The notes below the pieces were generated by a model. That model was not told the DNA's origin, made no database searches, and was given only the letters and a program-made list of their open reading frames with translations. Made by a program: the position numbers and the translations under genes. Below, piece after piece: positions 1 through 64,000 of a DNA stretch of 64,000 bases. The stretch is from Escherichia phage saus132. Numbering within the stretch: position 1 is the stretch's first letter; each line of letters starts with the position of its first letter. Where the stretch lies: the sequence record NC_047884.1. One strand, 5' to 3'.

Positions 1-1445
1 TAGATGAAGTATTGGCTCCTTATGTTCGTAAGTCTTACGATAAGAATCATGCGTTTGCAAAACGTTGGACTAAGGATGAAGCCAAAGCATCTGTAATGGC
101 TACGGAAATGACTGAGAAAGAAGTTTACGATGCCTGTCAAGGTCTAGAGTATGAAATCAATACGATGTTCAACTCTAATGGTCAGAGTCCATTTATTACC
201 TTTGGTTTTGGTCTAGGAACTTCCTGGGAAGCACGTCTTGTACAGAAAGCAATCTTAGAAGTGCGTATGGATGGTTTGGGTATCAATAAACGTACAGCTA
301 TCTTCCCTAAACTGGTATTTGTTTTGCGTGATGGCGTAAATATGAAACCTGGTGATGTTAACTATGATATCAAGAAGTTAGCTATGAAATGTACTGCTGA
401 ACGTATGTATCCTGACTACATCAGTTATGATAAGGTTGTAGAAGTTACGGGAGACTACAAAGTCTCTATGGGCTGTCGTTCATTCCTGGCTGCTGCGGAA
501 GATGGTGAAACTTCTGGTCGTAACAACTTAGGCGTTGTTTCCGTAAACCTTCCTCGAATCGCTATCGAAGCGGAAGGAAATATTGATCTATTCTTCGATC
601 TGCTTGAGCTGCGTGTGGATACCGCGTTAAAAGCATTGGAGTGGAGGGTTGATCGCTTAAAATACATCCAAGCTAAAGCTGCGCCCATCCTCTATATGTC
701 AGGAGCCTTTGGATTACGTCTGGGGCCAGATGAATATGTGTTTGATCATTTCTACAAGCGTGCTTCTGTATCTCTAGGATATATTGGTTGCCACGAAATG
801 TTGCAGCTCATGTTTGGTAAAGATGTAGATACAATGTCTGAGTCTTGTATCAAGTTCGTTCAACGTGTGCTACAATACATGCGTGATCGTGCTGATCAGA
901 AGAAGGAAGAGACTCAATTAGGGTATAGTCTGTATGCTACACCATCTGAATCTCTATGTGATCGCTTCTGTCGTCTAGATCGTGAGTATTTCCCAGAGCA
1001 TGAAGATATTCTGGCTAAAGGATATTACACTAACTCTCATCACCTTGATGTGGAGCGTAAGGTTGCTCCGAACGTGAAGTTCGATTATGAGTCTAACTTT
1101 ACCCCAATTGCTTCTGGTGGGTGCATTTCCTATGTGGAATTGCCTGATATGAAACGATTCCCAGATGCGCTGGAGTGGGTTATTAACTATGCTGCAAGTA
1201 AAGTTCATTACTTCGGTATTAATACTCCAGTAGACTCTTGTGGGGAATGTGGATTCTTGGGTGAAACTATAGCTTCTGAGGATGGTTTCAAATGCCCAAT
1301 TTGTGGCAACCATGATCCTGAGACTCTTGAGGTAACTCGTCGAGTTTGCGGATATCTTGGAAATCCAGGTGCTCGTCCATTTAACCCAGGTAAACAACAT
1401 GAGGTTATGGGTCGAGTGAAACATCAGGACATTCGCGCTAAATAA
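1..1445 (+). CDS. nrdD: Anaerobic ribonucleoside-triphosphate reductase (class III, NrdD), 5'-truncated by window edge
   Basis: Reading frame open from window start (ORF track 12..1445); C-terminal Cys4 zinc ribbon (CGECGF...CPICG) followed by glycyl-radical motif RRVCGYLG. Confidence 0.85.
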   Translation, partial: DEVLAPYVRKSYDKNHAFAKRWTKDEAKASVMATEMTEKEVYDACQGLEYEINTMFNSNGQSPFITFGFGLGTSWEARLVQKAILEVRMDGLGINKRTAIFPKLVFVLRDGVNMKPGDVNYDIKKLAMKCTAERMYPDYISYDKVVEVTGDYKVSMGCRSFLAAAEDGETSGRNNLGVVSVNLPRIAIEAEGNIDLFFDLLELRVDTALKALEWRVDRLKYIQAKAAPILYMSGAFGLRLGPDEYVFDHFYKRASVSLGYIGCHEMLQLMFGKDVDTMSESCIKFVQRVLQYMRDRADQKKEETQLGYSLYATPSESLCDRFCRLDREYFPEHEDILAKGYYTNSHHLDVERKVAPNVKFDYESNFTPIASGGCISYVELPDMKRFPDALEWVINYAASKVHYFGINTPVDSCGECGFLGETIASEDGFKCPICGNHDPETLEVTRRVCGYLGNPGARPFNPGKQHEVMGRVKHQDIRAK

Positions 1446-1450
1446 TGAAT

Positions 1451-1484
1451 CAGCCAGGTTGCTAGTCGACCTGGCTTTTATTTT
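1451..1484 (+). terminator. Rho-independent terminator after nrdD
   Basis: Hairpin CAGCCAGGT-loop-ACCTGGCTT followed by a T-rich run. Confidence 0.6.
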
Positions 1485-1486
1485 AT

Positions 1487-1515
1487 TTGCTTTCGAGCTA
1501 AAACTTAGGTATAAT
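1487..1515 (+). promoter_or_regulatory. Early sigma70-type promoter
   Basis: TTGCTT, 17 bp spacer, TATAAT; upstream TTTATTTGCTTTC resembles the PN25 -35 region; RBS AAGGAGGG before ATG 1533. Confidence 0.5.
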
Positions 1516-1532
1516 TGTACAAGGAGGGCTAA

Positions 1533-2219
1533 ATGGTACGAAGGAAGTTAGATAAAGACACTATCAATAAAGATTTAGAGCCTAGAAGAATTAAGCTAAT
1601 AAGTGAGTATTCTGGAATCCTTAATAAAGGCACATTCATATGTAGTGTAGGTCATACATGGGAAGCTACTGTTAATAATGTAAGGAATAGCAAATCTGGC
1701 TGTCCAATATGCGCAGGTACTTTTAAACTTACTAAAGATTCGGTAAATGAAGGGTTACGTAGTAGGGGTATTACTCTTATTGGAGAGTATAAAAATAATG
1801 CTACTAAAACTCTTTTTGAATGTGAGCATGGGCATAGGTGGGAAGCCACAGTAGGCAATGTAAAGAATAAAAATTCTGGGTGTCCTGTGTGCGATACTGA
1901 TTGGAATACCCCTGGTTTTATATACATTATGTGTAGTAGTATGGGAACTAAAATAGGAATTAGTATCTCTCCTGAAAGACGGTGGAAAGAGATAGTTAAA
2001 AGCTCCAATATACTAGATTTATATATTTTTGGTGTCTATTCAATAGATTCTGGTACCAAATCTAAAAGTAGGTCTATCGAGAAACAGACTCATGAATATT
2101 TTTCAGAATATAGATTAAAGTATACAGGATTTGCTGGATGTACTGAATTCTTTGATATATCTCCCATAGCCGTAGAAAAGCACTTAATTAATAATGGGTG
2201 TATAAAGGTAGAAAAATAA
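1533..2219 (+). CDS. Putative GIY-YIG-like (T5orf172-type) nuclease with two N-terminal zinc-ribbon repeats
   Basis: Duplicated HxWEATVxNV...SGCPxC repeat; C-terminal GFIYIM...KIGIS segment; very AT-rich island. Confidence 0.5.
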   Translation: MVRRKLDKDTINKDLEPRRIKLISEYSGILNKGTFICSVGHTWEATVNNVRNSKSGCPICAGTFKLTKDSVNEGLRSRGITLIGEYKNNATKTLFECEHGHRWEATVGNVKNKNSGCPVCDTDWNTPGFIYIMCSSMGTKIGISISPERRWKEIVKSSNILDLYIFGVYSIDSGTKSKSRSIEKQTHEYFSEYRLKYTGFAGCTEFFDISPIAVEKHLINNGCIKVEK

Positions 2220-2284
2220 ATAAAGTACTTGCTTATATTACTTTTATTTGATATTATATTATTATAAATTAGAGAGGAGGGTGT

Positions 2285-2644
2285 ATGAAATTAAAACCAT
2301 TTATTGTTGTATCTAAACTAGGGCATTATCACGTAGGAGTAGATACAATTCAGGAAGCTATTTTTGCTGCTACAGGTGATTACTCATTACTAGAAGGTAT
2401 TGGGTATCCTACATTACTAGGAGACTTCGTAGAGCAAGAACTAGATATTACTGTCTATAATCCTATATATGAAGAACCTGAAGACTTAAAAGAGACTCTA
2501 GAATTTGTATACTGGAACCACTTACAAGTATTTAATGTTACCTCTAATGGCACAGAGGATTTCTCTTCTGCTATTAAGTATTATATTAAACAAGTTTACT
2601 ATGATTATTTCTATGAGGATATTGGAGCGGAGCTAAAAGTATGA
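2285..2644 (+). CDS. Hypothetical protein
   Basis: ORF with strong RBS GAGAGGAGGG upstream. Confidence 0.6.
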   Translation: MKLKPFIVVSKLGHYHVGVDTIQEAIFAATGDYSLLEGIGYPTLLGDFVEQELDITVYNPIYEEPEDLKETLEFVYWNHLQVFNVTSNGTEDFSSAIKYYIKQVYYDYFYEDIGAELKV

Positions 2645-2844
2645 AAAACGTAAAACATCTTAAGTATCGCTTAATTTACAACGGACGTATGGAAATAGAA
2701 GATCTAGCTCAGCTAGCGATCAATTCAGATGAAGTTACAGTTCGTGCTTTGTCCATCGAGAAGCTGCGTGCTTCTTACGAAAATCGTATTATGGAATTAG
2801 AGGAGAAACTTTATGGCATTCTCGAGTCAGAAGCTACCAGGTGA
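2641..2844 (+). CDS. Hypothetical small protein
   Basis: ORF start overlaps upstream stop (ATGA). Confidence 0.45.
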   Translation: MKNVKHLKYRLIYNGRMEIEDLAQLAINSDEVTVRALSIEKLRASYENRIMELEEKLYGILESEATR

Positions 2845-3058
2845 AAATGTTAGTCTTATTGATCTGAATAAGCTCAATCAAGAGTTTCAGGGAGTTTTAA
2901 TGAAGCACTGGGAAACTGGTTATAAGGATGGTGTTGAATCCTGTGCTACTATGCTAGAAGTTCTTGCTGATAACCTAGTGGAGAAAGGCAATAAAGAATT
3001 AGCTGAGCTGTTAGACAGTATTGGGCAAAACTTTAGAGAACAGGTGAAAAATGCGTAG
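2813..3058 (+). CDS. Hypothetical small protein (start uncertain)
   Basis: ORF in operon context; no motif recognised. Confidence 0.4.
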   Translation: MAFSSQKLPGENVSLIDLNKLNQEFQGVLMKHWETGYKDGVESCATMLEVLADNLVEKGNKELAELLDSIGQNFREQVKNA

Positions 3059-3902
3059 ACTAATCGTTGTTAGTGGTGCAGGTTTGAGTGTAGATAGTGG
3101 TGTTCGTGCTTTCCGTACTGATACTGCTAGTGGGAAATCCTTGTGGGATGAGTACGATCTAGAGGAAGTATGTAGCTTGCCTAACTTTGAAGCTGGCTTC
3201 CGTCGCTTCTGTGGTGAAGATGATCCTAACTACTTCAGTGCTCGTTTCCCTGGCATTGATGAAGATGGTAACGATCTGTATCTCAAGACTCATGAGTTCT
3301 ACAACATGCGTCGTCAGGAATTACAGACTGTTGAGCCTAACATTGCCCATCTGCGAATTGCAGAATGGTTCCAGCGTTATGGTGCGGATAGCGTGAAGAA
3401 CTTCACTACTAACGTTGATGACCTTCTGGAGCGCGCTGGTATCCCTCGTGATGAAATCATCCATGCTCACGGATACTTGAAAGAGGTGATCTATCGTCGG
3501 GGTCGCAATCAAATCATCGAAGATGTTGGATACACTGCAATTGTTCCTGAAGATTACGAATGGGTAAAACCAAACGTGGTGTTCTTTGGTGAAACAGCTC
3601 CGTGGTACATGGGTCAGATCAACCTGTTTGATACGCTTACTAGCAATGATATGGTTATTGTGGTGGGTTGTAGCAACCAAGTTATCAACTTCAACTGGGA
3701 ATTATTCCCTGCTGTATGTCGTGGAACTAAGATGATGGTTGTTAACCCTCAAGTTCGTTATGATGAACAGCTTGAGTATGAGAAACGTGGTGTTACTGTA
3801 TGGCGGGCTGGAGCTGCCGAAGTTTTTGGTAACAAGAATTTCATTGGTCAAGTAGAAGCCTTTATGGAAGGAACTATTTATGCACCGCAAGAGCATGTGT
3901 GA
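3051..3902 (+). CDS. Sir2-family (sirtuin-like) NAD-dependent enzyme lacking the zinc-ribbon cysteines
   Basis: Motifs VVSGAGLSVDSGVRAFR (GAGxS), TTNVD, catalytic HG, VVFFGE, VVGCS; no CxxC pairs between HG and FGE. Confidence 0.7.
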   Translation: MRRLIVVSGAGLSVDSGVRAFRTDTASGKSLWDEYDLEEVCSLPNFEAGFRRFCGEDDPNYFSARFPGIDEDGNDLYLKTHEFYNMRRQELQTVEPNIAHLRIAEWFQRYGADSVKNFTTNVDDLLERAGIPRDEIIHAHGYLKEVIYRRGRNQIIEDVGYTAIVPEDYEWVKPNVVFFGETAPWYMGQINLFDTLTSNDMVIVVGCSNQVINFNWELFPAVCRGTKMMVVNPQVRYDEQLEYEKRGVTVWRAGAAEVFGNKNFIGQVEAFMEGTIYAPQEHV

Positions 3903-4042
3903 TCTTTTAGTATGGCCGGACGGTAGTTGGTGCTACCGTTTCGAATTTGCTACCGATGACTTCTCATGGAAGAGTGATGATTTCTGCGTTATCTATGAGG
4001 ATACAGCAGAATGGAAAGAGTTCCTTATTAAGGAGGGAGAAT

Positions 4043-4228
4043 ATGGTGAAGAAGATTTTTAAGGGTATCTGGAAGGGTCTAGTATGGTTTGTCAACCTAA
4101 TTGGTATGATTACCATTTATTCTCTGTTCCTATCTGTTATGTGGGGTAAAGGTGAGCTGAAGGTTCCGGTTCCTTTTACTGATGAAGTTAAAGTCTGGAC
4201 GTGGGATGCTACTGGTGGAAATAAGTAA
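4043..4228 (+). CDS. Small membrane protein (61 aa)
   Basis: Strong RBS AAGGAGGGAGA before ATG 4043; single hydrophobic helix VWFVNLIGMITIYSLFLSVMW. Confidence 0.4.
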   Translation: MVKKIFKGIWKGLVWFVNLIGMITIYSLFLSVMWGKGELKVPVPFTDEVKVWTWDATGGNK

Positions 4229-4721
4229 TACTCCTGTGATTTTCCTGGATATTGATGGGGTACTCAATTCGAGCATCTCTCACCATCATGCTCTAGACAG
4301 TGAAAAGCTGTTCTTTGGCAGTGATTGGGTTTATAAGCCATTACTCCAGGTTTTTCAGAACTTTCTTAAACCCTCCCCAATAATGATTGTTGGGGTCTCT
4401 TCATGGTTTTCTGTACGAAATGAAATGGAGAACGTTCAGATTATGACCGGACTCGGTTTGATCGATCGTTTCCTTGGTACAACAGATTTTACTGGAGGTG
4501 GTTTATATCGGGGTAATTCTGTTTTACGTTTCGTCGAAAAACATAAGCTCAAGCATTGGTGTGTCTTAGACGATGCTGGTGCTATGATGTATCAATTTCC
4601 TACTGTTATTGTAAATGGCAGGACTGGAGTAAACCTTCAAGATTTAAATGCTATAAGCTATATGCTGGAATTTAGTCCAGATCTTGAAATGTGTAAGGCT
4701 CTTCAGAAACTTAAGGTATAA
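4206..4721 (+). CDS. HAD-superfamily phosphatase-like protein (start uncertain)
   Basis: N-terminal FLDIDGVLN (DxDGx motif I), later VLDD motif. Confidence 0.5.
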   Translation: MLLVEISNTPVIFLDIDGVLNSSISHHHALDSEKLFFGSDWVYKPLLQVFQNFLKPSPIMIVGVSSWFSVRNEMENVQIMTGLGLIDRFLGTTDFTGGGLYRGNSVLRFVEKHKLKHWCVLDDAGAMMYQFPTVIVNGRTGVNLQDLNAISYMLEFSPDLEMCKALQKLKV

Positions 4722-4723
4722 GC

Positions 4724-5152
4724 ATGTTCAATAATATTTTCATGAAAGAGGTAAATCCTATGCTCCTCAACTTCTGGCGTTCTCTCCCTAATGGTATGTA
4801 TAATGAAACCATCAATCTGCTTAAGATTTGGTGTGAGAATAATGATATCTTCTTATCCTTTAAAGGCCCACTAGAGGAAGCTCCATGTATTGGAGTTAGT
4901 GTGGATTTAGGTGAGGGAGTAGAAGAGATTGTAGACTGGAAAGAACTCGATGAAATGGGTCTGGTTTTTGCCTTAAATCATAAGCTGTTTATGCCTGCAA
5001 ATCACCGTCTTATTGTAAATTATCGCACTGGTGAAGCTCCTGCTTTCCAGGTAAATGAACGTGAGGGCTGGTCATATTCGCCCGAGGAAGTAAATGAGGG
5101 GATTCAGAAACTTCGTCGTTTCGGGTATATGATCCCAGGTTTAACTGCTTAA
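4724..5152 (+). CDS. Hypothetical protein, paralog A of a tandem pair
   Basis: Shares MGLVFALN...P...TGE...PGL pattern with the next ORF. Confidence 0.6.
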   Translation: MFNNIFMKEVNPMLLNFWRSLPNGMYNETINLLKIWCENNDIFLSFKGPLEEAPCIGVSVDLGEGVEEIVDWKELDEMGLVFALNHKLFMPANHRLIVNYRTGEAPAFQVNEREGWSYSPEEVNEGIQKLRRFGYMIPGLTA

Positions 5153-5161
5153 GGAGGCAGA

Positions 5162-5557
5162 ATGGAACAAGTATTTTGGCGTCAGATAGATCCTAGTTTG
5201 GTAGAGCGTGCTGAGGGGCTCCTTGCACGTTGGTTGGGGGTTGACAAGGTTAGTGTAACATTTCCGTTTACTTCTGTAACAGACCCTAGTGTAGGTGTCT
5301 TTGTGGACGAAGATGAAGATGATGGTTGGGAAGCTGACTGGAATGAATTGTCCAGTATGGGCTTGATTGTTGCCCTCAACTTCTCTATATTCCATCCACG
5401 TGGCTTAGCCATTACACGTGACCCCGAAACTGGTGAATCCCCTTATCTTTTGCAAGTAGAAGATGATATTTGGGAGTACACCGAAGATATTCTCGAAGAA
5501 GCTAAAGGTCAATTAAATCGCATTGGGATCTATGTTCCAGGCCTAAATGATGATTGA
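5162..5557 (+). CDS. Hypothetical protein, paralog B of a tandem pair
   Basis: MGLIVALNFSIFHP...TGESPY...VPGL aligns with the preceding ORF. Confidence 0.6.
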   Translation: MEQVFWRQIDPSLVERAEGLLARWLGVDKVSVTFPFTSVTDPSVGVFVDEDEDDGWEADWNELSSMGLIVALNFSIFHPRGLAITRDPETGESPYLLQVEDDIWEYTEDILEEAKGQLNRIGIYVPGLNDD

Positions 5558-5648
5558 TTTTCATTAGTCCAATCCTGATTACCGAGTCATTTTGGCTCGG
5601 TTTTCTCTGTGCTCAAAGACACTGATAGCACCTTCGGAAAAATTTTAC

Positions 5649-5678
5649 TTGCAGGATGCTCAAAATCTTGATATAATA
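5649..5678 (+). promoter_or_regulatory. Early promoter with extended -10
   Basis: TTGCAG, 18 bp spacer, TGaTATAAT, followed by conserved ATTTATATTGAATTGAGAGA downstream block. Confidence 0.5.
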
Positions 5679-6173
5679 TTTATATTGAATTGAGAGACAT
5701 TAGTAAAAATTGATTTTGCTAATTTTTCTTGTTTACAATCCGCAATACGGAACAGTTAGGCTGCCCCATTAAGGGTTGTTTTAACTATTACTAGTGTTTA
5801 TACTGCATTAGTTAATTATCAATTAAGTGATCTGCGTACCCTGAATTCGGAAAGGTAAATCCAAACCGTGCATATTTAGCTCGTTATATAGGCAGAGCTT
5901 TATATGGGGGTGCGAACGAAAAGAGCAGCGAATGGTGACACGTCCAGTAGCCACCTACCAATAGGATAGTGAGGGCAATCAGAATCGGCTTAGCGGCCAA
6001 TGACCTAGGTTCTGATCTGGATAAGAGTTAAGAGAGCGCAGCACTGAGGTATGATAACTTATTCATACTGCTTGATGATGATTAATGTTTGTGTAAATGG
6101 TAGTAATAGTTGTTCTATTCTTTTGAATAGTCCTAAAGAAAGATATCCGAATAACCAACATAGGAGTATTGTT

Positions 6174-8963
6174 GTGTTCTCAATCCTACAAGGTCACGCA
6201 GGATTTTCCAGAGATAAAGCCACTGGCATCTGGAAAGAGATCAAAGTGGAAGACTACACCTTTGCAAAGCGATTCTCTAAAGAGCATCCAGAAGGTAAAC
6301 CAGCTTCCATGCCCTTCAAATTTGATGTACTTGAAGAACTTGACCCGCAAAACCTTGCTGAAATGTTACCTATCATGCGTCGTCTTACCAAAGACCCGCA
6401 TATTGTAGCTATTCGTGGTAAATGTTTAGCTCCAAAAGATAATGTGCGTCGTACCAGAGGAAACTTTAATGTATCCAATCCTAGTCATATTATTGCTATG
6501 GACGTGGATGGTATTGTAGATACTGGTGGCTATGACAAGTTTAATCTTGTCGGCATGGCACGTCATATTATTAAGATGTTGAATAGTATTAGTGAGGATA
6601 TGTTTCCTCTTGATGCAGGGTTTATTGCTCATGCATCGTCTTCGGCTGGCTTAAAACCAGGTATCCGAATGCACTTAATGCTAGAATCTAATGTCAAGGT
6701 AACGCAGGGGCAATTAAAATTCCTATTTACATCCATCAATGACAGTAGTAAGCAAAAGTATGGCTTTGATATTGCTGACTTAGCTTATTATTCTTCTGTT
6801 CAGCTTCACTATTTCGCAGATCCCTTATTTGATGATGGTATAGTCGATCCGTTTAAAGCGGAGAATAAACCACGTCTTGTGTATGTTAAGGGTTCGAAAG
6901 TGAATCTACCCAATAACCTAGTTGACTTTGAAACAACTAGAGGTGAGTTTAAAGAAGAATTCTACTCCTTACTTGACCAAATTAAAGGCAAGAAGGCTGC
7001 ATCTGATAAAGTGGAAGAAACCATCAGCGAACTAGAAGAAGCTGAGGATGGGGTGTACCTGCGTATTATCCCAAAACTTTATCACAGAGCGTTAGAAGAT
7101 GGTGTTGACTTTACGTGGTTAGAACGTGAGATTAAACCAGCTTTATCTGAGTATATTGCGACTAAAGATAATAGTCGTAATATTCAAGATTACTTTAATA
7201 ACGGTCGTAAGCAGGCTCTCAAAGCCTTTGTAAATAACTCCAAACGTGAGATTCCACCAAACTTAAAAGGTGTACCATTAAAACGTCTAGACACAGATTC
7301 TCCACCAGAAGTTCCATACCTGAAAATTAACATTGTACCACCAAAAGGACATTTAACATTTGTTAAGGCAAGTCTTGGTACGGGTAAAACTACAGCAGTA
7401 ACTAAGTGGCTAGATGCAGGTGTTCTTCCAGGGAACTTTATTGCAATCACAAATACTAGGGCACTTGTATCTTCTAACGCGAAGAAATTCGGTGCTGGCC
7501 AGTATGATAAGTCAGTTGATATGCTGAACTTCAAACGTGGTGCTATTGATCGTATGTCTTCAACTATTCACTCTATCCATAAGTTCAAGAGCTTTGTGGG
7601 TCAGATTGATACGATCTTTATTGATGAATGTGATGCAGTAATGAACGATCTGTTATTCGCTCCGGTTGTTAAAAACCGTCGTGAATGTATTCAGGTTCTT
7701 CGTGATATTCTTATTACTGCAAAAACGGTGATCTTATCTGATGGGGATATCAGTGCAGAAACGATTGAAGCCTATGGTTCTTTGATTGATTTTGATAAAC
7801 CGGTTGCGTTCTATAATCATCACCGTAAAATGCTGGCAAAAGCTCATGCTTATGAATTCCCTGACGAATCCAGTATTTGGGTTGCACTTCAAACATCTCT
7901 AGAGATGGGTGAGAAGTCAATCCTAGTATCTGACTGTGGACCAGATGAACTGAATGAAAAGGGAATGGCATTACGTCGTAATACGGGTGCGTTAGTTAAA
8001 GAAATTCACTCAAACTCTACGTCTGATGTAGATATCCGTCGTATTCTGGATTATACAACTAATGAGCTAATTGATCAACAGATTGATTGTTTGTTATGTA
8101 GTCCATCTGTAACGAGTGGTGTTGACTTTAACTATTTTGATAACGTATTCGTAATCACTAGAACCTCAAACCAAGCGCCAAACATGCGTTTTCAAGCAAT
8201 CAGGCGCGACCGTGGTGCTCAGAACATTTATTATTTTATTGATAAATCTACGAGTGGATTTTCTGCGGGTTCCGAGCAATATAATATTGACGAAGGTTGG
8301 ATTGAGTTAGCCCAACAACTGTACGCACGTCGCCGTGAGCTGGAATCTAGAAACTATACCAGTACTTTGCGTTATTATCTTCTCGATCAAGGTGCAACTA
8401 TCGATATTTTCAGCGAAAGCTGGGGAACTATCGAAGGTGCAGGCAAAGAGTATATAGAAGAGCGAATCAAAGCTATTTTGCACTCAACTCCTGAATATTG
8501 CGCACCACGTCATGCAGACGCCTATGAAGCCAAGTTACTTCTGGTTCGCTATTATCATCTGGATTCTATTAAAGATGTAATAGTGGAACACGTTGAACAG
8601 TATATTAAGGATAAACCAAACGATAGAGCTGCATTCTTCCATAAGATGCACGACATGTTCTGGGAAGATATTAAAAAGTGTTCAAACGTAACAATCAAAC
8701 CGTTTATCGAAGCTCTTAAGAATAAGAAGAAGGATTTCTTCCTTAAGACAGGTCAGAGCGCTAACCCAAAATATGCTCGTATGTATCTTGGCATGATGGG
8801 TATCGGTAAAGATCTGGATACGGAAAAGATTGTGGACTGGTACAGAACTTACTGTAAGATCGAATGTATGCCGATTCCAGTTAAGTTTATGACAGATGAA
8901 GAACGTCAGATGCATGAGGAAGCTCTTGCTGAATTGGGGGCTAGAAATGACAGCGAAGAATAA
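6174..8963 (+). CDS. Putative replication initiator / origin-binding-type helicase-like ATPase
   Basis: Walker A SLGTGKTT, Walker B FIDECD; start placed at GTG 6174 (RBS AGGAG 7 nt upstream) instead of track start 6051. Confidence 0.6.
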   Translation: MFSILQGHAGFSRDKATGIWKEIKVEDYTFAKRFSKEHPEGKPASMPFKFDVLEELDPQNLAEMLPIMRRLTKDPHIVAIRGKCLAPKDNVRRTRGNFNVSNPSHIIAMDVDGIVDTGGYDKFNLVGMARHIIKMLNSISEDMFPLDAGFIAHASSSAGLKPGIRMHLMLESNVKVTQGQLKFLFTSINDSSKQKYGFDIADLAYYSSVQLHYFADPLFDDGIVDPFKAENKPRLVYVKGSKVNLPNNLVDFETTRGEFKEEFYSLLDQIKGKKAASDKVEETISELEEAEDGVYLRIIPKLYHRALEDGVDFTWLEREIKPALSEYIATKDNSRNIQDYFNNGRKQALKAFVNNSKREIPPNLKGVPLKRLDTDSPPEVPYLKINIVPPKGHLTFVKASLGTGKTTAVTKWLDAGVLPGNFIAITNTRALVSSNAKKFGAGQYDKSVDMLNFKRGAIDRMSSTIHSIHKFKSFVGQIDTIFIDECDAVMNDLLFAPVVKNRRECIQVLRDILITAKTVILSDGDISAETIEAYGSLIDFDKPVAFYNHHRKMLAKAHAYEFPDESSIWVALQTSLEMGEKSILVSDCGPDELNEKGMALRRNTGALVKEIHSNSTSDVDIRRILDYTTNELIDQQIDCLLCSPSVTSGVDFNYFDNVFVITRTSNQAPNMRFQAIRRDRGAQNIYYFIDKSTSGFSAGSEQYNIDEGWIELAQQLYARRRELESRNYTSTLRYYLLDQGATIDIFSESWGTIEGAGKEYIEERIKAILHSTPEYCAPRHADAYEAKLLLVRYYHLDSIKDVIVEHVEQYIKDKPNDRAAFFHKMHDMFWEDIKKCSNVTIKPFIEALKNKKKDFFLKTGQSANPKYARMYLGMMGIGKDLDTEKIVDWYRTYCKIECMPIPVKFMTDEERQMHEEALAELGARNDSEE

Positions 8964-9180
8964 AAAGTGGGAAACAAGGAAGTTTCCCGTAAAAGAACGT
9001 AAAACTTCTGTTTACGATACTGCGGAGAAACTATGTAGGGTTGTACCACCTCGTCTCGCGGGCATCCCTAACGTCTCCATATGGTTACTTAAACAACGGA
9101 AGACTCGTGTGTCTCTTCGCATTGGCTTTGAGTTAGATAAAGTCTATGCTGAACTTGCTTCTTTGCTCAAAGAATCGTAA
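8947..9180 (+). CDS. Hypothetical small protein
   Basis: ORF overlapping end of upstream gene; start set at internal ATG. Confidence 0.35.
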   Translation: MTAKNKKWETRKFPVKERKTSVYDTAEKLCRVVPPRLAGIPNVSIWLLKQRKTRVSLRIGFELDKVYAELASLLKES

Positions 9181-9188
9181 AAATTTAT

Positions 9189-9217
9189 TTGCTTTCAGAA
9201 AAATTTTTCTGTATAAT
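9189..9217 (+). promoter_or_regulatory. PN25-like strong early promoter
   Basis: AAATTTATTTGCTTTCAG-AAAATTTTTCTGTATAATAGATTCATAAATTTGAGAGAGGAG matches the published T5 PN25 sequence (from memory) almost base for base. Confidence 0.8.
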
Positions 9218-9248
9218 AGATTCATAAATTTGAGAGAGGAGTTTAAAT

Positions 9249-9953
9249 ATGGCTGGTTCTCGTAGAAAGAAACTTATCCATGAAATCCCTGATGAAACCT
9301 TTAAAAAGGTTATTGAACATCTAGAGAATGGTGGTACTAAGAAAGCAGCATGTGAAATGCTCGGCGTTTCTTCTAACCCAACTATGGAACGAATGATCGA
9401 GGAATGGAGAGATCGTCAGGTTCAAGTTGCGGAAATGAAAAAGAAGAAGCGCGGAACACTGATTGAAGGTGTTGAGCTTGCAAACGTAATTGAACAGTAT
9501 CTTTCTGGTGATTCTTTTGAAGAAATCGCTGATCGTAATTATCGTTCTGTAGCGATGATTAAATCTGTTCTAGAACGTTACGGTGCTCTGCTTCGTTTAA
9601 ATGATACTGTTGATCCATTGAATCCTCCATTGATTCCTGATGATGCAATGGCAGAGGAATTTGAAGTTGGTGAACTTGTTTGGGTTCCTGGCTATCAGTG
9701 TATTGGTGAAATCAAGAAAGCAATGACTAACCCAGTTGGTTGCTATCGTGTTTGGTTGTTATCAGAAGGTAAACAACAGAACGTTCACTATATGCACTAC
9801 GAATTAGCTTCTGTTAAACATCTGGAAAAGCTGGGAGTTGATGTTAAAGCTCTTGGCTTTAAATGGAGCCGTGAAGAAGTTATCACGTTGGTTAATGAAG
9901 CTGTTAAAGCTGCACTGAAACTCGATAAAGAGAAAGGAAAACGCCGTGAGTAA
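9249..9953 (+). CDS. Putative DNA-binding protein (N-terminal HTH)
   Basis: GGTKKAACEMLGVSSNPTMERMIEEW helix-turn-helix-like segment; directly downstream of PN25-like promoter. Confidence 0.55.
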   Translation: MAGSRRKKLIHEIPDETFKKVIEHLENGGTKKAACEMLGVSSNPTMERMIEEWRDRQVQVAEMKKKKRGTLIEGVELANVIEQYLSGDSFEEIADRNYRSVAMIKSVLERYGALLRLNDTVDPLNPPLIPDDAMAEEFEVGELVWVPGYQCIGEIKKAMTNPVGCYRVWLLSEGKQQNVHYMHYELASVKHLEKLGVDVKALGFKWSREEVITLVNEAVKAALKLDKEKGKRRE

Positions 9954-10200
9954 ACTAACTGATCTGTTAAAAGCTGGAGACGTAAAATATCTCCAGCGAG
10001 ATAGCTGGGAAAATAATACTTATTCTACCACTATCATCAAAGTAGATGTTGATAATAACAACATTATAGAATTTACTTGGTGGTGGTCTAAAGATGGGCG
10101 CACTAAACCCACGCTAGACGATGCATCGTGGAAAACCACTGAGCTAACTCTAGACGAAGCCCTAGCTGACGATTGGGAGATCGTTGAACTAGATGTGTAG
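9946..10200 (+). CDS. Hypothetical protein
   Basis: ORF overlapping upstream stop. Confidence 0.5.
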   Translation: MSKLTDLLKAGDVKYLQRDSWENNTYSTTIIKVDVDNNNIIEFTWWWSKDGRTKPTLDDASWKTTELTLDEALADDWEIVELDV

Positions 10201-10220
10201 CAGTTACTGAAAAATTTCAG

Positions 10221-10249
10221 TTGCTCAATCCTATAATTCTTGATATAAT
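10221..10249 (+). promoter_or_regulatory. Early promoter
   Basis: TTGCTC, 17 bp spacer, TGaTATAAT. Confidence 0.45.
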
Positions 10250-10307
10250 ATTCTCATAGTTTGAAAGAACTATTCTGTTTAATTCTTAATTAAGGAAATT
10301 CAAAAAT

Positions 10308-10718
10308 ATGACTACTCCAACTCAGTGGACTGATGAACTGTTCGAAAAAATGTCTTCCGATTACGTTGCTCGTATGGAGCAATTCCCAGAAGATGAGCGT
10401 CCGGGCGTTAGCATGGAAATTGTTAGCGAAATTGCTCAGGAAAATGGTGTAACTCCGAACGGTTTCCGTATGAAGCTGACCAAAGCAGGTCTGTATATCA
10501 AGAAAGCTGCTGGCTCTACTTCTAAATCAAGCGCATCTACTGGAGAAAAAGCTTCTGGTGGTTCTCGTACTTCCAAAGCTCAGGCTCACTCCGATCTTCG
10601 CTCTGCATTCTCTGATGCTGGCTTAGCACCGGACTTCCTGGACGACGCAATCATCGACAAGCTGACTGGTAAAGCAGCTGCTCATCTGGCAGAAGCTATC
10701 AGAGCTATCACTAAGTAA
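10308..10718 (+). CDS. Hypothetical abundant early protein
   Basis: Codon usage of highly expressed host genes (ctg, cgt, gct, tct), distinct from AT-rich neighbours. Confidence 0.6.
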   Translation: MTTPTQWTDELFEKMSSDYVARMEQFPEDERPGVSMEIVSEIAQENGVTPNGFRMKLTKAGLYIKKAAGSTSKSSASTGEKASGGSRTSKAQAHSDLRSAFSDAGLAPDFLDDAIIDKLTGKAAAHLAEAIRAITK

Positions 10719-10754
10719 TTCTTAGATAAATCCACCAACACAAGGAATACAGTT

Positions 10755-11051
10755 ATGAATAAAGCTGAAATTATTGCTCAATGCGAAAAATTTGGTGAGT
10801 TTTATCTTCATTACGAAAAACTTCGTCAGAAAGGAACCACGTATCTTCAGGGTACGATGGAATTTGATCCAGCTCAGGATAAATACCTGGCTGAGCGTAT
10901 TAAACGTGAGCGCATCCGTAAGCCGAAAGAGGATGAAATCCTCGTTTTCTCTCGTACTAACGATAGCTTCCGTTTCATTCCTGTTGCGAAAGTTCGCCGT
11001 GTGACGAGCCTCCAGTCAGAGTTAGATCGTGCTTCTCCAGTAGGCCGATAA
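10755..11051 (+). CDS. Hypothetical protein
   Basis: ORF with RBS AAGGAA; followed by terminator. Confidence 0.55.
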   Translation: MNKAEIIAQCEKFGEFYLHYEKLRQKGTTYLQGTMEFDPAQDKYLAERIKRERIRKPKEDEILVFSRTNDSFRFIPVAKVRRVTSLQSELDRASPVGR

Positions 11052-11061
11052 GAAACCAATT

Positions 11062-11083
11062 AGCCCCTATATGGGGCTTTTTG
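11062..11083 (+). terminator. Rho-independent terminator
   Basis: AGCCCC-tatat-GGGGCT followed by TTTTT. Confidence 0.6.
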
Positions 11084-11101
11084 TGTATTTGGGATATGTA
11101 A

Positions 11102-11410
11102 ATGAGCGATCAGGTAAATCAAAACTATGAAGGACACGTTGACGACCAGTCCATCATGCTTTGGGAGAAGGAGGGGGAACAAGTAAGACTAACCGTATCT
11201 GAATTTCGTGGGAATCTATACATGGGAATTCGTTACTGGCTCCAAGATATTACTGGAGAGTGGTTTCCAACGAAATCCGGCTTCTCTTTTCCTTATACCC
11301 TAGAAACTACATCACAGCTATTCTACGCTTTTACGCAAATCCTCAGTGAATCCGAGGTCTTGCATGAAGTACAGAAACGAGCTGAAGAACTCAAAGCCAA
11401 GAATGCCTAG
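11102..11410 (+). CDS. PC4-like single-stranded DNA-binding protein
   Basis: VRLTVSEFRGNLYMGIRYWLQD...PTKSGFSF resembles the PC4/Sub1 ssDNA-binding fold signature. Confidence 0.6.
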   Translation: MSDQVNQNYEGHVDDQSIMLWEKEGEQVRLTVSEFRGNLYMGIRYWLQDITGEWFPTKSGFSFPYTLETTSQLFYAFTQILSESEVLHEVQKRAEELKAKNA

Positions 11411-11423
11411 TTCTTGGCTTTTT
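11395..11423 (+). terminator. Rho-independent terminator
   Basis: GCCAAGAA-tgcctag-TTCTTGGC followed by TTTTT. Confidence 0.55.
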
Positions 11424-11438
11424 CTTTATAAATGTACT

Positions 11439-11466
11439 TGCTTTCATCCCTATTTTCTTATATAAT
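11439..11466 (+). promoter_or_regulatory. Early promoter
   Basis: TTGCTT, 16 bp spacer, TATAAT, then TAGTTATATAAATTAATGAGAGGGG block. Confidence 0.5.
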
Positions 11467-11495
11467 AGTTATATAAATTAATGAGAGGGGTGAAT

Positions 11496-11768
11496 ATGAA
11501 AAAGATAAAAATAAGTCCACTTAAACCTTTACCGTACATAGGACAGTCTTTAGTTCTTTCCTGGGAAGAAAAGCTCAATGGAGAGAAGGTACGTATGGTT
11601 CGACAGGGGTATAAACTTATATCTCTCGCTTACGAAGCAAACACATTAGTTGCTGATATTTACTCTCCAATAACTCAAAGAGTGGGAAGTACTACCTATC
11701 TTTGCTTATGTAAGAACTTTACATGGCAGGGGGATACTATTCAGCCTAAAGCATATGAGGTACAGTAA
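11496..11768 (+). CDS. Hypothetical protein
   Basis: ATG 11496 behind RBS GAGAGGGG (track start 11481). Confidence 0.5.
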   Translation: MKKIKISPLKPLPYIGQSLVLSWEEKLNGEKVRMVRQGYKLISLAYEANTLVADIYSPITQRVGSTTYLCLCKNFTWQGDTIQPKAYEVQ

Positions 11769-11963
11769 ATGGCAATAACACTTCCAAAGATTCAAGCAAA
11801 ACTTAATTTGCTCTCCATAGCAAGAATCAATTACCAGGATAGTATCGGCACTCCAAACCAGAAAGCGTACAAAGATGCGTGGTTGAAAGAAGCTGCTGAT
11901 TTAGCTGGTATGGCTGCGCAGTATAGTAAAGAACTCAAAATGGAAATCGCAGATGATGAATAA
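11769..11963 (+). CDS. Hypothetical small protein
   Basis: ORF abutting upstream stop. Confidence 0.45.
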   Translation: MAITLPKIQAKLNLLSIARINYQDSIGTPNQKAYKDAWLKEAADLAGMAAQYSKELKMEIADDE

Positions 11964-12927
11964 TGTAAAAGACTTTATTAAACGTTGTCAAGAAGCGTAC
12001 TACCAGGGAATGAGTCTTATTTCCGATGAAGAATATGATCGTCTGATTAAAAGATTCCCACTAGAGGAAGAAATCGGACCGAAAGGTGATATCCCTCATT
12101 TGTATCGTATGTATTCTTTGCAGAAAGTCTATTACGATCGTGGTGATAAAGCTCCATTCAACCCACTTGGTCAGGTTGAAACTGATAAGTTAGATGGTTG
12201 TGCGATTTCTCTATTATATATTAATGGTGAATTTATTCAAGCGTTAACTCGTGGTAACGGTATTCTAGGGAATGATGTAACGCATAATGTTAAAATGCTG
12301 AACATCCCTAAAACTATCTCCCAAAAAGTTCCAACTCAAATCACTGGTGAAGTTCTCATCACTAAAGAAGTAGAGAACAAACGTAACTATGCTTCCGGTG
12401 CTATTAACTTGAAAGATAGTGATGATTTCATGCAACGTATTGGTGAAGGTGGTTTAATCTTCGTTGCATATGGTATCCAGTGTTCAGCGGAAACAGTCGG
12501 TATTACAGAAGCCTATTTAAAAGATATGCTTTGGCTAGAGAATGAGAACTTCTTGACAGTTGTTAATGTTCGTTCCTTCTTTAAGTGGATTCCGACGGAT
12601 GGTAAAGTTGTTCGTATTAATGATAACAACAAATTCTTCCGTGAAGGTTGGACTAATAAATTTCCTCGCGGTGCATTTGCTATTAAAGAGGATGAAGAAG
12701 GCGAAATTACCACACTTGTTAAAGTTGAATGGCAAGTAGGGGCTTCTGGTAAAGTAACTCCAGTTGGTTATTTCGAACCGGTGATTATTGATGATGCCAC
12801 AATCGTTAAAGCAACTCTTAATAACGTTGATTATATTAACGCTCTCGATTTAGAGATCGGTTGCCAGATTCGAGTGATTCGTGCTGGTGGTGTAATCCCT
12901 TGTATAGTAGAGCGAGTATACGACTAA
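11953..12927 (+). CDS. NAD-dependent DNA ligase, N-terminal (adenylation) part of a split gene
   Basis: Adenylation motif KLDGCAISLLY (KxDG) in LigA-like context. Confidence 0.85.
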   Translation: MMNNVKDFIKRCQEAYYQGMSLISDEEYDRLIKRFPLEEEIGPKGDIPHLYRMYSLQKVYYDRGDKAPFNPLGQVETDKLDGCAISLLYINGEFIQALTRGNGILGNDVTHNVKMLNIPKTISQKVPTQITGEVLITKEVENKRNYASGAINLKDSDDFMQRIGEGGLIFVAYGIQCSAETVGITEAYLKDMLWLENENFLTVVNVRSFFKWIPTDGKVVRINDNNKFFREGWTNKFPRGAFAIKEDEEGEITTLVKVEWQVGASGKVTPVGYFEPVIIDDATIVKATLNNVDYINALDLEIGCQIRVIRAGGVIPCIVERVYD

Positions 12928-12977
12928 TTCGTAACCCTTTGCTACCCGTTTACCATGTCGGAATTATAAAGTGGTTA

Positions 12978-13006
12978 TTGACATTTTCGCCGCTTAGGTA
13001 TATACT
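12978..13006 (+). promoter_or_regulatory. Near-consensus sigma70 promoter between the two ligase ORFs
   Basis: TTGACA, 17 bp spacer, TATACT. Confidence 0.55.
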
Positions 13007-13070
13007 ATTATCATTCAGTTGAGGGATAGAAAGTTATGGCGAGGGTAAGCAAAGTTAGTTAAAATTGTAG

Positions 13071-13099
13071 TTGCTAAATGCTTAAATACTTGCTATAAT
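13071..13099 (+). promoter_or_regulatory. Early promoter before ligase C-terminal ORF
   Basis: TTGCTA, 17 bp spacer, TGcTATAAT, then ATTTATATAAATTGATAAGGAAG. Confidence 0.5.
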
Positions 13100-13129
13100 A
13101 TTTATATAAATTGATAAGGAAGAAATTTG

Positions 13130-13909
13130 ATGAAAATCGAAATTCCAACACAATGTCCCTCTTGTGGTTCTAAGCTAGATCTTGTCAACGGGCAATTATT
13201 CTGTAGGAATAAGTCCAACTGTCCAGCACAATCAAGTAAGTTAATCGAGAACTTCTGCACAAAAATGAAGTTAAAGGGCTTTGGCCCGAAAACTATTGAG
13301 AAGCTGGAACTGACTAAGATCTCAGAACTGTTTTACCTGACCGAAGAAGATTTGGTCGGAGCTGTGGGTAGCAAGGTTGCCGCTAAGTTGATTAGCGAGT
13401 TAAATACTAAGGTTCGCGGAGACATTGACTTTGGTTCGGTTCTCGGTTCTTTAGGAATTCCTCTTATTGGAGAGGTTGCAGCAAAGAAACTGTCCCAAAA
13501 TTGCACTAGCTTCCACGATGTGAAGGCTGACGGCAAGGCTGGAGAAAATTACAAAACCTGGCTAAATTCCCCACAAGGCAAGGATGTTATTGAATTACCA
13601 TGGAAATTCTCAACTGGTATTCGAGGTACTAAAGCTGATATCATCATTACGGATGATTTAGTTGCCCAGCCAAATGGAATCACGATCTGTATTACCGGAT
13701 CTTTGCAAGATTTTGCAAATCGAACGGATGCAACAAACTATTTAGAAAGTCTAGGATATACGGTTAAGAAATCCGTTACCAAAGACGTCAAATACCTAAT
13801 CTGTGAGGATGAATCAAAACGTTCTTCCTCATCTTATAAGAAAGCCGAAACGAATGGGATAGAAATCCTGTCGATTAAAGAACTATTGGAGAAAAATAAT
13901 AATGTCTAA
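13130..13909 (+). CDS. NAD-dependent DNA ligase, C-terminal part (zinc finger, HhH, BRCT-like)
   Basis: CPSCGSKL...CRNKSNCPAQ Cys4 zinc finger; GIPLIGEVAAKKL HhH-like; C-terminal BRCT-like region. Confidence 0.85.
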   Translation: MKIEIPTQCPSCGSKLDLVNGQLFCRNKSNCPAQSSKLIENFCTKMKLKGFGPKTIEKLELTKISELFYLTEEDLVGAVGSKVAAKLISELNTKVRGDIDFGSVLGSLGIPLIGEVAAKKLSQNCTSFHDVKADGKAGENYKTWLNSPQGKDVIELPWKFSTGIRGTKADIIITDDLVAQPNGITICITGSLQDFANRTDATNYLESLGYTVKKSVTKDVKYLICEDESKRSSSSYKKAETNGIEILSIKELLEKNNNV

Positions 13910-14669
13910 ACTGAACTGGAACGTAGAAGGTGTAACCGAGTCTCTGAAAGCAAAAGCCACTGCTCTGGGTGTTGCTGTAATCTCTCAAGAACAAGTAGCT
14001 GCTATCGCTGCTGAACTGGCTACCGAGACTGGTAAAGACGTTACCGCTCGCTCTGTTGGCTCTAAGCTGCGTAAAGAAGGTTTCGAAGTACAGAAAGCTA
14101 ACGAAGTACAGAAATCCCCGTGGACTCCTGAGCAGGAAGCTGAACTAGTTGATTTCCTGAACGCTCATGCTGGTCAGTATACTTACGCTGAAATCGCTGC
14201 TGCTGTAGCTGGTGGTCAGTTCGGTGCTAAGCAGGTACAGGGTAAGATCCTGAGTCTGGAAATGACTGCTTCTGTTAAGCCAACTGAAAAAGCTGCTGCT
14301 GTTCGTTCCTTCACTCCTGACGAAGAAACTGATTTCGTTAATCAGGTTGTTGCTGGTGCTACTATTGAAGCTATCGCTGCTCACTTCGGTCGTAATATTA
14401 AGCAGATCCGTGGTAAAGCTCTGAGCCTGCTTCGTGAAGGTCGTATCGCTGCTATGCCGGTACAGGAAACATCAAGTGCTAAGACTCGTGAAGATCTGTT
14501 AGAAGGTCTGGATCTGGCTTCCATGACTGTTGCAGAAGTTGCTGAGAAAACTGGTAAGTCTGAGCGCGGTGTTAAATCTATGCTGTCTCGTCGTGGTCTG
14601 GTTGCTAAGGACTATGATGGTGCTGCTAAGCGTGCTAAACTGGATGCAAAAGCTGCGGCTGCTGAATAA
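13902..14669 (+). CDS. Alanine-rich protein with three HTH-like repeats; likely abundant DNA-binding protein
   Basis: Three repeats of the pattern aEIAAxxG...KQIxGKxLSL; high-expression codon usage. Confidence 0.55.
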   Translation: MSKLNWNVEGVTESLKAKATALGVAVISQEQVAAIAAELATETGKDVTARSVGSKLRKEGFEVQKANEVQKSPWTPEQEAELVDFLNAHAGQYTYAEIAAAVAGGQFGAKQVQGKILSLEMTASVKPTEKAAAVRSFTPDEETDFVNQVVAGATIEAIAAHFGRNIKQIRGKALSLLREGRIAAMPVQETSSAKTREDLLEGLDLASMTVAEVAEKTGKSERGVKSMLSRRGLVAKDYDGAAKRAKLDAKAAAAE

Positions 14670-14684
14670 TCTGGTAAATTAAAC

Positions 14685-14720
14685 CTAAGGGGAGGGGGCT
14701 ATGCTCCTTCCCCTTTTTGC
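14685..14720 (+). terminator. Rho-independent terminator
   Basis: AAGGGGAGGGGG-cta-tgCTCCTTCCCCTT followed by TTTTT. Confidence 0.6.
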
Positions 14721-14751
14721 ATTTAGAAGGCACGAAAGCGTGCAAAGGAGA

Positions 14752-16224
14752 ATGACCTTGTTTAACGTGCAAGCTGTAGTGTTGAAGATGCTTCTCGCTT
14801 CTGAACAGAAGCAAATAGCATTGGAAACATTCTCAAAACTGCATAAAGATCATTTTAATGACGCTTTCTCCTCAATTTACCAAGCCGTCCAGAATTATTA
14901 TAAGAAATATAACGCAATGCCGTCCATTGACGCACTGATGCTTGAGGCCAATAGGAACGCCCGCCTTTCTCAAGCTCTTGTCGTCTTAGCTAACACTCAA
15001 ATTCCAGAAGTGAGCATGGAACAGGCACTTGAAGTCCTAGAAGCTGAATATACACAGGATCTATTCCTGAAACTTCTAGAAACAGACGTGCTTCAAGATT
15101 TAACAATGCTGGATCAGGGAGAAATTCTCAATCGAGTTGCCTCCCTTCACTTAAAATTAGAAGAGAAAGTAACGAATACTGGAAAGGTATTCAACGCAGA
15201 CACAATGCGTATTTTCCAGAGAGAAGAAGATACCAAACTGAACTTGATCGCTCTTGGTATTTGTAATGAGTTCGACGCTCAAATTGGTTTAGCTCGCACA
15301 GAAACGTTACTGCTTGGTGGTTGGCGTGGTACTGGTAAATCCATTATCTGTTCAAACATACAGGTTCAGCAATATTTGAATGGAGACATTGCTCCATATT
15401 TCTCAATTGAGATGAAAGAGCACGAAGTGTTTAGACGTAATCTGGCTATGTTAGCTGGAGTATCTGCATTAGCAATGCGTAATAACACTCTTGAAGGTGC
15501 TGCTCTGTTGAGATTAGCCAGAACTAGGGCTAGAATGTTTAATGGTGGTGAAGAGCTTTTCGATAGTTTCGTTAAGCAATACACTATGGCTAAAATGAGT
15601 GACTTCTATGATATGGAAAGTAAACTCCTTGAAGGCTATGAGCTTCACACTCCTATGATCATCGTTTACGATCCTGAACTGTCTATTACGACGGTTGACG
15701 TAGAATTAAATAAACTAGTTGCTAAGTATGGTGATAAGGTTACTGTAGCTCTTCTAGACTATATTAACCAAACAAGACTTCCAGATTCAAAGACCATTGA
15801 CATGTATGACTGGAAAGAACAGATGGTTGTTAGTTCGTCTTTCAAATCTATCTGCCAGAAACATAACGTGGCTGGTGTTGCTCCTTACCAGATTGACCAA
15901 GATGGTAGAACGCGTATGTCTAAAGGGATTCTTGATTCCGCAGATATGGCTGCTAATCTTAATGCTGCAAAAGCTGATAATGGTCAAGGTGCTATTATGT
16001 TTGACTTCGTTAAGACTCGTTCCTCTGATAGTGTGAAGTTTATGCCTAAGATGAACTGGGAAACTCTGCGAATGGATAACACTACCAACCTAGCAATGGA
16101 AGATATTGCGCAAATGGAAGCTGAGTTCGTTATTCCTATTGAAAAGGATAAACCAGCTCAACCTAAACGTGCTAAGAAAGACAAAGCTGAAAATTCAACA
16201 GGTGAACAGGCCAGCGATATATGA
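14752..16224 (+). CDS. DnaB-like replicative helicase (RecA-fold ATPase)
   Basis: Walker A GGWRGTGKS; track start 14701 lies inside the upstream terminator hairpin so start moved to ATG 14752 (or TTG 14758). Confidence 0.7.
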   Translation: MTLFNVQAVVLKMLLASEQKQIALETFSKLHKDHFNDAFSSIYQAVQNYYKKYNAMPSIDALMLEANRNARLSQALVVLANTQIPEVSMEQALEVLEAEYTQDLFLKLLETDVLQDLTMLDQGEILNRVASLHLKLEEKVTNTGKVFNADTMRIFQREEDTKLNLIALGICNEFDAQIGLARTETLLLGGWRGTGKSIICSNIQVQQYLNGDIAPYFSIEMKEHEVFRRNLAMLAGVSALAMRNNTLEGAALLRLARTRARMFNGGEELFDSFVKQYTMAKMSDFYDMESKLLEGYELHTPMIIVYDPELSITTVDVELNKLVAKYGDKVTVALLDYINQTRLPDSKTIDMYDWKEQMVVSSSFKSICQKHNVAGVAPYQIDQDGRTRMSKGILDSADMAANLNAAKADNGQGAIMFDFVKTRSSDSVKFMPKMNWETLRMDNTTNLAMEDIAQMEAEFVIPIEKDKPAQPKRAKKDKAENSTGEQASDI

Positions 16225-17111
16225 GTAGAATAACAGAACTACTTGATCTGAAAGGCATTGAATACAAAGACACAGGTGGGGACATCCTCATCTGTTGTCT
16301 CAATCCAGATCATGATGATAAACACCCAAGCTTGCGTATTGATCCTGAATCAGGTATTATGCATTGCTTGAGCTGTGGCTTCGGTAGAGGAATACCGAGC
16401 ATTTACCATTATTTTAATGAGACTCAGTACAGACAGTCCCCAAGATTGTCACAAGTACATAAAAAGATTTCAGAGATTAGGAATGGATCTACGAATCTTG
16501 CAATTCCTGAATCTGCTTACCTTTTCGAAGGTGATTTCCGAGGTATCAGTTCTAAGACCTTGAAGAAATATTTTGCTTTCCAACATCAAGCAGACTGGGA
16601 AGGCAGAATTGTATTCCCAATAACAGATGCTGTTGGACGCAATATCCTATTCCTGGGACGTTCTATAAACAGTTCTGCCCCTCCTAAATACTTAGTAAAA
16701 CCAAAACAAGTTTCACCACCGATTTTCCCTGTACGATATAATACACCAGTTCTTGTTCTAGTTGAAGGTATCTTTGATATGTTAAATCTAGAAGACAATG
16801 GTGTAGATTATGCTTCTTGCTGCTTTGGTACACATCAGTTTACATCTGATAACATTGCGGATAAGTTTAGTCCTTACATTATTGCTGGAGTAAGAGTAGT
16901 TGTTATCTTGCTAGATAATGATGCCTCTGGTAATAAAGCTGCCCAAGCACTAGCGAAGCTAATTCGTACAAAAACACGTTTAACACCTGTAGTTGGTAAC
17001 TTCCTTCTTCCAGAAGGCAAAGACCCAGGTGACTTAAATAAAGAAGAGATCGATATGTTGGCTCAACGTATTGAAATTTTAGTTGCCGAATCGCTCAAAG
17101 ATTTGGTATAA
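16221..17111 (+). CDS. DNA primase (zinc finger plus TOPRIM)
   Basis: CCLNPDH...HCLSCG zinc-binding segment; TOPRIM-like VLVEGIFD and ILLDNDASG. Confidence 0.8.
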   Translation: MSRITELLDLKGIEYKDTGGDILICCLNPDHDDKHPSLRIDPESGIMHCLSCGFGRGIPSIYHYFNETQYRQSPRLSQVHKKISEIRNGSTNLAIPESAYLFEGDFRGISSKTLKKYFAFQHQADWEGRIVFPITDAVGRNILFLGRSINSSAPPKYLVKPKQVSPPIFPVRYNTPVLVLVEGIFDMLNLEDNGVDYASCCFGTHQFTSDNIADKFSPYIIAGVRVVVILLDNDASGNKAAQALAKLIRTKTRLTPVVGNFLLPEGKDPGDLNKEEIDMLAQRIEILVAESLKDLV

Positions 17112-17112
17112 T
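17083..17112 (+). promoter_or_regulatory. Promoter upstream of DNA polymerase, -10 overlapping primase stop
   Basis: TTGCCG, 18 bp spacer, TATAAT (contains the primase TAA). Confidence 0.45.
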
Positions 17113-17173
17113 ATATTGGTAAGTTAGAGAAGAAACACTGAAGTTATACTTACTTACCAAAAGGAGACTAAAT

Positions 17174-19741
17174 TTGAAAATTGCAGTAGTTGATAAAGCT
17201 CTAAATAACACTCGTTATGATAAACACTTCCAGCTTTATGGTGAGGAAGTTGATGTATTCCATATGTGTAACGAGAAGTTATCTGGCCGTTTGCTGAAAA
17301 AGCATATTACAATCGGAACTCCAGATAACCCGTTCGATCCGAACGATTACGATTTTGTTGTACTAGTTGGTGCTGAACCTTTCCTGTATTTCGCAGGTAA
17401 GAAAGGTATCGGTGATTATACTGGTAAACGTGTAGAGCATGGAGGCTATGCCAACTGGATTGCAAGTATTAGTCCAGCTCAGCTACACTTTAAACCTGAA
17501 ATGAAACCAGTTTTCGATGCAACTGTTGAAAGTATTCATGACATTATTAATGGTCGTGAGAAGATTGCAAAAGCTGGTGATTATCGTCCTATTACTGATC
17601 CAGATGAAGCTGAAGAATACATCAAGATGGTGTATAATATGGTTATCGGACCTATCGCATTCGACTCCGAAACCTCAGCTCTGTATGCTCGTGATGGTTA
17701 TCTTCTTGGTGTTTCTATGTCTCACCAAGAGTATCAGGGTGTCTATATTGACTCTGACAGCATTACCGAAGTAGCTGTACATTATCTCCAGAAAATTCTG
17801 GATAGCAAGAATCATCAGATCGTTTTTCATAACTTGAAGTTCGATATGCACTTTTACTCCTATCATCTAGGACTTTCCTTCGAGAAAGCACATAAAGAGC
17901 GTAGACTTCATGATACCATGTTGCAACACTATGTTCTTGATGAACGTCGTGGTACTCACGGCTTGAAATCTCTGGCTATGAAGTATACTGACATGGGCGA
18001 TTATGACTTTGAACTGGATAAGTTCAAGGATGATTATTGCAAGGCACATAAGATCAAAAAAGAGGATTTCAGCTATGATCTGATTCCTTTTGATATTATG
18101 TGGCCATATGCTGCAAAAGATACCGATGCTACTCTGCGTCTGCATAACTTCTTCTTACCAAAAATTGAGAAGAACGAAAAGCTTTGCAGTCTATACTACG
18201 AAGTTCTGATGCCTGGTTGTGTATTCCTGCAACGTGTTGAAGATCGTGGTGTACCGATTTCCGTTGATCGCTTGAAAGAAGCTCAGTATCAGTTGACACA
18301 TCGATTAAATATGGCTCGTGAGAAGCTGTATACTTATCCAGAAGTCGTTCAGCTGGAGAAGAATCAGAACGAAGCGTTTAACCCGAACTCTGTTAAGCAA
18401 CTCCGTGTTCTTCTGTTTGATTATGTTGGTTTGACTCCAACTGGTAAACTGACGGATACAGGTGCAGATTCTACAAATGCAGAAGCTCTGAATGAACTGG
18501 CTACTCAGCACCCGATTGCTAAAACTCTGCTAGAGATTCGTAAGCTGACTAAGCTGATCTCTACTTATGTTGAGAAGATTCTTCTGAGCATCGATGCAGA
18601 TGGTTGCATTCGTACCGGTTTCCACGAACACATGACTACTTCTGGTCGTCTGAGTTCTTCTGGTAAGCTAAACCTGCAACAGTTACCACGTGATGAATCT
18701 ATTATCAAGGGTTGTGTAGTAGCTCCCCCTGGATATCGTGTAATCGCATGGGACTTAACAACTGCGGAAGTTTATTACGCTGCTGTACTGTCTGGTGACA
18801 GAAACATGCAACAAGTATTTATCAACATGAAGAATGAGCCGGATAAATACCCTGACTTCCACTCAAACATCGCACACATGGTATTTAAACTGACCTGTGA
18901 ACCACGTGATGTTAAAAAGCTGTTCCCAGCTCTGCGTCAGGCTGCTAAGGCAATTACCTTCGGTATTCTGTATGGTTCTGGCCCAGCGAAAGTAGCTCAT
19001 TCTGTTAACGAAGCTCTTCTGGAACAGGCTGCTAAGACAGGTGAACCGTTTGTTGAATGTACCGTTGCAGATGCTAAGGACTATATCGAAACTTACTTCG
19101 GTCAGTTCCCTCAGCTTAAGCGTTGGATTGATAAGTGCCACGATCAGATCAAGAACTTTGGATTCATCTATAGTCACTTTGGTCGTAAGCGTCGTCTGCA
19201 CAACATCCATTCCGAAGATCGTGGTGTTCAGGGTGAAGAAATCCGTTCTGGATTTAACGCAATCATTCAGTCTGCATCTTCTGATAGCCTGTTGTTAGGT
19301 GCTATTGATGCTGATGAAGAAATCCTGTCACTGGGTCTAGGAAAAGAGATGAAGATCGTCATGTTGGTTCACGACTCCGTGGTTGCCATTGTACGTGAAG
19401 ATCTGATCGATCAGTATAACGAGATTCTGATTCGTAACATCCAGAAGGATCGTGGTATTAGTATCCCTGGCTGCCCAATCGGTATTGATTCTGATTCTGA
19501 GAAAGGTGGTTCTCGCGACTACTCTTGTGGTAAGATGAAGAAACAGCACCCATCAATCGCTTGTATTGATGATGATGAATATACTCGTTATGTTAAGGGT
19601 GTATTACTCGATGCAGATTTCGAGTATAAGAAGTTAGCTGCAATGGATAAAGAGCATCCAGACCACAGCAAGTACAAGGATGATAAGTTTATTGCTGTAT
19701 GTAAAGATCTGGATAATGTGAAAAGGATTTTAGGTGCTTGA
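17174..19741 (+). CDS. Family A DNA polymerase with 3'-5' exonuclease domain
   Basis: 855 aa, the size remembered for T5 DNA polymerase; Exo I IAFDSET; motif B RQAAKAITFGILYG; motif C LVHDS; TTG start behind RBS AAGGAGA. Confidence 0.95.
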   Translation: MKIAVVDKALNNTRYDKHFQLYGEEVDVFHMCNEKLSGRLLKKHITIGTPDNPFDPNDYDFVVLVGAEPFLYFAGKKGIGDYTGKRVEHGGYANWIASISPAQLHFKPEMKPVFDATVESIHDIINGREKIAKAGDYRPITDPDEAEEYIKMVYNMVIGPIAFDSETSALYARDGYLLGVSMSHQEYQGVYIDSDSITEVAVHYLQKILDSKNHQIVFHNLKFDMHFYSYHLGLSFEKAHKERRLHDTMLQHYVLDERRGTHGLKSLAMKYTDMGDYDFELDKFKDDYCKAHKIKKEDFSYDLIPFDIMWPYAAKDTDATLRLHNFFLPKIEKNEKLCSLYYEVLMPGCVFLQRVEDRGVPISVDRLKEAQYQLTHRLNMAREKLYTYPEVVQLEKNQNEAFNPNSVKQLRVLLFDYVGLTPTGKLTDTGADSTNAEALNELATQHPIAKTLLEIRKLTKLISTYVEKILLSIDADGCIRTGFHEHMTTSGRLSSSGKLNLQQLPRDESIIKGCVVAPPGYRVIAWDLTTAEVYYAAVLSGDRNMQQVFINMKNEPDKYPDFHSNIAHMVFKLTCEPRDVKKLFPALRQAAKAITFGILYGSGPAKVAHSVNEALLEQAAKTGEPFVECTVADAKDYIETYFGQFPQLKRWIDKCHDQIKNFGFIYSHFGRKRRLHNIHSEDRGVQGEEIRSGFNAIIQSASSDSLLLGAIDADEEILSLGLGKEMKIVMLVHDSVVAIVREDLIDQYNEILIRNIQKDRGISIPGCPIGIDSDSEKGGSRDYSCGKMKKQHPSIACIDDDEYTRYVKGVLLDADFEYKKLAAMDKEHPDHSKYKDDKFIAVCKDLDNVKRILGA

Positions 19742-20231
19742 TTTCAAATTGCCCGTATATGCTTTACGGGCGTTTGTATCAATTGAGCAGGAAGGTGATT
19801 ATTCCGTAATTACAACAAGATATAATAAATATGTGCTAGATAACAGGAAGTTGCCTGGCACATTCTCTCAACGTAGATTAGACCTATTCGAGAAGCGGAA
19901 AGAATTACCTTATAAGCTCTATCCTATTCGTGGTAGAATATCAATGTTGTCCCAATTAGTTGGGTCAAAGCGTAGCCAGTTCATAGATTCTGATGGAAAT
20001 CTTATTAATTGGAAGAAAACTACGTTCTATGATGTTATCACGTCTAAAGTTCTGCATTCTGCAAGAATTTATAATGGAAAGTATCAATGTTATGTGGCCA
20101 AAGTTCCATATCCATTCGTACTATCCTATGTTCCAGCTTATATAAGCTATATTCTGGTAAATAATAGCCCTGTTATTTACCAAGTCCATCAAGAGGAGCC
20201 TGAAATTCCTAGACTTAGAATAAAATTATGA
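19734..20231 (+). CDS. Hypothetical protein
   Basis: GTG start behind RBS AAAAGGA; AT-rich. Confidence 0.5.
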   Translation: MLDFKLPVYALRAFVSIEQEGDYSVITTRYNKYVLDNRKLPGTFSQRRLDLFEKRKELPYKLYPIRGRISMLSQLVGSKRSQFIDSDGNLINWKKTTFYDVITSKVLHSARIYNGKYQCYVAKVPYPFVLSYVPAYISYILVNNSPVIYQVHQEEPEIPRLRIKL

Positions 20232-21574
20232 AGGTTGTTATATCTAATAAAGCCTATTTCAAGCCCGATGATGAACTCTGGGATTACTGTAGTAAACAAA
20301 CTACTTATCACATCGAGACAATGACTAGTAAATACCCTATTATGTATAAGAATAGTGGTGTTGTTGCTAAAGAGATTAAGTGGATTCCCGTTACGCGTCT
20401 GGATTTACTAGAGGCTAAGGGAGTAAAATACGAATTAGTTGATAAACGCACGTTATCTCCGGTAGAAATACCAGAACCTCAGTTCAAGCTACGTGAAGAA
20501 GATCAGCTTCCTATATATGAAGAGTGTGATGATACTTGTATTATCAATGGTAAGCCTGGATTTGGTAAAACTATCTTAGCTCTAGCTCTTGCGTATAAGT
20601 TTGGTCAGAAAACTCTGGTAATCTGCACTAACACATCCATTCGTGAAATGTGGGCTGCAGAAGTTCGTAAATGGTTTGGGTTCGAGCCTGGTATTATAGG
20701 TTCTGGAAAGTATAATATTGATCCACCAATCGTGGTCAGTAATATACAAACAGTGAACAAACATGCGAATAATCTTTCTAAGGTATTCGGTACTGTTATA
20801 GTTGATGAAGTTCACCACTGTGTAGCTACAACTTTCACTAATTTCCTAGAGATCTCATGTGCTCGCTACAAGATCGGTCTATCAGGTACATTAAAACGTA
20901 AAGATGGGCTACAAGTTATGTTCAAAGATTTCTTTGGATATAAGATCTTTAGTCCCCCTGTTAATAACACTGTTCCACCCACAATCCATAGGTACTCCGT
21001 ACCTGTCGAGTTATCAGGAAACCAGAACGTACCGTGGGCACTACGTGCTAATGATGTATATAATCATCCTGAATATCGGGAAACTATTATAAACCTAGCA
21101 CATTTATATGTGTCTATGGGGCATAAGGTTCTCTTTGTAAGTGATAGGACGGAACTAATCCAAACAATATTAGAAGCTCTCGCACAACGTGGTGTTACAA
21201 CCTATGAGATTATAGGTGCAACTCCTTTGGATGACCGATTGAGAATCCAGAAAGATGTAGCGGAGGGCGGACCCTGTGTGCTTGCAGCAGCTCAGAGTAT
21301 CTTCTCAGAAGGTATTTCTCTTAACGAGCTGTCTTGTTTAATAATGGGAAGTCTCATTAATAATGAATCTCTCATAGAACAGTTAGCAGGCCGCGTTCAA
21401 CGTATTGTTGACGGAAAGTTAGATCCGATTGTTGTAGATTTAATTATGAAAGGAGGTACTGGTTTAAGACAGGCTTCTGGACGTATGGCCGTGTATCGCA
21501 ATAATGCATGGAAAACTATTACTATGACTCCGGAGAAAGCAGTTAGATTAGCCCAGGAAGTATTTAAGGCATAA
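20228..21574 (+). CDS. SF2 DNA helicase (T5 D10-like)
   Basis: Walker A GKPGFGKT, DEAH-type box VIVDEVHH; position after polymerase as for T5 D10. Confidence 0.8.
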   Translation: MKVVISNKAYFKPDDELWDYCSKQTTYHIETMTSKYPIMYKNSGVVAKEIKWIPVTRLDLLEAKGVKYELVDKRTLSPVEIPEPQFKLREEDQLPIYEECDDTCIINGKPGFGKTILALALAYKFGQKTLVICTNTSIREMWAAEVRKWFGFEPGIIGSGKYNIDPPIVVSNIQTVNKHANNLSKVFGTVIVDEVHHCVATTFTNFLEISCARYKIGLSGTLKRKDGLQVMFKDFFGYKIFSPPVNNTVPPTIHRYSVPVELSGNQNVPWALRANDVYNHPEYRETIINLAHLYVSMGHKVLFVSDRTELIQTILEALAQRGVTTYEIIGATPLDDRLRIQKDVAEGGPCVLAAAQSIFSEGISLNELSCLIMGSLINNESLIEQLAGRVQRIVDGKLDPIVVDLIMKGGTGLRQASGRMAVYRNNAWKTITMTPEKAVRLAQEVFKA

Positions 21575-21575
21575 A

Positions 21576-22106
21576 ATGATAACACAAGATAAGCTCAAAG
21601 AACTTTTCGAGTATAACCCAGATACAGGTGATTTTACTCGTAGAGTAGCTAAAGGTAGAGCTGCAAAAGGAAGTATTGCTGGATCTCGTAACTCTAATGG
21701 TTATGTCTATATAAAAATAGATAAAATATCTTATCCTGCACATAGGCTTGCCTTCCTATACGTGGAAGGCAGGCTTCCTGAAGAGATAGACCATATTAAT
21801 CGTATAAGATGGGATAATAGGTGGAATAACTTGCGAGAGACCACACATCAACAAAACTGCAGAAATAGAAACACTAGAAGTACTTCTGGATATTTAGGCG
21901 TACATTGGGATAATAATTCTTCTAAATGGAAGGTAGAGATAACTAACTGTATAGGTGTTAAAATATACGGTGGGTTATTCCCTTATGAGGAATTAGAGTT
22001 AGCTATAGATAAAGCTAATGAACTTAGAGCACAGCATCTAGGCATGGATTCCAGACAAGAACTATTCAAAGGATATATTTGTCGACGTGAGGACTTAGAT
22101 AAGTAA
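21576..22106 (+). CDS. HNH homing endonuclease with AP2-type DNA-binding domain
   Basis: EIDHINRIRWDNRWNNLRETTHQQN (HNH_3-like) then SGYLGVHWDNNSSKWKVEI (AP2-like). Confidence 0.75.
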   Translation: MITQDKLKELFEYNPDTGDFTRRVAKGRAAKGSIAGSRNSNGYVYIKIDKISYPAHRLAFLYVEGRLPEEIDHINRIRWDNRWNNLRETTHQQNCRNRNTRSTSGYLGVHWDNNSSKWKVEITNCIGVKIYGGLFPYEELELAIDKANELRAQHLGMDSRQELFKGYICRREDLDK

Positions 22107-22114
22107 AATTGCAT

Positions 22115-22143
22115 TTGGCAACTGCTCATAATTATTGTATAAT
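22115..22143 (+). promoter_or_regulatory. Early promoter (first of a tandem pair)
   Basis: TTGGCA, 17 bp spacer, TGTATAAT, then ATACACATAAATTTGAGAGAGAAAG. Confidence 0.45.
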
Positions 22144-22214
22144 ATACACATAAATTTGAGAGAGAAAGTTTCGGATTGATAAGAAAGTCCGAAGCAGAAA
22201 AATAAAAATTGTAC

Positions 22215-22244
22215 TTGTCAAATCCTCCCGATTTAATGTATAAT
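22215..22244 (+). promoter_or_regulatory. Early promoter (second of a tandem pair)
   Basis: TTGTCA, 18 bp spacer, TGTATAAT, then ATATACATAAATTGATGAGAGA. Confidence 0.45.
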
Positions 22245-22271
22245 ATATACATAAATTGATGAGAGACAAAA

Positions 22272-22634
22272 ATGAAATTCTTTGATTACGAGAGAATTTA
22301 CCTCTTAGCTAGAGGAAACTCCGACCTGATTGTCAAGCTATTTAATAGAATGCTTGCAGAGCCTGATGCTCACCAGTTACTGGTCGGTTCTTCATTCATC
22401 TTGAATGAATCAACTATTGTTGATAACCCTTACAAATTGTCTAATAGACAACTGGCAGAATATCTAGGAATTCTAAGTCTACGAAATTATGCCGAATATA
22501 AGTTTACAAACGATCCGAGTTTGGACATGCAATATGTCCCCATATGGATACCACGTTCTGTAATCGACACTAACCCACTAATTGCAATCAATAAATCGAA
22601 GATAATCTTTAAAGAGGAAATAAAATATGGCTAA
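22272..22634 (+). CDS. Hypothetical protein
   Basis: ORF downstream of tandem promoters. Confidence 0.55.
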   Translation: MKFFDYERIYLLARGNSDLIVKLFNRMLAEPDAHQLLVGSSFILNESTIVDNPYKLSNRQLAEYLGILSLRNYAEYKFTNDPSLDMQYVPIWIPRSVIDTNPLIAINKSKIIFKEEIKYG

Positions 22635-23400
22635 GTCTTGGGGCGAAACTACTGGCGGTTCTAACGATAAAATCGACTTCCTGAAATTCAACAACGGTGT
22701 AACTCGTGTTCGTATCGTTTCTGGTGTTCTTCCACGTTATGTCTACTGGCTGACTAACAAAGATGGTAATGCAGCTCCGTTTGAGTGCCTGCGTTTCAAC
22801 CGTACTAAAGAGAGCTTCGTTCGCGGTAAAGCTGACCCGATTCACGAAATGGGCTTCTTCGAGAAAGAGCTGGACAAAGATGGTAATCGTGTTCCGCTGA
22901 AACCGAAGAAAAACTACATCGCTTTCGTTATCGACCGTTCTGATAACAAACTGAAAGTTATGGAAGTTAAAGCTACGATCCTGAAAGGCATCCAGTCTAT
23001 CATGAAGCAGCTGAAACTGTCCGACCCGTTCGATATCGATATTTCTATCGAGAAGAAAGGTAAAGGCTTCGATACTGAGTACGATGTACAGCAGATCGCA
23101 GCAATGCAGTTCCAGATGGCTCTGAAAGATCCTACTAGCGCAGAAGCTAAACTGCACGCCGCAGATGCCGATATCCTCGGTGAAGCTATGTGTGATGATA
23201 CTGGTGAGTTCATCAAGTTTGAAAAAGTTCCTTCTCTGGAAGAAACCTACCCGGTTCCGTCCTACGAAGAGCAGAAAGAAGCTATTCTCGCCTTCATGGA
23301 AGGTCGTGAGAAGCAAGACGGCGGTGACGCTAAGTCTGGTGGTGATGCTGGTTCTCAGAAAGGCATCGACGCTGAAGCTGCTAGCGATCTGGACGACTAA
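22627..23400 (+). CDS. Abundant early protein, possibly ssDNA-binding (acidic C-terminal tail)
   Basis: High-expression codon usage; acidic C-terminus ...EAASDLDD; RBS AAGAGGAAA; followed by terminator. Confidence 0.5.
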   Translation: MAKSWGETTGGSNDKIDFLKFNNGVTRVRIVSGVLPRYVYWLTNKDGNAAPFECLRFNRTKESFVRGKADPIHEMGFFEKELDKDGNRVPLKPKKNYIAFVIDRSDNKLKVMEVKATILKGIQSIMKQLKLSDPFDIDISIEKKGKGFDTEYDVQQIAAMQFQMALKDPTSAEAKLHAADADILGEAMCDDTGEFIKFEKVPSLEETYPVPSYEEQKEAILAFMEGREKQDGGDAKSGGDAGSQKGIDAEAASDLDD

Positions 23401-23405
23401 TAAAC

Positions 23406-23435
23406 CAAGGGGAGCTACGGCTCCCTTTCTTTTTA
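23406..23435 (+). terminator. Rho-independent terminator
   Basis: AAGGGGAGC-tacg-GCTCCCTT followed by TCTTTTT. Confidence 0.6.
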
Positions 23436-23439
23436 ACTT

Positions 23440-24417
23440 ATGAGAATACTATTTAGTGCTGATCATCATATCAAATTAGGACAAGATAAAGTTCCAAAGG
23501 AATGGCAGAAGCGTCGCTTCCTGATGCTAGGAGAACGGTTAAATGACATATTCCATAATCATAACTGTGATCTGCATATTGCTGGTGGTGATATTCTTGA
23601 TGTTGCCGACCCATCGTCGGAAGAAATAGAACTTCTTGAACAGTTCATGTCAAGACTTGACCATTCAGGCAAGATCTTCACTGGGAACCATGAAATGTTA
23701 ACTAAAACTATTTCATGTCTGTATCATTATGCAGGAGTTATTAATAAAGTAACAAACGGAAATTGGGAAGTCATTACTAAACCATATCGTTCTCCTGAAT
23801 TTGATATTATCCCTTATGATGAAATCCACAAACCAAAGTGGAAACCATCTGAGTCAAAACTATGTTTCACGCATGTTCGTGGTGAAATCCCTCCACATGT
23901 AAAACCAGAGATTGATCTAACGAGGTATAACTGTTATGACACTGTAATTGCTGGCGATTTACATTCTTATACTAATAGTCAAACTGTTGGTTCTACTAGA
24001 CTTCTTTATCCAGGATCTCCATTAACTACATCGTTCCATAGAGAACGAACAAAAGGTACAAATGGTTGTTTTATCATTGATACCGACACATTAAAAGTAG
24101 AATGGATTGAACTTGGTGACTTACCACAACTGATTCGTAAAACAATCGGAGTTGGTGAGGAAATGGAGCCTAGTGACTATGACCGTGTAATTTATGAAGT
24201 CACTGGTGACGTCGTTCAGTTAAAGTCTATTAAAGATTCTGATCTCTTAGATAAAAAGATTAACCATCGAGTTACTAAAGATGCTAAGTTAAATCTTGTT
24301 GATCTTGATATGTTAGGCGAGCTTGAGCTTTACTTCCGTGAAGTTGAAAAGCTGTCTCAAGACGACATTGATAGAATCTTGGCTAGAGCTGCTAAATATG
24401 TCAAAGATTATAATTAA
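23440..24417 (+). CDS. SbcD/Mre11-like metallophosphatase nuclease
   Basis: Motifs ADHH, AGGDILD, GNHE. Confidence 0.85.
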   Translation: MRILFSADHHIKLGQDKVPKEWQKRRFLMLGERLNDIFHNHNCDLHIAGGDILDVADPSSEEIELLEQFMSRLDHSGKIFTGNHEMLTKTISCLYHYAGVINKVTNGNWEVITKPYRSPEFDIIPYDEIHKPKWKPSESKLCFTHVRGEIPPHVKPEIDLTRYNCYDTVIAGDLHSYTNSQTVGSTRLLYPGSPLTTSFHRERTKGTNGCFIIDTDTLKVEWIELGDLPQLIRKTIGVGEEMEPSDYDRVIYEVTGDVVQLKSIKDSDLLDKKINHRVTKDAKLNLVDLDMLGELELYFREVEKLSQDDIDRILARAAKYVKDYN

Positions 24418-26236
24418 GACACTAAAATTCAGCAACGTTATGTCTTACGGTAAGGATACCGTAATTCATTTCGATAAGAATCCAGTTACTCAGTTAATCG
24501 GAGGAAACGGTCTAGGGAAGTCCACTATTGCTACTGTTATTGAGGAATTGTTTTATAACAAGAACTCACGTGGTATCAAGAAGGACGCCCTATTCTCTTG
24601 GGGTTCTCCGAAGAAAGAGTATGATATGCATGCTTACTTCTCGAAAGATGAAGATGAGTATGAATTGCATAAAGTAGTTAAATCAACTGCTAAGGTTACA
24701 CTGATTAAGAATGGAGAAGATATCAGTGGACACACAGCAACTCAAACGTACAAGATGATTGAAGAGATTATGGGTGGTGACTTCCAAACATTCACTAAAC
24801 TAATCTATCAATCTGTTGGTTCCAATCTAGACTTCCTCAAAGCAACTGATGCAACACGTAAAGCTTTTCTTGTTAATCTGTTCAATCAGGAACAGTATAA
24901 AGAGATGTCAGAAACTATTAAGGCTGATCGTAAAGAAGTGGCAAGTACGTTAAGTAACTTGCAAGGCCAGATGGCCGTAATTACGAAGATCCTCAATGGA
25001 AAAGGTAATCTCGGAAGTTTACAGGAGCCAGTTGAAGTTCCAGAATTTGATGAAGAACCGTTAGCACAAGAACTTACTGAATCGAAAATTAAGGCGGCAT
25101 TAGCCAAGTCACAAGAGGCTAATATTACTAAACTCCGTAATTTGGACAAAGCTGTACAAGTTGCCGAACAATCTTTCGAGCCTTTCAAAAATTTCCCTGC
25201 GCCCACCGACCAATCTGAAGAGATCTCAAGTGTTACGCGTGACTTAACGATTGTTGCCTCACGTGCGGGAGAAGTCAAGAAACGTTATCAGAAGTTTAAG
25301 CAAGAGGCTTCAAATACTGAATGTCCTACTTGTGGTACGCATCTTGATACAACTGCTGCTCAAAAAGCAATGGATATGGCTAGAACAGAATATGATCCTC
25401 TGTTTAAAGAGAAACAATCTCTTGAAGCTACATTGGAGCAGTTGAAGAAAGAACAAGTCGAGTACACTGCGTATACTAGAGCTAAGGATGCTTTGGATAA
25501 GGCAATAGAAGCTAGGGACGAGTTCAAAAATTCAATGAGTGATGCTTCTTTTGAAGAACTCAATGTGCAAATCCTACAGGTGCAAATCCGACAATTAGAA
25601 CAGGAAATCGCTGATGGCCGTTCTAAAGTTGCAATTGCCAAAGAGCATAATGTAAATGTCGAATTAGCCAATGCAAAATATAAAGCGAAACTAGAACAGA
25701 TTGAAAAAGCTGAGGCAGAAATGTCTGAGATAACGTCCAAACTGGATGGAGTATCAGAAGCTGTTGCTGATCTTGATATTCTGATCGCTGCATTGAAAAA
25801 TCTGGTAGGATATAAACTAGAGCATAGTGTGAAAGTATTTGAGGAATTGATTAATAAATATCTTTCTATTATGACTGGTGGTAAGTTCGCACTTGGATTT
25901 GAACTTGATGAAACTAAATTACAAGTAGTAATCTTCAATGATGGAAACCGCACCAGTATGGAGAACTGCTCTACAGGTCAGCAAAGTAGAATTAACCTAG
26001 CAACTCTGTTAGCAATTCGAATGCTGTTAACATCTATTAGTAAAGTTAATATTAATCTTCTGTTCCTTGACGAAGTTATTAGCTTTATTGATACGAAAGG
26101 ACTTGATACTCTCGTTGAATTATTAAATGAGGAGGATAGTCTGAATTCTATCATTGTTTCTCATGGGCATACGCATCCATTAGCCCATAAGATTACTGTC
26201 AAAAAAGATGCAGAAGGATTTTCCTACTTAGAATAA
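24398..26236 (+). CDS. SbcC/Rad50-like ATPase
   Basis: Walker A GGNGLGKST, CPTCG zinc hook, signature CSTGQQSRINLA, Walker B LLFLDEV; start at ATG 24398 (track start 24323 overlaps SbcD). Confidence 0.85.
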   Translation: MSKIIIKTLKFSNVMSYGKDTVIHFDKNPVTQLIGGNGLGKSTIATVIEELFYNKNSRGIKKDALFSWGSPKKEYDMHAYFSKDEDEYELHKVVKSTAKVTLIKNGEDISGHTATQTYKMIEEIMGGDFQTFTKLIYQSVGSNLDFLKATDATRKAFLVNLFNQEQYKEMSETIKADRKEVASTLSNLQGQMAVITKILNGKGNLGSLQEPVEVPEFDEEPLAQELTESKIKAALAKSQEANITKLRNLDKAVQVAEQSFEPFKNFPAPTDQSEEISSVTRDLTIVASRAGEVKKRYQKFKQEASNTECPTCGTHLDTTAAQKAMDMARTEYDPLFKEKQSLEATLEQLKKEQVEYTAYTRAKDALDKAIEARDEFKNSMSDASFEELNVQILQVQIRQLEQEIADGRSKVAIAKEHNVNVELANAKYKAKLEQIEKAEAEMSEITSKLDGVSEAVADLDILIAALKNLVGYKLEHSVKVFEELINKYLSIMTGGKFALGFELDETKLQVVIFNDGNRTSMENCSTGQQSRINLATLLAIRMLLTSISKVNINLLFLDEVISFIDTKGLDTLVELLNEEDSLNSIIVSHGHTHPLAHKITVKKDAEGFSYLE

Positions 26237-26239
26237 AAC

Positions 26240-26722
26240 ATGGCCGTAGATAGTAGAGAGAAAGGTAAACGTGGTGAATATCAGGTAAGAGATATACTGC
26301 GTGAACGTACAGGTCTTGAGTGGGAACGTGTTCCAGGTTCTGGTGCTTTTGGCCAGAGCCATGGACTGAAAGGTGACATCTACCTTCCACCACAAAGCGG
26401 ACACATTAGTAAATACTGCTTCGAAGTTAAGTGGTATAAAGATGATAACATATCAAGTAATTTATTTAACGTTGGTGAATCCACTCTAGAGAAGTGGTGG
26501 CAGCAGTGTTCCCGTGAAGGTGAACAGATGAACTCCAAACCAGCTTTAATATTCAAGAAAGACAGAGGACAGTGGTTAATTGCTTTGGATAGCTCAGACC
26601 CGATGGTCGACAACTTAATGAGTCGTACCCATATGGTGTTAAATAAGAAAGACATGGAAATCGTAATCGGGTTATTCGAACCGTGGTTACATCACGCATC
26701 TGTTGAGGACTTAATTAAATAA
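26240..26722 (+). CDS. Putative PD-(D/E)XK-type nuclease (resolvase-like)
   Basis: GDIY...FEVKWYK fits a D...ExK arrangement. Confidence 0.45.
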   Translation: MAVDSREKGKRGEYQVRDILRERTGLEWERVPGSGAFGQSHGLKGDIYLPPQSGHISKYCFEVKWYKDDNISSNLFNVGESTLEKWWQQCSREGEQMNSKPALIFKKDRGQWLIALDSSDPMVDNLMSRTHMVLNKKDMEIVIGLFEPWLHHASVEDLIK

Positions 26723-27597
26723 TGAGTAAATCCTGGGGAAAATTTATTGAAGAGGAAGAAGCTGAGCTGGCTTCTCGTCGCAACCTAATGATTGTTGATG
26801 GAACTAACTTAGGCTTCCGCTTCAAACATAATAATAGTAAGAAACCATTCGCTTCAAGTTATGTTTCTACAATTCAATCTTTAGCAAAATCCTATTCAGC
26901 TAGAACTACAATCGTTCTCGGCGATAAAGGAAAGTCTGTATTCCGTTTAGAACATCTTCCCGATTACAAAGGGAACCGTGACGAAAAGTATGCACAACGT
27001 ACAGAAGAAGAGAAAGCACTAGATGAACAGTTCTTCGAGTATCTTCGTGATGCTTTCGAGTTGTGTGAAACCACATTCCCAACTTTCACTATTCGTGGTG
27101 TAGAAGCAGACGATATGGCAGCTTATATTGTTAAGCTCATTGGTCATTTATATGATCACGTTTGGCTGATCTCTACTGATGGTGACTGGGATACTCTATT
27201 AACTGATCGAGTTTCTCGCTTCTCCTTCACCACACGTCGTGAGTACCATCTTCGTGATATGTATGAACATCATAACGTTGATGATGTAGATCAGTTTATC
27301 TCTCTGAAAGCAATTATGGGAGATCTTGGTGATAACATCCGTGGTGTTGAAGGCATCGGTGCAAAACGTGGTTATAATATTATCCGTGAATTTGGTAATG
27401 TTCTGGATATTATTGATCAACTCCCTCTGCCTGGGAAACAGAAATATATACAGAATCTAAATGCATCGGAGGAGTTGCTTTTCCGAAATTTGATTCTGGT
27501 TGATTTACCGACCTATTGTATAGATGCTATTGCTGCTGTGGGTCAAGACGTACTAGATAAGTTTACGAAAGATATTTTGGAGATCGCAGGACAATGA
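26722..27597 (+). CDS. 5'-3' exonuclease / flap endonuclease (T5 D15-like)
   Basis: 291 aa; MIVDGTNLGFR, GVEADD, ISTDGDWDTL, GDLGDNIRGVEGIGAKRG (FEN/PIN plus H3TH motifs). Confidence 0.95.
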   Translation: MSKSWGKFIEEEEAELASRRNLMIVDGTNLGFRFKHNNSKKPFASSYVSTIQSLAKSYSARTTIVLGDKGKSVFRLEHLPDYKGNRDEKYAQRTEEEKALDEQFFEYLRDAFELCETTFPTFTIRGVEADDMAAYIVKLIGHLYDHVWLISTDGDWDTLLTDRVSRFSFTTRREYHLRDMYEHHNVDDVDQFISLKAIMGDLGDNIRGVEGIGAKRGYNIIREFGNVLDIIDQLPLPGKQKYIQNLNASEELLFRNLILVDLPTYCIDAIAAVGQDVLDKFTKDILEIAGQ

Positions 27598-28040
27598 TTA
27601 AAATTAAACTAACTCATCCAGATTGCATGCCAAAGATTGGTTCTAATGATGCCGCAGGTATGGATCTGCGTGCATTCTTTGGTACTAACCTTGCAGCAGA
27701 TTTACGTGCTATTGCACCAGGCAAATCCCTTATGATTGACACCGGTGTCGCGGTGGAAATTCCGCGAGGTTGGTTTGGTCTGGTAGTTCCTCGCAGCTCT
27801 TTAGGTAAGCGTAAACTGATGATCGCAAACACCGCAGGAGTGATCGACTCAGACTACCGTGGTACTATTAAGATGAACCTTTATAACTATGGTTCTGAAA
27901 TGCAAACTCTGGAGAATTTCGAGAGACTTTGTCAGCTAGTAGTACTACCACACTACTCAACTCATCATTTTGAAATCGTTGACGAACTAGAGGAGACTGA
28001 TCGTGGAGAAGGCGGCTTTGGAAGCTCAGGAAGTAAGTAA
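27594..28040 (+). CDS. dut: dUTPase
   Basis: dUTPase motifs AAGMDLRA, VVPRSSLG, GVIDSDYRG, RGEGGFGSSG. Confidence 0.95.
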   Translation: MIKIKLTHPDCMPKIGSNDAAGMDLRAFFGTNLAADLRAIAPGKSLMIDTGVAVEIPRGWFGLVVPRSSLGKRKLMIANTAGVIDSDYRGTIKMNLYNYGSEMQTLENFERLCQLVVLPHYSTHHFEIVDELEETDRGEGGFGSSGSK

Positions 28041-28269
28041 TTTTGTTGGTCCTACTATGGTAGGAGTAGGCGTAGATCAATCTAACTTTTACAAGATTGA
28101 CGTTAAATACGTTGAACCTGAGAAAATAGTACTGAGAGTTGGTGCATCTGGTGTAGTAGAACAGTGGGATGAAGAAGGATTTATCGCACTTTGCACTGAA
28201 TCTCAAGATCCTATGCTTAAAGCCATGCTAGCAGTATATAACTTAGGTAGTATTGCAGGTAGTAGATAA
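28003..28269 (+). CDS. Hypothetical protein (doubtful)
   Basis: ORF overlapping dut 3' end; no motif. Confidence 0.3.
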   Translation: MEKAALEAQEVSNFVGPTMVGVGVDQSNFYKIDVKYVEPEKIVLRVGASGVVEQWDEEGFIALCTESQDPMLKAMLAVYNLGSIAGSR

Positions 28270-28272
28270 TAA

Positions 28273-28303
28273 GAAACCCCAGTGGACAATCCACTGGGGT
28301 TTC
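28273..28303. terminator. Bidirectional terminator at early/late boundary
   Basis: GAAACCCCAGTGG-acaa-TCCACTGGGGTTTC with T/A runs on both sides; convergent genes meet here. Confidence 0.6.
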
Positions 28304-28328
28304 TTTATATTACGTATATATATATATA

Positions 28329-29654
28329 TTATGAGTTATCTGGCGTAATGAGCTCGCTCACAAGTTTTTTCAGTTCGTCTAGCTCTTGTTCTAAAGTAGC
28401 AACTTTTAGTTTCAATTCGTCTGTTTCCTTCTGTTGCTTATCATTATCCTCAATTATTTCTTTAATTGCGTTGGTGAGTAACGCCGTCACACCTGCATAG
28501 TTAATTGAAAGATAATCCGTGTCTGCTACTTTGTAGACAGCTTCTGGTAAAACAGTTACAACGTCTTGAGCAATTAAACCAGCTTCTTCCGTGTAAAAAG
28601 AATGTTCGTTTTCCTCTAAGCTATTACGTTTGAAGTAGGTGTATCCCTGTAAGACTTTAACTTTATCTTTTGCGGATACTATTTCTTTTAACTGAGCTTT
28701 AAGGCGTATATCAGATGTGCTTTGCCATGCGACGGCCGTAGCTTGTCCCGCGCTATTGAAACCATAAGATGTATTTCCAACTAGAAGACGCTGGTAGGGG
28801 TTCCCATCCCCATAAATAACAACATCAGCGCCAGATGCAAAAGTATCACCCCATCTAACTGATTTCCAAATATTTACACCGCCGTCCCTAGACGGGATTT
28901 CCACTAACAGACCAGCCGCCCGATCTCGCCATTCACCATGACCGCCAGCTTGCACTTGACCCGCTATAAGCGCACTACCGGCCCCAGCACGAACACCGTA
29001 TACATACATACCACGAGAGTCATTAGGCGCTGAACTGGAGATAGCGCGTAGGGTGGAAAATCCATTCCCATTAAAAGTACAGAGATTAAGTGAATCGGTA
29101 TAAACATCTAAAACACCATCACTACGCTGTGCAAATCCAGTGTCACTATCACCAATAGCAATAGATCGAGCACCTAAACCCTGTGCGTCACCCGGAGTAC
29201 CAATTGACATACGATCGGTTACTGCTAATGTTGCTGTACGGGATTTGCCAGAAACACCCAAAGCGTTAATAGATAAAAGCCCTGAATTATTGAACGTACA
29301 ATATGATTCTATATTATTTGATAGATTCTTAGTGTGAATTACGGTTTGGGTTTCACCAGTGGCACCATTAATCGCATTATAAAAACGCGATTGGGAACGT
29401 GCCGAGCCTGACGTAGAATATAATGTACTATGATAGATCCCACCATTAGTAGATTCAATATCATAACGAGTAAGAGCATTAACACCGCTAAAGGTAACAG
29501 TTTGACCTTCGCCTAATCGAAGATTAGTACGAGCACCGTTTACATCTGTTGCACCTGTACCGCCAGCACCAATAGGAAGAGCTGATGTAGCGTTATCGCT
29601 ATTTCTAGCAACTCGCCAATCGCCATTATTAGCAATCCGGAGTTCATATGTGGC
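28329..29654 (-). CDS. ltf: L-shaped tail fibre, C-terminal part in frame with upstream ORF (no own start); ends in intramolecular-chaperone (S74) domain
   Basis: Frame open and in phase from the TAA at 29655-29657 down to 28329 (2928 nt overall, divisible by 3); no ATG/GTG before the track's TTG at 29261; C-terminal LKAQLKEIVSAKDKVKVLQGYTYFKRNS is S74 chaperone-like. Confidence 0.7.
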   Translation of the reverse strand, partial: ATYELRIANNGDWRVARNSDNATSALPIGAGGTGATDVNGARTNLRLGEGQTVTFSGVNALTRYDIESTNGGIYHSTLYSTSGSARSQSRFYNAINGATGETQTVIHTKNLSNNIESYCTFNNSGLLSINALGVSGKSRTATLAVTDRMSIGTPGDAQGLGARSIAIGDSDTGFAQRSDGVLDVYTDSLNLCTFNGNGFSTLRAISSSAPNDSRGMYVYGVRAGAGSALIAGQVQAGGHGEWRDRAAGLLVEIPSRDGGVNIWKSVRWGDTFASGADVVIYGDGNPYQRLLVGNTSYGFNSAGQATAVAWQSTSDIRLKAQLKEIVSAKDKVKVLQGYTYFKRNSLEENEHSFYTEEAGLIAQDVVTVLPEAVYKVADTDYLSINYAGVTALLTNAIKEIIEDNDKQQKETDELKLKVATLEQELDELKKLVSELITPDNS

Positions 29655-31256
29655 TTATGGGTTAGTAAATGCGTTATAATCACCTAAAGTAGTTCCAGTT
29701 GTTTGTCTAACAGAATCAACGCCGAGATTCCCTCGAGCTGAAACTTTATCTGTAAGGTCCGCGAGGTTCTGGTCCTTTTTCAAAGACGCTTGCATAACCT
29801 GTGCTGCAGATGCAGCCGCTGTCTCCGCTCTATCTGCTGCACTGGTGGCGTTAGTAGCTTTCTCACTTGCCGTTGTAGCGCTACCAGCGGCCTCTGTAGC
29901 CTTTTGCGTAGCTGTGGTAGCCTTTTGTGTAGCTAAAGCCGCAGCATCTTCTGCTGCTTCTCTCAGCGGTGTCATTGCGTTCAGTGATTCAGTTTTAGCA
30001 GTATTAATAGCGTTAACACCAGCGACCTTGGCTGTGTTAACACCACCAATCGCGCTAGATTTAGCACTTCCTATTGCCGTTAACGCTGCGTCTTTTGACT
30101 GGGTAATGCTGGTTGTTGCATCCGTTTTAGCGGTATTAATTTCTCCAACAGCACCGTCTTTAATAGTTTGCGTGTCGCTCTTTAACTGCTCAACGTCGGA
30201 CTTAAGATTCTGTACTGTGATCACAGCTTGCATAGCAGTACTCGCGCTACCTGATGCAGCTTGTTGAGCTAACTTAGCAGCGTCTTCACTAGCTTTTGAG
30301 TTAATTTCGCTAGTCTTTGCATTAGTTTCTGAATTTTTTGCTGCTAATGCTGATGTAGAGGCTTGTGTAGCGAATGTTTCTGCTTCATCTCTGAATCCTT
30401 TGGATTCAGAGGCAGAGGCAGCGGATAGGGCAGCATTAGTCTCACTATTTTTTGCTGCTGCTGCATATGCTGCTGCATTAGTCTCACTAGTTTTTGCCTT
30501 AGTCTCACTAGTTTTTGCATTAGTCTCACTAGTTTTTGCATTAGTCTCACTAGTTTTTGCCTTAGTCTCACTAGTTTTTGCATTAGTCTCACTAGTTTTT
30601 GCTGCTATTTGTGATGTAGCAGCAGCATTTTTACTTGCTAATGCATTAGTTTCGCTAGTAGCAGCATTCATAGCCGAAGTAGCTGCCGCTAATTCGGAAG
30701 CTTTAGCGTTAGTCTCTGAAACTTCAGCGTTAGTCTCAGAAGTTTTTGCTGCTGTTTGTGAAGCTGCTGCCGCATTTTTACTTGCTAATGCATTAGTTTC
30801 AGAAGTCTTGGCATTAGTCTCAGAAGTTTTTGCGTTAGTTTCAGAAGTTTTTGCTGCGTTTTTGCTTGCTAAAGCTGCTATTTCAGAAGCCTTAGCACTA
30901 GTTTCAGAAGTCTTGGCATTAGTTTCTGAAGTTTTAGCATTTGTAGCAGAAGTTGCTGCGGCTGTTTGAGAGGCGGCAGCTGCATTTTTACTAGTTAATG
31001 CATTAGTCTCGGAAGTCTTAGCGTTTGTCTCAGAAGTTTTTGCATTGATTTCTGATGTTTTTGCAGCATTCTCAGAATCTTTTGCTGCCGCAGCAGAAGC
31101 AGCAGAGGCCTCAACAGCCGCTGTTAGTTGACCAGCAGTAATAGAACTAATAGAATTACCTAAAACTACTGTATATTTAGGATACTTACTAGCAGTAGTT
31201 GTAGTGTCATCTATGTTCAGAGTCTGCTGTACAATAATTTTAGTTTTAAGTGCCAT
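29655..31256 (-). CDS. ltf: L-shaped tail fibre (pb1-like), N-terminal 533 codons ending at an in-frame TAA
   Basis: N-terminus [17 protein letters not shown]...; about 30 heptads of AKTSETN type; fibre motif NLADLTDKVSARGNLG. Confidence 0.8.
   Translation of the reverse strand: MALKTKIIVQQTLNIDDTTTTASKYPKYTVVLGNSISSITAGQLTAAVEASAASAAAAKDSENAAKTSEINAKTSETNAKTSETNALTSKNAAAASQTAAATSATNAKTSETNAKTSETSAKASEIAALASKNAAKTSETNAKTSETNAKTSETNALASKNAAAASQTAAKTSETNAEVSETNAKASELAAATSAMNAATSETNALASKNAAATSQIAAKTSETNAKTSETKAKTSETNAKTSETNAKTSETKAKTSETNAAAYAAAAKNSETNAALSAASASESKGFRDEAETFATQASTSALAAKNSETNAKTSEINSKASEDAAKLAQQAASGSASTAMQAVITVQNLKSDVEQLKSDTQTIKDGAVGEINTAKTDATTSITQSKDAALTAIGSAKSSAIGGVNTAKVAGVNAINTAKTESLNAMTPLREAAEDAAALATQKATTATQKATEAAGSATTASEKATNATSAADRAETAAASAAQVMQASLKKDQNLADLTDKVSARGNLGVDSVRQTTGTTLGDYNAFTNP
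30300..31080. repeat. Tandem 21-bp repeats inside the tail fibre gene
   Basis: Perfect copies of ATTAGTCTCACTAGTTTTTGC around 30476-30603 with degenerate copies on both sides. Confidence 0.85.
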
Positions 31257-31678
31257 TATTTAGTTACTCCATCGCTGATGTATACTTTACCTTCCATAAT
31301 ACGGAAAGAATTGACTTCAGAGCCAATCACATCACGAGTCATTAGGATATCATAATAACCAGCAAAACGTTGTCTTGGGTTATACTTATCACGTTCTTTA
31401 GATGCTTTTTCACCAATATTAGTAGTGTCTACAATGGAAAGACTAATTGCAGCAGCACCTTGAGCAGCATCAATAACATGAGTTTTAAAGTTAGCTAGAA
31501 CCTCGGCGTTCTCATCTAGACTAGATTTAATAGTTCCTCGGAGTGAATATCCGGTTAAGTTAATAGGAACTTCTGTTGGTGGATATACACTGTCGTCAAC
31601 ATCCATAAACTGCATGATAAGACCATAAGGCACTTTCTCATCAACAATAATATCAATAACTCGGTTTTCTGTACTCAT
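31256..31678 (-). CDS. Tail-tip collar protein (T5 p132-like)
   Basis: 140 aa, position between baseplate genes and fibre; stop overlaps fibre start (TAATG). Confidence 0.55.
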
Positions 31679-31683
31679 TATAA

Positions 31684-33741
31684 TTACCTTATATGGATAT
31701 ACCCACTATTTAGGTCTATCTTCATCTTGTAGTATGCTTCAGGGTTTCCTGATAACGCAGCATTTCTATCGTATATTATATTAACACCTATTTGTGATAA
31801 GAAGGCATTTCCTGCCACAATCTTATCAGCAGTTACAGTTCCATTAACAATCATGTTGCCATGAAGAACCATTGCAGGGTTAATCCATCCACCCCCGTTC
31901 CATTGGCGGGTAAATGCTGTTTGTGGAGCATTACTGTTAAATTGTGTTAAGACATCGTATTTAACTGGAGGTTTTCCAAAGTTATTTTGGAAGAATGCAT
32001 TAGCCTGTCCATCATCCCAACCACCTAATCCAGGAATACCCATGGAGTACATCCCAGGACCACGCTGTCCATCACGCCCTATAGTACCTTCAGTACCACT
32101 CCACTGAACCACATCAGACCAGCTAGTACCTTCAAGAAGTTTGTTAGTAACTGGATCAAGTGTACCAGTAGTAGTATAGATATTTTGTGTCATATCTGTA
32201 CGATTAGGTGGAGTTTTTGACCAACCAGGAGGTGGATAATCTTGTTCTAGCGGTTTGGTGGGTAGAGATGTTGCTAACTTATAAACAAATACTGTTTGTT
32301 TACCCTGTAATCCAGTACCAATATCTACGTCACCATTTGGTGTTCCAATTACTACACCACTAGAAATACGTAGGGTAGTACCATCATAACGTATCCATTG
32401 TGTAGCATTACCAATATCTAATTTAGCTTTGGCAGAGGTATTATCCATGCCCATCCAAATACCAGAGTTATTATCTCCCCAAGATTTACCTTGAGTGTAA
32501 ATTGCTGGATTATCTTTACCAGACAAGTTAGTCATAATAAAGTTTGCAGCATTAATATCTCTAGTGATTACTTTACCATCAACGTTAACAACACGGTTTA
32601 TAGGGTCGAAAGAAATAGGTGCTTTACCTTCTCTATCTAGCAGACCAATGTTAATAGCACCAGTAGCTGCATCAATTAGGAATGTTTGTCTCCATATTTC
32701 CCCATCTTTCATACTACCCTTAATAAAGGCATAGTTAACATCAATACCCGTCTCATTGACAAAACTATTATCTAGAGGAGTATCTTCATTCAGAATAAAT
32801 GTTACAGGAGCTGATTCTGTTATATCTTGTTTGTTTGGTCCCCAGGCAATTGATGAAACCTTAAAGGTATGTTCAACTTTCCATGGGAATGATATAATCG
32901 TTGCAGCTCTAGCAGCACCCACGTTTATCTTTTGAGCTTTAGCCCATCCGGTTTTAGCGTATTCCTCGGAGTTTATATAAGTAACCAAGAACTCACGAAC
33001 ATTAGCACCAGCACCGCGTTCCCAATCCCACTCAATTCTAACATCATATCGTTCTTTACCATCAGCAATTCGTGCAGCTTTAAAAACAATATCGATAGGT
33101 GCAGTAGGAGGAACAAAATTATAAGCTACAGTTAGAATACTAGGGGACTCATAGTAACCAGAAGAATCAACTGTAACACCATCAGGCATAGTTACTTGAC
33201 CAGATATTCTGATCTTATAATCTCCGATAGGAACTCCACCAAATTTAATAGTAGAACCTAAAGCCCCAATGTAATACTTAGTCCAAGGACTATCTTCCGT
33301 GGCTGTACTTTTTAACTCAATAGTACAGTAACTTGCTTCACCAGTAGTTTCCACAACAACTATCGGTGCGCCCACCCCAACATCCACTGGTTCTGACTCA
33401 GACCTTGCTGTAACAATTATTGGCTTCTCTTTTGTTTTAAAGTTAGTTTCATTAGAGAGGTTAATACCAATTTTTGCATTTAAAAGTTCTGAGTCAATAA
33501 TTGAGTCATAAAAAGCTCCCTGAACCTGATAGGTAGTTGAGGGAGTTAAATTATTGATCATAACAAAGAAAGTGTCGATCCCAGTGAAATCTCTTCTATC
33601 CACTTCTTCGCCAAGTTTAAGCCAGAATGATCTACCGATAACATCGTAGTCGGTATAGATAGAATGCTGGATATACGCCATCGTATACCCAGTCATAATA
33701 CTATTTAAGACCATCTTGGCTGGTGCATTATTAGAAATCAT
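31684..33741 (-). CDS. Baseplate/central fibre protein (T5 pb4-like)
   Basis: 685 aa; synteny downstream of hub protein; size close to remembered T5 pb4. Confidence 0.6.
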
Positions 33742-36591
33742 TTAAATAGATGCCCAATCCACAGATTGCTCGCCATTATCACCTTCTGCTCTTATACGGA
33801 AGCGTAACTTCCTATTAATACCTAGAGCATCCTCGTTATGAAGAGCATAGTCTGCCTTATTGTATATCAGTAGATAATCGTAGACATACTGATCTTCAAT
33901 TCGTACACTTCTTAATAAACGATCTAGGTTATCGTAGATTTCGAGAGTGTAGAAGATTCCATCAATGATATCTTCTTCTGGAATTCTATCCCAGGCCAAC
34001 TTAACGTCTGGTCCTACAAACTCCGATGCATCTCCTGAAGCTGTATTAGTAACCCTGAAATTACTAACGACGCTTAAGTTTTTAGCAGAGTTAAGTTCTA
34101 CCGATAGTGTTACAGGAGAACTTCGTCTACCATTAATATCTACAGCTCTAATCTCAAAGACTGCTAAACCAGCAGGTTCTCCAATAATTTCTTGGATCAT
34201 TCGTAGATTTGGATTAGTTTCTAGTTGCTGTACGATATAAGGATCAGCATGTCCAGAATGAACGATGGAGTAATAAACAACGTTATTAGTTAAGCTAGGA
34301 AGCCAAGATAGCTCACCATTCTTACCAATAGATCCTACTTGTCCACCCGGTGTTGGTGTGTACATAAAGTCTCTAGGGGGCAGTACGTTATTACTAACAT
34401 CAGGGATATCGTTACCACTATTATCAACCTGCTCGGAGTTAATGAATACATCCTCACCATACTCTTGCAGTGTAATATTAATCTTACCTTCTCTAGAGTT
34501 TTCAACTTCATCAACTAGGAAGTATTTCTTATCCCAACCATAACGACCATATGTAAAAGCAACCGGATCGTTAGGCTCAATACCTATGAAATGATATGGT
34601 AATGAGAATGTGAGAGTTCGTGAGTAACGAGATTTTTTCAGTTCTCTATCTGCAAAGCTACGTGCAGTATAATAGTTAGTGATGTTTGCAAAAGAAAGCT
34701 GAAGTTTTTTATCTAATCCTTTATCTTGTTCTTTAAATACAGAATTAAAGAATGTGATAGAGTTAGTTTTCCAACTTAATGCAGGATCTAATATAGAGGC
34801 TTGTACTGAGTTGAATTTATTTCTGCCAGTAGTATCTGACAATTCCAGATCACCATAGGTATCTAAGAAGTCAATCTCCAGTGGAGTATTCGAGAACTTC
34901 TCAACAGTTATTCTATACTGACCAGATAAGTTGTTGATAGCACCCCCATAAGACTCTATTAATCCCTGCACGTTTTTAAATACTGACTCAGAGGTATCGA
35001 GAATAGTGTTCATTTGAACTATTTGTCTATTCTCTCCTACAGCATCAGTCCATCCAACGTATCTCCAGTAGGGTTGCCAAGAAACCTGATAGGATTCATC
35101 AATTATATCCAGAATAGCTGCTTCTTGAATAAGTTGCTGGAGAGGGAACTGATCAATAGTGATATTAGCACCATAGCGATCAGAGGTTAGGTAGTCCAGA
35201 GTTTGCCAGATACCATTTAAGCTAGTCTTATCAGCAGTTACTCTACCATCTGAATGATAGATCTTAATCTTCTTACCTTGAACTTCAGCGCTAACTTCTG
35301 GAATTTCTGTTCTGTTTTCATTAATAGTAAAGCGAACAATAGCGTAAGCAGTATCTAACAGTTTATAACGAGAGTCCCAGTATTCTGGTCCATTCTCATT
35401 CATGTTCTGTAGGTAGAAACCTTTCTCTTTTGCAATGTTAACTAGAACATCCGCAGCAGATTGGTCTGCTTTACCATGATAAGTCCAGATACGTATATCG
35501 CCATTACCATCGTTATACCTATATTCCTGTCCATGAACAGAGGGTTCAGAGCTTGATTGACCAGAAGCAATACGTTGCATGGTATCTCCAGCTACTTTCT
35601 TAGTACCAAAGCAAGTACGAGACTTACTATCGTTAGGATCAATACAGATCATTGGTACATCACCAAAGTAGAAATCTAGAAATCCATCAATCTCACCCTC
35701 ACAGAAGGCGTATACTATATATACGATATTAGGGTTATGCAGCTCAGTATCCGCAAATACGGGGATTCCAGGGATTTTCTGAGTTCCATACACTACTGGA
35801 AGGAACTTAGCCGCTAAGTTAAAATCGATGTCAACTTCCTTAGTCACAGTCTCATAGTATTTCTTTAGGCTATAGCTTCTAGAAAGACCAAATAACTTTT
35901 TCTTAGACTGTAACTTGTAACGCTCTTCCTGAACCTGATATTTAGCAAGAATAGAAATACTCTTGTTAGCGTGGAAGAATCCATAGTCCTCTTGATATTC
36001 AGGTCGCTTAGCACCATTAGATGGAACTAATTGGCCAGCAACAATCTCAAGTCCCCTATGGTCAGCATCGTCTGTGAAACGTCCGTTTACTCTATCAAAG
36101 TCGTAAAACTGGTTCGAACAGTTCCATGTGATAGTGGATGTGCTAATTCCAGAAGTACCAATGTTATCCTTAATACCACCACCAGTGATTTTACCACGGA
36201 AGTAAAGTAAAGGACCATTAGTGTCTGGATCTACAGGAAGAATGTTACCTTCTTCATCAATAACCGCTTGATGGATTGAGATGGATCTATCTAGGAATGA
36301 TACACCATTTTGGACTAGTTTTAATACTTCATCCTCAGCAGTACCTGTGATAGTAAAAGAAAGACTACCAATGGAAAGATCTCTATTTTGTTTATGTGTT
36401 GTTATAGACTTAACCTTACCGGATGTATAAAGAATCCCATTATATCTTACATCTCTAAAATAATCTGTAAGATATATGTAGGCAGAACTTGATCCAGTAG
36501 AGCTTGGCAATTCAAGAGTAATAAGGCATGCAGTTTTTATTTTATTATTAGTTCTTAAATACTCTCTTGCACTGTCAAGAATTTTCTTCAT
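33742..36591 (-). CDS. Baseplate hub protein (T5 pb3-like)
   Basis: 949 aa, matching remembered pb3 size; lies between distal tail protein and pb4-like gene. Confidence 0.7.
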   Translation of the reverse strand: MKKILDSAREYLRTNNKIKTACLITLELPSSTGSSSAYIYLTDYFRDVRYNGILYTSGKVKSITTHKQNRDLSIGSLSFTITGTAEDEVLKLVQNGVSFLDRSISIHQAVIDEEGNILPVDPDTNGPLLYFRGKITGGGIKDNIGTSGISTSTITWNCSNQFYDFDRVNGRFTDDADHRGLEIVAGQLVPSNGAKRPEYQEDYGFFHANKSISILAKYQVQEERYKLQSKKKLFGLSRSYSLKKYYETVTKEVDIDFNLAAKFLPVVYGTQKIPGIPVFADTELHNPNIVYIVYAFCEGEIDGFLDFYFGDVPMICIDPNDSKSRTCFGTKKVAGDTMQRIASGQSSSEPSVHGQEYRYNDGNGDIRIWTYHGKADQSAADVLVNIAKEKGFYLQNMNENGPEYWDSRYKLLDTAYAIVRFTINENRTEIPEVSAEVQGKKIKIYHSDGRVTADKTSLNGIWQTLDYLTSDRYGANITIDQFPLQQLIQEAAILDIIDESYQVSWQPYWRYVGWTDAVGENRQIVQMNTILDTSESVFKNVQGLIESYGGAINNLSGQYRITVEKFSNTPLEIDFLDTYGDLELSDTTGRNKFNSVQASILDPALSWKTNSITFFNSVFKEQDKGLDKKLQLSFANITNYYTARSFADRELKKSRYSRTLTFSLPYHFIGIEPNDPVAFTYGRYGWDKKYFLVDEVENSREGKINITLQEYGEDVFINSEQVDNSGNDIPDVSNNVLPPRDFMYTPTPGGQVGSIGKNGELSWLPSLTNNVVYYSIVHSGHADPYIVQQLETNPNLRMIQEIIGEPAGLAVFEIRAVDINGRRSSPVTLSVELNSAKNLSVVSNFRVTNTASGDASEFVGPDVKLAWDRIPEEDIIDGIFYTLEIYDNLDRLLRSVRIEDQYVYDYLLIYNKADYALHNEDALGINRKLRFRIRAEGDNGEQSVDWASI

Positions 36592-37202
36592 AGACTTTCC
36601 CTCAAGGAAAGTGAAATACCAGTATATGTACCATTGCTATTTAACGTAGAGCCGAAGCTATCTCCATTCATTAATTTAGTTCTAAATAGAATACCATTAA
36701 ATACCGGTTTCTCACTACCCGTAGTAGTAATGAATAGATCAGGATAAACACTTATATTCCAAGTATTTCCTGCTGTGTTGATAGAAGTGATTTTATACAC
36801 TTTTGGATGATTGGACAACTTAAATAAATCGCCTGGTTTAGGCAGTCCACGAAGTGTACCTTTAGTGTACATAATAACTGTTGAACCTTTTTGTCCAGCA
36901 GGAATATTTACAGCACTAGTATCACCACGAACTCGGAAAGCCTCATATTGTGGTAATAACACATCAATATAGCTACCTGTTCTTTTATAATCTAGGATGA
37001 ATGAGTCTAATTTAGCAAATTCATCTGGGAATAATTCTGGATAAGAGATATTAATACCCCAATATTGAGCAGACACCTTAACCTCCCTAACTTTACCATT
37101 GGGTAATTCATCACGAATCATAGGGTCATTGTCTACTAAGTTAACGCTTTCAAAACCTAACCCTGATAGCTCTGGGTTCGTGTATGGGTCTGGTAGTCTC
37201 AT
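36588..37202 (-). CDS. Distal tail protein (T5 pb9-like)
   Basis: 204 aa, immediately downstream of tape measure gene. Confidence 0.7.
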   Translation of the reverse strand: MRLPDPYTNPELSGLGFESVNLVDNDPMIRDELPNGKVREVKVSAQYWGINISYPELFPDEFAKLDSFILDYKRTGSYIDVLLPQYEAFRVRGDTSAVNIPAGQKGSTVIMYTKGTLRGLPKPGDLFKLSNHPKVYKITSINTAGNTWNISVYPDLFITTTGSEKPVFNGILFRTKLMNGDSFGSTLNSNGTYTGISLSLRESL

Positions 37203-37227
37203 AGTTAATTTCTCCTCTTAATAACAA

Positions 37228-37256
37228 TATTATAATAGGATTGGAAAATTTTATCA
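37228..37256 (-). promoter_or_regulatory. Sigma70-like promoter upstream of distal tail protein gene
   Basis: Minus strand TTGATA, 17 bp spacer, TATAAT, then RBS AAGAGGAG. Confidence 0.4.
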
Positions 37257-37284
37257 AGAAATTTTTATTTTTCCATAAAGAAAA

Positions 37285-37305
37285 GGAGGACATAAAGTCC
37301 TCCTC
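37285..37305 (-). terminator. Terminator-like hairpin after tape measure gene
   Basis: Minus strand GGAGGAC-tttat-GTCCTCC followed by TTTTCTTT. Confidence 0.5.
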
Positions 37306-37310
37306 CAGTA

Positions 37311-40300
37311 TTAAGAATTACCAAGTGATTTCAGGGTGGTTCCATTCTCATTAAGAGCCTGTTCCACGGCATCCCTGAAAGCAGCACTGTTACTCGAAGC
37401 AAAGTCTCGGAAGCTAGCCGCATCCATCGTACTGATGTTCAGCACAATAGGTCTACCCGATGTACTCTTTGAAGATCCTTTGAGTTCATCAGTAGGAGTA
37501 GCCTTCATCGGAACCATAGGAGTGATTACTTCGGTACCATGCTCACCCATCTGGTAACTAACTCCAGGGTACATATTACCACCTTCTGCACGAGGTACGA
37601 AAGAGTTCGCATTACCAATCCCTTGATCTCCTCTAATATAAGAAAGTTCTCCTGCGTTAGCCGACATAGAAACGTCCACGTTCTTCTGGCGCTCTCCAAG
37701 AGACAAGTATTGAGCTGTATCAGTACCCGAGTCTCCAATAGAAGACATACCAGATGCAGAGGATGCTTGTGCAAGAGACAATGCACCTGCAACACCTGCG
37801 GCAATCATAAGAGGAATAGACCAGGGGTAGGGAACAGCTGTTGCTGCTTGCATCACCGCTACTGCCGTCTGAATAATGATTTGCTTCTTAGCTGCATCCT
37901 GCTGGATCTTAACCTTTTCCGCTTCCAGTTTCTTGAGCTTAGCTTTAGATGCTTCGGATTTACCGTCACGTTTTTGCTCTGCTGCAATAGCCTGATCAAT
38001 AGCGGATACTTGATTACTTACTCCCATAGCGATCATTGAAGAAACCATCTGCATACCCGCTGCCACAGTGCTAACAGTATCTAAAGATCCCTGAGAGAAC
38101 TGCATCATGGCATTAGTAAGATTGCCTATACTCTGGCCAACTTCCGTTGCTTGGCTATTTAATGCTCCAAGCTTAGAAATAGCTTCGTCGTAAGAGGCCA
38201 TCTGGTTCTGCATATCAGCATACTTCTTATCATCCCCGGATAAACCAGTCGTAGGAGTATAAGTAGCTCCAACAGAAGAACCTACCTGTTGCTGCATCTG
38301 AGCATCTCTCTGTTTTTTAAGCTGTTCTAGGGCTGCTGAAGTTTTATAAATCTCATTACGATATTTAATTTCTTCTTCAGTATTGTCTTTGGATAACTCT
38401 AACTGCTTTTCTGAAATCGATAACCTTTCAGTAAGAATCTGAGACTGGCCAGTGACATTTCTCTCAGTTTGACTAACCTCTAAGGCATCCATGAGAGCTG
38501 ATACATGAGTAGCGGTAGCTTGTTTCTCTGCTTCCACGAGTTCTCTATTTATCTGTGCTTGAGCACGCCTAGATTGTTCAGCCTCTTTCTGTTTACCAGC
38601 TTGTCTAGAGTACCACGCATACTTTTCTTTCTCAATAGTCAGTTCTAGTTTTAACTGTGCTAAACGATACTGGGTATCTGTCATAGTACGGTTATTCAGG
38701 AGAGCAATTTCACGATCAACACCAAGAATCTTATCCGTATAGTCCTTAACTTTCTTCTGAGCTTCCATGTCCTGGTTAGTAATTTTGATACGTTCTAACT
38801 GAACCTTAGCTATTTCATTCTCAATTGCCTTGTTACCCTTGTTAGTTTCTAGGACACGCTTAAGGGCTGCTTCCTGTTCTTCTAACTGTTGGATTTCTAG
38901 ACGTCTACCCGCTTCCTGTGCTTTCTCTTTATCCTTGGTCTGGTTGTACACTTCGGCAATCTTTTGCTGAACTTCTAACTGATTTTTAGTCTCATTACTA
39001 GTTAATTTTACATAACCAGCAAGAGCTTGTGAGGCAGTCTTCATCTCACTAAGAGTATTATACCCTAAGTTCAGACTCTTAACATACTCATCAGCATTTT
39101 TACCAGTACCAGCAGATAGAGACTCAATAGTCTTAATCGTATCTGATAGGGATGCACTAGTTTTAGCCGCAGTATTAGTATTCTGAGCGATGTTCTGTAT
39201 ATCGTTAGCTAAATCACTAGCAGTTTTCTTAGCCTGATCATATGCTTTCTGCTGTTCCGTCAGTCCTTTCAGAGTTGCGGAGTTAAAGTCATAAACCGCA
39301 TCAGGGTCATTCATATCCTTCTGCAGATTAATCTGCTTCTGAAATTCTGGATTAGTCTTAGCAGCCGCAGCACCAGCAGCTTGATACGCAGATTTCCAAG
39401 CATTAAGGTTTTCAGTAGAGTCATCAACTTCTTTACCTAACCTTGCTACCTGTAGTCCCATAGCTGCGGTTTCTTCTACAAACTTTTTGTTAGCTTCGGA
39501 AGAACCTATGCGCACTCCCCCTACTTCAAATCCCCCAGCAGCTAATCCAACAGGCATCCCCTCACCCACTAATCTAATAGCGGCAGCAGTACTAGCATCT
39601 GCTTGGGACATACGTTTATCAAACTCAGTCTTTAGTTTATTACGCTTATCCAGAGACTCTTTATACATATCAAGAGCTTTATTATATCCTTCCTCGGAAG
39701 CGGAAAGACTTAAAGCTACAGCACCAACGTTAGTTGGGTCAATCTGACGGTTAGTTTCTTCTTGTGCTCTAGCAGCAGAAGCCGAGATAGATGCTTGAGA
39801 AGTATAGAATACTGCGTTAATAGAATCAATTACCGGCCCTAAATACTTAGCAGCAGCCTGTTGAACCTTTCTTAGTGCAGCATCAGCGTTAGCAGCAAAC
39901 TGTTCCCATGGAGTTGCACGGAGTACGTCATCCAAGTAGCCGAAACGTTTAGTAGATTCAGCAATTACTGCGTTAGCATATGCTTGTTGCTTTTGGAAAG
40001 TGGAAAGACTATTGACGTTATATGTGATACCTGTGTTAGCAGCATTTAACTGTTTAACGTAGTCAGCGTAAGCATCATTAAGACGAATAGTAACACCAAG
40101 TTCGTCCAGAAGTTCGATTTCTTGTTTAGATACACCTTTGATTACACGGTTAAGTGCATCAGTCATATCAACACCAAGAACAGCAGCAGCACGACGAGCT
40201 ACTAGACCAAATTTATTAAGTTGTTCAGCATCGAATCCATATGCAGAAGCAGAGGATGCCTGTCTCATTGCTTCTTCGAAGGAGATTGCATAACCAGCAG

Positions 40301-41018
40301 CCTCTTGTAGAGATCTAGCTAGAGTTTGTACCGGAGTACCTGTTTGAGTACCTACAATAGTACCGAACTTCTCCAGACGGTTTAACTGGTCACCCATCTT
40401 AAGTTGTTCGAATGCAGATTGTAGAACGAACACGTTAGATGCGATAGCAGCATACATAAGAGGTAGAGAACCACCAACTTTAGCCATTGCTGCGAAGTCA
40501 CGAGTAGCACCACGTGCAGAACCAGATGTATTACCTAGAGCACGACTAGCACGACCTGCGGATGTGGTAGTATCATTGAAGCCTCTAGTAGTACCCGACA
40601 AAACACGGTTTGTATCGTATAATCTATCTTGAACTTTTTCAGTTGCAGCAGCTACATCGTTACCCATCGCCTTAACAGATTTACCAACATGTGTAAATCC
40701 AGACTCTAGCTTATCGGATACCTCAATCATAGCAATAGCAAGGTCATCTAACTTAGCACCAATACTATCTATAGATTTGGTGATACCCATCATACCTCTG
40801 CTAGCCTGCATTTTAGTTAGGCTTTTAGCTGCTCTATCCGCTGCCCTCTCAATGGAGTAAAGAGTTTTGGGCATTTTTCCTAGCTGCTCATTAGTCAGTT
40901 CGGAAGCGGCAGCAGCATTTTCTAACGCATCGGAAACGTTCTCAATAGATTTTGCAGTACGGGTTGCCCCTTTCTGCTTTACATCTATAAGTAGTTCTCG
41001 TATTAGCTTATCAGTCAT
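37311..41018 (-). CDS. Tail tape measure protein (T5 pb2-like)
   Basis: 1235 aa, largely helical/coiled-coil; between chaperone ORFs and distal tail protein. Confidence 0.85.
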   Translation of the reverse strand: MTDKLIRELLIDVKQKGATRTAKSIENVSDALENAAAASELTNEQLGKMPKTLYSIERAADRAAKSLTKMQASRGMMGITKSIDSIGAKLDDLAIAMIEVSDKLESGFTHVGKSVKAMGNDVAAATEKVQDRLYDTNRVLSGTTRGFNDTTTSAGRASRALGNTSGSARGATRDFAAMAKVGGSLPLMYAAIASNVFVLQSAFEQLKMGDQLNRLEKFGTIVGTQTGTPVQTLARSLQEAAGYAISFEEAMRQASSASAYGFDAEQLNKFGLVARRAAAVLGVDMTDALNRVIKGVSKQEIELLDELGVTIRLNDAYADYVKQLNAANTGITYNVNSLSTFQKQQAYANAVIAESTKRFGYLDDVLRATPWEQFAANADAALRKVQQAAAKYLGPVIDSINAVFYTSQASISASAARAQEETNRQIDPTNVGAVALSLSASEEGYNKALDMYKESLDKRNKLKTEFDKRMSQADASTAAAIRLVGEGMPVGLAAGGFEVGGVRIGSSEANKKFVEETAAMGLQVARLGKEVDDSTENLNAWKSAYQAAGAAAAKTNPEFQKQINLQKDMNDPDAVYDFNSATLKGLTEQQKAYDQAKKTASDLANDIQNIAQNTNTAAKTSASLSDTIKTIESLSAGTGKNADEYVKSLNLGYNTLSEMKTASQALAGYVKLTSNETKNQLEVQQKIAEVYNQTKDKEKAQEAGRRLEIQQLEEQEAALKRVLETNKGNKAIENEIAKVQLERIKITNQDMEAQKKVKDYTDKILGVDREIALLNNRTMTDTQYRLAQLKLELTIEKEKYAWYSRQAGKQKEAEQSRRAQAQINRELVEAEKQATATHVSALMDALEVSQTERNVTGQSQILTERLSISEKQLELSKDNTEEEIKYRNEIYKTSAALEQLKKQRDAQMQQQVGSSVGATYTPTTGLSGDDKKYADMQNQMASYDEAISKLGALNSQATEVGQSIGNLTNAMMQFSQGSLDTVSTVAAGMQMVSSMIAMGVSNQVSAIDQAIAAEQKRDGKSEASKAKLKKLEAEKVKIQQDAAKKQIIIQTAVAVMQAATAVPYPWSIPLMIAAGVAGALSLAQASSASGMSSIGDSGTDTAQYLSLGERQKNVDVSMSANAGELSYIRGDQGIGNANSFVPRAEGGNMYPGVSYQMGEHGTEVITPMVPMKATPTDELKGSSKSTSGRPIVLNISTMDAASFRDFASSNSAAFRDAVEQALNENGTTLKSLGNS

Positions 41019-41039
41019 TTATTTTTCCCAATAAAAAAG

Positions 41040-41064
41040 GCTCTGGGCAAATCACCCAGAGCCA
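41040..41064 (-). terminator. Hairpin plus T-run immediately upstream of tape measure start
   Basis: Minus strand GGCTCTGGGTGATTTGCCCAGAGCC followed by TTTTTTATTGGGAAAAATAAATG. Confidence 0.55.
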
Positions 41065-41098
41065 AGCCTCATCGTGGAACGCCCATTGGAGGAAACTT

Positions 41099-41467
41099 TT
41101 ACTGAGCTCGAGATCTAGCATGCGGTTTAATGTTCGGAGTGCGACCATTTTGTTTACCATGCTTCTCGGCTCTCTTACGAGCTGCATCTACAGCTTTCGA
41201 ATCAAATATATTGATTATGTGTAGAACAAACTCTTTCTCTATGGGATCAGTAATCCCATAGATATCAAATAAAACACCTAGTGCACTTTTATCTTTTCCT
41301 ATAAAAATAGGAAAGTCACCTGGTATGAAACAGTCAATAAGACTGTTATAAATATTCATACTAGTAGATACAATAGGTGGAAAATCTTCGAGTTCAACAG
41401 GCATTGCCTTAGGATCAGGTTCAATACCTAGCGACTCACAAAGCATTAAATATTGTTGTTTTGTCAT
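41099..41467 (-). CDS. Putative tail assembly chaperone (second ORF)
   Basis: Small ORF directly upstream of tape measure gene. Confidence 0.45.
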   Translation of the reverse strand: MTKQQYLMLCESLGIEPDPKAMPVELEDFPPIVSTSMNIYNSLIDCFIPGDFPIFIGKDKSALGVLFDIYGITDPIEKEFVLHIINIFDSKAVDAARKRAEKHGKQNGRTPNIKPHARSRAQ

Positions 41468-41528
41468 TTTAGATGCTGATGATTTAATGCATTTATCAGC
41501 AAAATCGGCAACAGCATCTAGTAACTGC

Positions 41529-41933
41529 TTACGCTTTTGAGCTACGAAAAGTGTCTAAGTGGAACACTGTCTGGTTGATCCAAGAATCAAACGCAGCAGA
41601 GTTCTGCATAAGCATGATAGCGTTATCGCGACTAAATGGAACTTCAGTAGTAGGATCAGCTTCAGTTTCGATAAGCATCAGTTTCTCAACGTCTCCAATA
41701 GTCAAGCCAGTCCAGCCAGCAATTGCAGTATCAACGAAAGCTTCAATAAACTTATCATCGTCCTGAACTTGAATCATAGTACCGTTAACCCACTCGTCAC
41801 GCTTAGCGGAAGAGATAACACGCTTAGATGCAGCACGAGACATGTAGTTCAGTTGCAGCTTGAAGTTAGGCATACCTGGGTAAGCCAGCTCAATAGTACG
41901 AGTTTCAAGGGTAATATCTTTTAAATTGATCAT
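41529..41933 (-). CDS. Putative tail assembly chaperone (first ORF)
   Basis: Small ORF between tail tube region and tape measure gene. Confidence 0.45.
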   Translation of the reverse strand: MINLKDITLETRTIELAYPGMPNFKLQLNYMSRAASKRVISSAKRDEWVNGTMIQVQDDDKFIEAFVDTAIAGWTGLTIGDVEKLMLIETEADPTTEVPFSRDNAIMLMQNSAAFDSWINQTVFHLDTFRSSKA

Positions 41934-42829
41934 TTCTTTATTTCTCCAAAGAAGTCGATTCTTACCGGATCAGAGTCTGCAGTAGGGATTACATCCCATT
42001 CAACTCTGTATATATCCGAGAATTGTAGGCGTTTTGTTATACGTGCTGAAGGGAAGTCAATCGAAATATGTCCATTCCGGATGGTTAATGGTATGTCAGT
42101 TTCGGGTTCAATATTATAAAACATATCACCAGCAAATCGCTTAGTGTAGTAAAATGCAATTGTTGCCGAAGCATTCATTTCATTAACATAAGCTCTCTTA
42201 TTATTATATATTTTGTTTATGTCAAATACGCTTTTATCTTCTCTCCAAGAACATTGTTGCTGGAATGACATAGAAGCGGATAAAAGAGCTGGTAAAACAT
42301 TACTGTTGGTAGATACTCTAGGAGGACTATATGACATAACTTCACCCTGAACAATAGAACCAGCAGGAGTAAAAGTAGACACCTCAGAGAACTTACCAGA
42401 TTCAATTCCTACGTTTAGGATAGGAACGCTTTTGTCTAGAGAAAAGTCTACAGTAGATACATAGCAATTCTCAAAGTACACACAGTTATTATTTTTATTA
42501 ACTATGTATATATTAAACATTGTTGGCTCAATATTTGTACTATAAAGTGGTAGTAAGAATGTGTTACCCTCTCGGTCAAAGCCCATCCATTCAAAGAAGT
42601 TAGCTTCAGTAAGGGTATTACTAAAATTTATAGCCAGCGATATTGAAGATGGAGTTTGTGCATTAATAATAGAGTCAGCATAGTTGGTTCTACGATGGAT
42701 AGTCCTACGAAGAGTTTTAAATTCCTCATAGGACGTATTGATATCGTAATTTGACAGGGCATCAAAATGATAAGCCCTGCCATCATACTCAACTATAACT
42801 TTTGACTCCCTCATTAGAGAGTAGTACAT
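41930..42829 (-). CDS. Minor tail protein (T5 p140-like)
   Basis: 299 aa ORF directly downstream of tail tube gene. Confidence 0.5.
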   Translation of the reverse strand: MYYSLMRESKVIVEYDGRAYHFDALSNYDINTSYEEFKTLRRTIHRRTNYADSIINAQTPSSISLAINFSNTLTEANFFEWMGFDREGNTFLLPLYSTNIEPTMFNIYIVNKNNNCVYFENCYVSTVDFSLDKSVPILNVGIESGKFSEVSTFTPAGSIVQGEVMSYSPPRVSTNSNVLPALLSASMSFQQQCSWREDKSVFDINKIYNNKRAYVNEMNASATIAFYYTKRFAGDMFYNIEPETDIPLTIRNGHISIDFPSARITKRLQFSDIYRVEWDVIPTADSDPVRIDFFGEIKK

Positions 42830-42833
42830 TTAA

Positions 42834-44243
42834 TTAGCCACCAGAAGCAGTAACTGTAATGCTCTTAGTACCTTCTACACCAGAACCATCTTTAGCTACA
42901 GCTTTCACAGTAACTGCACCAGTCTTAGAAGCATCAGCGGTCAGTAAACCAGAAGTTGCATCAATAGTAGCAGCAGTACCAGAGGAAATAGACCAAGTTA
43001 CTTCCTTATTAGTAGCTTCAGCAGGTAAAACGTCTACAGTCATCTGAAGAGTTGCGCTATTCTTAACGGAAGTTGCATCGCCCGCAGATTTAACAGTAAT
43101 ACCTGTTACCTTAACCGGAGCTGCTTTACCACCGTCACCAGTTGCAATCAGATTTGCAATAGTAGTTTTGGTGTACTTATTAGAGAAACCAAGATAACCT
43201 TCATCACCAGTATCCAGATCAGTAGGAATTGCTTTGAACTCTACAGAAGTACCAAGTACATCGTCAGTCTCAATAGTTGGGATGTTAACGTGAGCTTGCT
43301 TAGCAACTAGAACAGCGGCTGGGCGCTCATCATCATATTCACCGCCAAGTACTAGAGCGATTTCGAAACGGTTAACTACCTTCAGGGTCTTAATCAGATC
43401 TTTATACAGATCCATAGAACCTAGAGCTTTATCGTTAAGATACGCAGTTAGAGAACCAGTTAATTCGAATGCACCAGTAAATGAACCGATTGGGATGTTA
43501 ACACGGGACATGACGTTAGGAGTCAGATAGGTGATGTTGTTGTTAATTGTAAAACTACCACCAGTGATCGGAATGTCATATGCCTTACCAGTATCCATAT
43601 CCTTAATTTTGAGGATAGTCAGTTTGTTCTTGATGTAAGAACCCTGGATAGTCATGTAAGTTTCATCATCAATACCTACAGTATCAGGATCAAATGGAGC
43701 AGCGTCCAGAGGGATCAGCTGGTTACCATTACCAGACCAAGTTACACGACCAATATCCTCAATATCAACGTTAACTTCTGCCTGGTTGATCTGGCAAGAG
43801 TCAATATAGCTCCATGCTTTGTCAGTAAGAATGTAGATGTGCAGCATAGCCAACTCATGATAAGAGTTATCTTTAAAGTTAACCATGAAGTTAGCTTCAT
43901 TATTATGCGCACCTGTGTCTCCCTCAAGGTTTAACGCTTTACCACTAGAAAGAGCATGCCATAACATGTAGTCGGGAACAATCTGTTTATTAGAGGTTTT
44001 ATCCTTGTATGGCAGAATATAAGTAGAAAAACTCCACTCAGCCGCATTCAAGGAATCGTTAAAACGTTTAGAACCACGAGTAGGACGCGGACCAGCTTCG
44101 TTAACAGTAATATCTGTTGAGTTACTGTCCTGACCCCAAGAAATATCATCCTGAACTAGAATCTCTTGCGTGTTGGTCTTATCGTGACCAGTCTTAACCG
44201 TAGACACGAAGATTCGAGTATTACGTAATAGTTGTAAAGACAT
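42834..44243 (-). CDS. Major tail tube protein with C-terminal Ig-like domain (T5 pb6-like)
   Basis: 469 aa; C-terminal KVTGITVKSAGDATSV...VTWSISSG...VTVKAVAKDG is Big_2/Ig-like. Confidence 0.8.
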   Translation of the reverse strand: MSLQLLRNTRIFVSTVKTGHDKTNTQEILVQDDISWGQDSNSTDITVNEAGPRPTRGSKRFNDSLNAAEWSFSTYILPYKDKTSNKQIVPDYMLWHALSSGKALNLEGDTGAHNNEANFMVNFKDNSYHELAMLHIYILTDKAWSYIDSCQINQAEVNVDIEDIGRVTWSGNGNQLIPLDAAPFDPDTVGIDDETYMTIQGSYIKNKLTILKIKDMDTGKAYDIPITGGSFTINNNITYLTPNVMSRVNIPIGSFTGAFELTGSLTAYLNDKALGSMDLYKDLIKTLKVVNRFEIALVLGGEYDDERPAAVLVAKQAHVNIPTIETDDVLGTSVEFKAIPTDLDTGDEGYLGFSNKYTKTTIANLIATGDGGKAAPVKVTGITVKSAGDATSVKNSATLQMTVDVLPAEATNKEVTWSISSGTAATIDATSGLLTADASKTGAVTVKAVAKDGSGVEGTKSITVTASGG

Positions 44244-44269
44244 TTAATTATTTTCTCCTAATCTGTAAC

Positions 44270-44755
44270 TTATCTGCGAAGTGACCTACGTGGAGGCTGA
44301 TACCTCACTGTTACATTTATTTCTGCTAAACCATATGGGGCCAGTAGACCCTCATCTGTACTAACTGATGTAATGCTCATATCAGTCGCCTCACATGGGA
44401 AGGTCGATCCATTAGGTTTACTAACAGTATATTCTAAATTTCCACCTGTGTCAATAACGGTTTTTATATCCGCTACGAGTTTTTCAAGTTGCTCTTGAAT
44501 GTCTGTTTTCTCTTTATCGTACACCAGGATTGGAAGTTCTAAAAACATCCACTGTTGGCCTGAAGGAAGATACTGCCCAGTTTCAGTTCCGATATGGACT
44601 GCCACATAAGGAAATTCTCGGATTTCCTCGAATTTATAAGTTTGACGAGAAACGTTTCCATAAAGGTTATTGAAATACTCATCAGGTTGTGAACCATCCA
44701 TTTGTGTGGCGATTCGGTCAACCACTGCTTGTGCAATACTTGTTCTGTGATCCAT
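44270..44755 (-). CDS. Tail terminator protein (T5 p142-like)
   Basis: 161 aa ORF immediately upstream of tail tube gene. Confidence 0.5.
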   Translation of the reverse strand: MDHRTSIAQAVVDRIATQMDGSQPDEYFNNLYGNVSRQTYKFEEIREFPYVAVHIGTETGQYLPSGQQWMFLELPILVYDKEKTDIQEQLEKLVADIKTVIDTGGNLEYTVSKPNGSTFPCEATDMSITSVSTDEGLLAPYGLAEINVTVRYQPPRRSLRR

Positions 44756-44758
44756 TTA

Positions 44759-45526
44759 TTAGGTTCCTTGATTAACCTTGATTTTATATCTAGAGTGAAT
44801 CAGGTCTCTTGCAGCTTTTGCGATTGCTTCCCCAATAAGTTTTTGAGGGTTTCGAGCGCCAGGGTAAGGTCGTAGAGAAAGTCTTCGATATGTAGAAACT
44901 GCGGGGTTGAACACAGAGTAAGGACGAACCATATAGTTATACGTCACATTCAGCTCTGGAGCACCTTTACTAGTTTCTGCATCACGTAACATAACATCTT
45001 TAATCTTTAAGGAGTTAGCAAAGCGACCAGTTCTGAACTTCAATGGTGCCCCTGCTTTTTTCATATCCTTGATTAAGTATTCCTTAGCTACTATCTCAAG
45101 AATAGCACGCATGTTACTATTTGATACGAAACGACCGGAAGCACCTGTTACTGCACCTGAATAGCCATCTTCAGTATCTCTAGGATCTCCAAAGTTTACC
45201 TGAACTCTACCGGTAGAACGTTTTTTACCTACAGCAGAACGTTTACCTGCGGTTGCTTGAATTAACTTCTCTAGAGCGCCTAAATCACCAGAAAGATCTA
45301 AGTTAGAAGAAACAGCCTTCAGTATAGATGCTGTCCTAACATTTAATAAGTCTTGTGATACTGGTTTTGAGAATTTGAAAGATACCTGTGCAACTGTGCC
45401 ATCTCTTGTGGGATCCTTCAAACCAGTCTCAACTGTATATACAACAGTATTCTTATTATTCTCAGATCGTCCTGCAGTATCTAGCTGCTCTTTAATAATT
45501 TGTCTAGCTAGATCAGAAAGAGCCAT
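44759..45526 (-). CDS. Neck / tail completion protein
   Basis: 255 aa ORF in head-tail joining region. Confidence 0.45.
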   Translation of the reverse strand: MALSDLARQIIKEQLDTAGRSENNKNTVVYTVETGLKDPTRDGTVAQVSFKFSKPVSQDLLNVRTASILKAVSSNLDLSGDLGALEKLIQATAGKRSAVGKKRSTGRVQVNFGDPRDTEDGYSGAVTGASGRFVSNSNMRAILEIVAKEYLIKDMKKAGAPLKFRTGRFANSLKIKDVMLRDAETSKGAPELNVTYNYMVRPYSVFNPAVSTYRRLSLRPYPGARNPQKLIGEAIAKAARDLIHSRYKIKVNQGT

Positions 45527-46038
45527 TACACTCTCCTATAGACTTCGATGATTGTACGAATATGTTCTGGAATACCAGACTTAGTATTGTTAAACGTAAC
45601 TGTCTCACCACCAATAGTCTTGGCTTGACGATAATCTTGCTTATGCCAGTGATCTACTAACAGACATGCTGCCAGCTTAAGATCTTCAGGCATTGGATTG
45701 AAACCACCTTGGGTATATTCTACATCCATATACCCTTCAGGAGGATTAAACTTAAGAAGAATAACACCATCAGGGTACAATTTAAACTGTTCCGGGTCTA
45801 TTTCATTCTCGTTAATAGTCATTTTTGTAATAGATGTGGCTGAGGGGGAACTCAGAAAATATTTCCTACGGCTAGGTTTTGTAGTGATTAATTGATCTAC
45901 CGCATCTGCATCATCCATACCTAGAAGGCTTGTAATCAGCGTATTGGCAGCTTTAATCATCATCTCAACCTGAGTTTCCATATCAGGTCGCTTTGCATTA
46001 GCATATAGTCTGTAGTCTTCAACAGTGATGATTTGCAT
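45526..46038 (-). CDS. Head completion / head-tail adaptor protein
   Basis: 170 aa ORF after capsid gene; preceded by hairpin-ATTGGGAAAAATAAATG module. Confidence 0.45.
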   Translation of the reverse strand: MQIITVEDYRLYANAKRPDMETQVEMMIKAANTLITSLLGMDDADAVDQLITTKPSRRKYFLSSPSATSITKMTINENEIDPEQFKLYPDGVILLKFNPPEGYMDVEYTQGGFNPMPEDLKLAACLLVDHWHKQDYRQAKTIGGETVTFNNTKSGIPEHIRTIIEVYRRV

Positions 46039-46057
46039 TTATTTTTCCCAATAAAAA

Positions 46058-46079
46058 AGGAGAGCCGAAGCTCTCCTTA
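46058..46079 (-). terminator. Hairpin plus T-run after major capsid gene
   Basis: Minus strand AAGGAGAGC-ttcg-GCTCTCCTT followed by TTTTTTATTGGGAAAAATAAATG. Confidence 0.55.
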
Positions 46080-46097
46080 TCGGCTGAAAAGCCTGTA

Positions 46098-47474
46098 TTA
46101 AGATGCAGCGTAAGTACCGGATACAACGCCATTTGCAAAGTAACGTTGCAGGTTAACACGCTGAGTAACGTAGTATGCGTCACGCTGTTTGCCAGCTTGG
46201 CGCTCACGTTCAACAGTAACAGCACGCTGACGCGGCATTACGAAGTTATCTTTATAAACAATAACTGCGAATTCTGCAGAAGCAGCCTTAGCTGGGAAGT
46301 ACTCAGAAACTACAACTGGCAGACCGTAAATACGACCAACCTGACCCTGCAGTTTAACAGCATCGTTACCAACCTGGGCAACATCCTGCCATTCTTCATC
46401 TTCCAGCAGATCGTAGTAAGCATCCATAGATACGATCAGTACCAGTTTGCTCAGTTTCAGACCGTGACGGCCCAGTTTACGACGCAGCTTGGAGATAGTT
46501 TTAGCAGTTACCAGAACAGAACCGTCAGCTTTAGCTTCGGTAACAACCTTAGCACCATCATCAGCAGCCAGTTTCAGCAGACCCTTAGGCTGACCAGTAC
46601 CATTACCGGACATGAAAGCTTCTTCGATAGAAACAGCGTGTGCTTCGATCAGACGCTTACGCAGCAGAGGCAGCAGGGAGAAGATTGCATCTTCTTCAGT
46701 TTCATCAGTGATGAAGGATTTAGCAGCCAGCTTGTAAGTTTTGAAGCTGATTTCAGTCAGTTGACCTTTAACTTCGTCACCAACAGTTTCGTCAGTACCG
46801 AATTTGGAAGCATCTACCCAAGTAGCACGACCAGCTTCTGGTTCAACGAGCATAGTAAGGATTTTGCTGGACATTGGCAGTTCATCGAACAGTGCACCAA
46901 CTACCAGTTCCTTCTGCAGGTCACGGATAATACGGGTAGAGAAGATAGTTTCGTATGCTTCGCTAGACATGGAAACGGAAGAAGAACCGTTAACAGCTTT
47001 AACGTGAGCCTTACCGTGTTCAGTTTCGAATACGTCCTTCTCCATCATATAAGACAGAAGAACCAGTTTCTCAACTTCATCTTCGAAAGCATCCTGAGTG
47101 CCATAAAGAGCTTTAGCTACGCTATCACCAACGAAGGAACGACCTTCACGAGCTGCTAACAGAGACTTAATTTCGTCCTGAAGACCAACGATGGTTTCCT
47201 GCTGCTTTTCTACAGTCTGTGCAAACAGTTCTGCGCTCTTCTTAGACTTCTCGTCCAGGTTCTTAACCAGATCCAGAGCTTCTTCCAGACGCTTACGGTC
47301 TTCACCAACAGCTTTAGATACTAGGTCATTCATACGAGACAGTTCTTTTTCTTCCTGCTCTTCACGCAGACGCTTAGCTTCCGCAGCTTTCTGAGCAGCA
47401 GTCAGACCTTCCAGAGATTTAGCCAGATCACCCAGACCAAGTTCTTCCTTCAGCTTATTAATATCAATAGTCAT
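46098..47474 (-). CDS. Major capsid protein with N-terminal scaffolding (delta) domain (T5 pb8-like)
   Basis: 458 aa; coiled-coil-rich N-terminal ~160 aa then HK97-fold-like body; precedes protease in transcription order. Confidence 0.85.
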   Translation of the reverse strand: MTIDINKLKEELGLGDLAKSLEGLTAAQKAAEAKRLREEQEEKELSRMNDLVSKAVGEDRKRLEEALDLVKNLDEKSKKSAELFAQTVEKQQETIVGLQDEIKSLLAAREGRSFVGDSVAKALYGTQDAFEDEVEKLVLLSYMMEKDVFETEHGKAHVKAVNGSSSVSMSSEAYETIFSTRIIRDLQKELVVGALFDELPMSSKILTMLVEPEAGRATWVDASKFGTDETVGDEVKGQLTEISFKTYKLAAKSFITDETEEDAIFSLLPLLRKRLIEAHAVSIEEAFMSGNGTGQPKGLLKLAADDGAKVVTEAKADGSVLVTAKTISKLRRKLGRHGLKLSKLVLIVSMDAYYDLLEDEEWQDVAQVGNDAVKLQGQVGRIYGLPVVVSEYFPAKAASAEFAVIVYKDNFVMPRQRAVTVERERQAGKQRDAYYVTQRVNLQRYFANGVVSGTYAAS

Positions 47475-47491
47475 TTTTAAATAATTCTCCG

Positions 47492-48124
47492 TTATTCTTT
47501 AACGTAGCCTAAAGCTATCGCAAGTTTTTCTAGTTCAGAAAGATTACGTTCTTGAGCTGGGACAGCCTTAGAACTTATTGCAGTAAAAGATTTGCGCCAT
47601 TCAGTATAATCGTGGCCATTCATACTCTTAGCGAGGTTGAACGTTGAGTCCTGATTACAGGGTACAGAAACTACCGAAACTTCGTATAGTTCTAAATCTT
47701 TAATAATAAATATGTCAGTAGCTTCATCCCATTCTGCATCTAGGCAGCGGAATCCGATACTAAAAGTTTTCAGTACACCGTTTTTAATTAGTGAAAAGAT
47801 AGCCGGGTCAGAACTTTCATAGATCTCGCATTCGATTTCGAGACCCATTTCAGTAGGGTTAAGATCAATACACTTACCGATTGGACGACGATGATCGTGT
47901 CCGAAAAGAATAATCGGGTTTTTCATATAGTTAGCAAGTGCATTAGATGTTTTCCACGCAGAAGCAGGAATTACATCACCAGCGCGATCTTTACTAATTG
48001 TATTAGCGAATCCACGGATTTTTACAACACCCTCTTTGGATTCGCTATCAATAGATTTAATATAAGCATCTAAATGAACGGGTGCTGATTTTAACTTGTT
48101 ATAGTCAATAGCAGCTTGTGTCAT
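47492..48124 (-). CDS. Prohead maturation protease
   Basis: 210 aa between decoration and capsid genes; size matches remembered T5 protease. Confidence 0.7.
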   Translation of the reverse strand: MTQAAIDYNKLKSAPVHLDAYIKSIDSESKEGVVKIRGFANTISKDRAGDVIPASAWKTSNALANYMKNPIILFGHDHRRPIGKCIDLNPTEMGLEIECEIYESSDPAIFSLIKNGVLKTFSIGFRCLDAEWDEATDIFIIKDLELYEVSVVSVPCNQDSTFNLAKSMNGHDYTEWRKSFTAISSKAVPAQERNLSELEKLAIALGYVKE

Positions 48125-48127
48125 TTA

Positions 48128-48610
48128 TTAGCCTCCAACACCAGGGTTAATTGTAGTTACACACTCGTTAGAAGTAATAGAAGTAGATTTACTATCCGTT
48201 ACAACAACTTTGTAAGTACCAGCATCTTCTGCAGCAGCTGTAGCTTTGTTGAAATTAGGGCCAGTAACACCACTTAGTGGAGAACCGTCTTTAGTCCAAG
48301 CATAAGTATATGGTGCAGTACCACCAGTAACTGTTACGCCCAGATTAATTGCTGCACCAGTATCAACAGCTAGAGTTTTAGCCAGATTCTTCGTGAAAGC
48401 TAGAGCCGGAACAACCGGAGCAGTAACTTCGTATGCTTCTTTGAACTTATTCCAAACCTTGCGGTTGGTATGTGCAGTGGTCATTCCAAACTCTTTACGT
48501 AGAGTAGCGTAGTTTGGAACGAACTTGTGTGCTGCAACCGTAGCAAAGAAGATATGAGATTCTGGCAGCTTTTCACCAAAAATGGCCTTTAGACCATCAT
48601 AATCAATCAT
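48128..48610 (-). CDS. Capsid decoration protein with C-terminal Ig-like domain (T5 pb10-like)
   Basis: 160 aa; C-terminal GGTAPYTYAWTKDGSPL...AGTYKVVVTD Ig-like segment. Confidence 0.7.
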   Translation of the reverse strand: MIDYDGLKAIFGEKLPESHIFFATVAAHKFVPNYATLRKEFGMTTAHTNRKVWNKFKEAYEVTAPVVPALAFTKNLAKTLAVDTGAAINLGVTVTGGTAPYTYAWTKDGSPLSGVTGPNFNKATAAAEDAGTYKVVVTDSKSTSITSNECVTTINPGVGG

Positions 48611-49824
48611 TCTTTATCCCCATCGGCAGTGCCTTGCGGTCTACCACCTTCTTGACCAGATACACCTGTTGCAGAACCAGCAACGTTAGCAGGAATACGA
48701 ATCTTATTCATCTGCTCATCATCTAAAGGTTCAAGGTTAAGCTCTTCACGAGCCTCGTTACCAGTCATGATACCGTTATTAACCAAAGAGGTTAAATGTT
48801 TAGCCTCAGCTTCTTTATCTGGCGTCAGTGCAGCTACTTCCTTAGTATTAGGAGTAACCTTGTAGCCAAAGAAGAAAGTAAGAGAACTAGTCAGCTTGTT
48901 CAGCATAGGAATGATAGTCATGTAATAGAACAATTCGATGTTTGGTCGAATGTTAGCATTATTACCACCATCAAGTAACACTTGCGGAACACCAAAGGCA
49001 AGACAGATGGATTTATTAAATCCTTCGATATCTTCCTTGAAGTCTAGATCTTTAAAAGAGGATATTTGGGAGTACGGTTTTGCTTTCATACCACCATCTA
49101 GAATCAGGACAGTAGACTGACCCGTACTAGGATTATAATCGAGTTGTAATTCTTCTTGTTTACGCTCACGCAATTTCTTGTTCAGGATTTCATCCGTCTC
49201 AAGAATAAGACCAATCACTGTGCCGTTATCGAGGAACTTCTCTTTAAAGTTAAGCATTTTAGAACGCTTCTCAAGAGAGTCAATAACTGTAGCAACACGA
49301 GATTGTCCAGAAATTTGGGAGTTTGTGCCACACACGTAACTGTTATCCTTTATAAAGATAATCTCATCTACGCGATAGTCTATCTGGTTATTAAATATGA
49401 ATTTTTTGATAAACTTATTGGCATCTGCCTCTACTTGCATTAGTGCAGCAGGGACATGGTAAAGTGCTGTGCCATCCCAATAGATGTATGCACAACCCTC
49501 AAAAAGTAGGTCAGTGACTACAAGTCTACGGAATGTGCTTATATCCATGAATGGATTAGGTCGTACATTTAAGAGAGTGTCTAGAGTCTTTGCCTTGACG
49601 CCATTAGCGTACGTGACAATATTATATTTATCTCCGACAGTATAAGAACACTCCGCCGCACTATCAATAACCATGTTAGCAGTTCGGTTGAGAATCTCAA
49701 TCTTACTGTAGGCTTGTCCAGTGGTAAAGGGCTTACGGTTAGTGCGATGACTAACTGGTTCCATGTCTCTTATAATACGTTGACCCGGATTTAGCTTTTC
49801 AGTAATCCAGCTTTTTAAACCCAT
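48607..49824 (-). CDS. Portal protein
   Basis: 405 aa ORF between terminase region and head genes. Confidence 0.75.
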   Translation of the reverse strand: MGLKSWITEKLNPGQRIIRDMEPVSHRTNRKPFTTGQAYSKIEILNRTANMVIDSAAECSYTVGDKYNIVTYANGVKAKTLDTLLNVRPNPFMDISTFRRLVVTDLLFEGCAYIYWDGTALYHVPAALMQVEADANKFIKKFIFNNQIDYRVDEIIFIKDNSYVCGTNSQISGQSRVATVIDSLEKRSKMLNFKEKFLDNGTVIGLILETDEILNKKLRERKQEELQLDYNPSTGQSTVLILDGGMKAKPYSQISSFKDLDFKEDIEGFNKSICLAFGVPQVLLDGGNNANIRPNIELFYYMTIIPMLNKLTSSLTFFFGYKVTPNTKEVAALTPDKEAEAKHLTSLVNNGIMTGNEAREELNLEPLDDEQMNKIRIPANVAGSATGVSGQEGGRPQGTADGDKE

Positions 49825-50348
49825 TATAAGAACCTTGCGAATCCTGATTTAGTTTCAGTCTTGACTTGTGTCTTTTCTTGAGGATTCTGTAGCTTTTCCT
49901 TTTGTTTAAGAACCCATGCCTTCTGCTTATTAGCAGAAAAAAGGGGAGGTTCCTTAGTGTACACCTTATGTAATAGTTGGTGATGGTGGACACAAAGGGT
50001 AACAGTGTCATCTACTAGCTCATGCCTATATCTTTCATAGAATGCCGTCCTATTTGAGAGGACTGTTTCTTCGTCAGTGAAATCCAATTGGAGTTCTTTA
50101 GCAAATTTTTTAACTAGTAGAGACACTGTATGGTAATGATGAAGCTCTAATTCTTCACCACAACCACAGATTTCGCAGCGATCGGCTTTTTTATATTGAC
50201 TTTTTATACCGTCTCGCATGAGTGATATAGCATCACGTTTATATTTTACATTTCCTGCCACAGTATTCTCCTCAACTGTATGAATATAGTATACATAATC
50301 ATGTCGAATTTGTAAAGGGGATTTTAAAATGCAGGAATGGGATACCAA
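49824..50348 (-). CDS. HNH-type endonuclease-like protein between terminase and portal (start uncertain)
   Basis: CEICGCGEELELHHYH...CVHHHQLLH Cys/His cluster. Confidence 0.5.
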   Translation of the reverse strand: MVSHSCILKSPLQIRHDYVYYIHTVEENTVAGNVKYKRDAISLMRDGIKSQYKKADRCEICGCGEELELHHYHTVSLLVKKFAKELQLDFTDEETVLSNRTAFYERYRHELVDDTVTLCVHHHQLLHKVYTKEPPLFSANKQKAWVLKQKEKLQNPQEKTQVKTETKSGFARFL

Positions 50349-50375
50349 CTGAGTAGTATCCCATCCTATACTTAT

Positions 50376-51692
50376 TTATTTCCCACGGGAAATTGAGTAA
50401 ATTCCATAACGCAGTGCGTCACAAAGGTGAGAGTTCGCATCATGACGTGGTTTTTCACGTGATAATTTCTCTTCGCCCTCCTGGAAGTCCCACTTGTAGT
50501 TCGCTAGGGCGTGGATCAGTGAGGTACATGAAGCATCTACGATGATCTTACCTTGCTGGAACAGTGCTTGTAGGCATGCCAGACCATCTAGGACAGATTT
50601 CTTAGCAGGAGCAGAAGCGATTTCATGTTCATATGCTAAGTCCTGACGGAACTGAGCAGCAGCGGAGTCTACAAATATACGATCAACGTTATAACGATCT
50701 ATACAGTGCTGTATGTAAGCAGCGTGTTGAGCTGTAGTCTTTTCAGCCTGCTGATACTCTTCTAATACGTAATAAACATCAGTATCATAGTGGTACTTGA
50801 TAGTAAGAACTGCTGTAGGATCACGATAACCAACGTCGATACCAAGTAATGTTTCGAAAGCCTCATCATCTTTAAAGAAGTGACGCATACCCTTGAGGTC
50901 TTTAACATGTTCGATAGCATTGAAGGTGTCAAAGATCTGACCTTCGAATACGGAGAAATCAGCCTCATATTCTTGACGAAAATAGTTTTTACTAACAGTA
51001 CGACGCGCTTCTTCGATATCGTTCAGGTCAGCGCGTGGGTTATCACGATATGTACCATGAATAGATACCCAGTTAGGTAACGTTTCATTAAATCCTTTCT
51101 CGTAGAACTCTTTGAACCAGTTACCACCACGAGGTGTAGAAATAAATAGAGCTTTAGAGTTTGGTTTATCTAGGGTAGGACGTAACTGAATATCGAAAGC
51201 TGCACCACCAACGTCGGAAATCGCTGCTTCGTCAAAAATGATGAAGTCATATGAACGACCAACCGCGGAGTCAGCCTGTGCCGCAGAAGCCAGCTTAAAG
51301 AGAGAACCATTCGCTAGTTCAATCTCCTTATCTTTGGCGTTCTCACGTTCAGTCTGTAGTCCATATTTCTTAATAAGACCACGAATCTGAGACCAACCGA
51401 TGTTAGCCAGTGAGTAGTTAGGTGCAACTACTAGCACCTTCACATTAGGCTCCAGAAGCTTCAGGAACCCAAGTGTATATGCGATGAATGACTTACCTAC
51501 ACGACGTGATACACATGCAGTTACGAAACGGTGTCTAGGATCTTCCAGCGCGTTAATAATTGCAACCTGAGGGGCATTAGGTGTAATTCCCTCTTGTGCT
51601 AGGATGCTAGAGACTGGTAGACGAAAGAATCGTTTGTCAATACCAAAGTCAATAACATCTGTGGTGTTAATATAATCTCTAGAGACTTTCAT
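50376..51692 (-). CDS. Terminase large subunit
   Basis: 438 aa; Walker A CVSRRVGKSF; C-terminal nuclease acidic motifs DVGYRDPT and DSAAAQ. Confidence 0.9.
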   Translation of the reverse strand: MKVSRDYINTTDVIDFGIDKRFFRLPVSSILAQEGITPNAPQVAIINALEDPRHRFVTACVSRRVGKSFIAYTLGFLKLLEPNVKVLVVAPNYSLANIGWSQIRGLIKKYGLQTERENAKDKEIELANGSLFKLASAAQADSAVGRSYDFIIFDEAAISDVGGAAFDIQLRPTLDKPNSKALFISTPRGGNWFKEFYEKGFNETLPNWVSIHGTYRDNPRADLNDIEEARRTVSKNYFRQEYEADFSVFEGQIFDTFNAIEHVKDLKGMRHFFKDDEAFETLLGIDVGYRDPTAVLTIKYHYDTDVYYVLEEYQQAEKTTAQHAAYIQHCIDRYNVDRIFVDSAAAQFRQDLAYEHEIASAPAKKSVLDGLACLQALFQQGKIIVDASCTSLIHALANYKWDFQEGEEKLSREKPRHDANSHLCDALRYGIYSISRGK

Positions 51693-52174
51693 TATCTCTT
51701 ACCTCCTCCTGCTAGAGCGGTAATAAGATTCATATAGTTTTCGTCACCACTTCCAGCAATAATATTATTCTGAATATTAGTCTGGTTAGCCGGAGTACGG
51801 GCTGCTGCCTTCACTTTCTCCAGTTCTACCATCATTTTCATTTCTTCCATCTTCATCTTGTGCGCCTTCCAGAGAATATCCATGATATCCTGGTCAGAAC
51901 CCATGCCAGTTTCTTCGAGTTCTTCCAACTTGCGTTTGATAACTTCATCAAGAACTCCGAATAAGCGGTCACGATTACGGAAGCCGCTTTCCATAAAGAT
52001 ATCGTTGAGATAGTTTTTAACTTCCCCACGATTCATTATATCACGAAATGCAATCTCGGACATTCCAAGACTACGAGCGGCGGCAGGAACATCACTACCA
52101 CACTGTAAATAGGCTTCAATAACATCCATGCCTTCGGGAGACATGAGATCGGGAACTAATACATCATTTGCCAT
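51692..52174 (-). CDS. Putative terminase small subunit
   Basis: 160 aa ORF coupled upstream of TerL; HTH-like [16 protein letters not shown]. Confidence 0.55.
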
Positions 52175-52184
52175 ATATCCTCCT

Positions 52185-53966
52185 TTAGGTTAGGCGTTGA
52201 ACTGTTACACGTAGTCTTGGCAAGAAAACAGCTGCCGCTTCTGCAGCGTGAATGATAACACCCAACTCAACGTTGCCATTACCAAGGTTTTTAATAGTAT
52301 AAATATATCCGTTCCTACGGAAAGCAAACTCATCAGGCCTACTAGCCCAAGTTTGTGTATAACTATAGGAAGTTGTACTGTGATAAGGTACTAGATATCC
52401 AGGTGGCAGAGTAAGAATCTGGTGGAATACACCATCACCAGCAGTATAACTTTGTTGCCGTCTACCTTGTACCTGCCAAGCACTACCTCCGTAAGTACGC
52501 ACAGGCATTCCAGCAGTATTAAGATTACCCATAATAACTTCAGTAGTTAATATAACAGTAGAGTGAGCATTCGGTAATCCCAACCAAACTGTGGCCAAAG
52601 GTGTGTAGAAGTCACCAGCACCAGGGTAGGATGGAGTTATATCGTCCCCTACATAAGTACTTGCAACGTTGCCTGGGAATAACCTGAGGGGTACAGTACT
52701 AGGACTCCAGACAGGTCCATGTTCATTACCAATGGAGTTGGTATTAGTATCTACATACCATTGTTTACCTACACCAAATTTATATAAGCTAATTTGAGAA
52801 GCTGCACCCCCATAGTTAACAGGAGACCACAATCCGCCATTACTAGAGCCGATAAATTCACATCGTGCAGTATTATCACCAAAAACTCCGGTATACGCAG
52901 CGTTATTACCAACATACTCCATATCAGGGCGATAGCCTAAGTTTCCGAAAGCATTCTGGTTAATAAATTTATAGCCTGTATTTGGTAGGCTAACACCTTT
53001 AATAGTAAAGTTAGATGGAGATATTAAGATATCTGAACCGGTAAATGGATTACCAGAAACTCCCATACTACCATTAGAATAGCGCAGATTTAGTACATAC
53101 CAAATAACCTTAGTTGGCGTAACGTTGTACCAGTCCTGTACATATACCTTTCTAGTGGCTTGCGCAGCCATATTAGTTGTAGAACCCCTACAAACGTATA
53201 CTTTAGTAGGAAAGGAGGGGGATTGGTAGTTAATGTTTACGTTATCTGGTAGTACGCCTTTTTTACCTGCGAAGCCACGAATATTAGAACTACAAACATA
53301 AAACCAATCATGGCCTCTACCAGCAGAACCAATAGGCGCCTGCCAGTTAGGATCCCAATAATCAGCGTTACCACCATCTAAAGGAACAGTAGAGACACCA
53401 GTTGGAAAACCCATAAGACTCCAGGCTCTGGCAATGGCTTCACCAGCAGGAACACCACCAGGTCTAAAGATCTGGAAACCAGAGGACTGTAGTAAACTGC
53501 CTCCAGAACCTTGCCTAGCAATAGATTCCTCATGACCAAGACCACCATTATAGATATAAGTACCATGAGCTAAACTATCCCCGATCGCAAAAGCAGATGT
53601 TACAGATAATTCAGCACCAGCACGTGGTGGGTCTTCAAAAAATGATAAGAACTGGCCAACCTGAGATTGAGTACCATTGAGGAATCCTCTATGAGTACCG
53701 TTTATCTCAATAGCAGTTAATATAACTCTACCTGGATCATTGGATTTAATATTTATAATATCCCAAGGCATCTGAGTAACAAAGTATCCATTACCTGCAT
53801 TACCTAGGGCTGCTTCATAAGTCCCATCAACCAGGACGAAAGGCATATCGGAGTGGAAAATACTATTAGTATTTGGAGAATAGTGCTCACCAGTATCACC
53901 ACCATTAGCAGCATTTAGAGATAATACAGTTTTACCATCACTAAATTTTCCTGCGAAAAAACTCAT
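52185..53966 (-). CDS. Receptor-binding protein (T5 pb5/oad-like)
   Basis: N-terminus MSFFAGKF...[20 protein letters not shown] resembles remembered pb5 start; Gly/Asn/Tyr-rich; divergent lipoprotein gene alongside. Confidence 0.7.
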
Positions 53967-53991
53967 ACAATCTCCTTCTTTAAAAATGTAT

Positions 53992-54020
53992 TTGCTTAGA
54001 TCCCTCTATTTTGCTATAAT
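53992..54020 (+). promoter_or_regulatory. Early-type promoter driving the lipoprotein gene
   Basis: TTGCTT, 17 bp spacer, TGCTATAAT, then ATATTTATAAATTAAACAGAGGAAC. Confidence 0.55.
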
Positions 54021-54049
54021 ATATTTATAAATTAAACAGAGGAACGATT

Positions 54050-54316
54050 ATGAAAAAGTTACTAGCTATCGTAGTTGCAGCAGTAGTGTTGACTGGTTGT
54101 GTACCAGCTCCCGAGCCATTCTGTAAGGCATACGTGAAGTCTTATGGACATGTTGGTGAAGAACACTACGCTTTAGATATTCGAGAAGCACGTACTGTGG
54201 GCTACCGATTCCCTAAAACTCAGTTACGCACTAAGTTTGGGTGGTGGGATTTGTCACAGTTTGATCTCAAATATGGTGATTGCAAATTTAAACTAGAACA
54301 ATCTGGTCACTTGTAA
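54050..54316 (+). CDS. llp: Lipoprotein, putative receptor-blocking superinfection-exclusion protein (Llp-like)
   Basis: Signal peptide with lipobox MKKLLAIVVAAVVLTGC; small size; divergent from the receptor-binding protein gene. Confidence 0.7.
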   Translation: MKKLLAIVVAAVVLTGCVPAPEPFCKAYVKSYGHVGEEHYALDIREARTVGYRFPKTQLRTKFGWWDLSQFDLKYGDCKFKLEQSGHL

Positions 54317-54389
54317 TTAGTATAAAGTAAAAAGATCTCGAAGTAAACAAAAATTTTTATTTCTGGGATGAGGTACAGGTAGCAAACAC

Positions 54390-54600
54390 AATGCAAGATG
54401 AAGAAAAGTCCTTTCAGGAACCTGTTAACTTTGAAATAAATCCCAGGAATAAAAAGCAATACATGATGCAATTGATGAAATCATTCAAGACGTCATAGAA
54501 GATACAGTAGAAGACGTGATGGAACATCCTTCTTACTAGAAGAATCCGGCTTCGACGAAGTAATGGATCTAATCGGGACAGTCGTAATGGTTCGTGCAAT
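54390..54600 (+). pseudogene. Possible decayed gene remnant
   Basis: Three consecutive short protein-like frames (MQDEEKSFQEPVNFEINP..., ...AIHDAIDEIIQDVIEDTVEDVMEHPSY, ...EESGFDEVMDLIGTVVMVRAIARVFQ) separated by frame changes. Confidence 0.3.
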
Positions 54601-54779
54601 TGCTAGGGTATTCCAAATACCAAGACTATAGGAGAAGCAAAGAGATGTCAGAAGACAACAGAAGAAAGAACAGACGTGGGGAAGTGTACGAAAGTTGGAT
54701 AAATAGTTTCGGATTCGGAACTGTATTATTCTTTATCTTTGTACTCTTTTGGTTAGCGGCTATGGCGGGGTGGTTATAA
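54594..54779 (+). CDS. Small membrane protein
   Basis: C-terminal hydrophobic helix FGFGTVLFFIFVLFWLAAMAGWL. Confidence 0.4.
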   Translation: MQLLGYSKYQDYRRSKEMSEDNRRKNRRGEVYESWINSFGFGTVLFFIFVLFWLAAMAGWL

Positions 54780-54882
54780 TGGAAGTAATAATTATTGCTT
54801 TACTAGTTGTGGTAATTATAGAGCAGTGCATCTTAGATAACCACTTAGCTCGTATCGAACGTAAGCTGCGGGGAGACAAGTA

Positions 54883-55128
54883 ATGTTTAGTTTTGTAGCT
54901 ATCTTCATTATCGGGGTACTTGCGGGAATCTTCGGAACACTCGGGGCTATTAACAAACATCGTGAATATATTGCGGGAGTATCGCGGGAGCTTTCGGAAA
55001 GGGAGCGGAAGTTTGCGGAGAAACGTGCGGAGTTTGAGCGAGAATGGTCTGATGGATCTCGGGCGTCGCGGAGGAGGTTTCGTATGTCAGAATCAGGAGA
55101 CAAGCCAGTAGACCGGTGTTCTTCCTAA
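54883..55128 (+). CDS. Small membrane-anchored protein
   Basis: N-terminal helix FSFVAIFIIGVLAGIFGTLGAI then charged tail. Confidence 0.45.
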   Translation: MFSFVAIFIIGVLAGIFGTLGAINKHREYIAGVSRELSERERKFAEKRAEFEREWSDGSRASRRRFRMSESGDKPVDRCSS

Positions 55129-55243
55129 GTTAGCGCTAATTACCAATTCTCGAAATTTCATAAGATTACACATGCGGGTGGGCCCAGAGGTTCCCCAGAT
55201 GAGAATGAGTCTCATTACCGCCCCGGTACTTAGCAAGCTAATA

Positions 55244-55286
55244 GTCACACCATGTTATCATTACACAGTGTGACTATTTTATTTTT
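55244..55286 (+). terminator. Rho-independent terminator
   Basis: GTCACAC-17 nt loop-GTGTGAC followed by TATTTTATTTTT. Confidence 0.55.
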
Positions 55287-55291
55287 AATTG

Positions 55292-56026
55292 TTAGGCAAC
55301 TTTTAATTTATCAATGAATTGTTGCGGAGTGGTACTATATTCCGCGCGTTCTTCCTCGGTCATACCTTCCCAACACATTTTTAAACGTTCGGCTAGGAAT
55401 TGATAATCGTTATCATCATCAAGCGATTCATCAATAAAGGTTTCACCGATCAATGTTACGCCGATTGATAGGATATCATTAACGGCTTGAGCGTCCAGCG
55501 TTTTAAATCCAGCACTTGCCGCCGCCGATAATACACCTTTATGATCATCAATCATTGTAAAATCAGCGTTAGGATATAGCTGTTTAAACAGTTCAAAGTA
55601 ATAAGATTTATATACAGCGTCTTTGCTGTGATATATTTCGCTAACCTTATTTGCATCAAAGTATTTATGTAATGTATCGCGGGAAAATACGCGAATATTA
55701 CTATTTCCGCGCCCTCGCAAGCCTTGTTTACGCAAATAAAAGTAATCGCTTTTAGACATTAAGCGAGCGGTACAAATAATATTTAAAGTATTTGCATCAT
55801 TCATGCACTGGCGCATATATTCAACCAACGGCAATAAAGAATCCTGCATAATTAAATCATGTTTACAGGCTTCGCGGAAATACTTATTTAAATCTAAATT
55901 CCCGTTATCATCAAAGCAAGGCGCTACACGGTGGAAAGAATTAATGATAGTTCCGTCTAAGTCCCAAATCATAACGCGGGAAATATGCGGGAAAGTGCGG
56001 GTAATATTCATATTGACTTGATTCAT
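55292..56026 (-). CDS. dmp: Deoxynucleoside-5'-monophosphatase (HAD family, T5 Dmp-like)
   Basis: 244 aa; N-terminal MIWDLDGTIIN (DxDGT). Confidence 0.75.
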   Translation of the reverse strand: MNQVNMNITRTFPHISRVMIWDLDGTIINSFHRVAPCFDDNGNLDLNKYFREACKHDLIMQDSLLPLVEYMRQCMNDANTLNIICTARLMSKSDYFYLRKQGLRGRGNSNIRVFSRDTLHKYFDANKVSEIYHSKDAVYKSYYFELFKQLYPNADFTMIDDHKGVLSAAASAGFKTLDAQAVNDILSIGVTLIGETFIDESLDDDNDYQFLAERLKMCWEGMTEEERAEYSTTPQQFIDKLKVA

Positions 56027-56113
56027 TTGTTACATTCTCCATTTAAGGGATTTAGGTTAATTCAATCTTGCCAGCTAATTATATTAGATTAGCTGGCAAT
56101 GTTCAATTAACTA

Positions 56114-56506
56114 TTAATTAGTGAGGCCATACGCTAGCGCGTCACCGATAAAGGAAAGATCTTCACCATGTACGCTAGAACGGATACCCGCGCAAGTGTA
56201 AACCATCGCGCTAGCTTCTGGATTGCAGACCGGACACGGCTTAACAACTGCAAACGCTAGACCGGATTTAAGCGCATCAATAATAATTGTTTGCACTGTC
56301 AAAGTATCAGCGTAAACTCCTTTTGCTTTTGTATGGCTTGCCACTTTGCCGGTATCATAAGCAAAGGTAGTAACCTGCAAAGCGTCGTTATAATTCAGCA
56401 AATCGAAATTAACTTGCCCCGCCTCGACGTGATAACGTTCGCCATTAGAATAAACTAGAACGATGGAAGAAGTAGCACGATCAAAAGGAATGTTTTGGTT
56501 TTTCAT
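56114..56506 (-). CDS. Hypothetical pre-early-region protein
   Basis: ORF with GC-richer codon usage typical of this block. Confidence 0.55.
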   Translation of the reverse strand: MKNQNIPFDRATSSIVLVYSNGERYHVEAGQVNFDLLNYNDALQVTTFAYDTGKVASHTKAKGVYADTLTVQTIIIDALKSGLAFAVVKPCPVCNPEASAMVYTCAGIRSSVHGEDLSFIGDALAYGLTN

Positions 56507-56538
56507 GTTTATGACTCCAGATTATTTAATTACGGGAT

Positions 56539-56817
56539 TTATTGAAAAAATACATTTAAAGATAAATCAGTTTTACGAAAATATGTTTCGTCGCCGTCTT
56601 TCCTTTCTTGATTAAGGTAATCGCCTGTCATTACCTGAATAGAATCTTTTCCGAAAAAGATCATATTTTCGCCAATATTACTATCCCATACGGCATACAT
56701 TCCCGCGTACATTCCACGGGTAACTAAATAAACGCAACTATCAAAAGACATTTCAGACCATGCAATATCTTCTAAACAATTGCTATCAGGGATAGATATA
56801 TTAATTTTACTAGCCAT
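56539..56817 (-). CDS. Hypothetical pre-early-region protein
   Basis: ORF between A1-like and dmp-like genes. Confidence 0.5.
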   Translation of the reverse strand: MASKINISIPDSNCLEDIAWSEMSFDSCVYLVTRGMYAGMYAVWDSNIGENMIFFGKDSIQVMTGDYLNQERKDGDETYFRKTDLSLNVFFQ

Positions 56818-56869
56818 TTAATAAACCTTTTATTAATGGCGGTATATTTCAACCGCCGATTAAATTTAA

Positions 56870-58534
56870 TTATGCAAAGAATTTTCCATTCTTAAAGTCA
56901 ATCAAAGTACGCTGCCCGTTTGCGTATGTAATTAAATGGGTTTGCGTCCAGCTACTAGCGCCAACGTTGTAACCCATATCGAGACTACCAGCAACGCCAG
57001 CGGTATAAACGCCGCCATAAATACTAGCCGTGTGAGTGTGGCCAGTATTGAGGCGTCCCAACTTTTTGAACTGTTTTGGATTGCCCCGACTGCCATTAAT
57101 GCCGTTGTGACCATGAACACCGCATTCAATTCCTGCAATCTTGAAAGATTGGTCAGTGGTTAGGAAAATGGCGTTAAATTCGCAACCTGCAACGTTTCTA
57201 AGCGCGTAATCCAATACGTTAAAGGTATCATCTTGTTTTGCAATAGCTGCATAAATCGCGGCGTTTAGGCTGTGATACAGTTCGGCGTTTGCGGGGTCGT
57301 CTTTAATGTTAGCGTTGCGATCATCAAGCCAACGGGATAACGCCAAATCATGATTGGATTCCACGATGATTGTTTGAGAAAAATCGCGCTCCATTGACTC
57401 CAACACGCGACCGGTATCAATGAGATCGTCAATAACTTTGTCACGTCCGGCGGCGTACTGTTTAGCTAGGAATACACCAGAGGCACGATTATGATGATTG
57501 CGGGATGTAAAATCGTGTACGTCATGGATAAACTGATATTTCGGTTTAAGAATATCAAGCAAGCTATTTTCGCCCACCCATGATGCAACGGCGCAATCAT
57601 CATCTAATTTTTCGGCGTGAATATCGCCATATTGCAAGCCTAAAACATGATCAGATGTTTTGAAACATCCGGTGGGCACAGCGCAAACGTTCAAATCGTA
57701 GAACATCCCGCTTTCGTCCATAGTTTCAAGCTGGCGAACAAAAAATTCTCCGTCGTCGTCAAATTCTACCAGTAAAGCACCGAAATTATGCAGCGCCTCG
57801 GCCTTTTGTCCTGCCTTTTGCTGAATATAGTTTTTAAGTGTAGCCGTTCCGGTGGAGTACATACGGCGCACTACTTCACCTTTTAACGCTGGCACACTTT
57901 CAGCGGTAATTTTTGCGTGACCAATTGCCAGACCTTCGATGTTTAAAGCCGTTGCAGTTTCTGCGAATCCAGAAAGCGGATAATCTGCCGTTGGTAATAC
58001 ATTAATTTCAGCCATGAAAGCAAAACGGCGATTATTCAAAAACACGTTTTTCTCACAAATATATTTATCAAATGCGGGATCATATTTGATTTTTTCGCCG
58101 CCTTCCCCGTTCTGAAATCCGTTTTTGTTGTAAATGAATTTGCTAACAAGTAATTCAGCGCCGTAATAACTAGCGTACTGCTCAAGCGCTTTCAAAAAGT
58201 TTTTATGCGGGAAAGTATTGTTTTGAATCGACGTTAGAATAAAACGGCGACCGGATTTAACTTCCCACTGTTCAACGGTGCTAGAAACAATCCCCGCCGC
58301 TTCTGGGCGATCATCGTTTTTAATGGCTTTTACTGCCTTCGCTGCCTTCGGTTTCGCTGGCTTATTTGCTTCCAACCAGTCACAAATTGCCGTTGAATGT
58401 TTCGGCGTATCATAAACAGCTTTTGAAATATCGTCGCAAACTTCCAATTTAGTAGCGCGTAAACGCTTACCGTAGAAGTTAAAATCTGCGGCCATTTTCA
58501 AAATTTGAGCTTGTTTTTCTGCGGAAATATTCAT
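56870..58534 (-). CDS. A1: A1-like pre-early protein (calcineurin-type metallophosphatase motifs)
   Basis: 554 aa; motifs GDIHAEK, GHNGINGSRGNP, GHTHTASIY; size matches remembered T5 A1. Confidence 0.75.
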   Translation of the reverse strand: MNISAEKQAQILKMAADFNFYGKRLRATKLEVCDDISKAVYDTPKHSTAICDWLEANKPAKPKAAKAVKAIKNDDRPEAAGIVSSTVEQWEVKSGRRFILTSIQNNTFPHKNFLKALEQYASYYGAELLVSKFIYNKNGFQNGEGGEKIKYDPAFDKYICEKNVFLNNRRFAFMAEINVLPTADYPLSGFAETATALNIEGLAIGHAKITAESVPALKGEVVRRMYSTGTATLKNYIQQKAGQKAEALHNFGALLVEFDDDGEFFVRQLETMDESGMFYDLNVCAVPTGCFKTSDHVLGLQYGDIHAEKLDDDCAVASWVGENSLLDILKPKYQFIHDVHDFTSRNHHNRASGVFLAKQYAAGRDKVIDDLIDTGRVLESMERDFSQTIIVESNHDLALSRWLDDRNANIKDDPANAELYHSLNAAIYAAIAKQDDTFNVLDYALRNVAGCEFNAIFLTTDQSFKIAGIECGVHGHNGINGSRGNPKQFKKLGRLNTGHTHTASIYGGVYTAGVAGSLDMGYNVGASSWTQTHLITYANGQRTLIDFKNGKFFA

Positions 58535-58642
58535 AACTAAATCAACTCCTATAAAGGGATAAATATTAATACTGGCAATATTGCCAAATATAACGCCTTA
58601 CCTGAAGTGAGGACAATTTAAAAGGCGTTATAATTTGCAATA

Positions 58643-58888
58643 TTATTCTAGAATTGGCATAAGACTAGAACTAAAACCGCAACTAATAGCCAGCGTTAAA
58701 AATATAATCGCCAGATATTTTTGTTTATTAGCTTGACGTTTAAACATATCAGCGGCATAAGCTGAATTAATGCCGATAATAGAAATTATATATTTGCCGT
58801 AATTAAATATAAATATAGCGGCAACTATAAATAAACCTAAAATAAACGCTTCACTAGGGAAGAAGATCATTTTAATAACTCCGGTCAA
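58643..58888 (-). CDS. Small integral membrane protein
   Basis: Two hydrophobic helices (FILGLFIVAAIFIFNY and YLAIIFLTLAISCGF). Confidence 0.45.
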   Translation of the reverse strand: MTGVIKMIFFPSEAFILGLFIVAAIFIFNYGKYIISIIGINSAYAADMFKRQANKQKYLAIIFLTLAISCGFSSSLMPILE

Positions 58889-58928
58889 AGGGAAATTATA
58901 GCGGGGAATAATCCCCGCTAATTAAAAT

Positions 58929-59345
58929 TTATTCACCTGCGGCCTGTTTTACTTCCTCCGCTACGCCTAACAATTGCGCTACGGCTTCCAGCGTTTCCAG
59001 TTTTGCACTTTCCAGACTTGCCAGATCATCAGCGTCTTTGATAACGCCAGCATCAATGGCATGTTTAGCCATAACGCGCACATAGTGAGCTTTACGGACA
59101 CTAGACCCGCCGCCAACTTTACGCGGTTTATCACTTTTCTGGTACGCTTTTGCGCTTGTCAGTTTAGAACGTACAGAAACAGGGCTTGCAGCGCCAACGG
59201 CGGCGGCAATTTCTTTCAGGCCGTCACTGTTAGCAAATTCAATTCCGCTTTTAGCGACCATTTCAGAATACATAGAAACAGCCTTTTCGGTGTTTTCTTC
59301 GTTCCAAGAGAATTTTGCGGTTTTTTCGGTTTTAACGTTAGACAT
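58929..59345 (-). CDS. Putative A2-like pre-early DNA-binding protein
   Basis: 138 aa ORF upstream of A1-like gene in transcription order; assignment by position and size only. Confidence 0.4.
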   Translation of the reverse strand: MSNVKTEKTAKFSWNEENTEKAVSMYSEMVAKSGIEFANSDGLKEIAAAVGAASPVSVRSKLTSAKAYQKSDKPRKVGGGSSVRKAHYVRVMAKHAIDAGVIKDADDLASLESAKLETLEAVAQLLGVAEEVKQAAGE

Positions 59346-59631
59346 AATTTAATACTCCATTCAATTATTAATTAAGGGATTATGATTAACTAAATGTTAA
59401 TCGCTATATATTCTATTAGCTAGAATATATAACGGAAACATTTTATTTTTATTTCCAGTTTCAAGCGGTTTATTAATTCCCGAATATATTTATATTCTCA
59501 CCTTATCCGGCTTGCCAGAGAATTAATAAGGCAACATTGTATTTATACGCTGTTTATTATTCCGTTCACGCTAGGAATATTTCGAGTTATCTTTATTGCC
59601 TAACTAAGCATGATATGTAAGGCGCATTAAT

Positions 59632-59883
59632 TTATGCGATAGCTTGCCATTTATCATCTTTCTGAATGATTTTTACAACGTCGCCAGATTTAACACGGAC
59701 GTTATAAATAGGCTTGCCGTGGTTACTGCGTTCCGTTTCCGCATAGACCGCTTCAATCTTATCAAAGGGATCAAGCGCCGCACCTTTAATACGTTCGGCT
59801 TTTCCGGTTAATTCATCCGTTTTAGTTACAAAAGGAATGAATACAGATTGACCTACTTTCGGCGCGGTAATAACGTTTTGCAT
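59632..59883 (-). CDS. Hypothetical protein
   Basis: ORF in pre-early block. Confidence 0.5.
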   Translation of the reverse strand: MQNVITAPKVGQSVFIPFVTKTDELTGKAERIKGAALDPFDKIEAVYAETERSNHGKPIYNVRVKSGDVVKIIQKDDKWQAIA

Positions 59884-60047
59884 TTTTAATACTCCGGTTT
59901 ATTGGGGATTATTCCACAATAGCGCCTCGATACTTTGAAACGCTATTAGATTATAATCCGCTAGGAGTTAGCCTAAACATTACCGTTATCCAAATTGTTA
60001 AAGAGCAGTTACTACGGGGAACATCTTAAAACCTATCGGCTAGCGTG

Positions 60048-60257
60048 TCAAGCGTTTTTTAAACTTTTTTCGATTTGATGTGAGTTATATAAATCAATCA
60101 TTATATTACGCCACACCATTTCCAGACCTTGCTGCTTACCTTTCTTGTATTGCTTGAATCTGTATTTTACAGATCTTTGCGCTACTGTCAACAAATTTTT
60201 TGTTCTGCTATCAAGTGACTTGATAGGCTTGCCAGTGATCAAAAGCGTTTGTTTCAT
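60048..60257 (-). CDS. Hypothetical basic protein
   Basis: Lys/Arg-rich ORF; an upstream 52-codon ORF (60260-60418) overlaps its start by ATGA. Confidence 0.45.
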   Translation of the reverse strand: MKQTLLITGKPIKSLDSRTKNLLTVAQRSVKYRFKQYKKGKQQGLEMVWRNIMIDLYNSHQIEKSLKNA

Positions 60258-60749
60258 TTGAGATCCTCCAAAGCATATAAACCATCCCCATCATTGCAGA
60301 TTATTACCGCTTCCGAATGATTAGCATAGTATTCATTTGCAGTCTTTACCCATTGTTCGATTTTTTCGATAGTGTCGTGGGTAGCTGGATGATCGTTAAA
60401 TATTATTGTCATATCGTCGATTCCTTATAATGTATAAGTTTACCGCCGATAGGCTTTAAGATGTTCCCTAGTTTTTAAAGAGCATGGCGGTAAACTTCCC
60501 CGCCGTGTAGTTCGTCATTGCCGCCCTACGTGATAAATATTAGGGGAATACCGAAAAGGGCGCAACCATATTTTTGTAAAGAAACGTAAAGACAAACGCC
60601 ACCGCACCACGTCCAGCGGCGCACTAAATTTAATGAAACGGGCGCGCGAATAACACCAAAACAACCATTTTAGCAAGTAATTTTTTCATTTATATCTGCT
60701 CTAGGGTACTTGACAAAATCTAAAATCCTCGTGGTGAGGTTTTCTCGGT

Positions 60750-60830
60750 GTGCCCCTTATGGTTGCCTATCTTTTCCTTTGAGGCGCTTAGAATGCGTTA
60801 CAGAGCGTTTTAGACCCTGTTAATAACTTA
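60750..60830 (+). repeat. Direct repeat copy 1 (core TTAGAATGCGTTACAGAGCGTTTTAGA)
   Basis: 27-bp core at 60786-60812 identical to 63363-63389, degenerate similarity on both flanks. Confidence 0.85.
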
Positions 60831-60859
60831 TACAAAAAGCAAAAATGAAATTTAATGAG

Positions 60860-61201
60860 TTATCCACTTGATTTTTCAAAAAAGTATTTTCTGCTATTAT
60901 TTTTCATTGACAAATAAGTTTAGACGTGCATTGATTGGTTAGCAGACTAACAATCGCTAGGATGATAATCACGCTGGTGGATTGTAACAGCTGAAACAGT
61001 TAGCAGACTATTAATACTCTAAAAACCTATTAGCCAACTAACTATTTCATATTATATAATATACTTATAAATTAAAGAGAAATAATAACTATAAGAAACT
61101 ATCGGCTAAGTGAGAACCACTATCATTTAGGTTATTCACAAAGTTATCCACAGCACAAAATAACTTGACGCAATAGGCGACGTTTTGGCGACTTATCCAC
61201 A
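60860..61201. promoter_or_regulatory. Cluster of DnaA-box-like 9-mers
   Basis: TTATCCACT at 60860; TTATCCACA at 61144 and 61193; weaker GGTGGATTG at 60976. Confidence 0.6.
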
Positions 61202-61247
61202 GACTTATATACAGGTTATCCTACTGTATAAATATACAGGGTAGAAT
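61192..61247. repeat. Left arm of long inverted repeat (contains DnaA box and palindrome CTGTATAAATATACAG)
   Basis: About 90 percent identical to reverse complement of 63418-63472. Confidence 0.85.
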
Positions 61248-61519
61248 GGTAGCAGTAACAACCGCAATCAAATTTAAGCGGCCTAGAACACGCTATACGG
61301 CGTTTTCTCACTGCTACCCTTATTATAATAAAGCCTTGTGTACGCTTACAGAGAACTAGAAATAGAAAACGCGCGGCAATGGAAGCGGCAATGTTGGAAA
61401 TGGTACAAAGTTTCAATATTGCTGAAATGATCGATGAAATGGTAAAAGGTATTGACATTTCAACCTTTACCCAAAATGCTGAAAGCGAGTAATAATTAGT
61501 CTAATGTAAAGTTTTGTAA

Positions 61520-61546
61520 AGGTCGCCCTAATCGGCGGCCTTTTTT
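61520..61546 (+). terminator. Terminator-like hairpin
   Basis: GGTCGCC-ctaatc-GGCGGCC followed by TTTTTT. Confidence 0.45.
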
Positions 61547-61548
61547 GT

Positions 61549-61554
61549 TATAAT
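61549..61554 (+). promoter_or_regulatory. Extended -10 promoter element
   Basis: TGtTATAAT followed by RBS TAGGAGG and ATG 61612. Confidence 0.4.
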
Positions 61555-61611
61555 GCCTTTACACCGAAACGGTGGATTGAAAATTTTCCCCTGATTTCTA
61601 GGAGGCGTTAA

Positions 61612-61839
61612 ATGGTACATTCATCATCTTCTGCAATTTTTAACGGTATGGAATGGGTATCCGTTCCCGCTATTGTCAGCGTTATGGTTTCTGAGTTCGG
61701 CATAGGTAAAACTTATGTTACCATTCAGGGGCTTTACGACAATGACAAGATTGACCAGCAAACCGCCGGATTTTTGCTGGATGAATTGAAAGCTAACCAT
61801 TGCACTAAAAAGCAAGCGGCAAAAATTGTTTTAATGTAA
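61612..61839 (+). CDS. Hypothetical small protein
   Basis: RBS context ATTTCTAGGAGG. Confidence 0.55.
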   Translation: MVHSSSSAIFNGMEWVSVPAIVSVMVSEFGIGKTYVTIQGLYDNDKIDQQTAGFLLDELKANHCTKKQAAKIVLM

Positions 61840-61885
61840 TTATTAAAGGGGATATATTATCCCCTAATTTCTAGGAGCTAATAAA

Positions 61886-62035
61886 ATGGTTATTTTTCGA
61901 TCTATTCTGGCTAGTATCTTGGGCGCTATTTTATCGTTGTTTGCAATAGCTTTCGGTGTTCATGCCGTTATTATCGGAGCAGGTATCGCGGGGTTTTCTT
62001 ACTTGTTAGGCTGTATGACTGGTAAAGGGGAATAA
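61886..62035 (+). CDS. Small membrane peptide (49 aa, below ORF-track size cutoff)
   Basis: RBS context ATTTCTAGGAG; hydrophobic ILASILGAILSLFAIAFGVHAVIIGAGIAGF. Confidence 0.4.
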   Translation: MVIFRSILASILGAILSLFAIAFGVHAVIIGAGIAGFSYLLGCMTGKGE

Positions 62036-62037
62036 AA

Positions 62038-62250
62038 ATGTTAAAGAATGTTTCCCTTGCCCGTTCCAAAGGTTTTAAGCTGGTGGATGTTAACACGTTC
62101 GAGCGTCCAGATTGTAAAATTGAATATGTAGCACGCAACAAAAACGCTTTCCGTGTCACTGAAAAGAAATTTGACAAGCGCGGCAATTTGGTAGCCGAAA
62201 CGGTTAAACACTTTGCCACTTTTTACGCTGCATTTCGTGGGGTATTATGA
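62038..62250 (+). CDS. Hypothetical small protein
   Basis: ORF in tightly packed operon. Confidence 0.5.
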   Translation: MLKNVSLARSKGFKLVDVNTFERPDCKIEYVARNKNAFRVTEKKFDKRGNLVAETVKHFATFYAAFRGVL

Positions 62251-62387
62251 AAACTTTATTTTCTATTTTGCTCGGTGCTGCTGGTGGCTTTATTGCTACC
62301 TGCTTTAAAAGTGATCCTGCACTGTTAGGCGTTTATTCGATTTGTTTTGGCTATTTGCTAGGGAGGCTGGCAGATGGTTATTTATGA
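62247..62387 (+). CDS. Small membrane peptide (46 aa, below ORF-track size cutoff)
   Basis: MKTLFSILLGAAGGFIATCF...; start overlaps upstream stop. Confidence 0.35.
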   Translation: MKTLFSILLGAAGGFIATCFKSDPALLGVYSICFGYLLGRLADGYL

Positions 62388-62718
62388 GGGCAATCGCTTT
62401 GTTACTAATTGCCGTCCGGCATTATTAGCAAACTATTTAAACCAGCTTTCACCAGTTTATAAAGGCGTAATTAATATCTATGAGGGCAAAGCACATTATA
62501 AGATTAATGCCATTGTTGCCCGTGAACTAGCGTTTCAATTTTTAACTTTTGGATCTTGTGACGTTCAGGTTATGGGGGAAGCGTTAATAGCAGAAAATGA
62601 AAATGAATTTATCGACATTTTCCGCAAAGTATGTACAGAGCGCCTGATTATGAAAGGCGCGTATATTCAATCAACCGCTGAAAGTATAGAAACAGCGTTT
62701 CGAAAGGTGGCGCAATGA
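62374..62718 (+). CDS. Hypothetical protein
   Basis: ORF in operon. Confidence 0.55.
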   Translation: MVIYEGNRFVTNCRPALLANYLNQLSPVYKGVINIYEGKAHYKINAIVARELAFQFLTFGSCDVQVMGEALIAENENEFIDIFRKVCTERLIMKGAYIQSTAESIETAFRKVAQ

Positions 62719-62912
62719 CTAAAGATGAAGCACTAGAAAAAATGAAACAAGGTTTCAAAGTTCGTCAAGAATACTTCACTAGTGAGGAATTTTTGTACAT
62801 GAAAAATGGCGTGATCATGTCAGAAGATGGATATACTTTTAATGACTGGTTTTTCAAGATTACCCCTGCTACACGTTGGAAGCTAGACGGTTGGAGCGTC
62901 TACCGTGAATAG
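62715..62912 (+). CDS. Hypothetical small protein
   Basis: ORF overlapping upstream stop (ATGA). Confidence 0.5.
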   Translation: MTKDEALEKMKQGFKVRQEYFTSEEFLYMKNGVIMSEDGYTFNDWFFKITPATRWKLDGWSVYRE

Positions 62913-63035
62913 CTGGTGGCGAAAAACACAAAGCCATAAATCTAATAATACCGCTGGGAAACATTCCCAGCGTTTACGATTTAGTAGCGGGCTTGTAATG
63001 GTAATAATAATCATTCTCATTCTAGGAGCGATGGC

Positions 63036-63275
63036 ATGGCTGTAAGAATTTTACGATATGTGGAACGTAAAGAAACCGATATTATGCAACATCATTTAAC
63101 TGATGCGCAATACGCGCAATTTTTAGAAATGCAGAAAAGCGGAGCTGATACGGCAACGCTAGGAGCGTGGATCAACTCAGTTTCAACGTGTACGCATTTT
63201 GATTCATACGGGTATACGCCAGCCGAAACCGTCCAGATCTTTGATGACTACGAGAAAGAATACATAGCAGACTAA
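63036..63275 (+). CDS. Hypothetical small protein
   Basis: RBS TCTAGGAGCGATGGC-ATG; followed by terminator. Confidence 0.55.
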   Translation: MAVRILRYVERKETDIMQHHLTDAQYAQFLEMQKSGADTATLGAWINSVSTCTHFDSYGYTPAETVQIFDDYEKEYIAD

Positions 63276-63281
63276 TAATAA

Positions 63282-63309
63282 CGGGGCGCAACTATCGGCC
63301 CCGCTTTTT
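63282..63309 (+). terminator. Rho-independent terminator
   Basis: CGGGGC-gcaactatcg-GCCCCG followed by CTTTTT. Confidence 0.6.
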
Positions 63310-63324
63310 CTGGCCTTCCTCAAA

Positions 63325-63405
63325 TTTCCCCTTATTAAAATACCTCCTCCAAAAATAAACGCGTTAGAATGCGTTACAGAGCGTTTTAGAGCTATATTAG
63401 AGTTA
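63325..63405 (+). repeat. Direct repeat copy 2 (core TTAGAATGCGTTACAGAGCGTTTTAGA)
   Basis: 27-bp core at 63363-63389 identical to 60786-60812. Confidence 0.85.
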
Positions 63406-63417
63406 TTCACTACGCAG

Positions 63418-63472
63418 GAATACTGTATAAATATACAGTAGAATAACCTGTTGATAAGTCTGTGGATAACGC
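63418..63472. repeat. Right arm of long inverted repeat (contains DnaA box TGTGGATAA and palindrome)
   Basis: Reverse complement matches 61192-61247 at about 90 percent; further GGTGGATAA at 63522. Confidence 0.85.
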
Positions 63473-63562
63473 CTCAAAATCGCTAGGATTTTGTCAAGTC
63501 AAATCGTGCTGTTAATAAACCGGTGGATAACTTAAATAACAGTGTTTCTCACTTCGCTTTGT

Positions 63563-63706
63563 AAATGCGAGTCACTCTCATTATCATTCGCGTTTCCCTT
63601 CCTAAATGCAAATCATTCTCATTCGTATTCCGGTAGTCAAATGATAACTATTCTCATTCGCATTCAACTTCTCAAATGCGAATCAATCTCATTATCATTT
63701 GCATTT
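63563..63706 (+). repeat. Iteron array 1: four tandem ~36-bp units each containing an inverted pair AAATGCGAAT...ATTCGCATTT
   Basis: Units start at 63563, 63604, 63639, 63674. Confidence 0.8.
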
Positions 63707-63743
63707 CGGCAGGCAGGGCATTTTCTATTTGCCCTGCGCTTTT

Positions 63744-63966
63744 GTGCAAATCCGACATTTGCCCCCACGGATTACGTGCCAGCGTGCATGTGCGAATCCG
63801 ACAATTTTTGGTAGTGTGCAAATCCGATGGCAAATATTTTTTATATGTGCGAATCCGACAATGAATTTTCCTAAAAACTCCAGCAATCCGCAACTGCGAT
63901 GCAATCCAGCTGGGTTTACTAGAGTATGTGCAAATTCGACAAGTGTTAAGGTGTGCGAATCCGACA
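63744..63966 (+). repeat. Iteron array 2: six same-orientation copies of GTGCRAATYCGAYR (array may continue beyond window)
   Basis: Copies at 63744, 63790, 63816, 63847, 63929, 63953; shares core TGCGAATC with array 1; perfect hairpin GCAGGGC/GCCCTGC at 63713-63737 between arrays. Confidence 0.8.
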
Positions 63967-64000
63967 AGATTTTTGTGACTTCGATGAGAGGGTGTGTGAT

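Follow-up and report, generated by a model that had tools for sequence, protein, structure and literature searches.

Where does the unique late region of this T5-like phage genome pass into the long direct terminal repeat, and how precisely are the limits of that repeat placed? The window, the whole stretch of DNA analysed here, comprises the last 64,000 nt of a genome of the chee130_1/saus132 group of T5-like phages (Epseptimavirus). It aligns to MF431738.1 (poul149) at 100% coverage, with 100.0% identity across 7 kb and a single mismatch in its final 14,501 nt, and the end of the window is the end of that record. At position 57784 the window has A and poul149 has G; the A fits the pattern listed for all group members but poul149 (PMC5816814), and the numbers of mismatches to the five deposited records of the group indicate saus132. 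The members of the chee130_1 group (poul149 MF431738, chee158, cott162, saus176N, and chee130_1; Svab et al. 2018, PMC5816814) have essentially the same genome, with the repeat annotated at the same place. Segment 54317-59345 almost certainly covers the point at which the unique late region of this T5-like phage (Demerecviridae) gives way to the right copy of its long direct terminal repeat. Such a junction is standard for T5-like phages, and it is already known here from the GenBank annotation of the near-identical poul149. Our only addition is an indication that the published limits make the repeat too short, by about 100 and 210 bases at its two ends.

In MF431738.1, the left terminal repeat occupies 1..8717 and has the same gene (CDS) layout as the right copy. 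The window itself carries the right copy only; bases 1-137 and 8117-8717 at the left end of poul149 align identically to window positions 55284-55420 and 63400-64000, respectively. The preliminary description had placed the repeat boundary between about 54.3 and 55.3 kb and had proposed an alignment of the window against the other genome end. The second copy is present at the left end of MF431738.1, and the boundary falls inside that interval at its extreme right edge, at 55284 as annotated or at 55181/55182 by homology. The preliminary description had also proposed a read-depth profile, and such a check is already in print: the repeats of the chee130_1 group were set from the read pile-up, at >130% of mean coverage (PMC5816814). 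The identity of the two deposited copies may be an artefact of how the record was built, through duplication of a collapsed assembly.

Table 1 Features on both sides of the junction between the unique late region and the right terminal repeat (window coordinates).
Feature	Position	Strand	Basis
Receptor-binding tail protein pb5/oad	52185..53966	-	phrog_4815, E 1e-281; receptor-binding protein in MF431738.1
llp/Cor-type lytic-conversion lipoprotein (receptor-blocking protein)	54050..54316	+	phrog_1119; weak lipobox LPAM_1; position of T5 llp; receptor-blocking protein in EscoHU1
Remnant of 104-aa ORF (EscoHU1_155 homolog), two frameshifts	54391..54700	+	tblastn: three pieces in three frames, 90-91% identity; outside repeat
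Small single-pass membrane ORF	54594..54779	+	phrog_8596; outside repeat; comparable T5 series T5.159-162
Small hydrophobic ORF, P149_0153 in GenBank	54770..54883	+	CDS 112756..112869 in MF431738.1; outside repeat
81-aa membrane protein, T5.162 homolog	54883..55128	+	76% identity to T5.162; phrog_6447; GC 0.496
Conserved non-coding stretch just outside repeat	55133..55181	.	GCGCTAATT...TCTCGAAATTTCATAAGATTACACATG..GGTG
Right terminal repeat predicted by homology	55182..64000	.	Start 55181 (T5) or 55182 (EscoHU1, SIY1lw); window/record end about 209 nt short of predicted true end
Hairpin 55240-55278 and T-run	55240..55291	+	-16.1 kcal/mol (z -4.0) on +; -21.1 (z -6.1) on -
Right terminal repeat as annotated (poul149), 8,717 nt	55284..64000	.	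repeat_region 113270..121986 in MF431738.1
dmp, deoxynucleoside-5'-monophosphatase, 244 aa, pre-early	55292..56026	-	T5 Dmp, 91% identity; GenBank annotation; MIWDLDGT
T5.002 homolog, function unknown	56114..56506	-	phrog_4576; T5.002 position
T5.003 homolog, function unknown	56539..56817	-	phrog_18783; T5.003 position
A1, predicted metallophosphatase, 554 aa	56870..58534	-	T5 A1, 90% identity; phrog_1745
Small membrane protein, T5.005 homolog	58643..58888	-	44% identity to T5.005; phrog_4820
A2, DNA-binding protein, 138 aa	58929..59345	-	T5 A2, 86% identity; phrog_1725
Non-coding repeat region, T5 injection-stop-signal (iss) type	63400..64000	.	Aligns to T5 bases 9783-10000, part of annotated iss region

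The T5 records have dmp, A1, and A2 inside the terminal repeat, and llp and small ORFs directly before its right copy. In the window, the order and strand of dmp, A1, and A2 on the left side of the repeat are those of T5. The three ORFs had been matched to T5 Dmp, A1, and A2, and BLASTP bears out all three assignments, at 91% identity over 244 aa, 90% over 556 aa, and 86% over 131 aa, respectively, in agreement with PHROGs. Dmp has the HAD-type DxDGT nucleophile motif and is orthologous to T5 Dmp, and its HAD fold is predicted. The translation of A1 contains the motif-like strings GDIH, SNHD, HGH, and GHTH, set here against the metallophosphatase motifs DxH, GD, GNH[DE], H, and GH. Since Pfam (E 0.01 for A1) and PDB sequence searches returned no match for Dmp or A1, the labels 'HAD' and 'metallophosphatase' are taken from motifs and the literature, where A1 is termed a 'predicted metallo-phosphatase' (10.64898/2026.04.02.716235). 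T5 A1 is needed for host DNA degradation and second-step DNA transfer (10.64898/2026.04.02.716235), and A2 is described in the literature as a DNA-binding protein required together with A1 for second-step transfer.

The genes upstream of the junction are late genes, encoding the terminase large subunit, pb5/oad, and the llp/Cor-type lipoprotein, the last of which is the final named gene of the unique late region. The preliminary description had the sequence switch to the pre-early block beyond the lipoprotein gene. The dmp/A1/A2 block does follow, but about 865 nt past the lipoprotein gene (bases 54317-55181) are still unique late-region DNA with small plus-strand membrane ORFs. One of these, the small single-pass membrane ORF, probably starts at the ATG at 54645, because only residues 22-61 match its family. 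The last gene before the repeat, encoding the 81-aa protein, has the highest GC content of any ORF in the region and is rich in GCG and CGG. A Pfam search with ten ORFs of the region gave a single match, the weak lipobox of llp, and the same kind of search gave no match for a 174-aa ORF at 49824-50348 that is HNH-like in appearance.

This arrangement closely resembles that of T5 (AY543070, AY587007, AY692264), in which the terminase, pb5/oad, llp, and small membrane ORFs are followed by a repeat carrying dmp-002-003-A1-005-A2 on the minus strand, with a terminator hairpin in its first ~110 nt, iss-type repeats and DnaA boxes at its right side, and conserved sequence at both cut positions. In contrast to the T5 repeat of 10.1-10.2 kb, that of the window phage is shorter (~9.0 kb as predicted here or 8.7 kb as annotated), and it lacks or has replaced the hegG HNH gene and several further T5 ORFs, 011 among them. 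The length of pb5 is 593 aa in the window and 640 aa in T5, and that of llp is 88 aa and 77 aa, respectively; these size differences are consistent with a different receptor. EscoHU1 (LC659915) and vB_SalS-SIY1lw (PP105779; hereafter SIY1lw) have the same late-region/repeat junction, with ~93-94% nucleotide identity across it, and their repeats, annotated at 9,914 and 10,101 nt, start 110 nt 3' of the dmp stop codon. Both phages have intact 104-aa and 64-aa ORFs between llp and the repeat, whereas the window carries a frameshifted version of the 104-aa ORF and lacks the 64-aa ORF.

We mapped the boundaries of these relatives onto the window through two alignments with programmatic column mapping, taking the EscoHU1 termini as annotated; the SIY1lw termini had been set by PhageTerm. 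The left boundary of T5, EscoHU1, and SIY1lw falls at alignment columns 98-99 (window 55181/55182), and the right boundary of all three falls at one column, 411 (position 8926 of the poul149 left copy). The sequence is conserved at both T5-type cut positions, and the read-derived boundary of the chee130_1 group stops short of them by 102 nt at the left end and by 209 nt at the right end. From 55183 onward the window is nearly identical to EscoHU1 and SIY1lw, as is the poul149 left copy up to 8926. The conserved block at the left cut reads ...TCATAAGATTACACATG..GGTG before the cut and G/TG.CCA... after it, and that at the right cut reads ...GAAAATTCCTGTGGCTC before and TAAAAACTCAGGC... after. 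The stretch just outside the repeat (55133..55181) is shared by the window with T5, EscoHU1, and SIY1lw, although T5 and SIY1lw have diverged in the DNA that precedes it. This stretch may form part of the signal at which the terminase cuts the left end. In all three T5 records (AY543070, AY587007, and AY692264), dmp lies at 124..858. The T5 repeat is given as 10,139 or 10,219 nt, and we considered this discrepancy as a sign of uncertain termini. We rejected that reading because, from ~6.4 kb rightward, the feature coordinates of the two records differ by 79-80 nt, which makes the length difference internal.

On the basis of these alignments, the true termini probably lie farther out than the GenBank limits, by 102 nt at the left end and 209 nt at the right end, and the predicted repeat is ~9,028 nt rather than 8,717 nt. 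Read coverage increases only gradually inward from a physical DNA end, and the GenBank limits were drawn at a coverage threshold. The alternative is that the limits are exactly those in GenBank (55284-64000, 8,717 nt) and that this group cuts about 100 and 210 nt inside the T5-homologous positions. Although the GenBank limits are the only boundary drawn from the group's own reads, we regard this alternative as unlikely: a cutoff at >130% of mean coverage does not map termini as such and is apt to land inside the true ends, the surroundings of the T5-type cuts are conserved in the window (from 55183) and in the poul149 left copy (to 8926), and both cut positions are common to three other phages, one of them mapped by PhageTerm. 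In addition, 55284 sits in the T-run of the terminator hairpin, 8 nt from the dmp stop codon. We therefore favor termini outside the GenBank limits, and we think it likely, from sequence comparison, that the deposited repeats of the whole chee130_1/saus132 group, including the exemplar of the species Epseptimavirus saus132, are ~311 nt short, that the true termini are nucleotide-precise homologs of the T5 termini, and that the flanking conserved non-coding blocks are terminase cutting signals of Markadamsvirinae.

The hairpin at 55240-55278 lies within the first 110 nt of the homology-predicted repeat, and folding suggests that it is a probable terminator of the plus-strand late transcript; on the minus strand it folds just after dmp. 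In T5, the corresponding hairpin has another stem sequence and a folding energy of -24.2 kcal/mol, and AY587007 annotates a 'putative rho-independent terminator' at 69..105. A consensus terminator scan did not report the window hairpin, the loop of which exceeds the limit of the scan, and folding was hence used. The right side of the repeat contains iss-type direct and inverted repeats and DnaA boxes, as expected of a T5-type repeat: five copies of TGTGCGAATCCGACA at 63743-63972, the DnaA-box-like TGTGGATAA at 63461 (three occurrences in all), and a 135-nt inverted repeat with arms at 61105-61239 and 63423-63557. The last ~209 nt of the predicted repeat would lie beyond the window.

A composition shift had also been noted at the junction. 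It is found at the codon level but not in bulk GC, which is 0.402 in both 1-54316 and 55292-59345 (the latter at the 53rd percentile among segments of its size); taken as a whole, the repeat has a slightly lower GC content (0.393). In dmp and A1 together, CGC and GCG reach 25.1 and 17.5 per 1000 codons with a GC3 of 0.39, compared with 3.8 and 6.8 per 1000 codons and a GC3 of 0.32 in 37 upstream ORFs (>=150 aa), and the two highest CGC values among the 39 ORFs are those of dmp and A1. The only GC-rich patch with positive GC skew (54.6-55.13 kb, GC 0.443) lies outside the repeat. We considered this patch (54.5-55.25 kb) as a signal of the repeat boundary and rejected it as coding sequence of the plus-strand small ORFs, because these ORFs, homologs of T5.159-162, are outside the repeat in T5, EscoHU1, and SIY1lw.

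The CGC and GCG enrichment fits translation of dmp and A1 by the unmodified host apparatus before the phage tRNA genes enter. The same enrichment relative to the 37 other ORFs could be read as a mark of horizontally acquired DNA of other origin, instead of an adaptation of pre-early genes to host translation. We consider such an origin very unlikely, since bulk GC is unchanged at 0.402 and A1 is reported in 227/227 Demerecviridae genomes analysed, with dmp and A2 in most (10.64898/2026.04.02.716235), and the block is therefore ancestral to the family.

In the layout that we propose, the DNA up to ~55181 is unique and carries pb5, llp, and a run of small plus-strand membrane ORFs, and the repeat extends from 55181/55182 (55284 in GenBank) to the end of the window; its minus strand encodes dmp, 002, 003, A1, 005, and A2, and non-coding iss-type repeats come after these genes. 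We consider it very unlikely that there is no physical terminal repeat and that the junction is an artefact that arose when a circularly permuted or collapsed genome was assembled or linearised: many related 108-116 kb records do hold one copy, with dmp/A1/A2 mid-record, and Davison reports that assemblers mishandle T5-like repeats, but raised coverage across the block is reported for this phage group (PMC5816814), the terminal repeats of T5 are experimentally established, PhageTerm finds a long terminal repeat with homologous limits in the close relative SIY1lw, and late genes abut dmp even in a collapsed assembly because the junction is real in the right-hand copy.

With a physical repeat at both ends, and by analogy with T5, the left copy would be the first-step-transfer DNA and thus the first to enter the cell. 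Host RNA polymerase and ribosomes would then express A1, which degrades host DNA and shuts off the host, A2, which binds DNA, and Dmp, which breaks down dNMPs, after which A1 and A2 would let the remaining genome enter. The right copy may be a packaging by-product that is used in recombination or replication.

If the homology-based termini are correct, the blocks beside each cut would supply the terminase cutting signals of Markadamsvirinae, which have so far lacked a definition. Repeat limits set by a coverage threshold can err by 100-200 nt, which affects genome length, record ends, and studies of terminase cut sites. Since the cut positions appear to be conserved to the nucleotide between Tequintavirus and Epseptimavirus, they may offer a simple homology rule by which T5-like assemblies can be oriented and trimmed.

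The junction between late and pre-early genes in the window is a terminal-repeat boundary, as the preliminary description had proposed for the interval of about 54.3 to 55.3 kb. Upstream of the junction are the late genes for the terminase large subunit, the receptor-binding tail protein pb5/oad, and the lytic-conversion lipoprotein Llp. Beyond it lie dmp, A1, and A2, with homologs of T5.002, T5.003, and T5.005 among them. In T5, dmp, A1, and A2 are likewise inside the repeat, and llp and four small membrane ORFs directly precede its right copy. The three ORFs described at 54317‒59345 were present on the minus strand, and their proposed identities were borne out by BLASTP and by PHROGs, which places them in the corresponding families. 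Since Pfam and PDB sequence searches did not recognize Dmp or A1, the labels "HAD" and "metallophosphatase" derive from short motifs and from published work, in which Dmp is described as a dNMP phosphatase and A1 as a predicted metallo-phosphatase (preprint 10.64898/2026.04.02.716235).

Features at and around the late/pre-early junction (window coordinates)
Feature	Position	Strand	Remarks
Remnant of EscoHU1_155 homolog (104 aa)	54391-54700	+	Two frameshifts leave it in pieces in three reading frames
Hairpin, then T-run	55240-55278	both fold	-16.1 kcal/mol on +, -21.1 kcal/mol on -
Dmp ORF	55292-56026	-	91% identity to T5 Dmp over full 244 residues (BLASTP); DLDGT motif
A1 ORF	56870-58534	-	90% identity to T5 A1 (BLASTP)
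A2 ORF	58929-59345	-	86% identity to T5 A2 (BLASTP)
135-nt inverted repeat	61105-61239, 63423-63557		Arms 2.2 kb apart, 75% complementary
DnaA-box-like TGTGGATAA	61144, 61193, 63461
TGTGCGAATCCGACA repeat	63743-63972		Five copies

The repeat itself is annotated in a near-identical phage. In a megablast search of positions 53500‒60500 against phage records, 100% coverage and 100.0% identity were obtained for five T5-like members of the chee130_1 group, the best being poul149 (MF431738.1, 121,986 nt, Epseptimavirus) at record positions 111486‒118486. Subtracting 57,986 from MF431738.1 positions gives window positions, and the right ends of window and record coincide exactly. Within the last 14,501 nt, the window departs from poul149 at one base only, position 57784, with A instead of the G of poul149. 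This is a synonymous A1 position corresponding to repeat position 2501, where poul149 alone among the group carries G (Table 3B of PMC5816814), so the window fits a different member of the group, most likely saus132. The "right terminal repeat" of MF431738.1 (113270..121986) corresponds to 55284..64000, and its "left terminal repeat" (1..8717) has the same CDS layout. Alignment to this left genome end showed identity at 55284‒55420 and 63400‒64000. The equivalent of the suggested read-depth check is already published, since a read pile-up above 130% of average coverage served to define the repeats, which came to 8,717 nt in the chee130_1 group (PMC5816814).

The composition shift claimed for the junction was found at the codon level but not in bulk GC. 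Bulk GC is 0.402 both before 54316 and across 55292‒59345 (53rd percentile among same-size windows), and the whole repeat is slightly AT-richer (0.393). The sole GC-rich, positive-skew patch, at 54.5‒55.25 kb, is coding sequence of small plus-strand ORFs outside the repeat, chiefly an 81-aa ORF at 54883‒55128 (GC 0.496, 76% identity to T5.162). On the other hand, dmp and A1 combined have 25.1 CGC and 17.5 GCG per 1000 codons and a GC3 of 0.39, against 3.8, 6.8, and 0.32 for the 37 ORFs of 150 aa or more located upstream. Dmp and A1 show the two highest CGC values of these 39 ORFs (36.9 and 19.9 per 1000 codons; maximum of the other 37, 14.3). Also upstream, a 174-aa ORF that starts with TTG (49824‒50348, minus strand) and is situated between the terminase and the portal-side genes carries CxxC and His-rich motifs and is HNH-endonuclease-like in look; only its last 46 codons are annotated in GenBank, and a Pfam search at E 0.01 gave no match.

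At 55284, the deposited boundary is within the T-run of the hairpin, 8 nt 3' to the stop codon of dmp. The T5 counterpart of this hairpin (-24.2 kcal/mol) differs in stem sequence and is annotated as a "putative rho-independent terminator" in AY587007. Since dmp is located at 124..858 in all three T5 records (AY543070, AY587007, and AY692264), the left terminus of T5 is 123 nt past the dmp stop; in EscoHU1 (LC659915) and SIY1lw (PP105779), whose termini were set with PhageTerm in the case of SIY1lw, it is 110 nt past. In a multiple alignment, the left boundaries of all three phages fall at columns 98‒99, equivalent to 55181/55182, and their right boundaries share one column, equivalent to position 8926 of the left copy in poul149. 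This position is situated 209 nt beyond the deposited repeat end and also beyond the window end. The T5 repeat measures 10,139 or 10,219 nt depending on the record; this discrepancy arises from an internal 79‒80 nt offset and not from the ends.

The deposited 8,717-nt repeat thus falls inside the homologous termini by 102 nt at the start and 209 nt at the end. A coverage threshold is expected to lie inside the physical ends because coverage of the end-bearing copy climbs gradually. We therefore think, by homology, that the actual repeat spans about 9,028 nt, starting at 55181/55182, with its last 209 nt absent from the window, and that position 64000, the record end, is unlikely to be the physical right end. 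The junction is already known and annotated, and these likely under-annotated limits are the only new element.

In the unique DNA directly before the repeat (54317‒55181), the remnant of a 104-aa ORF disrupted by frameshifts precedes three small membrane ORFs. In EscoHU1, the 104-aa ORF is intact, and about 184 nt at its 64-aa ORF EscoHU1_157 are missing from the window. In contrast to the diverging DNA upstream, a non-coding block of about 50 nt immediately outside the repeat (55133‒55181), reading GCGCTAATT...CATAAGATTACACATG..GGTG, is kept in T5, EscoHU1, and SIY1lw. On account of this local conservation, the block is a candidate for part of the sequence that the terminase recognizes or cuts.

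Toward its right side, the repeat shows an architecture of the T5 injection-stop-signal (iss) type, and its inverted repeat, TGTGCGAATCCGACA copies, and DnaA-box-like sites match the arrangement described by Davison. By analogy with established T5 biology, the left copy would be injected first, and transfer would pause at iss. A1 would then bring about host DNA degradation and, with the DNA-binding A2, permit the second-step transfer, and Dmp would remove phosphate from the released dNMPs. The identical right copy would be produced during packaging. The codon bias of dmp and A1 may reflect pre-early translation on the unmodified host apparatus, before the remainder of the phage genome, including its tRNA genes, enters the cell.

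Follow-up and report, generated by a model that had tools for sequence, protein, structure and literature searches.

In phage T5, the left copy of the terminal repeat is the first-step-transfer (FST) DNA, which is the first part of the genome to enter the cell. The T5 annotation of Wang 2005 (AY587007) records inverted repeats C, D, D' and C', a direct repeat B and a palindrome D, with no protein assigned to them. According to the account given in Davison 2020 (bioRxiv 10.1101/866236), DnaA boxes in the T5 stop region are credited to work from 1987; Davison proposed that membrane-bound DnaA retains the DNA at the stop site until it is freed by A1 and A2, and argued against an origin role for the boxes. 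The boxes were restated in a 2023 paper on phage BF23, which called experimental studies of their role lacking, and in a 2026 PNAS paper, which called the mechanism poorly understood. Our literature search, these two papers and Davison 2020 included, found no published DnaA-binding, ChIP or dnaA-host test of the boxes.

E. coli oriC, datA, DARS and the dnaA promoter resemble the locus described here in that the R-type box TTATCCACA has weaker variants of like orientation next to it, spaced at nearly one helical repeat. The phage locus differs from these clusters in its 3-bp spacing (the low-affinity DnaA arrays of oriC have 2-bp spacing) and in having neither an unwinding element nor a GATC cluster. 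An E. coli-like box arrangement of this kind would allow cooperative DnaA loading. For the IHF site of the datA/DARS type, we find one core match, at 63444, which overlaps a box and rests on a variant present in few relatives. Foreign elements such as P1 oriR, pSC101, F and the lambda pR region also carry host DnaA boxes that recruit DnaA. There, DnaA works in replication initiation or at a defined promoter, whereas here the boxes lie in a region that is not an origin, in a virulent phage with replication genes of its own.

The window, by which we mean the whole stretch of 64,000 nucleotides analyzed, covers the final 64 kb of a T5-like phage genome. It is 100% identical to MF431736.1 (chee130_1, genus Epseptimavirus) and starts at position 57987 of that record, so that its last nucleotide falls on the record length (57987 + 63999 = 121986). 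Window position 64000 corresponds to MF431736.1 position 8717 in the left terminal repeat (LTR) and 121986 in the right (RTR), and coincides with the repeat end; five T5-like phages have a terminal repeat that is 100% identical over positions 60400-64000. The box cluster sits in the right terminal repeat of the window, and the left copy is identical. Its non-coding blocks lie to the right of dmp-A1-A2, as in the FST region of the T5 family, and occupy the same terminal-repeat position as T5 FST Repeat Regions 2/3, right of A1 and A2. The layout of this part of the repeat is as follows.

60413..61378, no strand assigned: non-coding block 1, equivalent to T5 Repeat Regions 1/2, with 0 CDS in the identical MF431736.1 and mechanical ORFs only
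61379..63275, plus strand: variable cassette of small pre-early ORFs between both arms of the inverted repeat, five of them annotated CDS in MF431736.1
63276..64000, no strand assigned: non-coding block 2, equivalent to T5 Repeat Region 3, reaching the terminal-repeat end
60788..60814, plus strand: copy 1 of a 27-nt direct repeat, TTAGAATGCGTTACAGAGCGTTTTAGA, found by repeat search and 100% identical to 63364-63390
63364..63390, plus strand: copy 2 of the 27-nt direct repeat, 30 nt upstream of the palindrome at 63421
63546..63972, plus strand: direct repeats 3' of the right arm, of the T5 DRC/DRD type, with three ~51-nt units and then five TGTGCGAATCCGACA copies, to the repeat end

Block 1 separates the pre-early genes, which run leftward, from the accessory cassette, which runs rightward. 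The sequence-only reading had described about 2.7 kb of largely non-coding DNA around the boxes; this is right for 60413-61378 and 63276-64000 and wrong for 61379-63275, which is packed with plus-strand ORFs, including the five CDS. Block 2 matches the misc_feature 'injection stop signal' of AY692264 and the corresponding S114 label, and in related records the stretch matching 63.3-64.0 kb likewise carries the label 'injection stop signal'. The 27-nt repeat has related copies in Vibrio phage 70E37-3, one of them beside that phage's palindrome. Rfam and tRNA scans of the region gave nothing above threshold, and a Pfam search with the A1 and A2 proteins matched no family.

Within this layout, the boxes are organized by a large inverted repeat, whose arms flank the cassette.

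61105..61239, plus strand: left arm of the 135-nt inverted repeat (T5 IRC-spacer-IRD), 75% complementary to 63423-63557
63423..63557, minus strand: right arm of the inverted repeat (T5 IRD'-spacer-IRC'), with 86-97% identity across related loci
60860..60868, plus strand: lone DnaA-like box TTATCCACT, with T at position 9, mirroring the 63403 box
61132..61152, plus strand: box pair 1, TTATTCACA-aag-TTATCCACA, both consensus, with starts at 61132 and 61144
61193..61213, plus strand: box pair 2, TTATCCACA-gac-TTATATACA, consensus and variant, with starts at 61193 and 61205
63403..63411, plus strand: extra DnaA-like box TTATTCACT, with T at position 9; TTATTCACT or TTATCCACT in 36/38 loci
63449..63469, minus strand: box pair 3, TTATCCACA-gac-TTATCAACA, with starts at 63449 and 63461
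63510..63530, minus strand: box pair 4, TTATCCACC-ggt-TTATTAACA, both variants in this phage, with starts at 63510 and 63522

Each arm thus holds two head-to-tail pairs of 9-mers, with 3 bp within a pair and 61 bp from pair to pair, and the spacing of box starts is 12/49/12 in both arms, the same as in the T5 right arm. The four same-strand, 3-bp-spaced pairs are seen by eye; a relaxed pair pattern catches three of them, compared to 0.02 per shuffled window. The DnaA consensus TT(A/T)TNCACA is matched by four boxes (61132, 61144, 61193 and 63461), and the other six are one- or two-mismatch variants. Boxes 63403 and 63449 converge on a palindrome in the right arm and lie 9 and 8 nt from it, respectively. 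Every related locus covering the region has both arms, and the distance from arm to arm ranges from 1573 to 4053 nt (36 loci).

The DnaA-box cluster is therefore the already published repeat structure (IRC-spacer-IRD / IRD'-spacer-IRC') of the T5 injection-stop region. T5 has a homologous inverted repeat of ~131-135 bp (BLAST identity 80% for the left arm and 90% for the right arm) and, like this phage, shows four 3-bp-spaced box pairs, palindrome D, then DRC/DRD-type repeats and then the repeat end. By transfer of the T5 annotation, the region would act in cis to halt transfer after ~8% of the genome. There are also differences. The inter-arm cassette of this Epseptimavirus is different and shorter (2183 nt vs ~3.2 kb in T5); all eight pair boxes are present, compared to seven in T5 (eight DnaA/DnaA* in the published description); and pair 4 is without a consensus box, unlike T5. 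The boxes at 60860 and 63403 and the LexA-likeness of palindrome D are absent from the T5 texts examined. What is new here is the variation of the boxes across arms, their persistence across genera, the loss of the left arm in a viable T5 mutant and the LexA-like palindrome.

Host DnaA recruitment had been suggested on the basis of five to seven sites, and the five main ones are where the sequence-only reading placed them: TTATCCACT at 60860, TTATCCACA at 61144 and 61193, TGTGGATAA at 63461 (exact, minus strand) and GGTGGATAA, which equals TTATCCACC, at 63522. The inventory was incomplete, as it missed TTATTCACA at 61132 (a consensus box), TTATATACA at 61205, TTATCAACA at 63449, TTATTAACA at 63510 and TTATTCACT at 63403. 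Its two 'weaker copies', at 60976 and 61571, do not belong in the cluster: they read GGTGGATTG (equal to CAATCCACC) and have three mismatches, positions 1-2 among them, where the conserved boxes show no variation; moreover, the 61571 site reads GGACGGTTG in 19/34 relatives, which marks it as a chance match. The enrichment itself is borne out. In the window, 8 sites within one mismatch fall in 2.85 kb vs 17 in the other 60.7 kb (Poisson 2e-6), and across the genome (113,269 bp, non-redundant) the region contains all three exact copies of TTATCCACA (3/3), four of the nine TT(A/T)TNCACA matches (P 1e-5) and 8/41 one-mismatch sites (P 3e-6), although the sites entering these P-values come from a two-box module of ~23 bp that is present four times and so are not independent.

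We compared the arms across 37 related loci gathered through the neighboring A1 gene rather than through the boxes; the locus of Vibrio phage VPG01, which ends at the record end, was left out, and the arm alignment comprises 55 unique arms. The lone box at 60860 is invariant in all related loci with a homologous stretch (16/16). At the positions homologous to pair 1, TTATCCACA or TTATTCACA occurs in 36/38 loci; the first box of pair 2 is TTTTACACA, TTATCCACA or TTTTGCACA in relatives and the second is TTATCCACA in 32/38, as is the outer box of pair 4 in 33/38. Over the 55 unique arms, the entropy of box positions 1 to 9 is 0, 0, 0.24, 0.11, 1.11, 0.73, 0.28, 0.09 and 0.19 bits. Positions 1 and 2 are invariant, positions 4, 8 and 9 nearly so (position 4 is C in two copies and A in two), and position 7 is largely fixed; position 3 is mostly A and otherwise T, position 5 takes all four bases, and position 6 toggles between C and A. 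The predicted sites thus vary in a way that mirrors the degeneracy of TT(A/T)TNCACA, position 6 excepted, and about half of the boxes have a change at position 6 (C to A) or position 7 that the strict DnaA consensus disallows. This pattern supports selection on the 9-mers that would mimic DnaA specificity.

Consensus boxes are concentrated in the arms, with 182 in 10.8 kb of arms vs 30 in 603 kb outside (36 loci). Pairs in the left arm often have two consensus boxes, whereas pairs in the right arm have two in 0/28 and one in 22-23/28. In close relatives the entire arm is conserved and the boxes are not singled out; in right arms, the non-box columns are even slightly less variable than the box columns. 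More distant phages are different. Vibrio phages Chester and 70E37-3, Proteus phage Stubb and Klebsiella phage Roth49 again show TTATCCACA boxes, a GAC-spaced pair and the palindrome; A1 identity there is 33-74%, and both the flanks and the sequence between the elements have diverged. Boxes and palindrome kept amid diverged flanks are the signature that short protein-binding sites would leave, and the persistence of the module across Vibrio, Proteus and Klebsiella phages fits a host factor of unchanged specificity. In a viral collection, a pattern scan with the palindrome gave T5-like contigs only. A scan of GTDB (one genome per bacterial or archaeal species) for a consensus box with the palindrome gave two matches; neither points to a host origin of the module, as one is a mis-binned fragment of a T5-like phage and the other is isolated and has no similarity to the window. 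The right arm showed similarity to none of the E. coli genomes searched.

A recent T5 deletion bears on the role of the left arm. Using primer sequences from the supplement of Annor et al. 2026 (bioRxiv 10.64898/2026.04.02.716235), we mapped the 'hegG to 017' deletion to ~5394-9160 of AY692264. It takes the whole T5 left arm (boxes 6121-6202, palindrome 6213) and keeps the right arm (9411-9518), and the mutant is viable with small plaques (Annor et al. 2026). Because this mutant is viable, the left cluster, the interval on which the sequence-only reading had centered (60750-61260), appears to be dispensable in T5. In addition, transfer passes the left arm despite its better boxes, so binding of DnaA is not enough by itself to stop transfer. 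The idea of host DnaA recruitment, already in print for T5 (Davison 2020), comes out of these comparisons partly supported: it is reasonable, in that box variation fits DnaA specificity and the module persists across genera, and it is limited by the seeming dispensability of the left arm.

The palindromes that adjoin the inner box pairs resemble LexA operators.

61222..61241, no strand assigned: LexA-box-like palindrome TACTGTATAAATATACAGGG, with core CTGTATAAATATACAG at 61224-61239; 17/20 to the LexA consensus
63421..63440, no strand assigned: LexA-box-like palindrome TACTGTATAAATATACAGTA (T5 'palindrome D'); 19/20 to the LexA consensus

As consensus we used TACTGTATATATATACAGTA, TACTG(TA)5CAGTA, from SOS operators of Gammaproteobacteria. 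When E. coli K-12 operators are scored with the same 20-mer, recA reaches 16, lexA 15 and 14, sulA 17 and umuD 18; the palindrome at 63421-63440 thus outscores all five SOS operators checked (14-18/20), and no other 20-mer in the 64-kb window scores above 14/20. The core CTGTATAAATATACAG lies ~10 nt past the inner box pair in each arm, and among genera the gap from box to palindrome is 8-11 nt. Across the 55 unique arms, the palindrome columns have a lower mean variation than either the box columns or the remaining arm. The palindrome is conserved in Klebsiella, Proteus and Vibrio phages; its AA/TT center flips between phages, and in one Vibrio phage the center is changed to ATATCCAT with CTGTATA...ATACAG retained, CTGT...ACAG being kept in the Vibrio phages. 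Similar to LexA SOS operators, the palindromes share CTGT-N8-ACAG with an AT-rich center; they differ in standing in a virulent phage without an assignable regulated promoter, the sigma-70-like matches nearby being weak. The alphaproteobacterial phage Citromicrobium RXM has an A1 homologue in an organization that is not T5-like, and a comparison of LexA covariation is inapplicable to it. We found no publication on the LexA match of palindrome D in a literature search whose scope did not extend to Heusterspreute 1987 and Davison 2015, which leaves priority uncertain; the text of Davison 2020 nowhere mentions LexA, SOS or promoters.

The putative LexA-type operator and the composite module across genera are the most interesting residue of the cluster. 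One may speculate that palindrome D is a genuine LexA operator of very high affinity, and that DnaA and LexA sites make up a composite landing pad on the first-entering DNA of phages from E. coli to Vibrio. We regard this proposal as doubtful. If it is true, a DnaA/LexA complex could pause or hold the genome, or couple pre-early events to the replication or SOS state of the host. A 'LexA-cleavage timer', in which degradation of host DNA leads to RecA-driven cleavage of LexA and hence to release of the stop, seems unlikely to us, given that recA1 laboratory strains are T5-sensitive and that in T5 A2 mutants host DNA is degraded and second-step transfer is absent.

Other explanations of the cluster have to be weighed against this evidence. 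One of them, that 8-10 clustered boxes of the DnaA type constitute a DnaA-dependent origin of phage replication, rests on a superficial likeness to oriC and is extremely improbable. AT-rich 13-mer unwinding elements are absent, the single 13-mer with two mismatches lying ~360 bp from the nearest pair, and both non-coding blocks have zero GATC (a marginal absence, P 0.04 and 0.07, with longer GATC-free stretches elsewhere, which counts only as 'not oriC-like'). EM studies have mapped T5 origins near the genome center, replication genes are silent at the FST stage (Davison 2020), and the left arm can be deleted. The cluster is not a replication origin and, as it is without origin features, any recruitment of DnaA would not be for replication initiation. 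Alternatively, the 9-mers, the palindrome or both could be recognized by a protein of the phage, most obviously A2 or A1 together with A2, that restarts transfer from the stop region, with the likeness to DnaA boxes coincidental or secondary. A2 binds DNA, is essential and is required for second-step transfer, and the conservation of the entire arm in close relatives, beyond the boxes, would suit such a role; the A2 proteins of this phage and of Vibrio phage Chester are still 42% identical, so its specificity could be conserved and a conserved phage protein could also explain the conservation across hosts. We consider this unlikely all the same, since substitution at position 3 by T only and a free position 5 match the particular degeneracy of the DnaA consensus, and since the adjoining palindrome is nearly perfect for a second host-protein consensus, two coincidences that are unlikely together. 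Furthermore, A2 is essential and the left arm appears dispensable.

A role in transcription has about the same standing and is also improbable: with host DnaA and LexA on the arms, pre-early transcription into or out of the cassette would be repressed, insulated or blocked, and the module would have no part in DNA transfer. Both proteins are transcriptional repressors, the left arm is intergenic between leftward and rightward pre-early genes, a sigma-70-like match spans a box (-35 TTATCA) and the palindrome (-10 TATATT), and loss of the left arm together with the cassette leads to small plaques only. However, the variable 8-11 nt between box and palindrome among genera is poor for a fixed -35/-10 geometry, promoter-like matches are not above shuffled expectation (18 vs 13.9 +/- 3.9), a promoter in the right arm would drive antisense transcription into the cassette's end, and the experimentally known T5 pre-early promoters are elsewhere. 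The predicted T5 promoter P4 gave no mapping when placed on the window, whose cassette differs. Less probable again is that the arms are mainly homology blocks, for swapping the cassette when phages co-infect, or signals for packaging or for processing of the terminal repeat, such as terminase or nick sites close to its boundary, in which DnaA-like words have no protein-binding role. The arms do flank a hypervariable cassette of 1.6-4.1 kb, the flips of the AA/TT center are expected from exchange between inverted copies, and the right arm is ~450 bp from the terminal-repeat end; yet Vibrio and Proteus phages keep the boxes and the palindrome while the remaining arm has diverged, which points to short binding sites rather than homology blocks, and the position-specific degeneracy fits DnaA.

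We therefore lean, with some reserve, towards the locus being a conserved cis-acting control region of T5-like FST DNA that carries predicted sites for host DnaA. That DnaA really binds there and matters seems to us somewhat more likely than not. That its function is the injection stop itself is a tentative suggestion, possible but on the unlikely side. The right arm opens the region annotated as the injection stop signal in T5 records. In the mechanism we envisage, the 9-mers would be genuine host DnaA sites, and in the right arm the combination of one consensus and one weaker box per pair would suit cooperative loading. Host DnaA, and probably LexA too, would load once the phage DNA enters, and a complex of host proteins and DNA would form on the first phage DNA in the cell. 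Speculatively, this complex could help to keep the genome in place, or make it pause, at the stop site before A1 and A2 come into action, as in Davison's model, and/or modulate pre-early transcription.

The question of how T5 stops injection after ~8% of its genome and later resumes it has stood since 1968, and the arrangement of DnaA boxes is the only concrete host-factor hypothesis for the stop. Our analysis makes this hypothesis easier to test, as the candidate boxes appear to evolve like DnaA sites and survive across host genera. Given that the left cluster appears dispensable, the right arm is the target for experiments, and the near-consensus LexA-type operator beside its boxes is a candidate to study alongside DnaA.

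Beside the DnaA boxes, each arm of the inverted repeat carries a palindrome that by its sequence is a near-perfect candidate LexA (SOS) operator. The elements discussed here are as follows.

Sequence elements in and around the two arms (window coordinates)
61222-61241: LexA (SOS) operator-like palindrome, left arm; consensus match 17/20
63421-63440: LexA (SOS) operator-like palindrome, right arm; consensus match 19/20
60860-60868: DnaA-like box TTATCCACT, T at position 9; conserved, additional to the eight described boxes
63403-63411, plus strand: DnaA-like box TTATTCACT, T at position 9; conserved, additional to the eight described boxes
60788-60814 and 63364-63390: 27-nt direct repeat TTAGAATGCGTTACAGAGCGTTTTAGA, one copy per non-coding block, 100% identical
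63743-63972: five copies of TGTGCGAATCCGACA, up to where the terminal repeat ends; 'direct repeat D' of T5
60017-60040 and 60445-60468: 24-nt inverted repeat, 96% complementary

The two palindromes, with their scores of 17/20 and 19/20, compare well with the E. coli recA, lexA, sulA and umuD operators, which score 14-18/20 against the same consensus. In both arms ~10 nt separate it from the inner pair of DnaA boxes, and the palindrome is kept in T5-like phages of Klebsiella, Proteus and Vibrio. The T5 annotation names the same element 'palindrome D' only, and our literature search for a link between palindrome D and LexA found no such paper. The centre of the palindrome is asymmetric (AA or TT; 61231-61232 and 63430-63431), and an alignment of 55 arms showed that its orientation is reversed between some phages, as expected if sequence is exchanged between the inverted arms or if the site is functional in either orientation.

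The right-arm palindrome is flanked by converging boxes at 63403 (plus strand) and 63449 (minus strand), which lie 9 and 8 nt away from it. At 63444-63456, the variant box TTATCAACA and the conserved GGTTA that follows it form a perfect IHF core, TATCAACAGGTTA; this core requires the box variant, which is present in few relatives only. The 27-nt direct repeat may be another conserved cis element, because Vibrio phage 70E37-3 has related copies (9243 and 10911 of locus L056), one of them next to its palindrome. The TGTGCGAATCCGACA copies may have to do with the terminal nick or with processing of the repeat. The 24-nt inverted repeat brackets small leftward ORFs (60048-60412), among which two strong sigma-70-like promoters are predicted on the minus strand at 60191 and 60051, and its probable counterpart in T5 is inverted repeat A/A', which surrounds promoters P-H22 and P-D/E20. 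Neither non-coding block (60413-61378 and 63276-64000) contains a GATC site, an absence of marginal significance only (P ~0.04 and ~0.07) given 3.7 sites per kb in the whole window.

The cassette of small pre-early genes enclosed by the arms (61379-63275) is hypervariable, and the two arms lie between 1573 and 4053 nt apart in 36 related loci (from L004-L040). Both arms are also found in RZZU01000077.1, a 3015-bp contig of a 'Clostridia bacterium' MAG; this contig, which is also 80-86% identical to window 60966-63809, is a T5-like phage fragment that was evidently mis-binned into a bacterial MAG.

By primer mapping, the 'hegG to 017' deletion of a T5 mutant corresponds to ~5394-9160 of AY692264 (L003, the T5 locus) and removes the whole left arm. 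This mutant is viable and forms small plaques (Annor et al. 2026); therefore, the left DnaA-box cluster is non-essential in T5.

What the first reader, a model, noticed from the sequence alone, without database searches (positions are those of the whole stretch)
60786..63389. Exact 27-bp direct repeat about 2.6 kb apart
TTAGAATGCGTTACAGAGCGTTTTAGA occurs at 60786-60812 and 63363-63389, with degenerate similarity extending into both flanks (a CCCCTTA-containing block upstream). Copy 2 sits 30 bp from the right inverted-repeat arm. It could be a recombination footprint or a repeated protein-binding site.
Basis: seen in the sequence. Interest (0 to 1): 0.4.

Follow-up and report, generated by a model that had tools for sequence, protein, structure and literature searches.

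The report
Conserved phased DNA element, T5-like phage
The exact 27-bp repeat is the core of a small conserved non-coding DNA signal in the first-injected end of a T5-like phage, and the same signal sits beside plasmid replication origins, so it is probably a docking site for a host protein, with DNA gyrase the leading but unproven candidate.

Summary
The repeat is real: TTAGAATGCGTTACAGAGCGTTTTAGA lies at 60788-60814 and 63364-63390, 1-2 nt from the reported coordinates, and nowhere else in the 122-kb genome. The window is the right 64 kb of a T5-like phage (100% to chee130_1), and both copies lie in the pre-early terminal repeat. The 27-mer consists of three 10-bp units (GCGTTNNAGR). Copy 1 is the homologue of T5's annotated inverted repeat B. 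A degenerate inverted copy (T5 IRB') lies at 61282-61309. Copy 2 is an unannotated third member, always starting 59 bp left of the LexA-box-like palindrome of IRD'. The element is conserved across Demerecviridae as far as Vibrio phages. Near-identical copies (28/29 nt) also lie next to the DnaA boxes of iteron plasmid origins (IncX1, IncX4, pSC101-like), where pSC101 has its gyrase-binding par locus. It is the only sequence these plasmids share with the phage repeat. It is not a promoter, a terminator, a known RNA or a simple recombination scar. The best reading is a cis-acting host-factor site. The leading candidate is a wrapped arm of a strong gyrase site, and the main rival is an unidentified sequence-specific protein. 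Function is inferred, not shown.

The parts
60785..60814 (+). Copy 1 of the element: CGC followed by the 27-mer, read as units GCGCTTAGAAT / GCGTTACAGA / GCGTTTTAGA. It is the homologue of T5 'inverted repeat B' in Repeat Region 1.
   Evidence: Alignment with T5 and 26 other T5-like loci. It matches an IncX4 plasmid at 28 of 29 nt.
63352..63390 (+). Copy 2 of the element: an A-tract (AAAATAAA), then CGCG, then the 27-mer. It is an unannotated third family member, and its 27-mer starts 59 bp left of palD/IRD'.
   Evidence: the 59-bp distance is the same in every T5-like locus where both features were found. Searches show the plasmid matches extend over the A-tract.
61282..61309 (-). B', a degenerate inverted copy (reverse complement GAGAAAACGCCGTATAGCGTGTTCTAGG). 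It is the homologue of T5 'inverted repeat B'' to the right of IRD.
   Evidence: In relatives this position reads CGTTAGAAAGCGTTTTAGGCCGCTTAAAA.
60753..60760 (+). CCCCTTAT block upstream of copy 1. It lies at the centre of the S/W gyrase-consensus peak at 60760.
63328..63335 (+). CCCCTTAT block upstream of copy 2, within CCCCTTATTAAAATACCTCC. It lies at the centre of the S/W gyrase-consensus peak at 63336.
61105..61239 (.). Left arm of the 135-nt inverted repeat (IRC-spacer-IRD). It carries consensus DnaA boxes at 61132, 61144 and 61193 and ends in palD.
   Evidence: (I1), and the Davison preprint.
63423..63557 (.). Right arm of the inverted repeat (IRD'-spacer-IRC'), with a DnaA box at 63461-63469.
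   Evidence: (I1).
61222..61241 (.). palD, a LexA-box-like palindrome matching the LexA consensus at 17 of 20 positions.
63421..63440 (.). palD', a LexA-box-like palindrome (TACTGTATAAATATACAGTA) matching the consensus at 19 of 20 positions. In distant relatives the element abuts this palindrome directly.
63283..63305 (+). Intrinsic-terminator-like hairpin (GGGGCGCAACTATCGGCCCCGCTTTTT) ending the rightward pre-early operon, upstream of copy 2. It corresponds to T5 palindrome C.
   Evidence: Read from the sequence and compared with the T5 annotation. The consensus scan did not list it.

Best explanation
Shown: The window is the right 64 kb of a T5-like phage (Epseptimavirus). Both copies lie in the terminal repeat that carries the pre-early, first-step-transfer genes. 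The 27-mer is the core of a roughly 40-bp cis element made of an A-tract, CGC and three helically phased 10-bp units (GCGTTNNAGR). The element occurs three times per repeat, in orientation +, -, +. Copy 1 corresponds to T5 IRB, the inverted copy to T5 IRB', and copy 2 is an unannotated member beside IRD'. All three flank the DnaA-box and LexA-box inverted repeats of the proposed injection-stop region. The element is conserved across Demerecviridae. The same element stands beside iteron plasmid origins, at the position of pSC101 par.

Inferred: Plasmids of 4-7 kb that encode only Rep and Mob functions carry the element. T5-like phages, which share no other sequence with those plasmids, carry it too. 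It is therefore read by a host component and not by a phage protein. The most likely candidate is DNA gyrase. In this reading the phased GCG/AT-rich units form the arm that wraps on the GyrA C-terminal domain in a strong gyrase site, as in pSC101 par and the Mu strong gyrase site. Gyrase would then introduce negative supercoils into the newly entered DNA domains bounded by the DnaA-box clusters, which would support pre-early promoter activity and possibly the stop and restart of transfer.

The exact identity of the two copies reflects purifying selection on a near-consensus site. Short-patch gene conversion may have contributed.
For: Identity and context:
- The region is 100% identical to MF431736, and the terminal repeat is annotated at 1-8717.
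- T5 IRB, IRB' and the copy-2 homologue were read directly from the T5 sequence.

Conservation:
- Copy 2 starts 59 bp from palD in every T5-like locus where both were found.
- The element is present in IME260, My1, Serratia Kamaji, a Proteus phage and Vibrio phage D252. The Vibrio copy matches at 20 of 27 nt although its A2 protein is only 43% identical.
- An unbiased blastn of the non-coding repeat against distant phages returns the element as one of a few conserved islands.

Plasmid link:
- A 45-nt query matched 1241 of 5426 E. coli genomes and 1445 PLSDB plasmids, always in intergenic DNA.
- I read copies in IncX4, in IncX1 (two direct copies 189 bp apart), in two pSC101-like MOBQ plasmids and in a chromosomal island.
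- In the plasmid origins read, the order is always rep, iterons, AT-rich DNA, DnaA box, about 250-350 bp, then the element.
- The element of the small plasmids aligns to the pSC101 par PRb repeat.
- The element is the only similarity between the 8.7-kb phage repeat and these loci.

Gyrase link:
- pSC101 par is a specific gyrase-binding site that raises superhelicity at the origin (PMC5043065, PMC4041236).
- The published gyrase motif has arms with roughly 10.5-bp G/C periodicity that wrap on the GyrA C-terminal domain (PMC6379681).
- I built an S/W scorer from the published 133-bp consensus. It ranks the Mu strong gyrase site third in the Mu genome.
- The same scorer gives peaks 41 bp left of both window copies (z 3.9 and 3.4). 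The same geometry appears in IncX1, IncX4, Leclercia and a Vibrio contig. Ten of 28 elements reach z of 3 or more, against 1.5% expected.
- For 10-11-bp G/C periodicity the two copies rank in the top 0.06-0.3% of the window, depending on window length. PRb is the strongest position in all of pSC101.
Against: - No binding data exist for any protein on this element.
- The real Topo-Seq matrix was not available. My scorer sees only the G/C pattern, and it places pSC101 par only eighth in that plasmid.
- The gyrase-like score is near background for My1, the Proteus phage and Vibrio phage D252. It is modest for T5 itself, at z 0.7-2.3 at the expected offset.
- Left arms and centres score weakly.
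- Wrapping on the GyrA C-terminal domain is not base-specific. Conservation of exact bases such as TYAGAAY..GCG..TTTTAG from Vibrio phages to IncX plasmids fits a sequence-specific reader better.
- Direct similarity between the 27-mer and pSC101 PRb is weak. The link runs through intermediate plasmids.
- The T5 deletion mutant lacking hegG through 017 is viable with small plaques. If that deletion is contiguous, IRB' and IRC-IRD are dispensable. I did not see its exact endpoints.
Confidence: 0.35

Rival explanations
1. The element is the operator-like binding site of an unidentified sequence-specific DNA-binding protein of the host, conserved in Gammaproteobacteria. Three subunits or domains would bind the three 10-bp direct repeats on one face of the helix. 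The protein would act together with DnaA and/or LexA bound next to it. Gyrase binding would be incidental or absent.
For: - Exact bases, and not only the G/C pattern, are conserved from Vibrio phage D252 to IncX plasmids.
- The outer units are nearly invariant across T5-like phages.
- The element abuts a LexA-box-like palindrome within 2-5 nt in My1, Kamaji, the Proteus phage and the Vibrio phage. It lies near DnaA boxes in both phages and plasmids.
- The gyrase-like score is not universal.
Against: - Only 1241 of 5426 E. coli genomes hold a match, so no comparable site was detected in the core chromosome. That is unusual for a host regulator, although blastn would miss short degenerate sites.
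- From memory, no known E. coli factor consensus fitted. I compared IHF, Fis, Lrp, ArcA, OmpR, CpxR, PhoP, Tus, XerCD and boxA.
- No paper in the held library contains the sequence.
Confidence: 0.3
2. The element is the binding site of a conserved phage pre-early protein. The candidate is the DNA-binding dimer A2, alone or with A1. It would be used to release the injection stop or to shut off pre-early transcription.
For: - A2 and A1 are the conserved essential pre-early proteins, A2 binds double-stranded DNA, and A1 associates with RNA polymerase and dampens pre-early promoters.
- The element is confined to the pre-early repeat within the phage genome.
- The A2 model is a small helical protein with weak resemblance to helix-turn-helix domains.
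Against: - Near-identical elements occur on small plasmids and IncX plasmids. A2 homologues were found only on T5-like phage contigs.
- The fold search gave no significant hit.
- No specificity data exist for A2.
Confidence: 0.1
3. The identity is only a footprint of recent intragenomic recombination or gene conversion between two ancient repeat copies. The 27-mer itself has no present function.
For: - Identity stops abruptly at both ends of the 27-mer.
- Close relatives have copy 1 differing at GCG versus CGC, and in one also C to T, so the window lineage may have been converted by copy 2.
- The number of units varies between phages, and one genome has a 34-bp deletion.
Against: - The limits of identity coincide with the limits of the element conserved in distant phages and plasmids.
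- Position and orientation relative to palD are fixed.
- In most genomes copies 1 and 2 differ from each other, so there is no general concerted evolution.
Confidence: 0.07
4. The element is a transcription signal: a promoter, an UP element, a terminator or part of a small RNA.
For: - Unit 1 contains TAGAAT, a good -10 hexamer.
- Copy 2 follows a terminator, and copy 1 lies about 100 bp upstream of a putative leftward promoter read from the sequence.
Against: - No acceptable -35 lies at the right distance in any copy.
- The scan finds no promoter on the element. The only terminator-like hit (63375-63358, minus strand) is a weak 5-bp stem overlapping its edge.
- No Rfam family matched the element. 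The only two sub-threshold hits lie at about 61500-61560, away from it.
- The 27-mer has no self-complementarity.
- Its contexts in plasmids are not consistent with a promoter.
Confidence: 0.03

Closest known systems
T5 left-terminal-repeat 'inverted repeat B / B'' (annotation of AY587007; Repeat Regions 1 and 2 of Davison, bioRxiv 10.1101/866236)
   Same: The position is the same: between the leftward pre-early operon and IRC for copy 1, and right of IRD for B'. The GCGTTTTAGR core is shared. The literature assigns no function.
   Different: In T5 the pair is annotated only as a 26-bp inverted repeat. The third, direct copy left of IRD' is not annotated. I did not find the three-unit 10-bp substructure or the plasmid relatives in the papers I could read. 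In this phage copies 1 and 2 are identical and B' has decayed, whereas in T5 it is B and B' that are alike.
pSC101 par locus (partition-related repeats; specific gyrase-binding site)
   Same: It is cis-acting and non-coding, and it lies a few hundred bp from the DnaA box of an iteron origin. In pSC101-like plasmids the element occupies the position of the par PRb repeat. PRb is the most strongly 10-11-bp phased DNA in pSC101. Both have two direct copies and one inverted copy.
   Different: pSC101 itself has only a degenerate version that is 18 nt shorter. The par repeats lie within about 100 bp of each other, whereas the phage copies are 0.5-2.6 kb apart. Gyrase binding has been shown for par but not for this element.
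Strong gyrase site of phage Mu
   Same: It is an intergenic cis element on a phage. Its function depends on an anisotropically flexible, phased right arm (PMC6379681). The right-arm S/W scores are similar: 21 for Mu against 19-25 for the element.
   Different: There is no sequence homology. Mu has one central site that organises a prophage domain. Here there are three sites per terminal repeat on injected linear DNA.
oriC-like DnaA-box clusters proposed as the T5 injection-stop signal (Davison model)
   Same: The element flanks exactly these clusters, in phages and in plasmids.
   Different: The element is not a DnaA box and is not part of the published model.

Membership tests
T5-type terminal-repeat element IRB/IRB' | Lies in the non-coding Repeat Region 1 between the leftward pre-early operon and IRC, with an inverted partner to the right of IRD. 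| tested here: met
   The alignment of the copy-1 region with T5 and 26 other T5-like loci places copy 1 at T5 IRB. B' at 61282-61309 aligns with T5 IRB'.
T5-type terminal-repeat element IRB/IRB' | Shares the sequence core (T/C)AGAA(A/T)GCG...GCGTTTTAGR. | tested here: met
Strong gyrase site (Mu SGS / pSC101 par type) | A motif of about 130 bp with arms of roughly 10.5-bp G/C periodicity flanking a cleavage centre. | tested here: inconclusive
   Only the published consensus was available, not the matrix. Peaks of z 3.9 and 3.4 lie 41 bp left of both copies, and 10 of 28 elements reach z of 3 or more. Left arms and centres are weak, and three distant phages show no signal.
Strong gyrase site (Mu SGS / pSC101 par type) | Preferential gyrase binding and quinolone-induced cleavage. 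| not testable with these tools
   Needs EMSA, a cleavage assay or Topo-Seq.
Strong gyrase site (Mu SGS / pSC101 par type) | Positional homology to pSC101 par next to an iteron origin. | tested here: met
   Met for the plasmid copies. For the phage copies the link is only the shared element of about 40 bp.
Sigma-70 promoter or intrinsic terminator | -35 and -10 hexamers at 16-18 bp spacing, or a GC-rich hairpin followed by a T-run. | tested here: not met
   No promoter hit on the element, and only one weak 5-bp terminator-like stem at its edge.
Plasmid iterons (Rep-binding repeats) | Tandem repeats bound by a cognate Rep protein encoded nearby. | tested here: not met
   Plasmids with different Rep proteins and different iterons share the element, and the phage has no Rep gene.
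DnaA box | TT(A/T)TNCACA. | tested here: not met
   The consensus boxes lie at 61132, 61144, 61193 and 63461. None falls within the 27-mer.
Known RNA family (Rfam 15) | A covariance-model match. | tested here: not met
   Only two sub-threshold hits, both at about 61500-61560 and none on the element.
G4-type primase site (ssi) | Similarity to the phage G4 complementary-strand origin. | tested here: not met
   I read G4 3860-4040 and saw no resemblance.

The most novel reading that the evidence does not exclude
A roughly 40-bp phased 'entry element' is shared by T5-like phages, IncX and pSC101-like plasmids and genomic islands across Gammaproteobacteria. It recruits a host machine, either gyrase or an undiscovered factor acting with DnaA and LexA, to DNA that has just entered the cell. 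In T5 it would be a working part of the long-unexplained two-step injection control. It would set up supercoiled, membrane-anchored domains of first-step-transfer DNA.
Probability: 0.25. Interest if true: 0.8.

Novelty: new variant of a known kind. Interest (0 to 1): 0.55.

Why it matters
How T5 stops and restarts DNA injection has been open for about sixty years. The repeat-rich non-coding DNA of the pre-early region is its suspected cis signal, yet no experimental study of these repeats exists (PMC10644984). One of these repeats turns out to be a discrete, family-wide element that also marks the par-like side of plasmid origins. This gives a concrete and cheap hypothesis to test: gyrase or another host factor binding to a 40-bp site. 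It also ties phage entry to plasmid maintenance biology. If the gyrase reading holds, it would explain how linear first-step DNA becomes a good template for its very strong promoters. It would also supply a portable supercoiling element for vectors.

Tried and rejected
- **Promoter and terminator scan:** nothing convincing on the element.
- **Rfam at a permissive E-value:** nothing on the element.
- **Pfam and PHROGs on ten pre-early proteins:** no sequence-specific regulator found apart from the A2 'DNA binding protein' family.
- **A2 structure model and PDB fold search:** no significant hit, only weak resemblance to helix-turn-helix domains.
- **Sequence search of A2 against solved structures:** nothing.
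- **Exact 27-mer in IMG/VR:** a single contig, a close relative.
- **Degenerate two-unit pattern in IMG/VR:** 120 or more mostly chance hits, uninformative.
- **G4-type primase site:** no resemblance.
- **Literature search for the sequence string:** no paper.
- **Literature link between T5 and LexA boxes:** none found.
- **Papers not held in the library:** Davison 2015, Wahle and Kornberg 1988, Conley and Cohen 1995, Constantinou 1986.
- **Topo-Seq position matrix (Table DS10):** cut from the stored supplement, so I used only a crude G/C-class scorer built from the published consensus.
- **Compared from memory and rejected:** Tus/Ter, XerCD sites, IHF, Fis, Lrp, ArcA, OmpR, CpxR, PhoP, boxA, RfaH ops and type I restriction sites. 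None fits the conserved positions.
- **Test for concerted evolution of copies 1 and 2 across genomes:** no general pattern.
Full report
**1. The observation**

- The 27-mer TTAGAATGCGTTACAGAGCGTTTTAGA occurs exactly twice on the + strand, at 60788-60814 and 63364-63390. The copies are 2576 bp apart.
- No shuffled sequence gave two matches, even with three mismatches allowed.
- The upstream CCCCTTAT block is real (60753-60760 and 63328-63335). A 1-nt indel separates it from the 27-mer.
- Copy 2 ends 32 nt before the right arm of a 135-nt inverted repeat (61105-61239 and 63423-63557).

**2. Where this is**

- The region is 100% identical to five 'T5-like' phage genomes, for example MF431736 chee130_1 (Epseptimavirus). 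It is 93-95% identical across most of its length to the closest of the hundreds of other related Salmonella and Escherichia phages.
- The window is genome positions 57987-121986. Its last 8717 nt are the right terminal repeat, which is identical to the left one.
- This repeat carries the pre-early genes (dmp, A1, A2 and others) that enter the cell in the first step of T5's two-step DNA transfer.
- The 27-mer, and looser versions of it, are absent from the remaining roughly 105 kb of unique sequence. The genome therefore holds two copies per repeat and none elsewhere.

**3. Anatomy**

- The 27-mer reads as three tandem 10-bp units, GCGTTAGAAT / GCGTTACAGA / GCGTTTTAGA. Copy 1 has one extra C in the first unit.
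- In T5 (AY587007) the position of copy 1 is the annotated 'inverted repeat B' (TCAGAAAGCGTTTTAGGCGGC). Its partner B' lies to the right of inverted repeat D.
- The window has the B' homologue at 61282-61309 on the minus strand, and it is degenerate.
- The homologue of copy 2 in T5 is TTAGAATGCGATCTAGGACGTTTTAGG at 9273. It is not annotated.
- Each terminal repeat therefore has three family members in orientation +, -, +. B' and copy 2 are the decayed inner extensions of the large inverted repeat IRC-spacer-IRD / IRD'-spacer-IRC'. Copy 1 is followed directly by a DnaA-box-like sequence.

**4. Conservation in phages**

- In 37 IMG/VR loci, copy 2 always starts 59 bp left of the palindrome palD (CTGTATAAATATACAG) wherever both features were found. 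Its outer units are nearly invariant and its middle unit is variable.
- Copy 1 exists in several forms that differ in the number of units. The form in this window also occurs in Klebsiella phage IME260, so it is probably ancestral.
- The element is present in other subfamilies:
  - My1 has TTAGAATGCGTTTTAGAGCGTTTTAGC.
  - Serratia phage Kamaji and a Proteus phage also carry it.
  - Vibrio phage D252 has TTAGAATCGCTTACAGGGCTTTTCAGG, a 20 of 27 match, although its A2 protein is only 43% identical.
- In these distant phages it abuts a palD-like palindrome within 2-5 nt, always with the same end proximal.
- A blastn of the whole non-coding region against these phages returns the element as one of a few conserved islands.
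- Copies 1 and 2 usually differ from each other within a genome, so there is no general concerted evolution. Two close relatives differ from this phage in copy 1 at GCG versus CGC, one of them also at a C-to-T change. A short conversion patch from copy 2 is therefore possible here.

**5. What it is not**

- Consensus scans place no promoter on the element, and only one weak 5-bp terminator-like stem at its edge.
- No Rfam family matches it.
- It is not a DnaA box.
- It does not resemble the G4 primase site.
- The papers I could read describe the T5 repeats but assign no function to IRB. They also state that experiments on these repeats are lacking.
- A T5 mutant lacking hegG through 017 is viable with small plaques. 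IRB' and IRC-IRD are therefore probably dispensable, although I did not see the deletion endpoints.

**6. The element is not phage-specific**

- A 45-nt query around copy 2 matched 1241 of 5426 complete E. coli genomes, with 1352 places on plasmids and 1005 on chromosomes. It also matched 1445 PLSDB plasmids. All listed matches but two were intergenic.
- Copies I read directly:

| Replicon | Sequence |
|---|---|
| IncX4 | CGCTTAGAACGCGTTACAGAGCGTTTTAGG (28 of 29 with copy 1) |
| IncX1, copy A | CGCTCAGAATGCGATACAGCGCGTTTTAGA |
| IncX1, copy B (189 bp downstream of A, same orientation) | CGCTCAGAACGCGTTACAGAGCGTTTTAAG |
| Two pSC101-like MOBQ plasmids (4.4 and 6.9 kb) | element present |
| Chromosomal island beside yecN | element present |

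- A degenerate scan of one genome per species added Leclercia, Rheinheimera, Vibrio and Arsenophonus.
- In the plasmid origins I read, the order is always rep gene, iterons, AT-rich DNA, DnaA box(es), about 250-350 bp, then the element.
- Between the 8.7-kb phage repeat and these loci, the element with its A-tract is the only significant similarity.
- Small plasmids that encode only Rep and Mob functions carry it, and A2 homologues occur only in T5-like phages.

**7. Link to pSC101 par and gyrase**

- The small plasmids have the same gene order as pSC101: traD, non-coding stretch, DnaA box, iterons, repA. Their element aligns with the PRb repeat of the pSC101 par locus, which is a shorter and degenerate version.
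- par is a specific gyrase-binding site that raises negative superhelicity at the origin (PMC5043065, PMC4041236).
- The genome-wide gyrase motif is about 130 bp. Its two arms show roughly 10.5-bp G/C periodicity and wrap on the GyrA C-terminal domain. Mu SGS and pSC101 par score highly on it (PMC6379681).
- The matrix itself was not held, so I scored G/C class against the published 133-bp consensus.
  - This places the Mu site third in the Mu genome, 2 nt from the annotated cut. It places a par peak eighth in pSC101.
  - In the window it gives peaks at 60760 (z 3.9, eighth of 64,000 positions) and 63336 (z 3.4). Each lies 41 bp left of a copy, over the CCCCTTAT blocks, and most of the score comes from the right arm, that is, from the element.
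  - The same geometry recurs in IncX1, IncX4, IME260 copy 1, Leclercia and a Vibrio contig. Ten of 28 elements reach z of 3 or more, against 1.5% expected.
  - My1, the Proteus phage and Vibrio phage D252 show nothing, and T5 shows little.
- A model-free test of 10-11-bp G/C periodicity gave the following:
  - The two copies rank in the top 0.06-0.3% of the window, depending on window length.
  - PRb ranks first in pSC101.
  - The Mu right arm ranks in the top 0.5%.

**8. Interpretation**

- Shown: a real, discrete, strongly conserved cis element belonging to T5's IRB family. It has three phased units, it is tied to DnaA-box and LexA-box clusters, and it is shared with par-like regions of iteron plasmids.
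- Inferred: it is read by a host component.
- I rank gyrase first. In this reading the element is the wrapped arm of a strong gyrase site that supercoils newly entered DNA domains. The reasons are the par homology, the phasing and the recurrent geometry.
- The conservation of exact bases and the lack of signal in some phages keep an unidentified sequence-specific factor almost as likely.
- Binding by phage A2/A1, a pure recombination scar and a transcription signal are less likely, for the reasons given under the rival explanations.
- From memory only, because the paper is not held: host gyrase is required for T5 growth (Constantinou et al. 1986, cited).

**9. Novelty**

- IRB and IRB' are already annotated in T5, so the repeat as such is known.
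- I did not find the following in the accessible literature: the third copy, the 10-bp unit structure, the family-wide coupling to a near-perfect LexA box, and above all the shared identity with plasmid par-like elements. Davison's 2015 paper could not be read.

Noticed in passing
window 63421-63440 and 61222-61241: T5 'palindrome D' is a near-perfect LexA SOS box. It matches TACTGTATATATATACAGTA at 19 of 20 and 17 of 20 positions. It is conserved as far as Vibrio, Proteus and Serratia T5-like phages. The Davison preprint does not mention LexA, and no held paper links T5 with LexA boxes.
   Followed up: partly
window 12883, 14208, 23581, 60973, 62079, 62280, 62912: There are seven Chi sites (GCTGGTGG) on the + strand and none on the - strand. 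Four of them fall within 2 kb of the pre-early repeat. In this orientation they would act on RecBCD entering from the right genome end.
   Followed up: no
window 61379-61492 (+): The annotated 37-aa ORF matches only the last 37 residues of the 336-aa family DUF7566 (E = 1e-14). It looks like the remnant of a larger pre-early gene that was deleted just to the right of B'.
   Followed up: no
window 63743-63972: Five or more iteron-like repeats TGTGCGAATCCGACA (T5 'direct repeat D') lie close to the right end of the terminal repeat. They are conserved in Kamaji, My1 and IME260. Together with the DnaA boxes, the whole stretch resembles a plasmid origin.
   Followed up: no
window 63546-63710: Repeats AAATGCGAATCATTCTCATTATCATT (T5 DRC/DRE) show a modest resemblance to the Fur box, 14 of 19. 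Stronger Fur-like matches (16 of 19) lie at 63000 and 55402.
   Followed up: partly
window 59951, 59850, 58152: Three of the ten best G/C-class matches to the gyrase consensus in the 64-kb window lie in the A1-A2 part of the terminal repeat, in addition to the one at copy 1. The scorer is crude.
   Followed up: no
L020 (IMGVR_UViG_2974606035), copy-2 region: One T5-like genome has a 34-bp deletion that removes the first unit and part of the second unit of copy 2. If that phage is viable, this part of the element is not strictly essential.
   Followed up: no
window about 60690-60721, minus strand: A putative leftward promoter TTGTCA-16-TATAAA is conserved in T5. It lies about 100 bp from copy 1 and is followed by an unannotated 19-codon ORF (MKKLLAKMVVLVLFARPFH). 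Both were read from the sequence.
   Followed up: no
L167 (E. coli EC261 chromosome, island beside yecN) 2960-5480: A non-coding stretch of about 2.5 kb is full of short repeats (ctatacag, ttacagag, ttaacag). It carries the element with about 36 nt of extended similarity to copy 2. The nature of the island is unknown.
   Followed up: no
L168 2800-2870 and L166 2300-2370 (IncX1 and IncX4 plasmids): A stretch closely resembling the ColE1/pBR322 primosome-assembly region (ttccgcttcctcgctcact...ggctgcggcgagcgg) lies between the DnaA boxes and the element. I recognised it from memory only.
   Followed up: no

Follow-up and report, generated by a model that had tools for sequence, protein, structure and literature searches.

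Genes and Features of the Terminal Repeat Locus

Two inverted arms flank a block of small genes in a 64,000-nucleotide stretch of DNA (hereafter the window) from Escherichia phage saus132 (NC_047884.1), which its sequence places among the T5-like phages (Demerecviridae, Epseptimavirus). The genes dmp, A1, and A2 lie upstream of the repeats, and the location is the long terminal repeat, with A1/A2 between the repeats and the genome end; positions 60700-64000 are 100% identical to the terminal repeat of chee130_1 (Epseptimavirus). The arms enclose the variable, rightward-transcribed pre-early genes of this terminal repeat, and the following features were assigned:

61105-61239, no strand: left arm (T5 IRC-spacer-IRD, Repeat Region 2), from repeat search, local alignment, blastn, and T5 alignment
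61379-61492, plus strand: 37-aa ORF, C-terminal remnant of a DUF7566 gene (T5 gene 011 family), from its PHROG match
61518-61554, plus strand: terminator-like hairpin (terminator scan) followed by an extended -10-like element (read from the sequence)
61612-63275, plus strand: seven small pre-early ORFs, from the ORF list and PHROG
63283-63311, plus strand: GC-rich hairpin and T run, GGGGCGCAACTATCGGCCCCGCTTTTT, read from the sequence
63423-63557, no strand: right arm (T5 IRD'-spacer-IRC', start of Repeat Region 3), from the same four sources as the left arm
63546-63972, no strand: direct repeats just outside the right arm, from repeat search, T5 direct repeats C and D, and Davison

A first-pass annotation, made from the letters alone, had counted seven small ORFs between the arms, which is approximately right: eight plus-strand ORFs match PHROG families, one of them solely as a C-terminal remnant. 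The match of this remnant (61379-61492) spans only positions 298-334 of a 334-residue profile, and its product is identical to the C-terminus of S114 orf151; the 5' part of the gene 011-family member, together with the region upstream, is deleted in saus132. Each of the seven pre-early ORFs (61612-61839, 61886-62035, 62038-62250, 62247-62387, 62374-62718, 62715-62912, and 63036-63275) matches a T5-like PHROG family with E values of 1e-29 to 1e-64, the third belonging to the T5.015-type family.

Two hairpins accompany these genes. The first (61518-61543) is followed by a T run and by TGTTATAAT at 61546-61554, an arrangement that matches the position of an annotated T5 terminator and the putative promoter T5P5, and promoter activity is predicted here by that correspondence. 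The second (63283-63311) is probably the terminator of the plus-strand operon, as its position matches T5 palindrome C and the terminator there; it is absent from the list returned by the terminator scan, which had a loop limit of 8 nt.

Correspondence to the T5 Repeat Regions

Alignment to T5 identifies the arms as the IRC-spacer-IRD and IRD'-spacer-IRC' inverted repeats of the T5-like first-step-transfer terminal repeat. Positions 61000-61252 align with 1444-1665 of the T5 locus (IRC/IRD), an alignment that is very unlikely to be spurious, and positions 63299-63582 align with 4709-4992 (palindrome D, IRD', and IRC'). In T5, the former element is designated Repeat Region 2 and the latter Repeat Region 3, a candidate for the injection stop signal (AY587007, Wang et al. 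2005). The pair itself is nothing new, being already known from T5-like phages: a 131-bp repeat pair with eight DnaA or DnaA-variant boxes, arranged in four pairs with 3 bp between members, was described in 25 T5-like phages including chee130_1 (Davison 2020, bioRxiv 10.1101/866236). The saus132 and T5 elements share direct sequence homology, a position downstream of A1/A2 and flanking rightward pre-early ORFs, arms of ~131-135 nt, four pairs of DnaA-type boxes spaced 3 bp apart, and palindrome D. They are structurally the same element with no structural difference, and differ in the length of the cassette, 2.2 kb in saus132 against 3.2 kb in T5, the former having lost most of gene 011.

The right arm begins a non-coding repeat region that is thought to hold the injection stop signal. 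Beyond it, two direct-repeat arrays, one of ~51-nt units at 63546-63707 and one of five TGTGCGAATCCGACA units at 63743-63972, are recognizable as the remainder of the T5-type iss repeat region (DRE/DRC/DRD). To the known repeat pair, the present analysis would add two elements: a LexA-like box at the inner tip of each arm and a mirrored gene block in Sugarlandvirus and My1.

Extent, Conservation, and Folding of the Arms

The repeat search returned arms of 135 nt that are 75% complementary, with identical ends obtained from gapped local alignment, and blastn against the whole window aligned one arm with the other over 137 nt at 75.9% identity (E = 1.5e-21). The repeats of about 55 bp first reported at this place are thus real, although understated in length. 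Their identity of about 90% holds for the best-conserved inner part, where 42/47 positions (89%) of 61193-61239 agree with the right arm read as its reverse complement, compared with 26/47 for the next-best minus-strand match of this 47-mer elsewhere in the window; since similarity ceases past 61239, the inner ends originally set at 61247 and 63418 overshoot by a few bases. Three smaller observations were reproduced: the 16/16 identity between the arms across TTATCCACAGACTTAT, the near-palindrome CTGTATAAATATACAG in each arm (61224-61239 and 63423-63438), and a consensus DnaA box, TTATCCACA, in each (61193-61201 on the plus strand and 63461-63469 on the minus strand).

Both arms are retained in every related locus that spans the region, always inverted and separated by 1.6 to 5.4 kb. 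Core arm motifs are at least 95% conserved across 68 arms from 34 genomes, and there are further conserved motifs that have no known host partner, such as CTTAAAT..AGTGTTTCTCAC. Selection appears to act on these non-coding arms. Among T5/Eps7-type loci the right arm is 89-97% identical, whereas an arm and its partner in the same phage share only 72-82%; the closer resemblance to counterparts in other phages argues against recent duplication or homogenization. Host and plasmid origins were also considered, and the right arm had 0 matches in 5,426 E. coli genomes and the region 0 matches in 72,556 plasmids.

Reviews suggest that the repeats and palindromes of this region may form secondary structures that block transfer, and arms complementary over ~135 nt would suit a model in which hairpins, cruciforms, or long-range pairing jam translocation without proteins. 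We consider this model very improbable. DNA enters the cell double-stranded, 2.2 kb separate the arms here (1.6-5.4 kb in relatives), and their single-strand folding is unremarkable, lying within about 2 sd of shuffled sequence (z of -2.1 and -1.5), with a hairpin at the box of only -3.3 to -4.9 kcal/mol. Conservation sits in protein-type motifs rather than in compensatory pairs, and the complementarity between the arms (~76%) falls below the identity of the right arm between phages. No Rfam family matched at E values up to 0.1 within 60400-64000.

DnaA-Type Boxes

Of five TTWTNCACA matches in the window, four fall within the arms. Together with one-mismatch variants, they make up eight DnaA-type boxes, four consensus and four variant, in four pairs with 3 bp between members (starts at 61132/61144, 61193/61205, 63449/63461, and 63510/63522), following the pairing rule described by Davison:

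61132-61152, plus strand: outer pair of the left arm, TTATTCACA, AAG, TTATCCACA, with consensus matches at 61132 and 61144
61193-61213, plus strand: inner pair of the left arm, TTATCCACA, GAC, TTATATACA, the first from the consensus search and the second a variant read from the sequence
63449-63469, minus strand: inner pair of the right arm, reading TGTTGATAA, GTC, TGTGGATAA on the plus strand (variant and consensus)
63510-63530, minus strand: outer pair of the right arm, reading TGTTAATAA, ACC, GGTGGATAA on the plus strand (both variants)

A third TTATCC unit, read from the sequence at 61216-61224, overlaps the left SOS-like box described below.

The chromosomal elements oriC, datA, and DARS are clusters of DnaA boxes. 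Like them, the arms hold several TTATNCACA-type 9-mers that are phased, 11-12 bp from center to center, with consensus and one-mismatch boxes mixed; unlike them, the arms have no detectable similarity to any E. coli chromosome. This analogy was drawn by Davison, in whose work a role for DnaA at T5-type arms is a hypothesis. The replication origins of T5 lie elsewhere in the genome, and its replication genes are still outside the cell at this stage.

LexA-Like Boxes at the Arm Tips

A search for CTGT-N8-ACAG located one palindrome at the inner tip of each arm:

61222-61241, no strand: left SOS (LexA)-like box, TACTGTATAAATATACAGGG, inner tip of the left arm
63421-63440, no strand: right SOS (LexA)-like box, TACTGTATAAATATACAGTA, inner tip of the right arm, corresponding to T5 "palindrome D"

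By motif, these are consensus-grade LexA SOS boxes. The right box agrees with the 20-nt LexA consensus at 19/20 positions, with one mismatch. Scored with an uncurated matrix of 26 E. coli SOS boxes, the right box (heterology index 0.79) and the left box (3.63) are the two best sites in the 64 kb; the next-best site of the window reaches 8.11, and the 26 E. coli boxes have a median of 5.47. Published descriptions of T5-type repeats leave LexA and SOS unmentioned, and no LexA or SOS reading of the T5 palindrome was found in the searchable literature, a scope outside which the 1987 and 2015 primary descriptions fall.

Several mobile elements have co-opted LexA, among them colicin operons and the phages CTXphi, 186, and GIL01. 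As in such LexA operators, the saus132 boxes are 16-nt CTGT-N8-ACAG palindromes with an AT-rich center and TA flanks, two per element, with scores (by the uncurated matrix) equal to or better than those of most chromosomal SOS boxes. They differ in that the phage is strictly virulent, that the candidate boxes have no visible promoter overlap, and that each sits at an arm tip of the inverted repeat, 2.2 kb from the other and embedded in an array of DnaA boxes.

The boxes recur across the family. In 608 kb from 38 distinct relatives, 71 sites score below an index of 6; 33 loci have two such sites and 5 have one. Where coordinates were compared in enterobacterial-type genomes, the sites fall at the arm tips. 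The box is conserved in relatives infecting E. coli, Salmonella, Klebsiella, Serratia, Pectobacterium, Proteus, and Vibrio, always at the inner tips facing the cassette, whichever way the cassette is oriented. Both half-sites, CTGTAT and ATACAG, are conserved and the central 4 nt are variable, a pattern that fits the site of a dimeric protein. The left box has decayed to ...ACAA in four Markadamsvirinae genomes and so is not strictly required. An AAAT center that reads the same way in both arms of saus132 and T5 had suggested a direct repeat inside the inverted one; this rule was dropped when all four left/right combinations of AAAT and ATTT were seen across 47 loci.

A dimeric site could also belong to a phage protein. 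A2 is a dimeric DNA-binding protein that is needed for second-step transfer and is encoded beside the arms in every relative, PalD is among the candidate cleavage palindromes of Davison, and the arms hold the conserved motifs mentioned above that lack a known host partner. The arm motifs might accordingly be sites for A1/A2, with an A2 dimer, with or without A1, restarting transfer or cutting and joining the terminal repeats, as Davison has speculated for the palindromes of the region. The hosts of the family are all Gammaproteobacteria with the same LexA and DnaA specificities, so conservation cannot separate a host-protein site from one for a phage protein such as A2. Nevertheless, we judge this assignment improbable: a phage-protein site would resemble the LexA consensus as closely as the right box does only by a remarkable coincidence, and the site is essentially unchanged between phages whose A2 proteins have diverged widely, the box and DnaA module being recognizable in Proteus and Vibrio phages with A2 only 40-45% identical. 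In addition, the injection stop is reported to be independent of phage protein synthesis, and at least the stop function therefore cannot depend on A2.

If the boxes do bind LexA, they could serve as paired transcriptional operators, at which LexA, together with DnaA, would act by repression or as a roadblock on transcription coming into the cassette from either side, thereby tying the variable pre-early operon to the SOS or replication state of the host. The consensus-grade boxes face the cassette in both of its orientations, and the mirror symmetry of the arms would preserve such control either way. Outside the left arm, at a distance of 45-150 nt, there is a conserved TATAAT of ambiguous strand, a weak inward-facing TTATCA-16-TATATT overlaps the right box on the minus strand (63457-63430), and the cassette gene of the T5.015 family is annotated as targeting Ung-generated abasic sites, which belong to DNA-damage biology. 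We nonetheless regard operator function as unlikely, if the most serious of the alternatives. The promoter scan (15 hits in total against a shuffle expectation of 11.9) returned no canonical promoter overlapping either box and only the weak site just given over the right one; the left box overlaps no canonical -35/-10. The experimentally characterized promoter of the rightward operon lies inside the cassette, directly upstream of gene 011, and T5 promoter T5P4 is annotated ~180 nt inside the left box (AY587007). Moreover, a tight LexA block would be difficult to reconcile with the immediate expression of pre-early genes in uninduced cells.

Orientation of the Enclosed Cassette

The Mu G segment and the P1 C segment are inverted by the Gin and Cin invertases. 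The saus132 cassette resembles them in that inverted repeats surround a multigene block of a few kilobases and in that such a block occurs in both orientations among related phages: relative to T5/Eps7-type genomes, the homologous gene block is mirrored, on the opposite strand, in Sugarlandvirus (IME260) and Myunavirus (My1). This comparison indicates that the cassette has been inverted at least once in evolution. No relevant report of the Sugarlandvirus inversion was found in the searchable literature, and published accounts describe Type 2 and Type 3 cassettes as replacements by other sequences read oppositely, not as an inversion.

These observations, along with the highly variable gene content between the arms, are what speak for a programmed invertible segment or a mobile cassette with terminal inverted repeats, both of which the first-pass annotation had raised. 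That explanation is already largely refuted, and we assign it next to no probability. Unlike Mu G and P1 C, the cassette comes without an invertase gene, its orientation is fixed within the subfamily, and its arms are four times the length of a gix-type site and packed with host-protein motifs. No recombinase, invertase, integrase, or transposase was found among the ORFs between or beside the arms with PHROG and Pfam. Some 30 Markadamsvirinae genomes share one orientation, and homologue pairs in opposite orientation involve only four Sugarlandvirus loci, so that inversion survives as a claim on the evolutionary scale alone. Mobility does not survive: with both arms in every genome there is no empty site, changes in gene content are internal indels rather than repeat-bounded gains or losses, and the E. 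coli genomes and plasmids searched hold no copies. Nor is there a target-site duplication, since the 8-nt sequences just beyond the two arm ends are different (AACTATCG and TTTGTAAA). That the arms have diverged as paralogues speaks against their frequent recombination with each other. Arm positions that distinguish left from right in T5-type phages were examined for a crossover footprint in the inverted lineages and gave a mixed pattern.

Because the block has its own promoter, inversion does not switch its genes on or off. The inversion result points to the arms, rather than the genes that they enclose, as the constrained unit. A stronger, combined proposition, that the arm-tip palindrome is a genuine high-affinity LexA operator family-wide and that the arms were the substrate of at least one whole-cassette inversion (Sugarlandvirus, Myunavirus), is put forward tentatively, at rather less than even confidence.

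A Proposed Role as Paired Host-Protein Platforms

DNA injection by T5 stops after 8% of the genome and restarts minutes later, a behavior that has gone unexplained for about sixty years and for which the T5-type repeats are the leading cis-acting candidates. The reading that we favor, with somewhat better than even confidence, is that the arms, within the T5-type inverted repeats bracketing the pre-early operon, are paired platforms for the host proteins DnaA and LexA. Each arm would be a docking site for host DNA-binding proteins already present when the DNA enters, with four DnaA-type boxes in two phased pairs and a LexA operator at the inner tip. Two mirror-image nucleoprotein complexes could then organize the first 8% of the genome, or anchor it, while injection is paused, and might also gate transcription into the cassette. 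Among the three roles first suggested for the repeats, that of paired operator sites comes closest, inasmuch as each arm does carry four DnaA-type boxes and a consensus-grade LexA box. To our knowledge, LexA has not been described as anchoring DNA or bridging distant sites. The sequence comparisons show what the element is, which motifs it carries, how it is conserved in the family, and that mobility functions are absent; that DnaA and LexA bind the arms, and contribute there to the injection stop or to pre-early control, is what we infer from motif content.

Were the arm-tip palindrome a genuine LexA operator, a strictly virulent phage would be using the host SOS repressor, together with DnaA, in the complex that pauses its injection or gates its pre-early expression. 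A consensus LexA-type box beside DnaA boxes, from E. coli to Vibrio phages, offers a second concrete host-factor candidate. Knockout screens for host factors of T5 would have overlooked both candidates, as dnaA is essential and a sulA+ background does not tolerate deletion of lexA.

Inverted Repeats Enclosing a Pre-early Gene Cassette

The inverted repeat that the first-pass annotation had placed around a block of small genes, at about 55 bp, proved to be both real and longer, with two 135-nt arms recovered by blastn against the whole window (E = 1.5e-21). The shorter estimate corresponds to the inner portion of the arms, where conservation is highest: 61193-61239 matches the right arm at 42 of 47 positions, while the same 47-mer finds at best 26/47 elsewhere in the window. 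The DnaA box and the palindrome lie at the positions originally reported. The compact plus-strand gene set between the arms likewise stands, but its count of seven ORFs is approximate: eight plus-strand ORFs match PHROG families of T5-like phages.

Features of the repeat region
61105-61239: left arm, 135 nt, 75-76% identical to the right arm with a few small gaps
63423-63557: right arm, 135 nt, partner of the left arm in inverted orientation
61222-61241: left LexA-like box, 20-mer TACTGTATAAATATACAGGG, heterology index 3.63
63421-63440: right LexA-like box, 20-mer TACTGTATAAATATACAGTA, heterology index 0.79, one central position off the 20-nt LexA consensus
61379-61492, plus strand: 37-aa ORF annotated "hypothetical protein", C-terminal remnant of a ~331-aa DUF7566 protein (T5 gene 011 family)
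62715-62912, plus strand: 65-aa ORF on a 184-bp stretch absent from Salmonella phage S114

The repeat was thus correctly observed, but as a structure it has been described before. In the reference record of T5, inverted repeats C and D are annotated at 6022-6060 and 6112-6152 and their counterparts D′ and C′ at 9332-9372 and 9424-9462, while a 20-bp feature at 9330-9349 is labelled "palindrome D"; the window arms align to the C/D and D′/C′ intervals. A preprint by Davison (2020) reported a 131-bp "IRC-spacer-IRD"/"IRD′-spacer-IRC′" pair in 25 T5-like phages, chee130_1 among them, with arm conservation far above that of the intervening ORFs and with eight DnaA or DnaA-variant boxes arranged as four pairs, the members of which are separated by 3 bp. 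Four such pairs are present in the window, and the direct-repeat arrays that follow the right arm also agree with that description. Davison proposed that membrane-bound DnaA grips both arms and thereby stops injection; papers from 2023 and 2026 also present the role of the repeats as a proposal.

Across 60700-64000, the window shares 100% identity with "Bacteriophage T5-like chee130_1" (MF431736; Epseptimavirus, Demerecviridae), there at 5417-8717, and with four sister isolates. In chee130_1, this segment is the end of an annotated 8,717-bp terminal repeat. Given that the record holds a second repeat copy and that ~55 kb of window sequence lies upstream of the repeat, the copy examined here is most likely the right terminal repeat, with base 64000 as the genome end. 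The pre-early genes dmp, A1, and A2 are found on the minus strand to the left of the arms, and the region returned no match when compared with plasmids.

Conservation of the Arms and Inversion of the Cassette

Both arms were found in every related locus spanning the region, always inverted and 1.6-5.4 kb apart. Among T5/Eps7-type loci, right arms are 89-97% identical to the right arm of the window and left arms 79-100% identical to its left arm, whereas left-right identity within a single phage is only 72-82%. This pattern marks the arms as old paralogues, each under its own constraint, rather than ends that were recently duplicated or homogenized. No recombinase or transposase domains were detected in the ORFs between or beside the arms. 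Relative to Salmonella phage S114, the window phage is missing two stretches: one of 986 bp, which takes in the start of the DUF7566 gene with the sequence upstream of it and leaves the 37-aa remnant at 61379-61492, and one of 869 bp carrying two genes. It has also gained 184 bp with one ORF; all of these indels are internal and leave the arms intact. Taken together, the universal, anciently diverged arms, the lack of a recombinase, and the internal indels leave both a mobile cassette, as suggested by the first-pass annotation, and a programmed switch unsupported. The companion suggestion of an invertible segment survives in an evolutionary sense only.

Evidence for such an inversion was obtained from an all-against-all comparison of the ORFs lying between the arms. 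Homologous pairs share the same orientation in 9,405 cases and are opposed in 443, every one of which involves the four Sugarlandvirus loci. With cassette gene families designated by letters, T5/Eps7-type phages and Serratia phage Slocum display the order B> (K>) C> ... A> ... N>, mirrored by A< C< O< B< in IME260 and N< ... C< B< in My1. Minus-strand IME260 gp012 and plus-strand S114 orf151 align over their full lengths at 35% identity (E = 4e-48), and the minus-strand genes My1_019 and My1_018 match B and C genes (E = 7e-38 and 8e-12). The protein homology establishes that at least the core of the IME260/My1 cassette is the same block turned round, so that an inversion took place during evolution. 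The simplest candidate cause is recombination between the arms, for which a crossover-footprint test gave a mixed result. In both lineages, small lineage-specific plus-strand ORFs separate the inverted block from the right arm.

The 65-aa ORF gained in the window phage weakly matches the Pfam Thoeris anti-defence Tad2-like domain, at a score below threshold (18.8 bits where 25 is required; E 0.0025), and is a possible anti-defence gene of the pre-early cassette.

LexA-like Boxes at the Arm Tips

The palindrome at the inner arm tips, CTGTATAAATATACAG, matches CTGT-N8-ACAG and constitutes, as a predicted site, a consensus-grade LexA box. Heterology indices were computed with an approximate matrix derived from 26 E. 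coli SOS boxes, which themselves have a median index of 5.47. The two arm-tip boxes score 3.63 and 0.79, followed at 8.11 by the next-best site of the 64 kb. Across 38 distinct related loci (608 kb), 71 sites fall below 6, with two per locus in 33 and one in 5. Within the 34 enterobacterial-type genomes, those low-index sites whose coordinates were compared fall at the arm tips; in the four single-site loci of this group, the left box has degenerated to ...ACAA. Both T5 arms contain the same 16-mer as the window. The CTGTAT and ATACAG half-sites are retained while the four central bases vary, as expected of a dimer site.

The right-hand module of box and DnaA pair extends to Serratia, Pectobacterium, Klebsiella, Proteus, and Vibrio relatives, and is present in the last two even though their A2 proteins are only 40-45% identical. 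The left-hand layout differs in the Vibrio and Proteus phages: no DnaA-like box occurs within 150 nt of the left-hand boxes of Vibrio phage 234P7B (9830) or Proteus phage 1 (8153). LexA and SOS are not mentioned in Davison's text. A literature search for a T5-LexA link returned nothing relevant; the primary descriptions of 1987, 2005, and 2015 lay outside it, and an earlier report is possible.

In the window and related loci L001-L047, the central four bases read AAAT or, as its reverse complement, ATTT in almost every case, and relatives show each of the four possible left/right combinations. The single-step intermediates ATAT and AATT were absent from the loci examined; either the box inverts as a whole or it tolerates only an A/T tract of three. 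A third TTATCC-type 9-mer (61216-61224), general in the arms, follows the inner DnaA pair with 11-12-bp phasing, giving the left-arm layout TTATCCACA gac TTATATACA gg TTATCCTAC-TGTAT... Since this 9-mer overlaps the outer half of the left SOS box, DnaA and LexA could compete or cooperate there. Vibrio relatives possess three CTGTAT-N4-ATACAG boxes rather than two, with two of the three on the left, around or near a pair of facing DnaA boxes.

CTGTAT-N4-ATACAG boxes in Vibrio relatives
Vibrio phage VCPH (locus L007): 5389, 5511, 8003
Vibrio phage 234P7B (locus L050, reverse complement): 9830, 10507, 13604

Possible Function of the Arms

Mirror-image, strongly conserved motif arrays for two host proteins stand at both ends of a variable pre-early operon, the right array lying just inside the T5 transfer-pause point. 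Both proteins are present ahead of any phage gene expression. DnaA, as proposed by Davison, and LexA, as proposed here, would bind these arrays, and the resulting complexes would anchor or organize the first-step DNA and may restrict transcription across the arms. Rival readings include transcriptional operators, which the first-pass annotation had raised as paired operator sites, as well as sites for A1/A2 and programmed inversion. Retention of the arm DNA while the phage DNA-binding protein A2 falls to 40% identity favors invariant host partners. A conserved phage protein is nonetheless a conceivable partner, as all hosts have the same LexA and DnaA specificities and conservation is unable to separate the two readings; DNA structure alone is an unlikely explanation for the arrays. 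The two additions made here, LexA-consensus boxes and evolutionary inversion of the cassette, are modest, yet they open direct experiments on an old question.

Additional Sequence Elements

A perfect 27-nt direct repeat, TTAGAATGCGTTACAGAGCGTTTTAGA, occurs at 60788-60814, ~300 nt outside the left arm, and at 63364-63390, ~35 nt inside the right arm. A diverged inverted copy is apparently located just inside the left arm, near 61270-61300, and probably corresponds to T5 inverted repeats B and B′. With these copies, the symmetric region is composite and reaches beyond the SOS boxes.

The outer ends of both arms carry CTTAAATRAYAGTGTTTCTCAC (61105-61131, minus strand; 63531-63557, plus strand), which is kept in both arms of nearly all genomes and for which we know of no binding protein; Proteus phage 1 also has AGTGTTTCTCAC in its right arm. 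TTCTCA-type words reappear in the direct repeats beyond the right arm, where five irregularly spaced copies of TGTGCGAATCCGACA, the counterpart of T5 "direct repeat D", span 63743-63972 and extend to the end of the terminal repeat.

Immediately outside the left arm, a promoter-like TAGCCA-18-TATAAT site (10/12; 61031-61060) is kept in T5- and Eps7-type phages and occupies the same place in related loci L002, L003, and L012; T5 has no promoter annotation for it. Between this site and the left arm, loci L006 and L019 contain a variable number of ~15-nt AATAATCACYATWA-type tandem units.
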